A stretch of 64,000 bases of DNA from Zygnema circumcarinatum SAG 698-1b (taxonomy: Eukaryota > Plantae > Zygnematophyceae). Position 1 is the first letter of the stretch; every line of letters starts with the position of its first letter. The notes under the pieces were generated by a model, which did no database searches, was not told the DNA's origin, and saw nothing but the letters and a program-made list of their open reading frames with translations. The stretch is taken from positions 3,224,001 to 3,288,000 of the forward strand of contig CM074811.1 of the NCBI GenBank assembly GCA_037447605.1, given 5' to 3'. Position numbers and translations under genes: made by a program. Positions 1-64,000 of the stretch are shown in pieces.

Positions 1-3000
1 GGAAGGTTGACCACCGCTGTAGTATCGCCGCTACCGTTGTCCTAACCGCTGCCGGAAGTACCGCAGAGATCTGACCCCCGCTGATTCAACGAGGGGAGTC
101 ACCCCCATGGGGTGGCGAACCACCAAAGAAGGGGGGGGACCCCGCCGGGGCAGTTGCCGGCGGCGAGGAGATCCCAGTCCTCGAACTGCTACTCCGCAAC
201 CTACTGAGGTTGTCCGACGGAATCGGGCCAAAGTGGCCCCGCTTTCCTTTTGGGGCGAACATCCTAACACGGACTGTTCGATTGAGCAGTGGTTAGGCCA
301 AACGAAGGGTTACCTTCTGGCGACCAACTGTCACCCCATCCAGTAGATAAGCTTTGCTTACCCGGCACTCAGAGGAGCCGCATACCGGGTGTATGAGGGC
401 CTCTTCCGGCGAATTGGGATTTATTGGGATAAGTTCGTGAGATGAACTTATCAAACACTTTGGGATTCCTTGATCCCGCTTGGAGGCCTCGATAAGTTTA
501 ACATGGTCCAAACTGCAGCCGCTGGGCAGCTTCGCGAGACTGCTGACAAGTGGTGCCTCGTGATCACCACTCACAAGCCTGGACAGGCTGAGTTCTTTTT
601 CCACTTCAGGAATGGCNTNAANNNNNACNTGAGNANNCNNCTGCNNANNANNNNNNNNNNNNNNANNNCGTGGGACCCCGNTGANTCNNAGCTGTACTTT
701 GATGCAGCCATTCAGTTGGACACCGCCCCTGTAGGCGATGCAGGCCCTTCCCGACCCCAGCAGAGGTCGGGCGACGTGACAGGGTCGTGGAAGGCGGGAC
801 CCTCAGCTCCTGCCAAGATGGCAGGAAAGAATAAGCGGAAGCAGCCGGAAGCGGCTGCCCGCCCACCCACTGCACGGCCGCAGAAGTTGACTCCAGAGGA
901 AATGGAGAAGATGCAGCGGGAGAACAAGTGTTTCCGTTGCCGCAAGGAAGGGCATAAGGCCCGGGATTGCCCTCTGAACTCCAAGGACAGGAAGGGCAAG
1001 GGGCCGGAAAACCCCAACCCACCAGCAGCTTAGGAGTCGTTGCTGGTGGGGAGGATAGGCTGGGGAATCAGGGAGTCTTGGTTGCCATCACAATTAGGAA
1101 ATTGTTGTTCCTTCGGCCTCTGGATATTGTGAAATTGATGGGCAGACCTTTCGGAGTGCATGACTTGTTGGTTTGTAATGCGCTTCCGGATTCCATTCCT
1201 CTATCCCCTGCCACTGTGGTGACTCCTTCTAGATTTATGGATGTAGTGATGAATGGTGATTGGCATGTCTTTGTCCTCAATGTCATGGGCGATGATGTTC
1301 TCATGCAATGTGCCATGGATGCTTTGCATGTCATGGGAAACACCTCCCATGTCCTTGGGCTGCATGTGCTGGTTCCTCAGCACATGGCAGTTCGCACCTT
1401 TCCCAACGCCACTTGGCGGTTGGTGAAACAGTTGAGGAAAGGGCACACGTTGGTGCAAGAGATGGAAGGATCCACCAGCTTACTGGTTGGATCCCCCTAC
1501 ACCTTGGTGTGGAGGACGGCTCGTCCTCACCCCTCGCATATAGTGCGGTCCATGTTCCATCTTGCCCATCGTGCAATGACCTTCACCGGGTCAGCCAATG
1601 GCCACCCTGCAGTGATACTGCTAGATACTGGGGCAGACGCAAACTTTGTTAGTTCTGCATTTACCCAGAGATTTGGATTGACCACATATCCCCACTCAGA
1701 AAGTGTTACTTTCGGGGATGGACGCAAGGGCCAGATCTCTGGTAGCGTCACACTCAAGATCAAGCTCCAATCGTATTCCGGGGCAGTGAAGTGCCTTCTG
1801 ACACAACTGGCCTCTGGAACGGATGTTATTTTGGGGAGTGCTTGGTTAACCATGGTCAAAGCCCAATTGGACTTTTCCATCCCACACTGTATTCTGCACA
1901 GTGGGGATAGGCGCATCACACTACACCCTGGCAAAACCACATCCACTGCGTTCGCGCAGGTTGATACTCCTTATCTCTGCTCGGCTATGCAGTTGGCCAA
2001 GGCAGTTAAGGAGGGTTGCACCTTGTTCATGGTGCATGTCATGGCAACGACTGAGGATGTTCATGACGAAGATCAAGAATGGCAGATCACATCTACGGAC
2101 GTGCTCTCGGCTGTTCCGNNNNNNNNNNTTGAGGATGTGCATTGATTATCGCGCACTCAACAAGATCACTGTAAAGAATCGATTTGCTTTACCACGTATC
2201 GACGATCTGTTGGATCGTCTTCACGGCGCCAAAGTGTTCACATCACTTGATCTTGCTCAGGGGTACCATCAGATCCGTGTTACGGAAGCTGATGTGCCAA
2301 AAACTGCGTTCCGGACACCGATTGGTCATTTCCAATATAAGGTGTTGCCCTTGGATTGACGCATCGCTGCAACTTCCGTGCAAAAACAGCTGAGCTTTAC
2401 TCGCATATCCTTTTGTCTTCAGTAAGACAAATGAGGAACATCTTGAACACGCTCGAAAGTGCGTTTGAGACCCTGAGGAAACACCAATTTTATGCCAAGA
2501 GGAAGAAGTGTCACTTCATGCAACGTGAGTTGCTTTATCTTGGGCATATCCTCAATGATCAGGGCCTTCGGCCTGATCCTGCCAAAGTTTCAGCGGTAGA
2601 AACTTGGGCGCCACCGACTGACTTGCATCAGTTGAGGTCTTTTCTGGGCTTTGCGAATTATTTTCGTAAGTTCATCCAAGGGTTTAGTAAACTGGTTACC
2701 CCCTTGACTAATTTGACACGTTCCGGTGTCCCCTTTACATGGACCCCTCAATGCCAGGATGCATTCGAAGGTGTGCGCCATGCACTTGTTACCGCACCCA
2801 CTCTCCGTTTAGCGGACCCGTCCAAGCCTTATGAAGTGGTTTGTGATGCTTCGGGATTCGCCTTGGGTGCCGTCTTGTTTCAGGATGGCCAACCTTTGGC
2901 GTATGAAAGTCGCAAAATGAATCCCGTTGAGCGCAACTATTCTGCAACAGAACAGGAACTGCTTGCAGTGGTCCACGCCCTGAGGACATGGCAATGCTAT

Positions 3001-5062
3001 TTAGAGGGGCGTAAAGCGTCACGCTAATAATGACCACGCCGCTGCTCTCAACCCAAATGCACTTCGTTTGTGGCTGTGCACGCTGGTCTGAGTTCCTCCA
3101 AAGGTTTGATCGCCAAAGGGGTTTATCGCCCTAAGGCTGAATGTAGCGTACTCCACCCCAGTAGGCAGCCCTGCGATCTTGCCCGATGGTGCGCCACGAC
3201 TCGAAAAGTTGGTGGAACGATGACAGAGGTGAGGGGCCGGCCAACCCCGAGTCTCCGTCTCCAGTATGCTTTGTCATAGATCCCTCCACCAGTGACGCAG
3301 TCAACCCTCCTGCTCTCTCTGATCTCAGACAGATGATCCAGGAGGGGTATACTGGTGATCCTTTGTTCCTGGATGGCCAAGGTAATGGCTATAAGGACAA
3401 AGTGGTGTCTAAGGACGGATTCTGGTACCACGGCCAGCAGTTGGTCGTGCCCAAGGCCGGGACTGTACGGCAGCTCATTCTGGGTGAGCTACATGATCCT
3501 CCGTACCGAGGTCACATGGGAGTTGCCAAAACCCGTGAGGCACTGCTCCGAGAGTTCTGGTGGCCTGGACTCTCGAGGGATGTGAAAGCGTATGTACTCG
3601 CTTGTCCAACTTGTCAACGAAACAAACCCCGCACTGGCAGGATTCCTGGCCAGCTGCAACCCCTCACACCTCCTTTTCGGAAATGGGATAGTGTGGGTAT
3701 GGACTTGATCACAGATCTTCCTGTGACACCTCGGGGGCATGACTCCATCCTCGTCTTTGTCGATCGGCTTAGCAAGATGGTGCATTTTGCGCCAACTACT
3801 AAGACAGCTGGGGCCGACAAGATTGCACGGTTGTATGTTGACAAAGTGTGGAGCCAGCATGGTCTTCAGTCAGAAATTGTGTCTGACCGTGATCCACGAT
3901 TCACCGGCCATTTCTGGACGGAAGTGCTCAAAATCGTTGGGACCAAGCAGGCGTTGAGTACAGCTTTCCACCCGCAAACTGATGGCCAGACGGAACGGGT
4001 GAACAGGATCCTGGAGGATTACCTCCGGCATTATGTGGGACCTACCCCGGATGGGTGGGACGAACTGCTCCCAGTGGCTGAGTATGCCATCAATAATGCT
4101 TTCCAGGAGTCCATTGGTACCACCCTCTTTCTTTCTGAACTTTGGCCGCGATCCTCTAAATCCTCAAGCAACCAAGGATCAGCCCTTTGATCCGCGGGAA
4201 CATGGGCGCCCACGTAAACTCCCGATCCTGGAAGCCGAGAGGGACCTATGGGACTCAACCTCCTCAAGTAGCCAGATCTTTGTCCCGACTAATGTCCGAG
4301 GCGTCAAGTAGAGGGCAATCGCGTACCGCTAGCGCCCGCCATGCATTAAAAGGCCTATGCCGACCCTCACCGGGCATTCAACTCACCTTCAACGCGGGCT
4401 GCATGTGAGGGGTGCTGTTGGCACGGGCGAACTCTGAGACTCAAAGCTTATGGCGGAACACGTAAGCTGTGGCCCCGCTTCATCGGACCTTTTAAGGTCG
4501 TGAAGCGAATCAATGATGTCGCTTACAGGTTGGATTTACCATCCCACATGAAGGTGCATCCGGTCTTTCATGTGGGTTTGCTAAAGGTCTACCGTAGCGA
4601 TGGGAGGATCCAACCACCTCCCCCACCAGTGGAACTTGAAGGTGAACTTGAGTATGAGGTTGAAACCATTCAAGCCCACCGTCTTGTGAGAAAGGGTCGA
4701 TCTTCCCGTCACGAATACCTCGTGAAGTGGTTGGGCTATGGGGTTGAACATAGCACATGGGAAGCCGAGGGCAACTTAACCAATTGCCAGGAGCTCATCA
4801 ACTTGTACTGGGAGGCGCAGGCCGCAGGAGAGCGGGCGCGGGCGGCACGGGGGGTTCCTGAGCCGTCCACGCGCAACTCGGNNNNNNNNNNGCGCGGCCT
4901 ATCGCCGCCCTCCACGTGTCCTATTCAAACCTGTCGTCTTCCCACTAAGAACAGCGCTCTAGCGCACTGTTCAGACTGTGACCAAATCTACCAAGGACCG
5001 CCGACACTAGCTAAGGACCGTAAAGTGTACTACGTTGTTCTATACCCCTATTGTACACTACA
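1..5062 (+). mobile_element. Ty3/Gypsy LTR retrotransposon (chromovirus type), degenerate; 5' end outside the window
   Basis: Gag CCHC knuckle CFRCRKEGHKARDC (~929-970); protease LLDTGADANF (~1620); RT RMCIDYRALNK...LDLAQGYHQIR...KTAFRT (2130-2350); RNase H CDASGFALGAVL...YSATEQELLAVV; integrase H-H-C-C plus core (MDLITDLP, SDRDPRF, TDGQTERVN); GPF/Y motif and chromodomain EYEVETI...EYLVKWLGYGVEHSTWE (4650-4800). The order PR-RT-RH-IN is Gypsy-type. Frameshifts/stops near 2358, 3025-3186 and 4130-4400; RT YxDD region is degraded. Confidence 0.96.
4892..5062 (+). repeat. 3' end of the 3' LTR of the Gypsy element (remainder lost in N gap)
   Basis: 171 bp matching 31399-31569 with one visible mismatch; ends ...ACACTACA, then host sequence resumes. 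Confidence 0.9.
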
Positions 5063-5307
5063 GCGCTCGAACTCAAACTCAAACTCAAACTGGAACTAAA
5101 CTGCAACTGAAACTGGAGCTGGAAGATGATGCATGTTTCATTGCGGACACGTTACAATGGCTCGGCACCGTCCATGTGAAGCTGGAGAAGTACGCAAAGG
5201 AAGGGCGCGCTTTTACCTGCTTCAGGCGCTAGGGCCACCGCGCAGGCGGGGGCTGAGAGGAGGGCGACGACGAGGCATGCGCGGAGGACGGGAGAGAGGG
5301 CGGCCAT
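5063..5307 (-). pseudogene. Active-type trypsin-like protease, copy B1: exon 1 (signal peptide) and part of intron 1, interrupted by the Gypsy element
   Basis: ATG at 5307; exon 5307-5217 MAALSPVLRACLVVALLSAPPAVALAPEA-like, followed by G|GTAAAA donor; homologous to 38078-38348. Homology stops exactly at the LTR terminal CA (5062). Confidence 0.85.
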
Positions 5308-5993
5308 GGCTGCCGTGGGGGAAGGAGAGGAGGAGAGGGAGAGAGAGGGGGGAGAGGAAAGAGAGGGAGGAGAGGGTGGGCGGGTGGGAAGCAGGAGAGA
5401 GAGTTGAGGGAGGAGTGGGAGGGAGCTGACTACATAGTACCGTGAGAGGGCCTCCTACCCTTGGAAACACAAACACATAAACAATCCGTATGGCGCAGAC
5501 GAAACCTCGTCGTATCCGCGAAAGCGACAGTGAACCAGACGTTGATTGATTGGACTCTTCTGTCGGCGGAAGATTGGCCTCTGGGGGAGGATCATCTACC
5601 GACATGTACTGTCAAAGTTTCTCGAGAATCGGATCTTGACTTTCGCAACAAGTCCCCAATTGCACCGCCAGAGGACAAATTGTTGTACGGAGAGACTTGG
5701 CGACTTGTGATGATTACGATGCGCGTCAACGCCATTCAAAGCGTCAGCGTCTGCTGCGTACACTGATGACACGTGGCGAGCATTTTGACCGTCCGTTATG
5801 CTTTTTTGGCTTCCCCTAAAATTGAAAAGAGTAGCGGACGTCGATTAAACTTCCGAAATTTCGACATGAAAGGTAATTTTTCAGAGGCACTCTCCTTTCC
5901 TTTCCACCCGCGGGGGGATGTTGCGTTGGTCCCAACACGCCCTTGGGATGGCCATGAGAGCTCATGGCCGCGTCGGAGAATTCCAATCGAAAT

Positions 5994-6059
5994 TTCTAAA
6001 AGTGTTGTTATAAAATGCCTGACTTTAGGTCAGGCCGTTTTATAACAACACTTTTAGAA
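5994..6059. repeat. 66-bp near-perfect palindrome in the divergent promoter
   Basis: TTCTAAAAGTGTTGTTATAAAA ... TTTTATAACAACACTTTTAGAA (22-bp perfect arms) with inner GCCTGAC/GTCAGGC pairing; homologue at ~37330-37392. Confidence 0.9.
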
Positions 6060-6072
6060 TGGCCGGACAGTG

Positions 6073-6522
6073 GTACGAATGTACGGTCATACGGTCAGTT
6101 TCAAGTTCAAAGTCACTGGTTGTACAGTCATTGTAAAAGTGTTCTAAAACTCTTTAACTTTTAGGCATTAGAACGTTCTAATTCCGAAATCTAAAACTCT
6201 GAAAGCCGCTTGTACGGACAAATGTACACATCCCTAGGCCGCAGACATCCTTGTCCTGTACGGCTTCAATCAGCGCTGCGCATCGATTTCCGCACACGCC
6301 GGTCCTCCGAAACTTGCCATTCAGACTTCGTACGAACATGCATCTGTCTCGAAAACAAGACCAGGTACGTCCCTATCTTTCTACTGTTCCGAAAACGTTC
6401 ATTTCGTTTTGTACCATTCCGTTCTTTACTCTTCTTTGCTTTTCGTGAGCCGGAAGGAAATGTACCAGACAGTACGGCACAGTACCGACCAGCTTCGATC
6501 GGCGGCGGCTTGAGCCTATAAA
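6073..6522 (+). promoter_or_regulatory. GTAC-motif cluster plus TATA box upstream of pseudoprotease A1
   Basis: 12 GTAC tetramers counted in 6073-6485; TATAAA at 6517-6522, about 110 bp before the ATG and conserved in the copies at 34120 and 36859. Confidence 0.65.
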
Positions 6523-6631
6523 CTGCGCGCCGTGTCGAGGTCCGCATCAACGCGCTCCGCCTCCCGTCCCTCCCTCTCTCTATCTCCCTATCTCGCTCTC
6601 GCTCTCTCTCTCGCGTCTCACCGCAGCAGCC

Positions 6632-7600
6632 ATGGCCGTCCTCCTCGCCCTCCTGCCCCTCCTCCTTGCGGCCCTCCTCCCCAAGGCAGCGGCGGGCTCT
6701 CTTCAAACCGTCACAGTTGCCGCCTCGAAGGACGTTTCTCTTTCTGCCAAAGCTATAAGTGAATTGTCCCTCTCGGGCAACATGTCCCTCCCCCTCGCCG
6801 TCAGCAAGGGCGGCGTGGCTCCCAAGGGCTTCCTCACCTGCAACACGGGCTCCCCTCCATGGCCGGCCTCCCTCATCGTGCCGGGCTTCGAGGAGACCGG
6901 CCTCGGCTCGGGCATAGTTCTGCTCTTCTTCTCATTCGTCTCCACCGGCCGCACATTCCGCGCCTGCTCGGGGACTCTTATTGCGCCCACTCTCGTGGCT
7001 ACCTCCGCTTCGTGCGTCTATGACACGGACGTGAACGTGTGGCAGATCAACTCAACCGTCACCGTGACCGCATTCACAAGGAGGAACGGAGTGAGCGATG
7101 TCACCTTCTCCACCGCCTTCGTCTCCACCGCTTCGATCTTCACTGCCTTCATCAACGCGGCCTCGTTTGTGAACACACTCTTTGACGGCAGCGACATCGC
7201 CGTTGTGAAGCTGATTTCGCCCCTTGTCGGACAAGCCTTCAAGTGGACCAGCGCCGTGCCAGCCCCATTTCCGCGCGCTGCTTTTGGGTATCCCGCCCAG
7301 ACAGTCGACGGCAAGCACATCGTCTATGACGTGACGGTGCTGCCTCTCTCGCGCGGCTGCCAGGGCTACTCCACGAACGTTCTGTGCGAGGACTTGTCTG
7401 TGGAGGGAGGGATGGGAGGCGGCCCTCTCGTCACTCTGACCCCCAGTCTGCTCGCTGTGGGGGTGCTGTCCGGCGCTGCCCCGTCCAGCTGCCCGGCGTA
7501 CTTCACTGCTCTTGTGGGGACCTACTCCTTGGAGGTGCTCGCTCGCAGTGTGGGGTGCACTGCGGTCAACAGCAACGGCATCTTCTCCGCTTCATGCTGA
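6632..7600 (+). CDS. Secreted trypsin-fold (PA clan) pseudoprotease A1, intronless, 322 aa
   Basis: Hydrophobic signal peptide; CSGTLIAPTLVATSASC (His->Ser relative to TAAHC); SDIAVVKL (Asp retained); EGGMGGGPL (Ser->Gly relative to GxSGGP); 8 Cys conserved with the type B proteins. Confidence 0.88.
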   Translation: MAVLLALLPLLLAALLPKAAAGSLQTVTVAASKDVSLSAKAISELSLSGNMSLPLAVSKGGVAPKGFLTCNTGSPPWPASLIVPGFEETGLGSGIVLLFFSFVSTGRTFRACSGTLIAPTLVATSASCVYDTDVNVWQINSTVTVTAFTRRNGVSDVTFSTAFVSTASIFTAFINAASFVNTLFDGSDIAVVKLISPLVGQAFKWTSAVPAPFPRAAFGYPAQTVDGKHIVYDVTVLPLSRGCQGYSTNVLCEDLSVEGGMGGGPLVTLTPSLLAVGVLSGAAPSSCPAYFTALVGTYSLEVLARSVGCTAVNSNGIFSASC

Positions 7601-8889
7601 GCGTCGGTCGATGTGCGGACAGCACACGTGCAACGTTTTGGTGTCCTCGGTCTCGAGTTTTTGAACTCTTAAGAGGCTGAGAGTGGAAACAGTTATGCGG
7701 TGTGCTGTTTCTAGGAGTCGGTGAACTGGCAAATGCGATTCCTGGACGTTCTGTTGAAGATTTTCTGATTCCTGTTGGGACTCGTGGGGAATATTGGGTA
7801 CTTCCAGGGGAAGCTGGTGATTAGGAAATAGGCAATGGTGGGATCTCGGCATTATATATTTGTATGTGTATCTGGTTTTAGGAGAGAATTTTGGGCATGA
7901 CCTGTCGGATCTCTCCTTTGATATTAAGAAAGATCAGTTTTTACTGAAATTTTGAATGCGAGCTGCTGCAGGGTTTCCAATGATGCTATTTTGGGGCGAA
8001 GTCACTTCTTTTATCTGTCCATCTGATTCAGCGATGGGTGACCGTGACACACGCATGTGCATGCACTTTTTTTCAGCCAATGGGAGTGTTAGCAATCTTG
8101 AGAACAGCGCCTTTCAGCCTTTCTCAATTTCACGGGCGTCGGAGCTCAAATGCGCGGCTCAAGCGAGGCCGCCGAGTGATGAAGTGCCTGCCCAATCTGA
8201 TGGCCCAGATTCTCCATCGCAAGAATCGGACGGTCCAGATTGGTTGGGCGGCGTCGCCATGCAGCTAATGTCCATGGGACCGTGAAACTGTATCCCGTTC
8301 CGTTCCGCGTGCGCGCCGTCCCGTGCCGTCCCAGTGCCAATTCACGCACTTCCGTTTCCCTGAAATCGTGGATATGCCGTACAGCCCCGCCACTGTACAA
8401 TAAAATTGCTACCTGCCTGGTGTGCATGTGGGTCCACGTGGCTTTTTTTGATTGGGAGGTGGCTCTTAAAAATTCGCGGACTTGCAGGCAGACATTACGC
8501 CTTTCCGTGTGTGTTTTTTTGTACACGTGGCACGTTGCGATTGGAGCAGAATCTTGAAAGACAGTATTTGCGAGGCGGCCCTTGACAGGAGCTTGCTGGG
8601 AGTTCAAGGCGGCCCTTGACAGGAGCTTGCAGGGAGTTGCAGGCGCTGCGTAGGGAGGGAGGGAGGCAGGGATTTAGGGAGTGAGAGGGAGGGGAGGGTA
8701 GGGGAGGGGAGGAGAGGGGAGGGGAGGGAGGGAGGGAGGGAGGAAGGAGGGAAGGAGGGAGGGAAAGAGAGGGAGAGAGAGGGAGGGAGGGAGGGAAATA
8801 GAAGGAGAGTGAGGGAGGGAGGGAGGGAGGGAGGGTGGGAGGGATTGAAGGAAGGAGGAAGGGAGGATGCTGGCGCTGACTGCACGAGG

Positions 8890-11727
8890 ATGAGGATGGC
8901 GATGGAGGCTATGCTCATGCTTTTTCAGGGCTGGAATGGTAAGGGTAAATGGGAACGGCCTGGACTTCGGCGCCGGTTTTAAGGATGAACGTAGGGAGAT
9001 TGAACTGATACATTTATGCTATATGCGTGATTTTTTGAAAGATTCAGTGCAGGAATCTATCGAGCGGTTACCGGTGATTCTGGTTCAAGGACGCAGGGAG
9101 GATGCAGGGGAATAGGTTGACGAGATATCCTGTGCAGAATACGCGAAAGGAAGTAGTGCAGAATTTCAATTATTTATATCGAGTGAATGAAGAATAAAAA
9201 TGACCCGTATTGCTTTAAATGATTGTGCAGGACCTTGCCTTGGAAGGTTGCCACTTTCACAAGTGATGCTCATTTTTGCATTGATGCATGCGTTCACTTG
9301 CAAGGGAGCTCAAGCAGCAGCTGCAGCTGCGTTGAGGCCTCTTGAGCCAGCTCGGGGAGCGTATTTAGGAGTGGTGCCGCCCCCTGAAGTATTTCCGGAC
9401 TTCGTTTCGTGGGAATCCAAAACTCTTGGTGTCACGCCGGCATTGTTTTCGCGTTTTTTTTCGTTTCCGTTGGATGACGACAATGTCTACGACCTAGAGA
9501 TTTTCCTTAGCCAGGCAATTATCTCGCATGACCCCCTCAGTTTCATGTTCTCGCTTGTCCTACAAATTCTTAATGTTAAAATATGAGTGCTCACGCCGAA
9601 TGCTGAATGTTGAACCTGAGTTGAATACTGAATTTGGATGTTTAAGTTGCCCCGATGAATGCTGTATAGTACATGCTATGCTGGCGCTCATTTGCAAAAA
9701 ATCTCTTGCCCCTCGTGCTTATGGAGTTATCACTGGTTTTATTGCAGGTCGCAGAAGCAAGGGCTCTCGCAATGGTAACCCTAGAACCTTGGAAGGGACT
9801 GGCTGCCGTCTCGGAAAAATCAGCTCGAAAGTTAGCCTCAATCCTTCGCAAATATGAGGTGCAATTCGACCTTACCAACTTTCTAAACGAGTCTCTCCGT
9901 CTCTTTGCTGTACCAAGGCTGGCATTGCGCTTAGCTACCAATCGCAACTCCTTCAGATGCAACGGAAAAGAAAAATTAAGCTTTAAGCTTTAAAGAGCAA
10001 AGCGTTTTCTGAACTGCTTGCACTATTTCTGCAAGGCGAATTCAAACGCTCAAAGATCCTGGATGCAGAAAGGACTTCCGTTCCCCCTTCGGACATGAAC
10101 AATTTGAACCGACTGTGACTGTTTAACAATGCTGTGACTTTCCTAAAGTGCAGAAGCGCGGCCTTCGCTGTATAGTTCGATTCGCCCACGAAATGAACGG
10201 GGCATGGTATCCTTGGAGCCAGCAGCCGGGCCGATATAAGAAGGCGTTTAGGATAGTGGCACGGAACATAAAAGCGAACACATTGAATCTGGCGATGGCA
10301 TGGGCTCCAAACGACGGAGGAGGATATCCCTTCCCCGGAGCAGCGTAAGGAAGGGCCTGTTTTTATTTTGGTGGCAAGAGGCCACGTCTGTTTCCATGTT
10401 CAGTATTACATTTCGATTTTTTTAGATTCCAATGCAGTTTCAGTCGCAGTTTCAGTTTCACGTTCTGTTGAGAGCGCAGTTTCAAATGCAAGCCACAAGT
10501 TCGTATCGTTACTTTAGGTTATCTCGCTTTTGCAGGTACAATGCACGGCCAGGAAAAGCTGATTTCAAAGCGCTTGATACAAACAGAGATGGTAAGTTAA
10601 GCATGGCGGATGACATGTACTCTCCGTACTATCCAGGGGACGCATTTGTGGACTGGGTGGGGCTTAGTCTTTACAGTTTTGGCGACATTGTGAAGCACAG
10701 CAGTCAAGTGGCGGAACGTCAGCAGATATACAAAAAGGTTGGAATGGTGGCCTCATCCTTCAAAACCTCATGTTCACTTGCGACTTATATAGAAGACATC
10801 TAATTTGAAGAAGTACGGAAATTAGGGCGAGAACACTGTAATTTTTCAAACTCATGTATTGCATGGAGTCATTCGAGATCCATGTTTTGCTTATGTATGA
10901 ATACAGCATCACCCATTTTCTTTTCAATCTGTGTTGCAGATTACGGGGACATACGACGGTATACAGGGGAATCAGATGGCTGTTCCAGATTTCTACGCCT
11001 TGTTTTCAGGTCCCAAGAGCAAACATCAGAAGCCCATGATGATCGCCGAGACATCTGCTGCATACTATGAATACACAGCAAGGTCACATCCCACCAATCT
11101 GGAGGTCAAACAGTCCTGGTTTACGCAGCTGTTCAACGTCAAAGGTGAGAAATTTCAGAAGAAATGAAGGCGAAGGGGAGGCAACCTGACCGTCTCTCAC
11201 TACATCTTTCCTTGCCTTTGACCTTACTTCTGCACTTTGTAGCCCTAGCACTAGGGACATACCCCGGTTAACCATTGCCTTAACCAATCTCTAAGAGAGC
11301 TCCTTCTGCTTCATGATTTGTAACATTTGCTGGGCGTCGAGGTTCGATTCACAGTTTCTTAATAGTTTTCTTCCCAGGATCCATATAATCATCCATTCTG
11401 AAATGTCTTCACTCAGCATAAAGAGTATCTCCTCTGCTCTCTCTCTATAGGAATCTCTGACAAGGGTTTTGTGTTCTCTTGATGGGGGGAAACGGTACAG
11501 ACGGCATCAATAATGCAGTGAACATGCGCAAGGTCTTTCCAAGACTTAAGCTTATTGTGTGGTTCGACGTGAGGAAGGAAGAAGCCGCCGCCGGCTTTAA
11601 GGTTATTGACTGGTCTCTCACTTCAGAGCCCGCCGTTCGGAAAGCCTTCACCACGTTTCTCAATTCCACACGTGTGAAGGGCAAGAACTATTGGCTGCTC
11701 TTGAGTGACGTCCGTTCCATGCAGTGA
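8890..11727 (+). CDS. Glycoside hydrolase family 26 (beta-mannanase-like), probably secreted, ~7 exons
   Basis: Exons ~8890-8938, 9231-9514, 9748-9858, 10154-10344, 10536-10737, 10940-11144, 11501-11727 join in frame. Motifs VTLEPW, RFAHEMNGAWYPW (acid/base Glu), WAPN, YYPGDAFVDWVGLSLY, KPMMIAET (nucleophile Glu), FPRLKLIVWFD. Start uncertain (alternative ATG at 9264). Confidence 0.87.
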
Positions 11728-12543
11728 AACAGTCAGTGATACTGTGAGGAAAGTTCACGCATGGAAAGAAGGCAAGGGCCAGTTTTGAGGACAATAGTGA
11801 GGGATTGCGATTTTTTTGCGATTTTCTTGAAGTGAAGGTTATCCTGGTGACTTTTTTGTGTAACAGTGTCCAATTTCAAATCAATTAATTATTTTTTTGC
11901 AGTAGAATTTCTTTTCAGGAGCATTCAAGGTGTGGGCGTAGATGCAGATGAGACTCAATCGTGGTAAAAAATCAAGGAGGGGTTTTACATGCATGGCATG
12001 GCATGGCATGTGTTTTTGAATTGGCATCTTGGTGGGGATTTTTAATGGAAGGAAAGTTCGGATTCCTGATTGGAGGAAAAGTAAGGGTCACGGATGAAAT
12101 TTCTTTCAAAAAGCGATTAGTTCCTGGATAGGATTTAATTAACTCAAGGTGATGTGATTCGGTGTAATATGAGACTCGCTCTTAAGCTTTGGCCTCGACT
12201 GCAGTACTTCATTTCGTCCAAGGGCCTTGAAAAAGTTTCAGAATGGAGACCAGAAAAAAGCTCCAATCACAAGTTCCATGCAACCAAGATGCTGTTACAG
12301 TTTGGTTACTGTTACAGTTCAGTGACCGTCGATGAAATTCGCAGGTCCGCAAATTTTCGGATTTTTCGAAAACCCGTCCATCACGAAACCAGGTTTGTGG
12401 TGACGTTTGCAAGGATGCCTACATGACGTCATCAAATCGTCAAAAACCAAAACCAAGTTTTGGACAAGAAACTCGGCACGAACTCAACCAGGTTTGAGCC
12501 AGTGTGAACGCCCACGCTGTCCACAAAAACGTTTAATCGTTTT

Positions 12544-12878
12544 CACGTGTGAACACTTAGGCTCATCTTCACGTCACGTCTTTCGTCCACGTGTTACGTT
12601 CCCATTCGCCCCACTATCCACCGTGTCTCGTTCCCATTCGCCCCACCGTCCACACATTCGCCAATCACAGGCCGCCATTTGTCATCCCTTTTCTCCCCTC
12701 CACGTGGCACGCTATCAGTCCTCCCAATCCACCACGTGGCATTTCCTCGCCTTCCTCCCTGGCCTCTTCTCTCCCTCTCTCTCGCTCTCTCTATCTCTCT
12801 CTCTTTCTCTCTCTCTCTCGGCTCCGAACCCTGTCTTGAACCCCTGTCTAGAGTCTGTTTAAAAAGTCAAAACCCTAA
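12544..12878 (+). promoter_or_regulatory. G-box cluster and telo-box upstream of lipoyl synthase
   Basis: CACGTG at 12544, 12588, 12701, 12733; AAACCCTAA at 12870-12878. Confidence 0.45.
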
Positions 12879-12940
12879 TCCGTGGGGTGTCGTTAAATAG
12901 TCTTCCTCCTTCCCCTCTCTCTCTCTTTCTCTCCGCCGCT

Positions 12941-17191
<4,251 letters not shown>

Positions 17192-17385
17192 AAGATAATG
17201 GGGGAGGCAGGGCTAAAAAATTAAAGGGATTAGGGCTTTTAGACATACTGAAACAGTGTACATACAAAAATCAAAATGTTTATTTTCGTGCAAAAGCAAC
17301 GTATATTTGCTCACTCAATAGACTACCACAGAACTTGAGACATGTTGATACAAATAACAATCGCTTGAAAAACTGGGTTTTCACC

Positions 17386-20300
17386 TCAGGCTGGTTTTTC
17401 GCCACAAACTGAGTTTTCTGATTCACACAAGAGAGCCACCAGAGCTTGGGCTGCCTCCGGGCCATCATTGTGAACCGAAGGAATGATGTTTTCCGGGTCA
17501 ACGAAGTCAACAAAGTCAACAAGTTCTTGGAAGCTCGAGTGTTCGCTGTACGGAACTTCGTAACTGCACACGTACCCGCAGTTCCATGCAGTTGTCAGCA
17601 ACGGAACGGAGGTTGGATCGGGGTTCAGAGATCAGAGGAGGCAAGGTTCTTAGGCTTTTAAAGTTTGAGATTTTGGGGTTTTGAAATTTGGATTTTAAGG
17701 TTTTGAAAAGATTGAGAAGTTTAGGGTTTTTTTACTTTCTTTTTTAAAGGTATGGTCTGGAAACTGACCGAATAAGAGTCCCTTTCTTCATTCTCCGCGA
17801 TGAAGCGCGTTTTTTGCCCTTTCCAAAACTCCATCCTGACGGGGAAATCGCGACGATTGTATCATACTTTCCCTGCAATTTCCATGATCTCCGTTTCAGT
17901 TAAAAGTTCAGTACAACTGAGTAACATTTCTGGTCGTTTCAAAAGCAGACATAGAACTTCCTGCTTCAAACTTCACACCTTCATAATTTGTCATGCAAAC
18001 TGAAATCATAACAAAGTTAAAAAAGACCCTAAAAGATCAACAAAAGAGAGGTGGAGCTTCTCTATTCATAACAACACTTACATCCCTCCACCCCACCCCC
18101 CTCCCCCTTGTTATTCATTTAAACATTTGTATATTTAATTTTATATACTGACCTTGTAATGGCGCGCTATGGATGTCATCCGTTTGAAGTTGGCGATGCT
18201 CCACAACGGAACTGCATGGATCCGGCTCTCTCCGTCGTTCCCTGTGACTAACTGAAGGTCCTCGAGAGGCAGTTCCATGCAACGGAGCATCCGGTGCTTG
18301 AGCGCTCCCACGTAAACTTTCATTTTCAGAGCTCGAGCAACTTCCAGAAAGAGCTTCTCTTTGCCTGAAAGAGAGGGAGAGGGGGAGAAAGAGAGAGGGA
18401 GAGAGTGAGAGCGCGCGCGAGAGAGAGGAGGGAGGGACAAAGAGAGAGAGCGAGGAAAAGAGGGAGAGAGAGAGAGAGAGAGGAAGGATGAGTAGAATGC
18501 AATATATGTCTCTCTCCACACTTAGGATTTTCCGGTACTCACTGTCTTTAGGGTTCAGTGTTTTTGTACGTTTTAGGGTTTGGAACTTTCGGGTCGACTG
18601 TCTTTCGAACGTTCAAGTTTCAAAGCCAAAAAAGACGGATTGGAAACCACGAGGACGACCGAATGCATCCGTACCACATCTTTCCGATCATCTTATGTTC
18701 TTCCTTCCTCCTTTTTTTTTTTGTTCCATTTTGGAAATGAGTGTCTGAAAACCCTAAAAAAACAAACATTAAAAACCTTCAAGTGTTTGATGACGAGAAA
18801 CATTCCGTACCGATTGTATAGGTGCCGATAAGACAGAGGGTTTTAGGATTGAAAACCTCCGCTGCAATGGCGTCGATGACGTATTGTATGACGTCATCTT
18901 GTGGGGGGAACTCGTACTGCACACATGACATCACTCGAGACATCGGTAACATCATTTTTTGCTTTACAGAAGCATCTCTGCAGGGACTGACATAGATAGA
19001 GGGGGGAGGGGGGGAGGGGGGGAGGGTGAAGGGGAGGGAGAGGGAGAGAAAAGTAGGGAGTGGGAGAGGGAGGGGAAGAGGGAGAGGGAGAGGAATAGAG
19101 AGTGGTAGAGGGAGATGGGACGAGAGAGTGGAAGAGGGAGACGGAGCGGGAGAGATGGGTTCCATGTGAGCCTTACCTGCGGGTTACAGTATGTGGTATC
19201 CAGCACGAGAGTGTGCAGAGAGAGAGAGGAGAGGAGAGAGGCCAAATCCCCCTCCATTTGAGGGCACCATCGGAAGTCTCCTGTGTGGAGGACCACCTGA
19301 AAGAGAATAGATGTGACAGGTGTCACACTTTCCATTCCATGCAGGGAAGTATCTTTGCCTCAGCCGCTTCTCCGATCAGGGAGAGAGAGAGGGGTGGGAG
19401 GGAGAGACGCAGGTAGGGGGGGATGAAATGTGGTAAAGGGAGAGAGAGAGGCAGAGAGAGGGCAATTGGGAGAGGGAATGCGTGAGAGATAATCAGGAGG
19501 AATGATGTGAGAGGAAGGATGCGAGAGAGAGGGCGAGAAAGAGAATGAAAGAGAGAGGATGCGGGAGAGAGAGTGGGCGAGAGAGAGAGGGTGGGAGAGT
19601 GAGAGGGTGGGAGAGAGAGAGAGAGTGGGAGAGAGGAGAGAGGGTGGGAGAGAGAGAGAGGGTGGGAGAGAAAAAGAGGGTGGAAGAGAGAGAGAGGGTT
19701 GAAGGGAGAGAGAGGGTGGGAGAGAGAGAGAGGGTGGGAGAGAGAGAGAGTGGGAGAGAGAGAGAGGGTGGAAGAGAGAGGGCGGAAGAGAGAGAGAGGG
19801 TGGAAGAGAGAGAGTGGGTGGGAGAGAGAGAGAGAGTGGGAGAGAGAGAGGGCGGGAGTGAGAGAGAGAGTGGGAGAGCAGCCCCCAGTCCCCTTACCTC
19901 TCCGTTGGGCGGCTCAAAGAGAATCATGACTGCCCCCGGGCAGTGGTTGGCATCGATAAGGGTCACTCCCACTCCCTCTATCTCCACTCTCTCCTTCACG
20001 GGCAGCACAAAAACTTTTTCCGGGGGAACCCCAATTTTGAGTTCCATAAGTTTTGCGGTTATCGCGGAACAAAAAATGACTCCGTGTCGAAAGGCGCGCG
20101 TGATGCCCCGATAATCTGAAAATACGAAAGAAAAAAATAATGGGTTCGAATTATAGTTTAAAGTTTAATATGAATTGCAGAGCTAGGATTCGGATTTTTA
20201 GGGCTCTTCTGTAGGGTAATCTTTAGGGCTGTTTTCCCAAAAAAAAAAAAAAAACTTACGGTCAGTATGAAAATGCGTGAGGAACCAATGGGAGCATTCT

Positions 20301-23300
20301 TTCGTAAGGTGCCCGAAGCCATCCTGCAAACCACGGGCAGGACCCAAAAAAGAAAAAAAAATAGTGAGGCTAAACCTGACTTTCTGAAATGCTGAAGTTT
20401 GGAAAAAGGAAAAAAAAAAAAAAAACAAAAAAAAACGAAAAAAAAACGGAGTTTCCAGTTTGGGTGTTTTGAGGTTTTCTGGTTTTCTGGGTTTGAGATT
20501 TTTTTTTTCTACAAATTTGAAAAACTTGTTATTTGAAGGTTTTCGATTCTCTGGTTTTTGGGTTTACCACTCGAAACGTCGTTCCGGGAATAATTTCCCA
20601 AAGATTCGCTCCATCTCTCGACTGGCCCCCTCTAGCAGCTCTCGCTCTCCCTCTCCCTCTCCCTCTCCCACTCCCTCTCCCTCTCTTTCTCCACTTCACA
20701 CTCCCACCTCGAGCTCTCTCTCTCTCTCCCTCCTCTACCGCTCCCCTCTCTCCTCCAGCGGCCTCCCCTTCTCCAACATCTCCTCTCCCTCTCCCTCTCC
20801 CTCTCCCTCTCCCACTTTTAGGGTTTCCACTCTCCCTCCCTCTAGCAGCTCTCGCTCTCCCTCTCCCTCTCCCTCTCCCACTCCCTCTCCCTCTCTTTCT
20901 CCACTTCACACTCCCACCTCGAGCTCTCTCTCTCTCTCCCTCCTCTACCGCTCCCCTCTCTCCTCCAGCGGCCTCCCCTTCTCCAACATCTCCTCTCCCT
21001 CTCCCTCTCCCTCTCCCTCTCCCACTTTTAGGGTTTCCACTCTCCCTTTCTCCTCCCCCCTTTCCCTGCGGCTGCCTGCTTTCGCCCAACGGAAAACGGA
21101 AAAAATCTGTAATCAATCGACGAGAGTTTGCCGTTCCATTTTTATTGCTGCCTTTTTGAATACTCCCTTTATACCCCAATTGCTCCCTTCCCATACTAAT
21201 ATTAACAAAACTACTTTCATGAAGCTCTGCAATATCATCCTCCCCATTTTCCAAAATTGTCGAATTATTTACATTCCCCTGTACTATGCCCTCAGTTCCG
21301 TCTCCTTCACTCCCTTCTCCCAACCATCTCTCTCTCTCCTTCTCTTCAGCCGCTTTCTCCTCCGTTCCATGTTGTTGCCTATTACGGAACTGAACATTCT
21401 CTCCTTCCTTCCTCTCCCTCTCACTCAAACTCCCTTCCCAAGAGAGCCTTTCACTTCCTCTCACTTCAAAGTCATCATCCGCCTCTCTCTCTCCCTCTCT
21501 CCCTCTCTTCTCTGTTCTCTTACTCATGTTTTCATCTAATTGCCGTAAAATATCTGCCATTCTAGCTGTAGCTCTGCTCACTGTACTTCTATGTTGCTTT
21601 ATTTCTCCATCTTCCTCCCAACGGAAATCCGTTGTGGGGCCCGCCGTGTTCCATGCAGACTGAACTCCGTTAACTTCAAAACTCAGCTCCTCACATTCAT
21701 CCATCTCTCCCTCTTCCGAGTCTCCCACCTCCTCTGCTCCTTCATTCTCCTCTTCAAAATTCGGCAAACCTACATACTCTTCCCACTTCTCTCCATTTAT
21801 TTCATCACCCTCCACATAATCATTCTTTCTGAGCTCCATATCTCCTTTCCATCTGCACTTCTCTTCCTCTCTCTCCTCCCTCTCATCACTCCCCTCCCCC
21901 TCCGCCCGTCCCTTTCGCTCCTCTCTTTCATCTCTCCACTTTCCCTCCCGTCTCTTCTCTCGCTCCTCGTTCTCATCTCTCCCCTCTCCCTCCACTTTCC
22001 CGTCTCGCTCCTCTCTCCCTTCTCTCCCTTCTCCCTCCCCTCGTCCCTCTGCCTCCTCTCTCTCCAGACACAACTCCGATACCTTCCTGAGCTTGAAATT
22101 TCCTCTCACATTTCTTCTTCCCGCAGCCTCCCAATTCAAATTCGCAGTGAAACATTGTCCTGACTCCTCTCTTCTCTCACACCCTGCATTCAGCCTCTCC
22201 TCTACCTCCCTATTCACAGCCTCCTTCCCTCTATACCCATCTCCCGCTGCATGTCTAAAATTCGTCACATCAATTAAGGCCTTAGAGGCAATTTTTCGAA
22301 CTTTCAATGAAACCTCTCCGTCGACAAACTCCACTCGATGTCTTTTGGCGTTTCTTTCTTCAATTATTTCCCTTCTCACCCCTTCCGAATTCTCACTCAC
22401 GTGCGCCCCACCAACCCTAGAAACCTCCTTGTCATGTTCCCCCATTTGAATAGGGTCTTTGAGATGCTTAGAACCCAAAGCATTTTTGAAGCTTACAGGG
22501 TTTCTAGGACTTAAACAACCTTCAAATCCTTCTTTGAATCCTCGGGTTGTGGAATGTGACAAGCTGTCACAGCATAGTCTAACATGCTCCCTCGATGCTG
22601 GCCCAACATCTTCCGAATGTGACGAATCCGAGAGAGCAACTATACATGAATGTCGATTAGATTCTTCAAAAGTTGAGCTTGAATTGCGTTTTTCTACAAA
22701 AGGGGTTCTCGGATCTATGGAAATATGCGCACAGGTTTCCTTGTAATGAGATACATTCGGTAAGGGAAGTGTGGTACATGGTAACGGATTAGGGTTGCTA
22801 AACTGAGAGTCAGTCTCACATAACTGACACAACTGAGAGAGCAGATTACGCTCAGGTGACGATTTCTTCTCAAAAATGTTCAATGAAGGAGATATGCAAG
22901 GTGAGCAACTGCCATAAGGCAAAGAGTCATTCCCAGCATTGTCTGAATAATCCGACTCCTCAACAATCTCAGGCTTTAAGAGGGGATCCGCGACAGCTGT
23001 CTGTGTCATTACTCCCATTATCTCATCGTCATCTTCCTCCTCCGCCCCTCTCCCTCCCTCTCTCTCCTCCACTCTCTCCACGTCCACACTCTCCTCCACT
23101 TCTCCCTCCCCTTTCCGCCCCTCCTTGTCCCCCTCTGACTCTCTACCTTTAGCAGCTTCTCGGCTCCTGCTACCAACAAGATACGCCGTTGCCTCTCCTC
23201 CTCCTCTACCTCTTCCTCCCTCTCCCTCTCCCTCTCCCTTTCCACCTCCTCCTCCTTCCACTAGTCCTACATTCTCCCGTTCTGCACCCATGGCTCCCTC

Positions 23301-23462
23301 TCCACAGCCATGGCCATGCCCATGCCCATCATCATGATCGCGGCATGGCCCCTCCGCGCAGGCCCGGCCGGCGGGCCACGTGGCACCCAGCCCCTCCCGG
23401 GGCAGCCCCAACCCTAATTTGCTGAACCCTGCGAGCTCCGCCACCCTCCTCCGCGCCGCCAT
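17386..23462 (-). CDS. SNM1: DNA cross-link repair nuclease SNM1/PSO2 (MBL/beta-CASP) with a long acidic N-terminus
   Basis: Exon 1 23462-20568 ends IPGTTFRV; then DGF...WFLTHFHTD|HYRGI, DANHCPGAVM, LHTGDFR, LDTTYC, IGTYTIG|KEK, ISPSGWSF, YEVPYSEHSSFQEL...IIPSV. PIP-box-like RRLITDFF. Confidence 0.93.
20629..21047. repeat. 210-bp in-frame tandem duplication inside SNM1 exon 1
   Basis: TCTAGCAGCT... at 20631 and 20841; duplicates a 70-aa RG-rich segment. Confidence 0.9.
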
Positions 23463-24362
23463 GGCTCTCCTATGAAACGGACGCCACGGATGTACGGACG
23501 AGGGTGCTCCTGCAGGCGGCGCTGGCAGCCATGGATGCGTGGCACAGGACCTGCATAGATCGCATCCATGGGAGGACCTGCCGACGCTTTTGCTCCGCCG
23601 ACATGCTCGGGCCTGCTCGGAGGTAGGTTAGGGTTTAGAGTTTAGAACTTTAGGTGAGGGTCAGGGTTTAGGGTTTAAAAGGGGCAGGGTCAGGGTTAAG
23701 GGTTAAGGGTTCAGAAGGGTTAGGGCTAACATGAAGGGTTTAGGGTTCAGGTCATGGCTACGGTTTAGGTTTTTATCGAAATTTAAGGATACGAGTCAGA
23801 ATCTTTAATACGTACGAAGGGCTACGACCGTACAGGTGTGATTGTACGGATAGTTGGGAGTACGGTAGCTCTGTGATGACGATAACGTTAGCGTTAGCGT
23901 CAAACGGGACGGCGCGGGTTGGAACGGAACACAGTTTTGCGGTCACATGAAACCCGGGACATGGCGAAGCCGATCGAACCAATCGGGGCCGTCCGATTGT
24001 GCAACTTCGGAGAAGCTTTACCTGACGGCCTCCCTCACTTGAGCCATGCATTTGAGATCGATAAGAAGATTGATTGAGATTACGAGAGGACATTGAGAGG
24101 AAAAATGAAGTGGCATTGATCTCACGATGGCAAGGCCATCAAATGTACATGGAAAAAAGCAGCATCATGGGAAACCACGAGGGACTGGTCGCAAAGGACC
24201 TAAGCACAGATTAAGAGAGGCGGAGAAGTGCTATTCTCAAGAGTTCTAACACTCTCACTGGCCGAAACGAATCCATCATTTCATGGATATGTGTCGCACG
24301 TATCGATCGTTGAATCAGGGTGAGAGGGAGAGGGAGAGGGAGAGGGAGCCCGCGGAGTAACT

Positions 24363-24959
24363 TATATCGACAAGTTTCCATCAATGTCTACTTACGAGCA
24401 TCCCCTGAAAGCACCCCACAGTCTGCATGCTAATCCCCCGTCTAACCATTATCACTAACATATTAAAATCTCAGCTATTCTTAGTTTGACGTAATCTACA
24501 TCCTAGAAGCCCAAAAGTCTTACAAGAGCAACAAGAATCAGCAAATCTTCCACAAAGGAGAGGGAGAGGAGAGGGAGAGGGAGAGGGGGAGGGTGGGAGG
24601 GGGAGAGGGAGAGGAGGGAGGACAAAAATGGTGAGTTGGTCCGAACAACTCTCCAGCAGGTCGCATTCAGAAGATCACAAAGCAGATTGATTTAACTCAA
24701 TACCAAAAGAAGGATCCAAAAATGTAATGCCCAATTTTTTTTCCTAAACGATGACATATTGCGAATATATCGACAAGTTTCCATCAATGTCTACTCACGA
24801 GCATCCCCTTAAAGTACCCCACAGTCTGCATGCTAATCCCCCGTCTAACCATTATAACTAACATATTAAAATCTCAGCTATTCTTAGTTTGACGTAATCT
24901 ACATCCTAGAAGCCCAAAAGTCTTACAAGAGCAACAAGAATCAGCAAATCTTCCACAAA
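24363..24959. repeat. ~194-bp direct repeat (24363-24556 and 24766-24959)
   Basis: TATATCGACAAGTTTCC...GCAAATCTTCCACAAA occurs twice with a few substitutions; intergenic. Confidence 0.9.
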
Positions 24960-25516
24960 AGCTCTTCCGTCCATGACTCATTTTTCAGTACTCCGACCCC
25001 TATCACACACCGCATCATGGTTTACACTCTCAGCCTCTTAAGCGTTGAACAAAACGCTGTGAAGGAAGATAACACATTCAAGCTTGATGCAATTACACAA
25101 AACACATGTTCGCACAAGATCAGCACATAACTCACAAATAATCTTTATTTCATCAGAGGCCTCAATTACAAATCACTTCATCCTTCCTTCTCTCTTCTCT
25201 TCTGTATTCTACATCTGCGCAGCACTTCCTTTTTCTACTTCCTGTCTAAGCTTCCAGAAGACACCTTTCTGAATCCTCCTTCCTGAACATCATACATTTC
25301 AGACGCTTCGCCTGACACTCTTCCTGCTCAGACCTTCTTGAATTCTCTCACACGCGCGGTCCCAATTCGTCCGTACAATTTCCATACGGTATCCGTACAT
25401 ATATCCGTACAACTTTTCGTACAATTTTCCGTGCAACTCGCAGCATCACAATCCATCACAAACCCGAGATCCAAGACCCCAACACTGCGCGCGTCCTATC
25501 GCCCATCGACCGACAC

Positions 25517-26491
25517 TCAGCACGAGGCGGAGAAGACGCCCTTGCTGCTGACCACAGTGCAGCTCAGACCTTGAACCAGCTTCTCCAACGAGTAGGTCCC
25601 CACAAGAGCAGTGAAGTACGCCGGACAGCTGTACGTTGAAGCGCCGGACAGCACCCCCACAGCGAGCAGACTGGGGGTCAGAGTGACGAGAGGGCCGCCT
25701 CCCATCCCTCCCTCCACAGACAAGTTCTCGCATAGAACGTTCGCCGAATAGCCCTGGCAGCCGCGCGAGAGAGGCAGCACCGTCACGTCATAGACGATGC
25801 TCTTGCCGTCGACTGTCTGGGCGGGATACCCAAAAGCAGCGCGCGGATATGGGGCTGGCACGGCGCTGGTCCACTTGAAGGCGTTTCCTTCGAGGGGAGA
25901 TTGCAGCTTCAAAGCGGCGATGTCGCTGCCGGCAGAGAGTGTGCTCGCCCACGAAGCCGCGTTGATGAAGGCGGTGAAGATCGTAGCGCTTTCAACATCG
26001 GAGACGGAGTAGGAGTAATCGCTCGGCCCGTTCTTCTTTGTGAAGGCCGTCACGTAGACGGTTGAGTTGAGCTGCCACACGTTCGAGTCCGTGTTATAGA
26101 CACATGAGGCGGAGGTGGCCACGAGAAAAGGCGCAATAAGAATCCCCGAGCAGGCGCGGAATGTGCGGTCGGTGGAGGCGAATGAGAAGAAGAGCAGAAC
26201 TATGCCGGAGGCGAGGCCGGTCTCCTCGAAGCCCGGCACGACGCGAGAGGCCGGCCATGGAGGGGAGCCCGTGTTGCAGGTGAGGAAGCCCTTGGGAGAC
26301 ACGCCGCGCTTGCTGCCGGCGAGGGGAAGGGACATGTTGCCCGAGAGGGAAAAATCACCTAAAGACTTGGCAGAAAGAGCAGCGTCCTTGGTGGGGGCAG
26401 CTGTGACTTTCACCGTTTGAAGAGAGGGGGGCGATGCTTCGGCGAGGAGGGGCACAAGGAGGAGGGGAAAGAGGGAGTGGAGGACGGCCAT
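25517..26491 (-). CDS. Secreted trypsin-fold pseudoprotease A2 (diverged copy), intronless, 324 aa
   Basis: Signal peptide; LVATSASC; SDIAALKL; EGGMGGGPL. Same His->Ser and Ser->Gly replacements as A1 despite many other substitutions. Confidence 0.88.
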   Translation of the reverse strand: MAVLHSLFPLLLVPLLAEASPPSLQTVKVTAAPTKDAALSAKSLGDFSLSGNMSLPLAGSKRGVSPKGFLTCNTGSPPWPASRVVPGFEETGLASGIVLLFFSFASTDRTFRACSGILIAPFLVATSASCVYNTDSNVWQLNSTVYVTAFTKKNGPSDYSYSVSDVESATIFTAFINAASWASTLSAGSDIAALKLQSPLEGNAFKWTSAVPAPYPRAAFGYPAQTVDGKSIVYDVTVLPLSRGCQGYSANVLCENLSVEGGMGGGPLVTLTPSLLAVGVLSGASTYSCPAYFTALVGTYSLEKLVQGLSCTVVSSKGVFSASC

Positions 26492-26661
26492 GACTGCTGC
26501 GGTGAGAGGAGAGAGGTGAGAGAGATGGAGAGCAAGGGAGAGGGAGAGAGAGAGACAGAGAAAGTGGGAAAGGGAGAGAGGAAAGTAATGAAACTTGTAG
26601 AGGAGCCGAACTCGTCGAACAATTCATAGGTGCGAGCAGCCATCGGACAAAACCGAACCAC

Positions 26662-27960
26662 GTACCGTACATACGTACATACATACGTACCGTACGGTAC
26701 GGTACGAAACAGTTGGTACGGGGTGTAACCGAACGCATGTCCGTACATGGAATTTGCATGACCAGTTTTGGTTGTGGCGAGAGACTGACTGACATGTGTG
26801 GGTATTGCGCTTTTTTTTTTTTTTCTTACAATTCTGTATGGTGGACTACCGTAAAACCAAACAGGGTGAGAAATTGTTAAACGAGTTTACTTGATTTCTC
26901 CATCTTCAATCTTATTCAATAGGATTGAACTTTGAACACTCGTGGTCGAAACTGTTTCGATTTAAGAAAGCGAAAAGTTTTAAAGGAAAGGTTCAAAGAC
27001 TCAATTGGTTCGGTCGCACGTGTAGATTCCACTTTTCACCACGTTGGTTCCGTGAAACTGTGCGATTCGAGGGATCCTGTTAACCTGAGGTCCATTATCT
27101 TCGTACGACTCTTCAGGTGAGTGGATCAACGATTTCTGTACTCGTACAGAAATCTCCGGATCTACTCCCTTTGCGATCCGCTAAAATCTCATTGATGATC
27201 GGTGGACCCAAGGAAAACTCAAATTGAAGACTATCAATAATTAATTGTTCAATGTTCAATTGGTTCTCCATAAAATTTGTATTGAGAAAAAAATTAGGAA
27301 TTCATTTCTCATTTCTCAAAATAAATCATGTTCACAAAAATAGGGTTTCCCCTTTTTTTTTTGAGACTTATTTTGAATTTTTTCTCTTTTTTAGAAGCCA
27401 AAATCATTGATTTCTAATTTTCTCAACCTGTTTGATTTTACTGTAGTGTGCGCCTATTCCTGCCTGCGTTGTTCCGTATATGTACGGACACCATGCCCTA
27501 CAGGTACAAACGCCCGCTTGCAGCAAAAGCGGAAATCCTTGGATGGCGGCCTCAAATTGGACTGACGTCCAAAACGACAAAAAAGGGTCACGGGACGGCC
27601 GTGGGCAAAAACAAGGATCCTTGAAATGTACGGCTTCTTGTACAGTAGCAAGTTTCGAAATTAGCTGTTTGAAAGGAGGAAGCCATGCGGTGCAATTCGT
27701 ACGTGTTTCGAGCTTCTATCAAAACAGATTCTACAATTCGCGCATATCGCATGGCCACGTGTCATAATGCCGAAAAAATCGACGGTTTGTATGGAGTTGA
27801 CGGCACATATGTACGGAATACGTGTTCATCGTACAGCAAGCAGGAAGCTTAAAATCTTATTTGTACAAAAAGGGAAAGCTTGCTGGGCAAGTCTGGAAAC
27901 TAACGAATGGGCCGCCACCACGTTGCGATCCGAATCTCCAGAGATTCTATTTGTACAACT
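26662..27960. promoter_or_regulatory. GTAC-rich divergent promoter between A2 and B2
   Basis: 9 GTAC in 26662-26746 (CGTACCGTAC...CGTACGGTACGGTAC) and about 9 more in 27480-27960. Confidence 0.6.
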
Positions 27961-28209
27961 CGGCAGGTAAGCCTCCCCCATGAAATTCTCCACTGACAAA
28001 ATTGGCCACGCATAGGGCGCCACGTCACGCTTGGTCAACAATATTCCTCCCTCTCCTCCCCTACCTATACGTCCCTCTCCCTTTCACCGTCTCCCTCATC
28101 TCCCTAACCTCCCTCCCCATCCTATCCTTCTCTCCCTCTCTCTCCCCCTCCCTCGCTTCCCTCTCCCCCCTCTCTCTCCCTCTCCTGCTCTCCTTCCCCT
28201 GCGGCAGTC

Positions 28210-29887
28210 ATGGCCGCCCTCTCTCCCCTCCTCCGCGCATGCCTCGTCGTCGCCCTCCTCTCAGCCCCTGCCTGCGCGGTGGCCCTAGCGCCTGAAGCAG
28301 GAACCCCTGAGCGCGCCCTTCCTTTACGTACTTCTCCAGCTTGACATGGACGCTGCCAAGCCAGTGCAACGTGTCCACGTGGCAATGCATTATCTTTCAG
28401 CTTCAGCCTCACTTTCACTTTCAGTTTTAGTTTCAGTTGCAGTTTCAGTTTCAGTTGCCGTTTGAGTTTGAGTTTGAGTTTGAGATTGAGTTCGAGCGTG
28501 GCCCTTTGTCCCCTGCAGAGCGCGGGGCCTCCTCGCGGGCGGAGGGCGCGGACAGCGGCCGGCGGGAGGGCGTCACGTCACCCGACCCCGCGGGCCACGG
28601 CGTGCACATGTACGCCGCACCGTTCTCCGTTTTGTTCGCCGTTCGCAGCACCTGCATTGCGCATCCGCTACATGGCGGCAGTTCCGTTTGCAGTAAAACA
28701 TTCTCAGCGTTCCGTGCATACATAGAACCAACCCGATTCCTTCCGCCAATGCAGCAATGTACCAAAAAAATCGACGTGAATCTAAAATAAATATTTTACC
28801 TTGAATTTCTTAAAACTTTTGCATCTGCAGATTCCTCCCGGAGCGCCCTGAAGGGACCTCCAGTCCCTCCACACGTGAGGAGAAGCCTTCGTCCCACGTG
28901 GAACGCCGGGAGTTGGCAGAATCCACGGGGCTCACCTTCCCGGAAACTTCCTCATTCAAGGCTCCCGTACTGAAAGGCAAGAAGGCAGTGCCTATCGACC
29001 TCCTCCGCAAAGAGCTCCCGTTGATCGGGTACATGAGTTTACCCACGTTCGGTGGATCCCCCAGCGAGTTGATCCTGCGAGGATCCACCCCGAACCCTAA
29101 ACCCCAAAGCGGTGTGGCCCCGGCGGGGTTTGCGACATGCAACAAAGGTTTGCCCGCGGCCAGGGTGGTCCCCGGATTGGAGGACGCGGGGCTGAGCTCG
29201 GGGGTGGTCCTATTGCTTCTGGTCACCCGGGCGGGCCCCGTCGGCCTGTGCTCGGGGGCAATGATTGCGCCCACTCTCGTGCTCACTGCCGCGCACTGTC
29301 TTTACGATACCGACAAAAACAAGTGGATGGTCGGTGGATCCGTCAATTTGGCAGCATTCGTCCAAGTAAACGGCGCTGGCGCTGATGACACATATTTTGG
29401 AGCGTACTATGATGAAGTCCAGATCTACACGGAGTTCCAGCAGGCCCCCTCGTTTCAGAGCACGCTTTTGAACGGCTCAGATCTCGCGGTCGTGAAGCTC
29501 AAGGACGCCCTCCCTGGACAGACGTACACGTGGAGCGCTCCGAAGGGCTCCGACCCACGCGCCAATTTTGGGTACCCCGCTGTTACGAACGATGGCGTCA
29601 GCCTCGTGTATGACGTGACGTCAAAATCCGTCACTCTCGGTTGCTTCCAGCTCTCCAGCTCCATACTGTGCCAGGACGTCTCGGTCGAGGGCGGCATGAG
29701 CGGCGGCCCGACGGTCGGTCCGTACGACGGAACCAACGTCGTGGCGACGCTTTCCGCCGGGGCCGTCAACGGCTGTCCGGCGCTGTCCACGGTCCTGACG
29801 GGGCCCGCGTACCCCCTGCAGGGCCTGGTCACAAGGATCGGCTGCAAGGTCAAAGTGAGCAAAGGGGTGTACTCGGCGACGTGCTAG
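28210..29887 (+). CDS. Secreted trypsin-fold serine protease B2, intact catalytic triad, 3 exons
   Basis: Exon 1 28210-~28327 (signal peptide MAALSPLLRACLVVALLSAPACA), exon 2 28519-28609, exon 3 28831-29887; phases are compatible. Motifs LTAAHCL, SDLAVVKL, EGGMSGGP. The donor used in the other copies reads GA here (28301); a same-phase C|GTACTT lies at 28327. Confidence 0.85.
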
Positions 29888-30749
29888 GACGGGGGAGGGA
29901 GGGAGGGGGCATGAGACCCTTGTTGGCGCAAGTTCTTCTTGACGATGTTGTTTTAACAGCAAGGCGGACTTGGGCTCAAGTTTTTGTTAGAGGTGGGCAA
30001 ATAAGGGGGATGGATGGATGGTCGTCGAGATGGGTTTTTGGGCGTAAAGGTTTAAGTTATGATAGTTTAGTTTTTTTTGGGGAGGGGTGCGTTGTTGGTG
30101 CAGATTTTTAAATCGCTGGAGGTTTGAATCTGTTTACTTCAATTTAATGTCATATTGGAAGTGTGTGAAATGATGGACTGTGATAATTGCAATTAACCAA
30201 GGCCTTCTGTCCCCACTCCACGGCTTCCTAATAACGGATTGTGATTCTACACAGGAATACAAAGTCATGTGTATGTAGCAGGCTGGGTAATGACACAATG
30301 AAAAATTAAATTTGCACGTGCGGGGCATCCCTACCGGAGATAGGTTGTGGCCTTGTTACACGTATCGTATGTCGATTGCAATCGCTCGTGCAATGTGTGG
30401 GACTGTCCATGCCATTCCTCATGACTCCAAGCGTCCCTCTAACATCAAAAAAAGCTAAGCACACGAACCCTCAACCCTAATTCCTAATCCCTAAACCCTG
30501 GACGTTAAACCCTAAGAGCTACCGAGGAATGCCGGCTGTGAGAACCTGCGGGCGGGAGGCGGCCGAGAAAGGGCAGGATGAGCTAGAATCTACGCGGCAT
30601 GGGCGTGGGGTCGTAGTTCAGCCCCGAGAGGATCACGCCTGCAAAGCAGGAAAGAGGCAGGCGGGAGGGAGGGAGGGAGCGGTGAGGGGAGGGGAAGTGG
30701 AGGGAGGGGAGGGGAGGGAGGGAGGGGAGGGGAGGGGAGGGGAGGGGAA

Positions 30750-31569
30750 TGTTGGAAACTAGAGCCTGGTCTCTCTCATTCACTGCACTCTCAGACATGC
30801 TTGTATTTCAGCGAACACACCCACCCCCAATGCACACACCGGAAGGAAAGAATAAAAGCTGAAAGAAAAGACACCGAGAAGTGAAGTAAAGGAGAAAGCC
30901 CCCACTGGCTCAAAACTCCTTAAAATAAATAGGAAAGGGTTACACACAGAAATTCAGCCCTCAGGCGATTCCTAATGCTCTGCCCTACACACCTATCTAC
31001 TGCTGCCCATACAGCAGGCCTCTACACTCAGCAGCACGAGCCGAGATGCAAGGTTCTAAGGGTTACTAACACTATGCACAAAGCAACCTAAATACTAGCC
31101 GCTGAAGCACCTCCACGTTCCACCGCGTGCCACCGCGTTCCACCTCCATGTCGTCGAGGTCGCTCCGCGCCTCCTGGAGTTCGCTCCGCGCCGCGCGGGA
31201 GCTCAGCTCGAGAGGCCGCCATGGGGAGGGGAGTGTCCGTACAGAAACACTCCTCCGAAAGCTCCTCCGTCGCTCCGAACCTTCCGCGCTCCTTCGCGCC
31301 TCCAATAATCCGTACTAAGCTAACTCATAGCCGCGCGACCTATCGTCGCGCGCCACGTGTCTACATCACTTATCGATTCTAAGCGGACTCCACTGGTGGC
31401 GCGGCCTATCGCCGCCCTCCACGTGTCCTATTCAAACCTGTCGTCTTCCCACTAAGAACAGCGCTCTAGCGCACTGTTCAGACTGTGACCGAATCTACCA
31501 AGGACCGCCGACACTAGCTAAGGACCGTAAAGTGTACTACGTTGTTCTATACCCCTATTGTACACTACA
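30750..31569 (+). mobile_element. Solo LTR (820 bp) of the same Gypsy family
   Basis: Starts TGTTG and ends CTACA; flanked by a GGGAA 5-bp target-site duplication (30745-30749 and 31570-31574); last 171 bp match 4892-5062; inserted in a GGAGG microsatellite. Confidence 0.93.
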
Positions 31570-33042
31570 GGGAAGAGGAGGGAGGGGAGGGGAGGGGAAG
31601 GGGAGGGGAAGGGGAGGGGCAGGGGAGAGGCAGGGGACGGGAAGAGGAGGGGAAGGGGAGGGAGGTGAAGAGAGAGGAGGGGAAGGGAGAGGAGAGGAGG
31701 GGGAGGGAGAGGAAAGGTAGGGAGGGGAAGGGAGGGAAGGGGAGGGGAGGGGAAGGGGAGGGAGGGGAGGGGAGGGGAAGGAGAGGAAANNNNNNNNNNG
31801 GAGGGGAAAGGGAGGGGAAGGGGAGGGAAAGGGGAGGGGAAGGGGAGGGGAAGGGGAGGGGAAGGGGAGGGAGGTGAAGGGAGAGGAGGGGAATGGAGGG
31901 GAAGGAAAGGCGGGGGAGGGGAGGGGAAGGGAAAGGAGGGGAGGGGAGGGAGGGGAAGGCCTGATCGGATCCCGTCGGATCTGTGTGGGCCCGGCGATGG
32001 GGATCAGAGAGACCTCGATTCGTCGGCCCATCAGTCAGTCCGCGAAAGTCCTGCGGCGGCGGTCCGGTTGGTCGCTGACGTCATAGGACGGTCCGAAAAG
32101 GCAAACTTGTAGCCACTAAACTGAGTTTTTCGCAATGCCAATGGTTGGCAGCTGCCTTGCATTGCTATCCAACGGCTTTTATTTTAAGAACAATCCAAAT
32201 GAGTTGAAAAAAAATAAAAAACAAAATAATAATAATAGAAGACTGGTCGTTTGTCCATGCCCATGCCCATGCCCATGCCCATGCGAGTCCAGGGAAACGG
32301 AGTTGCGTGAAATGGCACTGGGACGAAACAAAACGGCTCGCGCACGGGACGGAACGGGATACAGTTTCACGGTCCCATGGACATGCGCGGCATGGCGACT
32401 CCGCCCAACCAATCTGAGCCGTCCGATTCTTGCGATCTAGAATCTGGGCCATCTTGGCGGCCTCGCTTGAGCCGCGCATTTGAGCTCCGACGCCCGTGAA
32501 GTTGAGAGAGGCTAAGAGGCACTGTTCTCAAGATTGCTAACACTCCCATTGGCTGAAAAAAGCGCATGCACATATGTATGCACATGCATGTGTCACTGTC
32601 GCCCATCGTTGAATCAGATAGACAGATAAAACGAAGTTACTTGGTCCCAAAATAACATCATTGGAAACCCGCTAGCAGCAACTCGCATTCAAAATTTCAG
32701 TAAAAACTGATTTTTCTTAATAAAGGAGAGATTCGACAGGTAATGCCCAAAATTCTCTCCTAAAACCAAATACACATACAAATATATATTGCCGAGATCC
32801 CACCATTGCCTATTTCCAAATCACCAGCTTCCCCTGGAAGTACCCAATATTCGCCACGAGTCCCCAACAGGAATCAGCAAATCTTCAACAGAACGTCCAC
32901 GAATCGTATTTGCCAGTTCACCAACTCCTACAAACAGCACATCGCATGACTTTTTACACTCTCAGCCTCATAATTGGTCAAAAAACTCGAGACCAAAGAC
33001 ACCAAAACGTTGCACGTGTGCTGTCCGCACATCGACCGACGC

Positions 33043-34011
33043 TCAGCACGAAGCGGAGAAGATGCCGTTGCTGTTGACCGCAGTGCACCCCACACTGCGA
33101 GCGAGCACCTCCAAGGAGTAGGTCCCCACAAGAGCAGTGAAGTACGCCGGGCAGCTGGACGGGGCAGCGCCGGACAGCACCCCCACAGCGAGCAGACTGG
33201 GGGTCAGAGTGACGAGAGGGCCGCCTCCCATCCCTCCCTCCACAGACAAGTCCTCGCACAGAACGTTCGTGGAGTAGCCCTGGCAGCCGCGCGAGAGAGG
33301 CAGCACCGTCACGTCATAGACGATGCTCTTGCCGTCGACTGTCTGGGCGGGATACCCAAAAGCAGCGCGCGGATATGGGGCTGGCACGGCGCTGGTCCAC
33401 TTGAAGGCTTGTCCGACGAGGGGCGAAATCAGCTTCACAACGGCGATGTCGCTGCCGTCAAAGAGTGTGTTGACAAACGAGGCCGCGTTGATGAAGGCAG
33501 TGAAGATCGAAGCGGTGGAGACGAAGGCGGTGGAGAAGGTGACATCGCTCACTCCGTTTCTCCTTGTGAATGCGGTCACGGTGACGGTTGAGTTGATCTG
33601 CCACACGTTCACGTTCGTGTCATAGACGCACGACGCGGAGGTAGCCACGAGAGTAGGCGCAATAAGAGTCCCCGAGCAGGCGCGGAATGTGCGGCCGGTG
33701 GAGGCGAATGAGAAGAAGAGCAGAACTACGCCGGAGCCGAGGCCGGTCTCCTCGAAGCCCGGCACGATGAGGGAGGCCGGCCATGGAGGGGAGCCCGTGT
33801 TGCAGGTGAGGAAGCCCTTGGGAGCCACGCCGCCCTTGCTGACGGCGAGGGGGAGGGACATGTTGCCCGAGAGGGACAATTCACTTATGGCTTTGGCAGA
33901 AAGAAAAACGTCCTTCGAGGAGGCAACTGTGACGGTTCGAAGAGAGCCCGCCGCTGCCTTGGGGAGGAGGGCCGCAAGGAGGAGGGGCAGGAGGGCGAGG
34001 AGGACGGCCAT
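33043..34011 (-). CDS. Pseudoprotease A3' (identical to 35782-36750; possibly an assembly duplicate)
   Basis: ATG at 34011 (MAVLLALL...), 322 aa, TSASC / GMGGGP. Confidence 0.7.
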   Translation of the reverse strand: MAVLLALLPLLLAALLPKAAAGSLRTVTVASSKDVFLSAKAISELSLSGNMSLPLAVSKGGVAPKGFLTCNTGSPPWPASLIVPGFEETGLGSGVVLLFFSFASTGRTFRACSGTLIAPTLVATSASCVYDTNVNVWQINSTVTVTAFTRRNGVSDVTFSTAFVSTASIFTAFINAASFVNTLFDGSDIAVVKLISPLVGQAFKWTSAVPAPYPRAAFGYPAQTVDGKSIVYDVTVLPLSRGCQGYSTNVLCEDLSVEGGMGGGPLVTLTPSLLAVGVLSGAAPSSCPAYFTALVGTYSLEVLARSVGCTAVNSNGIFSASC

Positions 34012-35781
34012 GGCTGCTGCGGGAGACGCGAGAGAGAGAGCGAGAGCGAGATAGGGAGATAGAGAGAGGGGGGGACGGGAGGCAGAGCGCGTTGCTGCGG
34101 ACCTCGACACGGCGCGCAGTTTATAGGCTCAAGCCGCCGCCGCTCGAAGCTTGAACGTATTGTGCCGTACTGTCTGGTACATTTCCTTCCGGCTCACGAA
34201 AAGAAAAGAAAAGAAAAGAAACGAAAAGTACGGAACGGTACAAAACGGAGTGTACGTTTTCGGAACGGTAAAAAGTTAGGCACGTATCTGGTCTGGTTCG
34301 CAGGACAGATGCATGTCCGTAAGAAGTCTGAATGGCAAGTTTCGGAGGACCGGCGTGTGCGGAAATCGATGCGCAGCGCTGATTGGCGCCGTACAGGACA
34401 AGGATGTCTGCGGCCTAGGGATGTTATATTTGTCCGTACAAGCGGCTTTCAGAGTTTTAGATTTCGGAATTAGAACGTTGGAATGACTAAAAGTTCAGAG
34501 TTTTAAAACACTTTTACAATGACTGTACAACCAATGATTTTGAACTTCAAACTGACCGTACGACCCTACATTCGTACGACTGTCCAGCCATTCTAAAAGT
34601 GTTGTTATAAAACGGCCTGACTTAGTCAGGCATGTTATANNNNNNNNNNCGGGGGAGGGGAGGGGAAGGGAAAGGAGGGGAGGGGAGGGAGGGGAAGGCC
34701 TGATCGGATCCCGTCGGATCTGTGTGGGCCCGGCGATGGGGATCAGAGAGACCTCGATTCGTCGGCCCATCAGTCAGTCCGCGAAAGTCCTGCGGCGGCG
34801 GTCCGGTTGGTCGCTGACGTCATAGGACGGTCCGAAAAGGCAAACTTGTAGCCACTAAACTGAGTTTTTCGCAATGCCAATGGTTGGCAGCTGCCTTGCA
34901 TTGCTATCCAACGGCTTTTATTTTAAGAACAATCCAAATGAGTTGAAAAAAAATAAAAAACAAAATAATAATAATAGAAGACTGGTCGTTTGTCCATGCC
35001 CATGCCCATGCCCATGCCCATGCGAGTCCAGGGAAACGGAGTTGCGTGAAATGGCACTGGGACGAAACAAAACGGCTCGCGCACGGGACGGAACGGGATA
35101 CAGTTTCACGGTCCCATGGACATGCGCGGCATGGCGACTCCGCCCAACCAATCTGAGCCGTCCGATTCTTGCGATCTAGAATCTGGGCCATCTTGGCGGC
35201 CTCGCTTGAGCCGCGCATTTGAGCTCCGACGCCCGTGAAGTTGAGAGAGGCTAAGAGGCACTGTTCTCAAGATTGCTAACACTCCCATTGGCTGAAAAAA
35301 GCGCATGCACATATGTATGCACATGCATGTGTCACTGTCGCCCATCGTTGAATCAGATAGACAGATAAAACGAAGTTACTTGGTCCCAAAATAACATCAT
35401 TGGAAACCCGCTAGCAGCAACTCGCATTCAAAATTTCAGTAAAAACTGATTTTTCTTAATAAAGGAGAGATTCGACAGGTAATGCCCAAAATTCTCTCCT
35501 AAAACCAAATACACATACAAATATATATTGCCGAGATCCCACCATTGCCTATTTCCAAATCACCAGCTTCCCCTGGAAGTACCCAATATTCGCCACGAGT
35601 CCCCAACAGGAATCAGCAAATCTTCAACAGAACGTCCACGAATCGTATTTGCCAGTTCACCAACTCCTACAAACAGCACATCGCATGACTTTTTACACTC
35701 TCAGCCTCATAATTGGTCAAAAAACTCGAGACCAAAGACACCAAAACGTTGCACGTGTGCTGTCCGCACATCGACCGACGC

Positions 35782-36750
35782 TCAGCACGAAGCGGAGAAG
35801 ATGCCGTTGCTGTTGACCGCAGTGCACCCCACACTGCGAGCGAGCACCTCCAAGGAGTAGGTCCCCACAAGAGCAGTGAAGTACGCCGGGCAGCTGGACG
35901 GGGCAGCGCCGGACAGCACCCCCACAGCGAGCAGACTGGGGGTCAGAGTGACGAGAGGGCCGCCTCCCATCCCTCCCTCCACAGACAAGTCCTCGCACAG
36001 AACGTTCGTGGAGTAGCCCTGGCAGCCGCGCGAGAGAGGCAGCACCGTCACGTCATAGACGATGCTCTTGCCGTCGACTGTCTGGGCGGGATACCCAAAA
36101 GCAGCGCGCGGATATGGGGCTGGCACGGCGCTGGTCCACTTGAAGGCTTGTCCGACGAGGGGCGAAATCAGCTTCACAACGGCGATGTCGCTGCCGTCAA
36201 AGAGTGTGTTGACAAACGAGGCCGCGTTGATGAAGGCAGTGAAGATCGAAGCGGTGGAGACGAAGGCGGTGGAGAAGGTGACATCGCTCACTCCGTTTCT
36301 CCTTGTGAATGCGGTCACGGTGACGGTTGAGTTGATCTGCCACACGTTCACGTTCGTGTCATAGACGCACGACGCGGAGGTAGCCACGAGAGTAGGCGCA
36401 ATAAGAGTCCCCGAGCAGGCGCGGAATGTGCGGCCGGTGGAGGCGAATGAGAAGAAGAGCAGAACTACGCCGGAGCCGAGGCCGGTCTCCTCGAAGCCCG
36501 GCACGATGAGGGAGGCCGGCCATGGAGGGGAGCCCGTGTTGCAGGTGAGGAAGCCCTTGGGAGCCACGCCGCCCTTGCTGACGGCGAGGGGGAGGGACAT
36601 GTTGCCCGAGAGGGACAATTCACTTATGGCTTTGGCAGAAAGAAAAACGTCCTTCGAGGAGGCAACTGTGACGGTTCGAAGAGAGCCCGCCGCTGCCTTG
36701 GGGAGGAGGGCCGCAAGGAGGAGGGGCAGGAGGGCGAGGAGGACGGCCAT
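35782..36750 (-). CDS. Secreted trypsin-fold pseudoprotease A3, 322 aa
   Basis: Nearly identical to A1; signal peptide; TSASC, DIAVVKL, GMGGGP; about 10 GTAC in 36900-37320 upstream. Confidence 0.88.
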   Translation of the reverse strand: MAVLLALLPLLLAALLPKAAAGSLRTVTVASSKDVFLSAKAISELSLSGNMSLPLAVSKGGVAPKGFLTCNTGSPPWPASLIVPGFEETGLGSGVVLLFFSFASTGRTFRACSGTLIAPTLVATSASCVYDTNVNVWQINSTVTVTAFTRRNGVSDVTFSTAFVSTASIFTAFINAASFVNTLFDGSDIAVVKLISPLVGQAFKWTSAVPAPYPRAAFGYPAQTVDGKSIVYDVTVLPLSRGCQGYSTNVLCEDLSVEGGMGGGPLVTLTPSLLAVGVLSGAAPSSCPAYFTALVGTYSLEVLARSVGCTAVNSNGIFSASC

Positions 36751-38077
36751 GGCTGCTGCGGGAGACGCGAGAGAGAGAGCGAGAGCGAGATAGGGAGATA
36801 GAGAGAGGGGGGGACGGGAGGCAGAGCGCGTTGCTGCGGACCTCGACACGGCGCGCAGTTTATAGGCTCAAGCCGCCGCCGCTCGAAGCTTGAACGTATT
36901 GTGCCGTACTGTCTGGTACATTTCCTTCCGGCTCACGAAAAGAAAAGAAAAGAAAAGAAACGAAAAGTACGGAACGGTACAAAACGGAGTGTACGTTTTC
37001 GGAACGGTAAAAAGTTAGGCACGTATCTGGTCTGGTTCGCAGGACAGATGCATGTCCGTAAGAAGTCTGAATGGCAAGTTTCGGAGGACCGGCGTGTGCG
37101 GAAATCGATGCGCAGCGCTGATTGGCGCCGTACAGGACAAGGATGTCTGCGGCCTAGGGATGTTATATTTGTCCGTACAAGCGGCTTTCAGAGTTTTAGA
37201 TTTCGGAATTAGAACGTTGGAATGACTAAAAGTTCAGAGTTTTAAAACACTTTTACAATGACTGTACAACCAATGATTTTGAACTTCAAACTGACCGTAC
37301 GACCCTACATTCGTACGACTGTCCAGCCATTCTAAAAGTGTTGTTATAAAACGGCCTGACTTAGTCAGGCATGTTATAACAACACTTTAGAAATTTCGAT
37401 TGGAATTCTGCGACACGGCCCTGCGCTCTCATGGCCATCACAAGGGCGTGTTGAGACCAACGCCATATCCCCCCGGGGCGGAAAGAAAGGGAGAGTGTCT
37501 CTGAAAGAGTACCTTTTGCGTTGGAATTTTGGAGGAGGTTTCATCGATGTCCGCTACTCATTTCAATTTTAGGGAAGCCAAAAGCCTAACGGACGGTCAA
37601 AATGCTCAACACGTGTCATCATTGTACTCAACAGACACTGACGCTTTGAATGGCGTTGACGCGCATCGTAATCCTCACAAGACGCCAAGTCCCTCCGTAC
37701 ACAAATTTGTCCACTGGCGGTGAAATTGTGGACCGGTTGCGAAAGAGAAGATCCGATTCTCCAGAAGCTGTTACCGTACATGTCGGCAGATGACCCTCCC
37801 CCAGGGACCAGTCTTCCGCCGACAGAGGAGTCCAATCAGTCAACGTCTGGTCAAATGTCGCTTTCGCCGATACGACGAGGTTTCGTCTGTGCCGTACGGA
37901 CTGTTTCTGTGTTTGTGTTTCCAAGGTTAGGAGGCCCTCTCACGGTACTATGTTGTCAGCTCCCTCCCACTCCCTCAACTTTCTCTCCCGCTTCCCACCC
38001 GCCCGCCATCCTCCCTTTCCTCTCTTCCCTCTCCCCCCTCTCTCTCACTCTCCTCCTCTCCTTCCCCCGCAGCAGCC

Positions 38078-39749
38078 ATGGCCGCCCTCTCTCCCGTCCT
38101 CTGCGCATGCCTCGTCGTCGCCCTCCTCTCAACCCCTGCCTGCGCGGTGGCCCTAGCGCCTGAAGCAGGTAAGAGCGCGCCCTTCCTTTGCGTACTTCTC
38201 CAGCTTCACATGGACGGTGCCGAGCCATTCTAACGTGTCCGCGTGGCAACATGGATCATCTTCCAGCTCCAGTTTCAGTTGCAGTTTCAGTTTCAGTTCC
38301 AGTTTAAGTTCCAGTTTGAATTTGAGTTTGAGTTTGAGTTCAAGCGCGGCCCTCTCCTCTGTCCCTCCCCCGCAGATCGCGGGGCCTCCTGGCGGGCGGA
38401 GGGCGCGGACAGCGGCCGGCGGGATGGCGTCACGTCACGTGACCGCGTGGGCCACGGCGCGCACATGTACGCCGCTCCGTTCTCCGTTCTGTTCGACGTT
38501 CGCAGCACCTGCACTGCGCATCCTCCACATGGCGGCAGTGCCGTTGGCAGTAAAACATTCTCAGCGTTCCGTGCATACATAGAACCACCCCGATTCCTTC
38601 CGCCAATGCAATGTACCAAAAAAAAACGACGTTAATCTTAAATAAATATTTGACCTTGAATTTCTTAAAACTTTTGCATCTGCAGATTCCTCCCGGAGCG
38701 CCCTGAAGGGACCAGTCCAGTCCAGTCCAGTCCCTCCACACGTGTGGAGAAGCCTTCGTCCCACGTGGAACGCCGGGAGTTGGCAGAATCCGCGGGGCTC
38801 ACCTTCCCGGAAACTTCCTCATTCAAGGCTCCCGTACTGAAAGACAAGAAGGCAGTGCCTATCGACCTCCTCCGAGCTCCCGTTGATCGGGTACATGAGT
38901 TTACCCACGTTCGGTGGATCCCCCAGCGAGTTGATCCTGCGGGGATCCACCCAGAACCCTAAACCCCAAAGCGGTGTGGCCCCGGCGGGGTTTGCGACAT
39001 GCAACAAAGGTTTGCCCGCGGCCAGGGTGGTCCCCGGATTGGAGGACGCGGGGCTGAGCTCGGGGGTGGTCCTATTGCATCTGGTCACCCGGGCGGGCCC
39101 CGTCGGCCTGTGCTCGGGGGCAATGATTGCGCCCACTCTCGTGCTCACCTCGGCGCACTGTCTTTACGATACCGACAAAAACATGTGGATGGTCGGTGGA
39201 TCCGTCAACTTGGTAGCATTAGTCCAAGTCAACGGTGCTGACGCTGATGACACATATTTTGGAGCGTACTATGATGAAGTCAAGATCTACACGGAGTTCC
39301 AGCAGGCCCCCTCGTTTCAGAGCACGCTTTTGAACGGCTCAGATCTCGCGGTCGTGAAGCTCAAGGACGCCCTCCCTGGACAGACGTACACGTGGAGCGC
39401 TCCGAAGAGCTCCGACCCACGCGCCAATTTTGGGTACCCCGCTGTTACGAACGATGGCGTCAGCCTCGTGTATGACATGACGTCAAAACCCGTCACTCTC
39501 GGTTGCTTCCAGCTCTCCACCTCCATACTGTGCCAGGACGTCTCGGTCGAGGGCGGCATGAGCGGCGGCCCGACGGTCGGTCCGTACGACGGAACCAACG
39601 TCGTGGCGACGCTTTCCGCCGGGGCCGTCACCGGCTGTCCGGCGCTGTCCACGGTCCTGACGGGGCCCGCGTACCCCCTGCAGGGCCTGGTCACAAGGAT
39701 CGGCTGCAAGGTCAAAGTGAGCAGAGGGGTGTACTCGGCGACGTGCTAG
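38078..39749 (+). pseudogene. Trypsin-fold protease B3, frameshifted
   Basis: Exons 38078-38168, 38376-38466, 38686-39749. A 5-nt deletion near 38874 (CTCCGCAAAGAGCTC in B2 vs CTCCGAGCTC) leads to a stop at 38962, before the protease domain. Triad motifs TSAHC / DLA / GMSGGP are still present downstream. Confidence 0.8.
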
Positions 39750-40420
39750 GACGGGGGAGGGAGGGAGGGGGCATGAGACCCATGTTGGCGCAAGTTCTTG
39801 TTGACGATGTTGTTTTAACAGCAAGGCGGACTTGGGCTCAATTTTTTGTTAGAGATGGGCAATAAGGGGGGTGGATGGATCGATAGACGGACAAAAGGAT
39901 GGGTTTTGGGGCGTAGGGCTTAAGTTACATTTGCTGCTTTTTTCAGTGGGGGAGTGGGTTAGCTTTTGTAAATCGCTGAAGGTTTGAATAGAGTTGATGG
40001 GGAGGAAGAGCATGATGAGTCTTCTTTAGGGGCTCAAGTTCAGGTTTGCCGTTATGACGAACGCGCGTGCACCCCGTTAATTTTTACATGCCGACGTTTG
40101 ATCACGACATTGTGCATGGAAACACGAGGCGACACTTGTCGACAACTCGACTTCTTGTGATTGTCGAGAACTCTGTCAAAGCATGCGCATGTTTGCAATG
40201 TGATTTTGTTTAACATACTGTAAGGTACACCTTGCAACCATGTGCATCCCTCGTACCCATGTCCAGAGGGGGGCCTTAGCACCCCTCAGATTTTGAAAAG
40301 CTGTCAGCCTCTGATCGCCTCTGAAGGATGAATAGCGATAATACACACTCGAATTTCAGATTTTTTTTCCCAACTAATTGGTCAGCCCCCTCTGCCGTGA
40401 ATCCGCCCCTGCCTATGTGC

Positions 40421-41965
40421 CTATGTCTCCTCCTCCGTCCCATGAAAGCCTGTGTGAGTGGCATGGTACATGTTGAGCAGATGCTGCCCGCTGGTGGTGA
40501 GAGGCCATCTGCAGGCCAAGGAAAGGGGCAGTAAGGACACTGAGAAGGACTCTAGAGCCACAACATAGCAACAATACATCATGAAAGAATTTCCCCTTTC
40601 ATGACCTACATTGGGTTGTGAACTTCAGTCGCAACTTACTAGAACATTGATCAGCCATGAGCCTCATAACCATTGCGTCCACACAAAGGACAAGCTCATA
40701 CAACCACAACTCTAACCACATTGTACAAATAAGGCATGAGAACATGTTGATACTTGGGAGGATTTTTGTCATCGCAACACGTCGGGAGGCATTCGACGAC
40801 GCAGTCAAAGTTGGGCTCAAAGAAAAACGGAACTGAATAGCGTTCCGTTCCGCGTGTGCAGACACGGTGGAGCGTTGAACGGAACAGGCCGTTGCTCCAC
40901 CGCTCGAGCATGTCCCCCAAATTCACCACAAGGGCCCCCTCCATGCCCTCCACGTCCTCCCACACAGGGCAGGCACTGTCCTTGTCCTTGCAGATCTGTA
41001 GGGAGAGAAGTGGGGAGAGAGAGGAGGGAGAGGAGGGGAAGTGAGAGGGAGACGGGCGAAAGGGAGAGGAATGGCGGAAGATTGAGCAGAAGAGGAAGAG
41101 GACGAGGGAAAGGAGAAAGAGAGGGAGAGGAAAGGTGGGGAGGGAGATGGGGAAATGGGGAGAGGTAATGGGGAGGGCGGGGGCGAAGAGTGGGGGAGAG
41201 ATAGGGAAGGGAGAGAGGGAGGGGGAGAGAGAGGGAGGGAGGGAGGGGGACCGCGAGGGAGAGGACGAGGGAGAGGGGACAGGTAAAAGAGGGAGAAAGG
41301 ACCATCCAAGGCCAGAACCCTAAAACCCTAAAAACCCTAAAAACCCTAAAAACCCTAAAACCCTTCAAACCCTGATCACAAAAAGCAACAGATCACAAAC
41401 AAAAGTTGACATCTCAAGAAGCAGATCACCCTCCCACTCGAACTTGTCTCCCCAAAAGGCAAAAATTGAGACATATTGAGACATAGAGATATATATGAAA
41501 TGAAACTAAAAACTAAAATCTTAACAAAACTTGCGATATAATTTGTTGACCTACTTGAAGGCCGGGTCCGTCCACCGCCAAAAGAGTCAACATTCCGTAG
41601 TCTGTGTGAGCGCCCGCCCCAAATACGCCCTCCCCCGGGGCAGACTTTTCGTCGCTGTAGTGGATGAGGCGGAGCAACGCCATTGGACAATCGAACATTC
41701 CGGGCTGCCCGAAAAAGTTTTGATCCAAATTGAGGGCCAGGGCGAGGAGCTGGACGAGGCGCAGACTGAGGGCATGCGCCTCCTTGAAATAGGTCTCCAT
41801 CGTTGAACGGAACTGAGGGAGCAGTTCTGTGTGGGAGGGAGGGAGGGAGGGAGGGAGGGAGGGAGGGAGGGAGGGAGGGGTGGTAGAGAGGGAGGTGAGT
41901 GGGACGTGAGAACAGAGGTGGGAGACAGAGTGATAGTGGAAGGGATGAGGGGGGAGGGAGGAAGG

Positions 41966-41997
<32 letters not shown>

Positions 41998-43107
41998 TAG
42001 AGAGTGAGAGAGCGAGAGAGAGAGAAGTGGGAGGATATAAGGAACGGGACGAGGGGGACGATGTGGGTAGAGGGAGAAAACGGAGTGAATGAATTTGGTA
42101 GGGAGAAGTAGACGAGGTGTGTGTGAGAGAGAGAGAGATGGGGAGGGAGAGAGAGAGGGAAAGAGGGAGAGAGAGAGGTAGCTACCTTCGGAAGGCCATT
42201 GGTTGGGTCCATGGAGAGGTTTCTGGGCTCGCGGATCATCTGAAGGAATTTCAAGGCCGATATAAAAGCCCTCTTTCGTATCTCCCTTTTTTTGTAAAAT
42301 TGGATCCAAAATTTCCTCCTCAAATGGAGTATAGCCCCTATTGTTTTCATCCTGTTCTAACATTGAAAGGGAGAGGGGGGGAGAAAGAGAGGGAGAGAAA
42401 GTGGGAGAGAGAGAGGGGGGGAGTGAGAGAGGAAGGGAGAGAGAGGAAGAGAGACTAAAGTAAAAAAAAACAAATGCTTTGACAGGATTAAAGAGTGAAT
42501 TGAGAAAGGTTTTAGGTTGAGAGAAAAGTACAAATGAAAAACTAAAATGGGTTAAAATTGAAGAATAGGACTAAATTTAATAATAGGATTAACTTTTTAA
42601 GGTAAGACAATTTATTTTCAAGGTAACACAATTGAACTTGTGGTGGTCTGACCTGCAAAGATTTTTGCTTTTCGGGTCCGGGCAGCGCAAAAAGTTTCTT
42701 GCTCTCCGAAAAAACTTGGTCGATTAGGGCGCGATCGATGCCGTGATTCACCAAATAAAAAAATCCGGAGTCTATGCAGGCCTGCGTAAACCACACATAT
42801 ATATATTTTTTTAGAAATTAGTTTAAAAAAAAAAAAAGAGCTATTTGGGGAGCTAATTAGCAATCAAAATTGCCATAGGGGATTTCTTCAAACTCTATTC
42901 ATCAATTATAGGAAATCAAAAAAGATAAAAAAATGTACAAAGTGCAAAATGCATCAAAAGTCGATCAATTTGGTACAACATTTTGGCCGAATTCGAGCAA
43001 CCGACCTCTCTAATCGCGCCAGCTGTCGCAATGTGAGTGGCTGCGGAGGCGCCCTCTACGGAGGGAAGCGTCACGACGGCGAGGGAGGACGGAACGGAGG
43101 GCGCCAT
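40421..43107 (-). CDS. 2-oxoglutarate/Fe(II)-dependent dioxygenase (DIOX_N + 2OG-FeII_Oxy)
   Basis: ACIDSGFFYLVNHGI; NRGYTPFEEEILDP...GDTKEGFYIG...GPNQWP; LLRLIHY; GAHTDYGMLTLL (HxD); NLGDMLERWSNG..RSTLHRV; RYSVPFF (RxS). Last exon 40508-40421. Confidence 0.94.
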
Positions 43108-44165
43108 GGAACGGGGGGGCACGTGCGACGGAGGAAGTACTGAAACTGGAGGAGCAGTTCTATGGGGCACTGGCGTTGAGGACCTGCGGGTGAAGCCCCA
43201 TCAGGACGGAACTCCCTTCAGTTCCAGTTCCAGTTCCGTGTCTGGACTGGACTAATAGAGGGAATATATCCAAACGTGGCAAATAGAGATTGGCTCTGTC
43301 TTCACATGAGAACCTTCGAATGGAGACCCATAGGCAGGGGAGGGAAGGGGGAGGGGAGGGGAGGAATGGTTATGGGCATGGGCATGGGCATGTGGAGATG
43401 GAGCCGTTATATCCGTACAATCATCTGGCAGGGCCATGCATGCCGTACGGCACCATCCATTCTTTACGGTTGAGTGCGAAGTCCACTGATCCGTACGATT
43501 ACCGTTGAGATGCGAGATCGACGGCGGAGGACGAAAGGCCTTTTGGCTTCATACCATGACAAGCCCGACTCAAACCAAACCATACTTTTGTCAACGCAGA
43601 ACTAAGACTCCCTCATCCTCATAAACAAAACTTGCAATATTTGGACTAAGCGTTGCTTTTCGCGCAGAAGCAGGGCGAACTTCGAAGTTCCAGTTTCAGT
43701 TTCAGTTTCAGTTTCAGTTTAACAGTACTCCAAGTTTCGCACATGGAAACACACTCTTTACCAATTCCACCCTTGCAAGTTTCAAGAAAGTTATGATGAT
43801 GTGGCATTGTTCTCAAAATGGCGAGGCCATCAAAGGTACATGCACGAAATCATCATGGGGAACCACGAGGAACAGGTCACCTAAGGACAAGAGAAAAAAG
43901 CTATGAGCGGAAATCTACGTACAGGCTCAACAACGCTTCATGCCCTTCATATAAACAGCCGCGAAGATCGCTGATATGTGACACATCACGCGGGCACATC
44001 CAGATTTTGCTTCATTTCACTTGTGTAGAAGCCCTAAACCTTAAAACCCTACGCTAAAACCATGATGGGTTTAATGGTCCATCATGATCATGATGTATGC
44101 TATGTTATGTACAACGAAACGCATGTGCCCATGCGATGCCATGCCATGCCATGTCATGCCGCTCG

Positions 44166-44571
44166 TCAGCCGAGCGCATGGAGGGACTCCTCGCAGTAGT
44201 CGTACCAATAGCAACACAGAAACGATGAGGGTTCTCCGTTATGCGCACCATCTCCGTTCAATTCTACGGTTCTATGTGCTCCGCTGCCGGCCCTGCTTCT
44301 GCTCCGCAGTATCCTCTGAGGGCTCTCTGAGGGAGATTGGAACGAAATGGAGGTGGTCCTCATGAAGCTGTCAAGCTGCCCGTCCTCCCACACAAACGAA
44401 AAATACACATGAATCATTTAATGAAACGAAGGAGATGGCCATGGAGGGGACCATGCCGATGATGGTCATGGTGGTGGCGATGATGGTGGATGTGATCTAT
44501 GGTGGACCTGACAAGGGTGATGTTGTTCCATGCCGACGATGATGATGTCAACGATGACGATGATGATGTCA

Positions 44572-44616
<45 letters not shown>

Positions 44617-45281
44617 TCAATAATGATGATGATGATGATGTCAATAATGATGATGATGATATCAACGATGACGATGATGATGTCAATGATGATCATGATC
44701 ATGATGATGATGATGATGATGATGATGACGATGTCAATGATGATGATGACGATGTCAATGATGATGATGATGATGATGTCAATAATGATGATGATGATGA
44801 TGTCAACAATGATGATGATGATGATGTCAACGATGATGATGATAATGACGTCAACGATGATGATAATGACGTCAATGATGATGATGATGATGACGTCATG
44901 GCAAGGAGGGTCTCACGGGGATGCCATCATCCACATGGTGCGACAAGTACAGCGCTGCGTCGCCCTCCCGCACGTGCGGGAATGGAGTCTCCTCGGGGCG
45001 GTAGAACCAGCGGCAGAGCGCCACGTGGCAGGTCTCCTCCTCCCCCCCCTCCCTCCCGTCCGCTCTCAGCGCCAACACTTTGGCGACATAAGGCTGCGCC
45101 TCGTGCGGCGGCGGGCGGAGCTGCATGCATGGGGAGGACAATGGATGAGAGGGAAACGACAAGAAAAGGGAAGATGCTGTAAGTCACGAAACTAAGCAAG
45201 AACGGTTGAGGAAGAAAAAGACGCAAAAGAAATATATCTGCGTTGAGCATCATCGCATCAGTTGCTCTCTTCTCTCCTTCT

Positions 45282-45326
<45 letters not shown>

Positions 45327-47133
45327 TCCCTTTATGTCTCACCTCCACAAAGTCTCCCACATTTACTGTAAAGCTCCCCTTCTGAGCCGCCGCATAATAC
45401 ACTTGTTGCATCCTGCTTCCTCCTCTCTCCCCTCCGCACTCTCTCCTCACTCTCCTCTCTCTCTCTCCCTTCAGAGGGGTAGGAGGAATGATCAACGGCT
45501 CTCTTCCCCTCCCTCTCTCTCCCACTCTCTCCCTCTCTCTCCCTCCTGCCTTCGCAGCAGCTCTTGCGGCGGCTTCAGCTGAAGGGTACGGCCTCCCAAG
45601 AAAGGTCCAACTCAGGGAACTCTCTCCCTCTCTCTCTCTCTCTCCCTCGGCCCCTCCCTCCGCTCCCTCTCCTTCTCTCCCCCCTCTCTCTCTCTCTCTA
45701 GCCACCTCCTCTTCCTGTTCTCTCTCCTCTCCCTCCTCCCCTCTCTCCTTACTCTCCTCTCCTCCTCTCCCTCTGCTCCTCCTTCTAGCCCCATCTGCGG
45801 TTGATGCAGGCAGCTTATTTTCTTTTACCCCATTTAGACCCGATTTCCCCTTATTATTATTGCCACTTTTTATCTCCTCCTCTCGTACACCCACTCTTGC
45901 AACTTTTTCGACCAATGGCGATGCGACACGTGGCATTTTTCCGTTCAGCAAAGTGTGAACCAACCACTCCTGATCCTGCTATCACAAAAGACCATTTTTT
46001 TGCATTTAAGAAAAAAAAAAAAGATTTTTGTTTAACAGCATGTATACTTTTCAGCTTTAAGCAATATATAATTACTGATTTCTGCTTCCTAGAACCCAAA
46101 TTTGGCAATAACCAAACCTAAAAAAATGGGGTATAATTTTTGTACCTTAAAAGAAACTCCTTTTCCTTCGGCAGCTCTCCGAAGAGCTGTCGGAATCGAA
46201 GCTCCAATTTCAGCCACAAAATTTAAATTATTTGCAATATTGGACCCCTCCAGAACCCTCAAATTGGGCACCAATTTTCCTCCAGCATGCTGCGCACCCC
46301 ATTTAAATAAAGTATTAACGAATACTTTTTCTTAGAAAACTGACCACTGGGTTAAAGCAAATTTTTAATCAGAAATGAAAATAAAAGAAGTTAGGGTTGA
46401 ATTAAGGGCATGTCACTACCTGAACAAGAAGGCCGAGCTTGCTTTTGAATGAAGCACTGCCATGCAGCAACACGTGGCACCCCTCCATAGGCCTGCCCCT
46501 CTCTCCCTCTCCCTCTCCCTCTCCCTCTCCCTCTCCCTCTCCCTCTCCCACCAGACCGTTCCCGTTGCCCCTCACTGAGCAGCCATGGGTGTTGGAGCTT
46601 TTCGAAGGACGGATTTGGAAGCTGCAGAAGACAGTAGCTAACAAGTGTCAATATATTTCTCTCTCTCTCTCTCTCTCTCTCCTCCCGCACACTGTCTAAC
46701 CCATAACCCCCACATAAACTGTCTCCATCACCTCCATCCCACGGATCTCTCTCTCTCTCTTCACTGACTGTGTGTATCACTCTCTCCCTCGCCCTCTCCC
46801 TCTTTATTCCTCTCTCTCTCTCTCTCGAGGGATGACTTACTCGTTCGTAGGAAGACATCTCGAAGCAGCGATGGATGAATAGACCCACTGGGGCGTGACA
46901 GCTGTCACGCCAACAGCGCAGGCAAATAGGAATTTCAAAGTTCGCATCTGCACAGTGGAGTGGAGTGGAGCGGGAGAGGGGGAGGGAGGAGAACGTGAGA
47001 CAAGTAGAGGAGAGGGTGACAGTGGAGAGGAAGTGAGAACCGAGAGAAAGTGGAGAGAGAGAGAGATGAAGATAGCGTAAGAGGGAGGGAGATTAAGTAG
47101 AAGGGGGGGAGAAAGGAAGGGGGAAAGAGAGAG

Positions 47134-47185
<52 letters not shown>

Positions 47186-50100
47186 CAGGGAGGGCGAGAA
47201 GTTGCCAACCTGACCAGGAGCTATAACAACCAAGTTTTTCCGATACGATGGCCCTTCTCCATCTTGGATACCCCCCCCATCCTTCTCCCCCTCTCTTTGT
47301 CTCCCTCTCTCTCTCCTCTCTCCTCCGTCTCCCTCCCCACCTCCCGACAAAGTTCGAGGAACATCTTCGAGAATTTTCCCTCCGTGATTTTTCACTGCTC
47401 CCTTCAATGCCTCCATTTCCTTGCTTCTAAATCCAGTTAACAGGATTAACTTTCCGTTAAACACAGCGGTTCCATGTGTTTTCTCCACAGAAGTCCCCAT
47501 CGTCTCCTTTCCTAATTTCAGCCGTTTAAAGTTCTTAGCACGAAGACTAATTTCTACTTGACTCCCACTCTCATCTAAAGAGACCCTCTGACTCCTCCCT
47601 CTCCCACTCCTCCCTACTTTAACGGTTCCATGCTTCCCCTCCTCCGTTTGCAACATTCCATTTTCTTCCCCTTCCCCTTCCTCAATATCTGACGGAATTA
47701 AGAGATTGTTTCTTTCATTTCGCTTCACCCTACGCCTTCTCTCTCCCTCGCTTCTCTCTCGCGCTCTCCCCTTCCTCCTCTTCTCCTTTATTTCGCCCTC
47801 TCCCTCCCCTCTCCTCTCCCCCAATCCCTCTCCATGAGCACCCACTCTCCTCCTCCGTTTAAACACTACAATTTCAGAATCTTCAGATTTTTTACGGTTT
47901 TGGAACCCTCCACCCTCTCCTGCTAAGGGAGGATCACTCCCACCTCCTCTCTCCCTCTTTCCCCCTTCTCTTTCACATCTCCCTCCCTCCTTCCCCACAA
48001 TGGACTCCCTCCCCTCCTTCCCTTCCTCCTCCCTCCTTGCTCTTGCTTTTACTTCAGGAACATCTCCAGAAAAGACTTTAAGGGCTTTTACGGGTACTAG
48101 AGTTTTTGGAGTTTTTGGCATTCTGAGGGTTTTTGGGGTTTTAGGGTTGTTGGGAGTCCGCCTTTCCTTAGATTTTGAAGCTTCTTTGAAAGCTTTCCAA
48201 GCTGCTAACTTCGAATCCTGAATCGGTACTCCAAGACACACTGCAGGGCCGCTCCTCTGAATATTGATTTCGTTTTTTCTATCACTTACATTGTTATTGA
48301 TTGTTTTTGTAGGGTTTCCAGGGTTCAGGGTACTAAGGGGTCGGAGAGAAGTATAAAACACTCTGTTCACTGATCCCTTGGAAGCTCCTCCTTCCATTCC
48401 TCCTCTTCCTGCTCCCTCTCCCCTCCTTCCGTCCCTCTCTCCTCTCTCTCGGTCTCTCTCTATTCCCCCCTCTCCTCCTCTCGTTTCATCGTTCGCACCC
48501 TCCGCTCCTCCTTCGCCTCCCCCAATTCCTTCTCTTCTCCTTCCTCCTTCTCTCACTTCTTCTCCCCTCTCTCTTCCTTCTTCTGCCTTACCACTATCCA
48601 CACAATCCTCTCCCTCCCCTCCTTCCCTCCCCCCACCACTCTCTCCCTCCGCCTCTCCCTTCTCCTTCCTCACTCCATCCCTCTCCTCCATCACTTTCTC
48701 CTCATTCTCTTCTCTCCCTGCGCATCTCTCCCCCTCCTGCCCCTCCACTGGCTCACCCTGCTCCCTCCCCTCCACTCCCACTCCCTCCTTCCCTCCCTCT
48801 GTTTCTTCCTCATCGCTCTCAACAACCTTCCCCTGCTTCCTCGCTCCCTCATTCGAACCCTCGCCTCTCGCTTCCTCCGTCCTTCCCTCCTCTCTCTCCC
48901 TCTCCTCCCTCCCTGTTTCAACCTCCCCCTTCCTTCCCGCATCTCTCCCTCTCTCCTCCCTCCCTCTCTCTCCTTCAGAGCGCCTGAGCCCTGGTAACTG
49001 CTCCTCCGTAGCATTTCCCTCTGTACAAGTCTGACCCTCTTTTCCACAACCAGCATTTAATCCAAAATTTATTTCCAAATCTAGCCCCAAATCCTCCTCC
49101 ACCTCTTCCAAATGATCTCTCCTCCTCCTCTCCTCTCTCCTCTCGTCCTCTGCTTCTAAATCACCATCAAACCCTTCCATATAATCTTCCCTTTTTCTCT
49201 TTAACCTTCCCTCCTTCTCCACAACCATATCATTATCACCATTTTCTCTCTCGCTCTCCCCCTCCCCCTCCTTGTCCTTAGCCCTAACTTCCTCCTCCAC
49301 CCTCTCACTCTCTCCCTCCTCCGTCTCTGTGTTACTCTGAGGAACATAGCTAACTTCACTTCCTTCGACTCCCTCTCCCCCTCCCTCCCTCTGCTTTCCC
49401 TCCCTCTGCCCTCCCTTACTCTCCTGACACCTGGCATTCCCCAGAGGTGCCACGTGGACTCTTCCCGCACCGTCCTCCTCTGACATTCTGCCAGGTGGCA
49501 CCACATAAGGCTCCGTATCTGCTGTCTCCGAACCCTCGAAAAGAAGACCCACATCTCTATACGCCTCCCGCATCTCCACATCATCTAATTCTTCCAAATT
49601 AAAATTAGAATTCAAATTAAAATTACAATGGTGGGCCTCCCCCACGTCCAGCGTATAGTCATCCAACCCCAAAGCCTTCCTCGTTCTTCTCAGCTGCACC
49701 GCTATCTCCGTGACAGCTGTCACACCCAGCCCTCCCACTACCCCTCTCTCTCTCACTTCCCCATCTCTACCGAGCCCCGACTCCGCCACTACCGCCATGA
49801 CAGCTGTCGCTTCCGCAGCAGTTACGGAAAGCCCAACGGCAGCCTCCACAGAAATCTCCCGCATAGAACCTCCCTTCTTCTCGTTCTTCCTTCTCCCACC
49901 TGTTTTCTGATGACTCCTCTGGCTGCCACGTGGCACTTCTTGCTGACATGGCGTCTTCCCATTGGTCCCTTCCGTCTCCTCCTGGAATCCCTCTCCTTCA
50001 CTCTCTTCCCTCAGTCTCTTTCTCAATTTTTTTGGGTCCCTTCCCACTCCTACCGTTTCACCAGAAAGAGCAATTTGTCGCCTCTCCCTCTCTCTCCCCC

Positions 50101-50517
50101 TCTCCTCTATTTCCCCCCTGCCACGTGGCAGGCTTGACGTGCTGCCAGGTGGCAAGTTCCGGTTGGCTGGAACCTTCTCCGAAGATTTTGCTGGCTCTGC
50201 AAGACTCCTATGAGGTGCTTCCAGGTAATTGGTCGCTGTGGCTACTTTTGTCTTTTTTGGAGGAGAGGGAGAGGGGGAAAATTTCAGATGAAGCCGAGTC
50301 GAAACTGGGCTACGGATTGGCGATATGCATGCACCAACCTGCACGAGGTTACAGAAACATGTTCAAAACATGTGTGACAAATTGAAAAAAAGGAACTTCT
50401 CCCCCCTCCCTTCCCCCCCCCCCCCCCCAAAAAAANNNNNNNNNNCCCCCCCCCCCCCCCCAAAAAAAGAACAATGGAAGTGGAGGAGAGAAGAAAGGGG
50501 GGGGAGAGAGAGAGTGG

Positions 50518-50579
<62 letters not shown>

Positions 50580-51283
50580 GAGAGAGAGAGAGAGGGATAG
50601 ATTAACAATCACCTCGGTCTCGAGTCGAAGCACACATGCGGGTCCCTCCGTTTCGGTCCCTCTTTGGGTCTTTGGGCCGTCAGGGGTGTGCGCGGACCCT
50701 CCCTCTCCATTCCCATTTCCGCGCTCTGATTGGTCGGTTCGGAGCACTCGTGGTTCCGCGGAGGAGGGCTCGCGCACCCACTGAGGCTGCCACGGCATCG
50801 CCTGAAGGACAGAGAGGGGGGTGTGCGACTGAGAGAGAGAGAGAGAGAGAGAGACAGAGGGAGATGGGGGAGAGAGAGGGAGAGAGAGAGATAGATGGGG
50901 GAGAGGGAGAGAGGGAGAGAGAGAAAGAGAGATGGGGGGAGAGGGAGAGGGAAGGAGAGGGAGGGGGGGAAGGAGAGGGGTAGATGTGAGGGAAGGAGGG
51001 GGAGGGAGGGTGATGACGAGAGCAAAGCGAGTAGAAGAGGAAGAGAGAGGGAGGGAGGGACGGAGGCGAAAGATTCATGCTCTCTATCATTATCCAAAGT
51101 GGCTTCTGAGGGTTCGAGGGTTGGGAGTTTGATGACATTAGGGTTAAAAGTCAATTGGACCATCAACAAAGAATTACTACAAGTATTATATCTGGGGTAA
51201 GGAATTTCATTGTTTGTGGGGATCCATACTTGAGAGAAGAGCGGCCTTTGAAGGCGAAAGGGAGCGCTGTCCTCTTCAGCCAT
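44166..51283 (-). CDS. Large acidic protein with C-terminal tandem BRCT repeats followed by a BAH domain (53BP1/Rad9-like BRCT pair)
   Basis: Start MAEEDSAPFRLQRPLFSQ|AMPWQPQW; ~1040-aa acidic exon; BRCT1 VFNGKLILLTGF...HGGKIL...MRTLKFLFACAVGVTAVTPQWVYSSI; BRCT2 PMEGCHVLLHG...AGGKLV...WLVHTLL; BAH VNVGDFVE|...PYVAKVLAL...CRWFYRPEET...LYLSHHVDDGIP|LDSFMRT...FLCCYWYDY. Stop at 44166. Confidence 0.82.
44536..44895. repeat. (GAT)n-derived intronic trinucleotide repeat
   Basis: GATGATGAT with periodic GTCAAT/GTCAAC interruptions; lies between BAH exons (donor at 44916, acceptor at 44376 on the minus strand). Confidence 0.92.
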
Positions 51284-52039
51284 TCGTTAAAAAAGCTTTA
51301 CAGCTAAACATCATTTTCAAAGATGTGCATTTTTTAAGCTAAAAGCCCCACAATTTAAACAGCCTAAATTAAAAACCCAGTAGCCCAGAATCTTCAAAAA
51401 AAAGAGGGCGCAGTGAAATGAGGGCAAATGGCAGTGGGGGGGTTCAATGCCTTCAGAGCTTTGTGCAGGGCAGAGGCAAGGTACTGCGTTCGAGTACAGA
51501 CGGCGAGTCCCCAAAGAGTACTGATTCTACGAAGCTGTAGGGTTTGGCGCGAAAACGAAAAAGCAAATTGCAGCGAATGGGAAGTACGCAACACGCGTGT
51601 AATCTAATGGTCTGGATCTTGCAAATCCAACGGTCAATATAAATACAATCGAACGGCCAAAAACATTTCCATCCAACGGTTGTAAAACGTCTAATCTAAC
51701 GGTCACTAACTTTATCACCCAACGGTCCCGATCGTTCAAATCTAACGGTCACAATCGCTCCCAGATACCGGTTTTAAACGGTTGTTTGGTGCATATCCAG
51801 AATCAAGCACATTCAACGCTTCTATGCTCAGTCGTTTAGTTCCACACGGAACCAAATTCAACAAATATCAGTTGCACTTCAGAGCACTGGCTGCTGTTCA
51901 ACGGGCAACCGCCCGAAAAAACAGTTCCATGTGGCACCCCCCCTTTCCATCTCTCCCNNNNNNNNNNCCCCCCCCCCCCCCCCAAAAAAAGAACAATGGA
52001 AGTGGAGGAGAGAAGAAAGGGGGGGGAGAGAGAGAGTGG

Positions 52040-52101
<62 letters not shown>

Positions 52102-53477
52102 GAGAGAGAGAGAGAGGGATAGATTAACAATCACCTCGGTCTCGAGTCGAAGCACACATGCGGGTCCCTCCGTTTCGGTCCCTCTTTGGGTCTTTGGGCC
52201 GTCAGGGGTGTGCGCGGACCCTCCCTCTCCATTCCCATTTCCGCGCTCTGATTGGTCGGTTCGGAGCACTCGTGGTTCCGCGGAGGAGGGCTCGCGCACC
52301 CACTGAGGCTGCCACGGCATCGCCTGAAGGACAGAGAGGGGGGTGTGCGACTGAGAGAGAGAGAGAGAGAGAGAGACAGAGGGAGATGGGGGAGAGAGAG
52401 GGAGAGAGAGAGATAGATGGGGGAGAGGGAGAGAGGGAGAGAGAGAAAGAGAGATGGGGGGAGAGGGAGAGGGAAGGAGAGGGAGGGGGGGAAGGAGAGG
52501 GGTAGATGTGAGGGAAGGAGGGGGGGAGGGAGGGTGATGACGAGAGCAAAGCGAGTAGAAGAGGAAGAGAGAGGGAGGGAGGGACGGAGGCGAAAGATTC
52601 ATGCTCTCTATCATTATCCAAAGTGGCTTCTGAGGGTTCGAGGGTTGGGAGTTTGATGACATTAGGGTTAAAAGTCAATTGGACCATCAACAAAGAATTA
52701 CTACAAGTATTATATCTGGGGTAAGGAATTTCATTGTTTGTGGGGATCCATACTTGAGAGAAGAGCGGCCTTTGAAGGCGAAAGGGAGCGCTGTCCTCTT
52801 CAGCCATTCGTTAAAAAAGCTTTACAGCTAAACATCATTTTCAAAGATGTGCATTTTTTAAGCTAAAAGCCCCACAATTTAAACAGCCTAAATTAAAAAC
52901 CCAGTAGCCCAGAATCTTCAAAAAAAAGAGGGCGCAGTGAAATGAGGGCAAATGGCAGTGGGGGGGTTCAATGCCTTCAGAGCTTTGTGCAGGGCAGAGG
53001 CAAGGTACTGCGTTCGAGTACAGACGGCGAGTCCCCAAAGAGTACTGATTCTACGAAGCTGTAGGGTTTGGCGCGAAAACGAAAAAGCAAATTGCAGCGA
53101 ATGGGAAGTACGCAACACGCGTGTAATCTAATGGTCTGGATCTTGCAAATCCAACGGTCAATATAAATACAATCGAACGGCCAAAAACATTTCCATCCAA
53201 CGGTTGTAAAACGTCTAATCTAACGGTCACTAACTTTATCACCCAACGGTCCCGATCGTTCAAATCTAACGGTCACAATCGCTCCCAGATACCGGTTTTA
53301 AACGGTTGTTTGGTGCATATCCAGAATCAAGCACATTCAACGCTTCTATGCTCAGTCGTTTAGTTCCACACGGAACCAAATTCAACAAATATCAGTTGCA
53401 CTTCAGAGCACTGGCTGCTGTTCAACGGGCAACCGCCCGAAAAAACAGTTCCATGTGGCACCCCCCCTTTCCATCTC
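50447..53477. repeat. ~1.52-kb tandem duplication bounded by N gaps (likely assembly/haplotype artefact)
   Basis: 50447-51957 matches 51968-53477 apart from a 2-bp G-run indel; duplicates BRCT gene exons 1-2 and the promoter. Confidence 0.85.
51543..51781. promoter_or_regulatory. Overlapping E2F sites and MSA (AACGG) cluster upstream of the BRCT-BAH gene
   Basis: TTTGGCGCGAAA at 51543-51554; seven co-oriented AACGG cores at 51629, 51652, 51675, 51698, 51721, 51744, 51777 (copy at +1524). Confidence 0.65.
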
Positions 53478-53545
53478 TCCCAATTTTCTCCCATTCTCCC
53501 TCCCCTCCCTCTCTCCCCTCTCTCCCCTCTGTGTCGCTGCACTCC

Positions 53546-54764
53546 ATGGCCGCCATGGCTGCCTCCAGCACAGCTCTAACCCTACATATAACCGCCTCCT
53601 CCTTCTCTTCCAGAGGAGCTGTCGGAGCAGCAACCCCAGAATGCAGTTTTAGGGTTTCAGCATGCCGGCTGCAAGGGAGGGGGCTCCGCGGGTCTGTGCA
53701 TGGAACGGGTTTTTCCGTGGAACGGAACGGAAGGAGGAGGTCCTATGTGGTGAGGGCTGCGGAGAATGAGAGTGAAAGCTCGGAACAAGTGGAGAGTGGT
53801 GAAGCAGTGAAGCCAGGTGGGCTTTATTGGAAGCCCTAATTTTGTTAGTTTATTTCTGGTTTTTTTGGTATGCTAACATTGTATGATTGAACCTTAACTT
53901 GCTGCTGGCTTTTTTAAGTAAGACGCCTTCTTATACTGCAGAATTGGAGCTTTATCGCATGCATAAATGGTTGCACAATTAGCTTTAGTAACCTCTTATT
54001 TGCTCAAACTCAGTTCCAATCCCTAATCTAGTGCAAGCTTCAAATCCCGCCAACCCTAATTCGTTGCGTTATTTTTATTCGTTTCAACGTCTTGTCCGCT
54101 AGGAGCTTAGTAGGACACTTTGCCAACTTAAGCTGCATTAAGCCCAAATTCCCATTAGCTCTAATTCAATGCTTTATTCGAATAAGTCCTAAATTGGGGT
54201 TAATTCTCAGCTCATATTGTCGGATTAAATTTGCTTTTTCTGTCTGTTGAATGTGCTCGTCGTATCCTCTCCCTTTTCCTCTCCCCCTCTTCCCCTCCCT
54301 CTCTCCCTCGTCCTCTCCCTGTCCCCCTCTCCCTCTCCCCCTCTCCCCATCGCTCTCCCCCTCTTCCTCTCCCTCTCCCTCTCCCCCTCTCCCTCCCCCT
54401 CCCCCTTTCCCGCTCTCCATCTCCCCCTCTCCCCCTCCCTTTTCCCCTCTCCCTCTCCCCCTCTCCCTCTCCCTCTCCCCCTCTCCCTTTGCTCCTCTCC
54501 CTCTCCCAATCTCCCNNNNNNNNNNTCTCCCTCTCCCTCTCCCCCTCTCTCTTTCCCCCTCTCCCTCTCCCTCTGCCCCTCTCCCCCTCCCTCTCCCTCT
54601 CATCAGGTCAAGCGAGGCAGTCGCGCGAGCGGGGCCAAGTGACTGCGATCGTGACCGGCGCCATCTCGGTCCTTCTGGGCGTCGCGTACCTCGTCCTCGT
54701 GCAAGTGCTCGACACGCGCGGACTCAACCTCGTGCCGGCCCCGCCGGAGGCCTACGGAGAATAG
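53546..54764 (+). CDS. Small plastid-targeted single-TM protein of unknown function, cyanobacteria-like C-terminus
   Basis: Exon 1 53546-53816: transit peptide ending VVRA. Exon 2 54607-54764: RGQVTAIVTGAISVLLGVAYLVLVQVLDTRGLNLVPAPPEAYGE*. Phase 1/1 join; an N gap in the intron could hide an exon. Confidence 0.75.
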
Positions 54765-55724
54765 GCTTTGTAGGGTTAGGGTTTAGGGTTTTGGGTTTTG
54801 GAGTTTGGGGGTTGTTTCTAGTTTAAGGGTTTTAGTATGTAAGCTATGTAATTTTTGAGTAGGAGTTTATGACTTTGTTGATCCGAAATTTGTTGATTTT
54901 TGGGCATGGTGGAACTTCAAGAGGGTTGTAGGGCTCGATTCTTTTGCTAGACATTGTTTTATAAACATTGTATTTTGCTTTTCAGTTGATTTGAATTGAT
55001 CCGTTGCTGTTTGTTTGCTTGTTTGAGTCTCTCTCCGCCGAGTTGAAGAATCATTGGACCAAAACTGAAGTGATGCGAACATGCAAACACATGGCAACAC
55101 AACAATCATCATCTTCTAAACCTCATTTGAGGTCCGTTTCCATGTCCGAGTTCTGTTTCCAGTTTCAGTTTTCCGTTAGTTGCAAGAACGCTTTTAAATT
55201 TGGCTCACATGGAAACGGACCCAACGAAAGCCTAAAAACCCGCACCCAAAAACTCGTGACCCCAAAACCACAAACTGAAATCTTCAAACCCTAACCGCTG
55301 ATCTTAAACTGAAACCTTAAACCCTAACCCTAACCCTGAACTGAAACCTTAAACCCTAAACCCTAACCCTGAACTAAAACCTTAGATCCTAAACCCTGAA
55401 CCCTTACCCTGAACTGACAACCTAAACCCTACAACCCTAACCCTAACCCTGAACTGAAACCTGAAACCTAAACCCTGAACCCTAATCCTGAACTAAAACC
55501 TTAAACCCTAACCTTCGCGAAAAGCGTACGGCTCCCAAACCCTACGCACAAACCCGCGCCCTCCGCCGCCACGTGGCGCCTCCGCGGGCATGGTCTGCGA
55601 AGCTCACCTCACGCCGTTCGCCTGCACGTGCGGCACCTGCTCCCCCGCGTTTCGCGGAGCTCCCCCCTTGCCACGTGGCGCCCAGCCGGCCACTCCTGGC
55701 GCGACCTCGCACTTGCGAGCGGCC

Positions 55725-57193
55725 ATGAGCGCCAATGGCGTTGCGAGCGAGGCTCCCCCGAAGGCGGTGAAGGCGACGGCGGAGGAGGCGGCGGCGACGT
55801 ACCGCTTTCGAATTGCGATGTTTGAGAGGCTGCAGAGGGAGCAGGCCGAGGAGAGGGAAAGCAAAGGGGGGGAGAGCATCAGGTGTGGCTCTTAGCGTTT
55901 AGGGATTAAGGTTGAGGGTTTCAGGGTTTATGGTTGAGGGTTTAGGTTTTGGGGTTTAAGGTTTTAGGGTTGAGTGTCTAAGAGTTTAGGTTTTAGGGTT
56001 TAGGGCTTAGGGATTAATGTTTAGGGTTAGGGTTAAAAGTTTAGGTTTTAGGGGCTTAGCGTTTAATGTTTAGGGTTAGGGTTGAAGGTTTAGATTTTGG
56101 GGCTCAGGGTTTAAGGCGTCCCTCCCTCCCTCCCCCCCTCCTGAATCTTGAAAAGAATTTTTCGGTTGAAGATTTGTGCGTCAAACGGTCCAGATTTGTA
56201 ATTAATTTCAATTCCACTTCACTTGAATATTGCAGCATTAAGATGCCGGACGGAGCAGTGAAAGAGGGCAAGAAATGGCTCACTACTCCTTTCGATATCG
56301 CCAAAAGCATCTCAAAGGGCCTTGCAAACGACGCTCTCATTTCGAAGGTCAGTTTTTTTTTTTAATCAGACAAATAAGAAACTGGGTTTTCTCAAATTAG
56401 GGTTTTCAAAACTAGGTTTCTTCAAATTTGGGTTTTCAAAACTGGGTTCTTCAAATTAGGGTTTTAAAACTGGGTTTCTTCACGTTAGCATTTTTCAAAT
56501 TTTGGCCCTTCAACTTTAAATTGCTGAAAATGAGGATTATAGAATTGGTCCGGTTCATATCAAGGTTTCTCCAAGGAGAGTTATCCCAGTCCTCCAATGT
56601 ATGGAACCTCCACAAATTGCCCAAAAATCAAATCAGGAACTCAACACGAAAGATATCAATGCGATTGAAGCCTCAGGAGCTGTAAAATTTCATTGATTTC
56701 GACCTGCATTGATATAAATTACTTATTGCCGGCGTGATTGTAAAGTTAAAATTTAGACTTTTAAAGTTACTTTTTTTCTTACTATTTTTGCTGGAGCAGG
56801 TGGACGGAGCTTTGTGGGATATGGCCCGCCCCTTGGAAGGAGATTGCTCGCTGCAATTTTTTAAGTTCGAAGATGATGAAGGAAGGGACACGTTCTGGCA
56901 CTCGAGTGCGCATATTTTGGGACAGGTGTCGCCCTCTCATTCGCTGTTTCGGCCCCAACTTTTCATAATCGGATCATTCTCTTGTTCAGTTGCTCCAAAA
57001 TTGCATCTTTTTCGCTGTTCCGGTCGAGTCTGGCAGTGCGTGAGAGTGAGGGTTCCAAGTTTTTGTAGTTTTCAAGGGTTTTTAAAGGATGTCTAGGGTT
57101 CTGGGTTTGGGGTTTTGAGGGTTTGTAGATTCTCTCTCTCTCCCCTCTCTCACCCTCTCTCTTTCACTCTCTCTCCCTCTCTCTCTCTCCCTC

Positions 57194-57243
<50 letters not shown>

Positions 57244-60200
57244 TCTCTCTCTCAATCTCTCTCCCTCTCTCTCCTTCTCTCTCTCCCTCTCTCTCCTCTC
57301 TCTCTCCCTCTCTCTCTCACTCTCTCTCCCTCTCTCTCTCTCTCACTCTCTCCCTCCCTCTCCCTCTCTCGCTCCCTCTCTCTCCCCCTCTCTCTCCCTC
57401 TCTCTCTCCCTCTCTCTCTCACTCTCTCTCCCTCTCTCTCCTCTCTCCCTCTCTCTCACTCTCTCTCCCTCTCTCTCCCGCTCTCTCTCCCTCTCTCTCT
57501 CTCCCTCTCTCTCCCTCTCTCTCTCACTCTCTCTGTGCTGACATGTTTTCGGAATCTGTTGTGATGGGGTGCAGGCACTGGAGGTGGAGTATGATTGCAA
57601 GCTCTGCATTGGTCCCTGCACAACAAGGGGAGAGGTAAGCGCGTACTTTTTTAGCACATATAATTTTAGATTTTACATGTAACATACGACGTAATCTGAT
57701 TTTTTTTTTTTTTTTTTTGCTTTTACATATTCTTGCTGAGTCTTTTTTCTGAAATATGGCGTTTTGTTTTTCCCGTTTTGCAGGGATTCTATTATGATGC
57801 CTTTTATGGCGACATTACTTTGAATGAGGAGCACTTTAAGAAGATAGAGGCTGGTGCTGCTAAAGCTGCCAAGGTACGCGTTGGAAAATTCTTGAAAACC
57901 TTAAGCTGTGGAGTGGAAACCCTTAATTGAAAGGACGCAATAAAGACTGAATGACCATCATCATCATCATCATCATCGTCATAGTGATCGCTACATCAGC
58001 CATCACAAAGAGAATGTTTGCCATGTGCTGACATGGGAACGGAGGGGTTCGAGCGAGCAGGAGAAGCAACCCTTTGAGAGAATCGAAGTGACGAGAGAGC
58101 AAGCACTCGAAATGTTTGGAGCCAATCCCTTCAAGGTGCCTCTCCCTCCCTCCTCTTCCTCCCTCCATCCCTCCCTCCCTCTGCTTACTCCCTCCCTCCC
58201 TCCCGCCCTCCCTCTGCCCACTCCCTGCCTCCCTCCCTCCTTCCTTCCCTCCCTCTGCCCACTCCTTCCCTCCCTCCCTCCCTCCCTCCCTCCCTCNNNN
58301 NNNNNNCCTCTCCCTCTCCCTCTCCCTCTCCCTCTCCCTCTCCCTCTCCCTCTCCCTCACCCTCACTCCCTGCCTGCCCGTCTGCAGGCCTCCGCCTCGT
58401 ATTGGCGCGGGAAGGCGGACCGCGAGAGTCTGCAGCGAGTGTACGGCATCTCCTACCCGGACACCAAGAGGCTCAAGGTGCTGCTCCTTAAACCCTAAAC
58501 CCTAACCCTAAAACTCGGAAACCCTAAACCCTGATCCCCTTCGAGGCGGCTCTACGGAGGGGCTCCATTTCAGTGCTCGAGACTAATAAACGGCACAGGG
58601 TTGTCACGTCACACTTGTCACGTCACGTCATATCACATTCCCGCCATTAGAGCATTGTACTTTTTGTCACGTCGCGTCACGTCACAGTGAATTGTGACGT
58701 CTCACAGATTATTCATTTTCATTTTTTTTTTTTTTTGTCGTTTTGCAGGAGTATTTGACGATTTTGGAGGAGGCCAAGAAGAGAGACCACCGCGTGGTGG
58801 GAGTGGCGCAGGAACTCTTCTTCTTCCACCCCCTCAGGTGGGCCCCACCGCCCCTCTGCCTTGCGGGCAGGGTTCAGGGTTCAGGATTCCGTTTAAGTTC
58901 AAGTTCTTACTTTTAGGGTTTATGGTTTTGGAGGGTTTGAGAGGCGGCTTGAAGGGGCCGGTCTTGTTTCGTTTTTCTGACAATATTTTGCATGATTGGG
59001 TGTAAACGGAAATAATTGGAGTACAATTCATTGGGGTACAATTGGGGTCCTTGGTCTATTGCAGTCCGGGCAGCTGCTTTTTTTTGCCTTACGGAACGCG
59101 AATTTACAACAAGTTGGTGGAATTTATTCGAACAGAATATTGGCAGCGAGGATATCACGAGGTTCAATTTTTTTAACTTTTATTCCATTCATGGCCCTCT
59201 CCCTTCCCCCTTTTCTCCTCCCAACCCCCCGCCCTCCCTCCCTCCCACCCTCTCTCTCTCTTTCTCAATCTCTCTCTTTTCTCTCTCTCCCTCTCTGTCT
59301 CTCTCTGTGGCTCCCCTATCATCTCATTCTCTTGTTCAAGTTAAAATCGGATTTTGGACAGATTTTGAATAATTTTTGTTTCAGGTTTTGAATGTATTAA
59401 AGTTTATTTGTTATGGTCGTTCATCTTAATCTTAAGTTTATTTGTTATGGCCTCGTACTTAAGTTCCGTGACGTTACGTGACAGGTTGTCACGCCAAATA
59501 TGTTCAACTTTGACCTTTGGAAGCAGTCGGGCCACGCCGACAACTACAAAGATAACATGTTCCTGTTCGAGGTGGGCGGCGGGAGGAGAGGGAGAGAGAG
59601 AGGGGGAGAGGAGGGAGAGGGAGGGAGAAGGAGAGAGGGGAGAGAGAGGGACGGGGGGGAGAGAGGGACGAGGGGAAGAGAGGGAAGGGGGAGAGGGTGG
59701 GGGGAGAGGGGGAGAGAGAGAGGGAGTGGGGGGAGAGAGGGGGAGAGAGAGGGAGGGGGGGAGGGCGAGGGAGAAAGAGGAGGCGGAGGGGGAAAGAGGT
59801 AGAAAGGGAGAGAAGGGGAAAGGAGGGGAGAGCGAGGGAGGGAGAGAGAGCAAGAGAGAGGCAGGGGGAGGGAGACGAGGGGAGAGAGGGGACCGGGGGA
59901 GGGAGGGAAGAGAGTGGGAGGGAGGAGTGAAGGGGGGGGAGGGAGGGGCATGGAGGGAGGGGTAGGAAGAGAGGCAAGGGGAGTTTTCAATCTCTCGTTC
60001 ACTTGTTTCAACCCTTAGTTGCAAACCCTGAACCCTAAACAGTCTAAATTTTCCCACGGGCACCCATTTTCGGGCAGGTGGAAAAACAAGCCTTTGGGTT
60101 GAAGCCCATGAACTGCCCCGGACATTGCCTCATGTTCGCTCATCGCGTGCGCTCCTACCGAGGTGCACCTCTCTCCCTCACTACCACTCTCGTTCCCTCT

Positions 60201-63200
60201 CTCTCTCTGTCTCTCTCTCTCCCTCCCTTTCCCTCGCTCTCTCTCTCACTCCCTCGCTCGTTCTCTTTCTCTCTCTCGCTCGCACAACCTCACTCTCATT
60301 CCCTCTCCCCCTCTTCCCCTCGCCCCCTCTCTCGCTCTCCCTCACTCTCTCTCTCATTCTCTCTCGCTCTCTTCTTCCCCCTCCCCCTCCCCTTCCACCC
60401 CTCGCCCTCCCTCCCTCCTTCCCCTCCCTCACCATCACACGTGTGGGGGGGTCCAGAGCTCCCTCTCCGTTTCGCGGATTTTGGCGTTTTGCACCGAAAC
60501 GAGCTCAGCGGCGCGCTTACGGGCCTCACACGTGTGAGGCGATTCCAGCAGGTGGGGGGGAGGGTTTAGGGTTTAAGGGCTTTAGGGGTAGGGTGTAGCG
60601 CTTAGGGTCTTAGGGTTAGGGGTTAGGGTTTTAGGATTGGGGTCAGGGTTTTAGAATTAGGGTTAGGGTTTTAGAGTTAGGGTTAGGGTTTTAGGATGAG
60701 GGTTAGGGTTTTAGGGTTAGTGTTAGGGTTTTAGGGTTAGGGTTAGGGGTTTAGGATGAGGGTTAGGGTTTTAGGATGAGGGTAAGGGTTTTAGGGTTAG
60801 GGTTAGGGTTTTAGAGTTAGGGTTAGGGTTTTAGAGTTAGGGTTAGGGTTTTAGGATTGGGGTTAGGGTTTTAGAGTTAGGGTTAGGGTTTTAGGGTTAG
60901 GGTTAGGGTTTTAGGGTTAGGGTTAGGGGTTTAGGATGAGGGTTAGGGTTTTAGGATGAGGGTAAGGGTTTTAGGGTTAGGGTTAGGGTTTTAGAGTTAG
61001 GGTTAGGGTTTTAGGATGAGGGTTAGGGTTTTAGGGTTAGGGCTAGGGTTTTAGGGTTAGGGTTAGGGTTTTAGGATTAGGGTTAGGGTTAGGGTTAGGG
61101 TTAGGGTTAGGGTTAGGGTTAGGGTTAGGGTTAGGGTTAGAGTTAGGGGTAGGGTTTTACGATTTAGGGTAGGGTTCACGGTTTAATGTGCAGGGTTGAG
61201 GGTAGGGGGGTTGGGATTTAGGGTTTAGGGTTGAGGGCTGAGCGGTTTGGAGGACCTTTGGGATGTTCGAGGTCCTTCTGACTCGCGGGAGATGGAGGGA
61301 GAGGGAGGGGGCGGTCGCAGGATGACGCGCATATCTTTTGCGAGGAGTCGCAGGTTCGACTCTCTCTCTCACTCTCACTCCCTCTCTCTCTCTCCCTCTC
61401 TGCCTCTCTGCCTCTCCCTCGCCATCTCCCTTTCTAAGTCAAAAGTCAACGGAAGAGAGAGTGAGAGAGAAGTCAACGCAGAGGGAGGGTGGGGGCGGTG
61501 CAGATTGAGGAGGAGGTGAAGGGAGTGCTCAACTTCCTTGAGCGCGCGTACGGAATATTCGGCTTTACCTTTCAGCTCGAACTCTCCACGGTGCTTCCCT
61601 CTCTCTCTCTCCCCCCTCCCTCTCTCTCTCTCCCCCTCCCCCCCTCCTCTCCCTCCTTTCTTCCTCCCTATCTCTCTACATTCACTCTCTATGTTGCCTC
61701 CCCTGAAACCCTCAAACCCGAAACCCCTACTCCCCTGAACCCTAACACCCTCCACCCTCAACCCTAAACCTTAAACCCTGAACCCTAACACCCTCCAACC
61801 CTAACACCCTCCACCCTCAACCCTAAACCTTGAACCCTAACACCCTCAACCCTCAACCCTAAACCCTGAACCCTAACCCCTCCAACCCTAAACCCTGAAC
61901 CCTAAACCCTGAACCCTAAACCCTAAACCCTAAACCCTAACACCCTCCAACCCTCAACCCTAAACCCTGAACCCTAACACTCTCCACCCTAAACCCTGAA
62001 CCCTAACAACCCTAAACCTTGAACCCTAAACCCTGAACCCTAACACCCTCAACCCTCAACCCTAAACCCTGAACCCTAACACCCTCCACCCTAAACCTTG
62101 AACCCTAAACCCTAACTGAACCCTAACACCCTCCACCCTAAACCTTGAACCCTAAACCCTGAACCCTAACACCCTCCACCCTCAACCCTAAACCCTGAAC
62201 CCTAACACCCTCCACCCTAAACCTTGAACCCTAAACCCTGAACCCTAACACCCTCAACCCTCAACCCTAAACCCTGAACCCTAACACCCTCCACCCTAAA
62301 CCTTGAACCCTAAACCCTGAACCCTAACACCCTCCACCCTCAACCCTAAACCTTAAACCCTGAACCCTAACACCCTCCACCCTAAACCTTGAACCCTAAA
62401 CCCTGAACCCTAACACCCTCAACCCTCAACCCTAAACCCTGAACCCTAACACTCTCCACCCTAAACCTTGAACCCTAAACCCTGAACCCTAACACCCTCA
62501 ACCCTCAACCCTAAACCCTGAACCCTAACACCCTCCACCCTAAACCTTGAACCCTAAACCCTGAACCCTAACACCCTCAACCCTCAACCCTAAACCCTGA
62601 ACCCTAACACCCTCCACCCTAAACCTTGAACCCTCAACCCTGAACCCTAAACCCTGAACCCTGAACTCTAACACCCTCCACCCTAAATCCTAAACCCTAA
62701 ACCCTAAACGCTAAACCCTAAACCCTTCCACCCCCCCCCCTCCTCTTTGGAGGGTTCAGCGGCCGGAGAAGTTTTTGGGCGCCGTCGAAGTTTGGGACCG
62801 CGCGGAGAAAGCGCTCGCGCAGGCGCTGGACGCGTTTGGGCGGCCGTGGGAGGTACGGGCCCGGAACGGAAACCGCTGGTTCTATGTGAAATTCCGTTAC
62901 AAAATCCGTTGAACGAGGCGGCCGTTACATGAGTCGTTGTTACAGATCGGTTGCAGTTGCTCCGTTGGGACTGCAGATCAACCCGGAGGACGGCGCGTTC
63001 TATGGGCCTAAAATTGACATTGCAGTTTTTGATGCGTTGAAACGGAAGCATCAGTGTGCGACTATCCAGGTACGCACTTTATAGGGTTTAGGGTTTAGGG
63101 TTTAGGGTTTAAGGTTCAGGGATTAGGGTTTAGGGTTTAGAGTTTGGGTTTTAGGGTTTTGAAAGTACGTCTCCTTTCTCTTTCCTTCTATGTCGCAACG

Positions 63201-63574
63201 GAATCATTTTTTTCCGTGGCTGGAAACAAAGTCAGAGCCATCAGGGTTTCTATGAGCTGCAGTTTCCGTTCTCAGTTCGTGACAGTTACTGACAGTTATA
63301 GATAACGTGGCGCTCTGTGGTGGTGCCAGCTGGACTTCCAACTGCCAATCAGATTCAACCTGGAGTACAGTACGGACGAGGAGGGCGGCCAGAGGAGGCG
63401 GCCGGTACGTTGAACCTGGACATTTCTCGTCCGGTTCTGTGGGGGTCCTGCTTCAGTTACCGTTTGCAGTTTCAATGCTGTTTCAGTTACAGAAACTCAG
63501 TTTAGGGTTTGGGCAGTGAGAGGTGCACGTTTATCATGCTTGCCATGTGTTGGTGTACGCTCTCTCTCCCTCTC

Positions 63575-63632
<58 letters not shown>

Positions 63633-64000
63633 CCTCTCGCCATTATCTCTCCCGCGGTCCGCTTACTTCCTCTCCTTCCTTCCTCCGCTCCCTCTCCCTG
63701 TCCATCCCTCCCTCCCTTCCCCTCCTCCCTTTCCCCCCTCCCTCCCTTCCCCCCCTTCCTCTCCCTCCCACCCCCCATCTCCTCCTCCTTCCCTCCCTTC
63801 CTCCCTCCCTCCCTTCCTCCCTCCCTCGCTCCCTACCTCCCTCCCTCCCTCGCTCCCTCCCTCCCCCCATCTCCTCCTCCATCCCTCCCTCCCTCCCCCC
63901 TGCCTCTCCCTCTCCCTCCCTCCCTCCCTCCCCCCTTTCCCTCTCCCTCTCCCTCCCCCCTCCCTCTCCCTCCCCCCTCCCCCCTCCCTCTCTCTCCTCT
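55725..64000 (+). CDS. THRRS: Threonyl-tRNA synthetase (eukaryotic cytosolic type), 3' incomplete
   Basis: TGS domain ([22 protein letters not shown]); [10 protein letters not shown]; GFYYD; YWRG...[10 protein letters not shown]; RDHR; KPMNCPGHC; [20 protein letters not shown]|DDAHIF; GAFYGPKID; QCATIQ|LDFQLP. At least 17 exons to 63404; the DLCRGPH exon(s) are missing, probably in the N gap at 58297-58306. Confidence 0.96.
60565..61230 (+). repeat. Intronic telomere-like array (TTAGGG/TTTTAGGG)
   Basis: 20-bp higher-order unit GGTTAGGGTTTTAGGGTTAG; about 10 pure TTAGGG units at 61077-61140. Confidence 0.92.
61700..62722 (-). repeat. Intronic telomere-like array in the opposite orientation (CCCTAAA/CCCTGAA/CCCTCAA variants)
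   Basis: About 1 kb of degenerate heptamers with higher-order repetition; similar shorter arrays at 23630-23770, 55290-55512, 55895-56112 and 63083-63160. Confidence 0.92.

Follow-up and report, generated by a model that had tools for sequence, protein, structure and literature searches.

A dead S1 protease paralog encoded head to head with a predicted active protease in Zygnema circumcarinatum

Does a protease homologue that has lost its catalytic residues persist as the obligatory partner of an active paralog, or does it hold a job of its own? The question is raised by a 64-kb stretch of the Zygnema circumcarinatum genome (the window), in which a pseudoprotease gene, A, and its protease paralog, B, lie in three divergent, head-to-head arrangements (Table 1). 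In animals, chymotrypsin-fold enzymes that are secreted, and inactive homologues of them, are familiar; to our knowledge, hardly any are known from green plants. Zygnema belongs to the sister group of land plants, and its genome appears to encode an S1 pseudoprotease in many copies, with strong transcription, beside an active relative. The system is of a kind already known; its value is as a compact setting in which to ask how an enzyme that has lost its activity acquires a new role. An earlier note on this DNA had proposed a cassette duplicated as a unit three times and encoding an obligately co-expressed module, perhaps a heterodimer. Active and dead paralogs are physically linked in the three arrangements, one of which (pair 2) is fully intact.

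Table 1. Features of the A/B locus, with positions in the window.
Feature	Position	Strand	Description
LTR end of Ty3/gypsy element (protease, integrase)	4892..5063	+	interrupts B1 intron 1
B1 remnant	5064..5307	-	exon 1 (5217-5307) and start of intron 1, about 150 bp
Pair-1 divergent spacer	5308..6631		~89-91% identity to pair-3 spacer
A1	6632..7600	+	intact pseudoprotease gene, 322 aa
A2	25517..26491	-	intronless, 324 aa; signal peptide, short pro-region and S1 protease-fold domain
Pair-2 divergent spacer	26492..28209		unalignable with spacers of pairs 1 and 3
B2 exon 1 (signal peptide)	28210..28327	+	joint 28327>28519 GT..AG in runs X1, X14, X18
B2 exon 2 (pro-region)	28519..28609	+	joints seen in RNA contigs
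B2 exon 3 (pro-region and S1 protease domain)	28831..29887	+	joint 28609>28831 GT..AG
A4	33043..34011	-	fourth A ORF, identical copy of A3
A3	35782..36750	-	intact pseudoprotease gene, 322 aa; 98.2% DNA identity to A1
Pair-3 divergent spacer	36751..38077
B3	38078..39749	+	exons 38078-38168, 38376-38466, 38686-39749, by homology to B2

A1, A2 and A3 are intact intronless ORFs (322, 324 and 322 aa) with hydrophobic N-termini, and the motifs TSASC and GMGGGP given previously were borne out. All A copies carry Ser at the His57 site (TCA or TCG) and Gly at the Ser195 site (GGA) and keep Asp102. The double loss is also present in the diverged A2, whose ORF is intact and in which Ser129, Asp190 and Gly264 occupy the three sites. 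The Ser and Gly codons of A are each at least two base changes away from the codons of B. Despite these losses the fold is recognizable: PF00089 (Pfam Trypsin) scored 34.5 bits for A2, 34.4 for A1 and 31.7 for B2 (cut-off 20.6). The AlphaFold model of A (pLDDT 91.4, pTM 0.91) matched best, in the PDB, the glutamyl endopeptidase 1p3c (TM 0.64/0.78, Foldseek E 9e-11). As modeled, A is an S1 (clan PA) pseudoprotease with a kept fold, a broken triad and an intact gene. The fourth A ORF lies within a 2729-bp stretch that is 100% identical to its neighbor, with a gap of 10 N (34640-34649) between them, and is probably an assembly echo.

It is most improbable that A still acts as a catalyst through a rearranged site, for instance with the nucleophile supplied by the Ser that replaces His57. 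The cleft does contain this Ser, and Asp102, Ser214 and the glycines of the oxyanion loop are retained, but A offers no general base, and azurocidin, the human S1A pseudoprotease known as heparin-binding protein, is inactive with the same two replacements, Ser for His and Gly for Ser, beside a retained Asp (PMC9921997). The two proteins share a secreted-type chymotrypsin fold and an identical catalytic substitution pattern, and azurocidin has a non-proteolytic role, as we propose for A. Azurocidin is not an orthologue of A and the catalytic change is convergent; A appears to have reached the pattern independently. Moreover, azurocidin is cationic, whereas an acidic pI of about 4.9 is predicted for mature A, and A, unlike azurocidin, belongs to a rare algal/viral family and is intronless, multi-copy and head to head with its paralog. 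The azurocidin gene clusters with active paralogs (elastase, proteinase 3).

The paralogy of A and B claimed earlier was confirmed by 46-48% identity across the protease part, together with eight common Cys, the GFxTCN and PGxExxGLxSG blocks and the terminal SAxC. The best structural and profile matches in the PDB are the S1B glutamyl endopeptidases (Bacillus intermedius 1p3c, V8/Esp), which likewise lack Asp194 and carry a GYP motif. The identity is, however, only 14%, and A and B have eight Cys and nearest sequence relatives that are eukaryotic or viral-like, not bacterial. Assignment to the S1B glutamyl endopeptidases (V8/Mpr) was rejected because A and B have Leu and Val in place of the Glu-specificity residues His213 and Thr190, as placed by alignment around the Ser195 motif. 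The S1A trypsin/chymotrypsin type was also rejected: there is no Asp194 for the Ile16 salt bridge, Met preceding the Ser site in both proteins.

The relatives of A and B form a rare algal and giant-virus-like S1 family (P0004; P0005 from Tribonema gayanum; P0008, whose contig also carries polB, Rpb1 and D5 genes), with 28-36% identity (E 1e-53 to 1e-12) and the Cys pattern and motifs in common. These relatives all keep His/Asp/Ser and none is dead, unlike A. Four of their loci are single copy and have no dead partner, three of the contigs being short. A bacterial horizontal transfer found no support at close range, the nearest relatives being algal or giant-virus-like. The grouping of A and B as sister clades is only moderately supported in the sequence trees (96/85 in one, 62/65 in another). 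A word-index homologue search of sequence collections gave no match for A2 and three weak trypsin-like matches for B2, and the family profile recovered one already-known row. A1, A2, A3 and B2 exon 3 were absent by exact look-up from the searched collections, an alignment scan of metagenome and viral contigs with A and B found no relative, and no NCBIfam family matched. None of the searched collections contained a close homologue. The earlier note did not recognize the module as described in green plants, and our literature search found no publication on the A/B pair or family.

The state of the B genes bears directly on the idea of an obligatory pair. Splicing of B2 was seen in RNA contigs and yields an ORF of 421 aa with the motifs TAAHC, GSDLA and GMSGGP and the His57-Asp102-Ser195 triad; B2 is therefore a predicted active S1 protease, as judged from its sequence. 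Its exon 1 donor lies 27 bases downstream of the B1/B3 donor, in the same phase. This site replaces in frame the donor that B2 has lost, and the view that all B copies are damaged was therefore rejected for B2. Intron 1 of B1 runs into the LTR end at about 5063, so that the window contains no B1 protease exon. In the assembly, B3 carries a 5-bp deletion near 38875 causing a frameshift and a stop ~28 codons on, before the protease domain; its His/Asp/Ser codons are present and the motif reads TSAHC. The statement that B keeps TAAHC, Asp and GMSGGP thus stands for B2 and fails for the B1 remnant and B3. Locally, two of three B copies are interrupted and every A copy is intact.

The start codons are those given previously, B1 at 5307 (-) and A1 at 6632 (+), A2 at 26491 (-) and B2 at 28210 (+), A3 at 36750 (-) and B3 at 38078 (+), separated by 1325, 1719 and 1328 bp for pairs 1, 2 and 3. 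Pairs 1 and 3 have one 3.3-kb block in common at 91% identity. The pair-2 spacer can be aligned with the other two only over short end segments resembling UTRs and over a single 54-bp block, and duplication as a unit can therefore be upheld for pairs 1 and 3 but not for pair 2. Identity is 87% between A2 and A3 against 97.8% between B2 and B3 in exon 3, divergences of different ages. A mosaic of B2 and B3 suggests gene conversion between neighbors, and the pair-2 spacer holds a repeated element at about 26850-27445.

Transcription was evaluated from contig depth. A2 is transcribed, with exact contigs including the 3' UTR at a depth of 2738-4745 versus 18 for the spacer (run X1). On RNA contig depth, a weak measure that cannot properly rank genes, A2:B2 was about 1:1 in three RNA-like runs, which fits co-regulation. 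By the same measure, the common A type stood to the B variants at about 3:1 to over 100:1 across runs, and in run X14 A-type RNA was abundant and variant B almost absent. Contig depths in the DNA run, about 350-430 for variant A and about 380-470 for variant B, hint at some 15-20 additional copies of A and of B. Given the similar depths, most unit copies still include B.

These data argue against A and B being an obligately co-expressed enzyme/cofactor heterodimer, which we consider improbable. Its attractions are the threefold head-to-head layout, the DNA copy depth of ~1:1 and the near-equal depth of A2 and B2 RNA contigs, as well as the GTAC clusters at both spacer ends. But B1 is interrupted and B3 frameshifted next to intact A genes, and the large and variable A:B ratio of the common type does not fit an obligate heterodimer. 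The close outside relatives are all active enzymes, and no dead partner is present at the four loci retrieved, three of them on short contigs. Furthermore, all eight Cys are common to A and B, leaving no odd Cys for a cross-link. A single inverted duplication also leaves paralogs head to head, with no need for a functional link. A cofactor precedent exists in insects, where CLIP-SPH/CLIPA proteins are inactive S1 homologues that assist active proteases (PMC7580898); unlike these, A has no CLIP domain and no Asp194 activation switch (Met instead), and it is not known to take part in a cascade. The GTAC cores themselves are enriched in all three spacers, 16 against 3.2 expected in pair 1, 21 against 3.6 in pair 2 (grouped at 26662-26743 and 27482-27953) and 16 against 3.4 in pair 3. 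This enrichment is real, yet we did not count it for pairing because smaller clusters are found at other gene starts too, and for the same reason the arrays were rejected as a sign of cassette-specific (copper) co-regulation.

If A is not bound to B, it might have no specific binding role at all. It could be a storage or structural protein secreted in bulk, or a slowly decaying duplicate whose reading frame is preserved by gene conversion among many copies. The dN/dS of A2 versus A1/A3, about 0.9-0.96 and without a clean purifying signal, speaks for this, as do the signs of gene conversion and the many copies. Other measures point the other way. Relative-rate tests with five outgroups found A no faster than B (p 0.34-1.0), and the long A stem is not accelerated (tree stem lengths of 0.43 for A and 0.61 for B). 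A retains the columns conserved in the outside relatives no less faithfully than the active enzyme does (48 of 59, versus 50 of 59 in B2), and changes between A2 and A1 avoid these columns (8/72 vs 41/181, p=0.036). No stop arose and all eight Cys were retained over 123 substitutions (simulated p=0.005), and transcription is strong. Equal rate, conserved columns and simulation thus indicate that A is maintained by selection, the dN/dS of ~0.9 notwithstanding, and a protein without a binding role has little probability.

The dead copy therefore looks like a kept part and not like half of an obligatory pair. The best reading makes A an abundant protein that binds, or serves as a decoy, without catalysis, with B an active relative carried along. 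Specifically, we favor, with a probability of roughly 45%, that A is a secreted, catalytically dead S1 homologue working alone as an abundant extracellular binding protein. A would derive from an active B-type gene via an old inverted duplication, which would account for the head-to-head layout and the common divergent promoter region. The segment would then have been amplified and partly homogenized by gene conversion. Selection would act chiefly on the dose of A, and extra B copies could therefore break. The emptied but intact cleft of A, or its surface loops, may capture peptides or proteins of the wall or mucilage and leave them uncleaved, A serving as a ligand, scaffold or sink like azurocidin, haptoglobin or HGF-beta. 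Also in favor of this reading, A1 and A3 are 98.2% identical in the coding region against about 91% in the flanks. Counting against A as a stand-alone protein are the presence of B in most unit copies by DNA contig depth, the similar RNA depth of A2 and B2, the persistence of the pair-2 arrangement despite an unalignable spacer, and the A2 dN/dS.

Somewhat unlikely is the view that A, made in excess, serves B-type proteases as their paralogous decoy or guard, soaking up microbial or algal protease inhibitors or holding the substrate of B, so that the few active B enzymes keep working. The kept fold and cleft-lining motifs, with the catalytic residues alone lost, would suit such a role, as would the excess of A over B, the dispensable extra B copies and the persistence of pair 2 through spacer turnover; a near-neutral dN/dS with an intact ORF would fit surface diversification. 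A precedent is the secreted enzyme PsXEG1 of Phytophthora sojae, whose paralog PsXLP1 draws off an inhibitor as a decoy (PMC7959567). PsXEG1 is a glycoside hydrolase 12 and a pathogen effector, whereas A and B are algal and of a protease family, and XLP1 has a C-terminal deletion where A has point losses. XLP1 is enzymatically inactive, and the PsXEG1 and PsXLP1 genes are head to head. Against the decoy role, A-type RNA was abundant in run X14, where variant B was almost absent, and descent alone explains the linkage. Taken more broadly, a functional unit of an S1 protease and its dead twin on one bidirectional promoter, with the dead copy produced in excess and amplified to ~20 copies as a decoy or cofactor protecting or aiming the enzyme, is possible, though doubtful. 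If true, such a unit would give the host its own version of the decoy pairs known from pathogens and would be, to the extent of our literature search, the first in green plants.

The proteins are small and expressible, the genes intronless or simple, and the intact pair 2 and the broken B1 and B3 are natural variants. As for maturation of A, the motif R|VVPG was rejected as an activation site and kept as a lead only, the Arg being absent from A1/A3 and the relatives. In some relatives an IVGG-like end occupies the aligned position, and the confidently modeled region also begins there.

The A genes are intact and transcribed, and they encode a dead homologue of S1 proteases that conserves the fold, carries a signal-like N-terminus and is linked to an active-looking paralog, B. 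A six-frame motif scan and tblastn on the window revealed four ORFs of type A and two protease exons of type B. A1, A2, and A3, which stand head-to-head with B1, B2, and B3 (pairs 1, 2, and 3), specify proteins of 322–324 amino acids with hydrophobic N-termini, eight Cys, TSASC, and GMGGGP, and are 46–48% identical to B in the protease part. The double residue loss described in the earlier note was found in all three intact genes, including the diverged A2, and the distances between divergent start codons, given there as 1.3–1.7 kb, were measured as 1325, 1719, and 1328 bp for pairs 1, 2, and 3.

Features of the window and their coordinates
Feature	Position	Strand	Remarks
A1	6632-7600	+	intronless
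Lipoyl synthase exon	12887-13468		PF16881
SBP-type word matches	25370-25425		A2 3′ region
A2	25517-26491	-	intronless
Repeated element	26850-27445		pair-2 spacer
Second LTR copy	31399-31570		between pairs 2 and 3
Direct repeat, 2729 bp	31911-37378		100% identical; straddles 10-N gap
A4 ORF	33043-34011		inside the 2729-bp repeat
A3	35782-36750	-	intronless
Direct repeat, 1514 bp	50446-53481		99.9% identical; straddles 10-N gap (51958)
Telomere-like arrays	55287-56114; 60561-63159	both	contig-internal

Pfam Trypsin scored above cut-off for A1, A2, and B2. The predicted fold of the A2 core (76-row alignment) reached a pLDDT of 91.4 and a pTM of 0.91; the matches of the model were S1 proteases, the best being 1p3c (E 9e-11, TM 0.64/0.78, 14% identity), and its Atlas neighbours belonged to trypsin-like or V8-like clusters. 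In columns conserved across the family, A2 carries Ser129 in place of His and Gly264 in place of Ser, and keeps Asp190. Under established S1 chemistry, these replacements take away the base as well as the nucleophile. Azurocidin, which is inactive, shows the same pattern of Ser for His, Gly for Ser, and Asp kept (PMC9921997). In the alignment, Asp194 of S1A and His213/Thr190 of the glutamyl endopeptidases are absent from A and B.

An exhaustive profile search yielded a small family of 28–36% identity (P0004, P0005 (Tribonema gayanum), P0008, and a few more). His, Asp, and Ser are kept in all outside relatives, and the residue loss is therefore derived in A. P0008 (L002:10001-11266) is an active-type member whose giant-virus-like contig also encodes polB, Rpb1, and D5 primase. 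Family members occur patchily among algae and giant-virus-like DNA. No second family copy was present on the contigs fetched for four relatives, three of them short. Two trees grouped A with B, with support of 96/85 and 62/65, respectively. Pseudoproteases of the S1 type and enzyme/decoy pairs are both known kinds, but neither this family nor its pairing turned up in the papers searched or among named proteins. S1 pseudoproteases act as ligands, cofactors, decoys, or scaffolds (summarized in PMC13194640).

Among 59 columns conserved in outside relatives, A2 kept 48 and B2 50, and relative-rate tests gave no excess change on A (p 0.34–1.0). The coding DNA of A1 and A3 is 98.2% identical versus 91% in the flanks, with a core dN/dS of 0.30 (p=0.049). 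Between A2 and A1/A3 the ratio is ~0.9–0.96, which taken alone looks neutral; the changes shun conserved columns (p=0.036) and the sole indel is in frame. The lack of a stop in A together with the presence of all eight Cys had a simulated p of 0.005. We read this as retention of the fold, with a surface changing freely or adaptively.

The claim that B keeps TAAHC, Asp, and GMSGGP is correct for B2, whose spliced ORF of 421 amino acids is whole (TAAHC, GSDLA, GMSGGP), with GT..AG joints 28327>28519 and 28609>28831 in contigs of three runs; exon 3, not the joined model, was used for its homology searches. The ancestral first donor of B2 is mutated from GT to GA (window 28301-28328), and a donor 27 bases downstream replaces it without a change of phase, so that the protein gains nine residues behind the signal peptide. 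The claim fails for the other two. B1 comprises, within the window, exon 1 and ~150 bp of intron 1 with no protease exon, and stops near 5063 at an LTR end that matches the second LTR copy at 99.4%; the interrupting element is young, and the remainder of B1, if any, would lie past the retrotransposon, outside the window. B3 reads TSAHC, and a 5-bp deletion near 38875 in the assembly sequence creates a stop ahead of the protease domain.

Duplication as a unit, proposed for all three pairs, is shown for pairs 1 and 3 only, which share one inverted 3.3-kb block (91% identity, spacer included); the spacer of pair 2 aligns with the others only at UTR-like ends and one 54-bp block. A2 and A3 coding DNA is 87% identical versus 97.8% for exon 3, 94% for intron 2, and 82% for intron 1 of B2/B3. 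These identities leave two origins for pair 2: an ancient copy, its B later homogenised with B3, or a rebuilt pair. B2 and B3 (28145-30129 vs 38013-39989) also agree at bases where the common B variant of the reads differs; together with the rise in identity from intron 1 to exon 3, this has the look of conversion between neighbouring genes. In the DNA run X3, contig depth, which is no copy number, was ~20–24 for exact A2, ~350–430 for variant A, and ~380–470 for variant B, a hint of ~15–20 further copies of both genes in the genome at an A:B of ~1:1. Over the repeated element in the pair-2 spacer, DNA depth is high, joints occur on the opposite strand, and one contig skips 27114-27445; the element is MITE-like and possibly polymorphic.

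Our preferred reading (probability about 0.45) is that an inverted duplication made the A/B pair and that the segment was then amplified; selection would act mainly on A, so that spare B copies would break, and A would bind without cutting. That A is instead made in excess as a decoy for B-type enzymes, as PsXLP1 is (PMC7959567), accounts for these observations almost equally well, and we consider it the less likely of the two.

Runs X1, X14, and X18 were taken as RNA because splice joints were visible. Exact A2 contigs of X1, including the 3′ UTR, had a depth of 2738–4745 versus 18 for the spacer. With the reservation that contig depth ranks genes unreliably, that some figures are summed over contigs, and that strains may differ, A2 and B2 differed by no more than ~2–4-fold in any of the three runs (2738–4745 vs 1685–3465 in X1, 972–3018 vs 979–2603 in X14, 16–32 vs 19–92 in X18), and A1/A3-type variants lay far above variant B (~70,000–150,000 vs 8,600–19,800, 50,000–150,000 vs 210–950, and 360–410 vs 74–157, respectively). 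These depths fit, and hint at, a promoter shared by A2 and B2, with the common A type expressed independently and at a much higher level. An obligately co-expressed heterodimer, one of the options in the earlier note, in which A would be a cofactor of B like the CLIP-SPHs (PMC7580898), is improbable and gives the worst fit both to the broken B1 and B3 and to the variable A:B depth ratio.

All three spacers, the non-homologous one of pair 2 included, are enriched for GTAC, the core of the SBP box (observed/expected 16/3.2, 21/3.6, and 16/3.4; p 0.002), and such cores occur at both spacer ends. Since other gene starts in the window carry smaller clusters, we regard them as promoter marks and not as evidence for pair-specific or copper control. 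The SBP-type word TNCGTACAA is closely matched four times in the transcribed A2 3′ region, ~100–150 bp past the stop.

The window DNA is eukaryotic: it has introns, contains Ty3/gypsy sequence and telomere-like repeats of the plant type, and is broken by short N gaps. Both gap-straddling direct repeats are probable assembly echoes that inflate gene counts; A4 was treated as one because the same pattern recurs at the 51958 gap. An exon for the lipoyl synthase N-terminal domain, from a housekeeping gene, lies between pairs 1 and 2, and the telomere-like arrays are long, degenerate, and of the TTTAGGG type.
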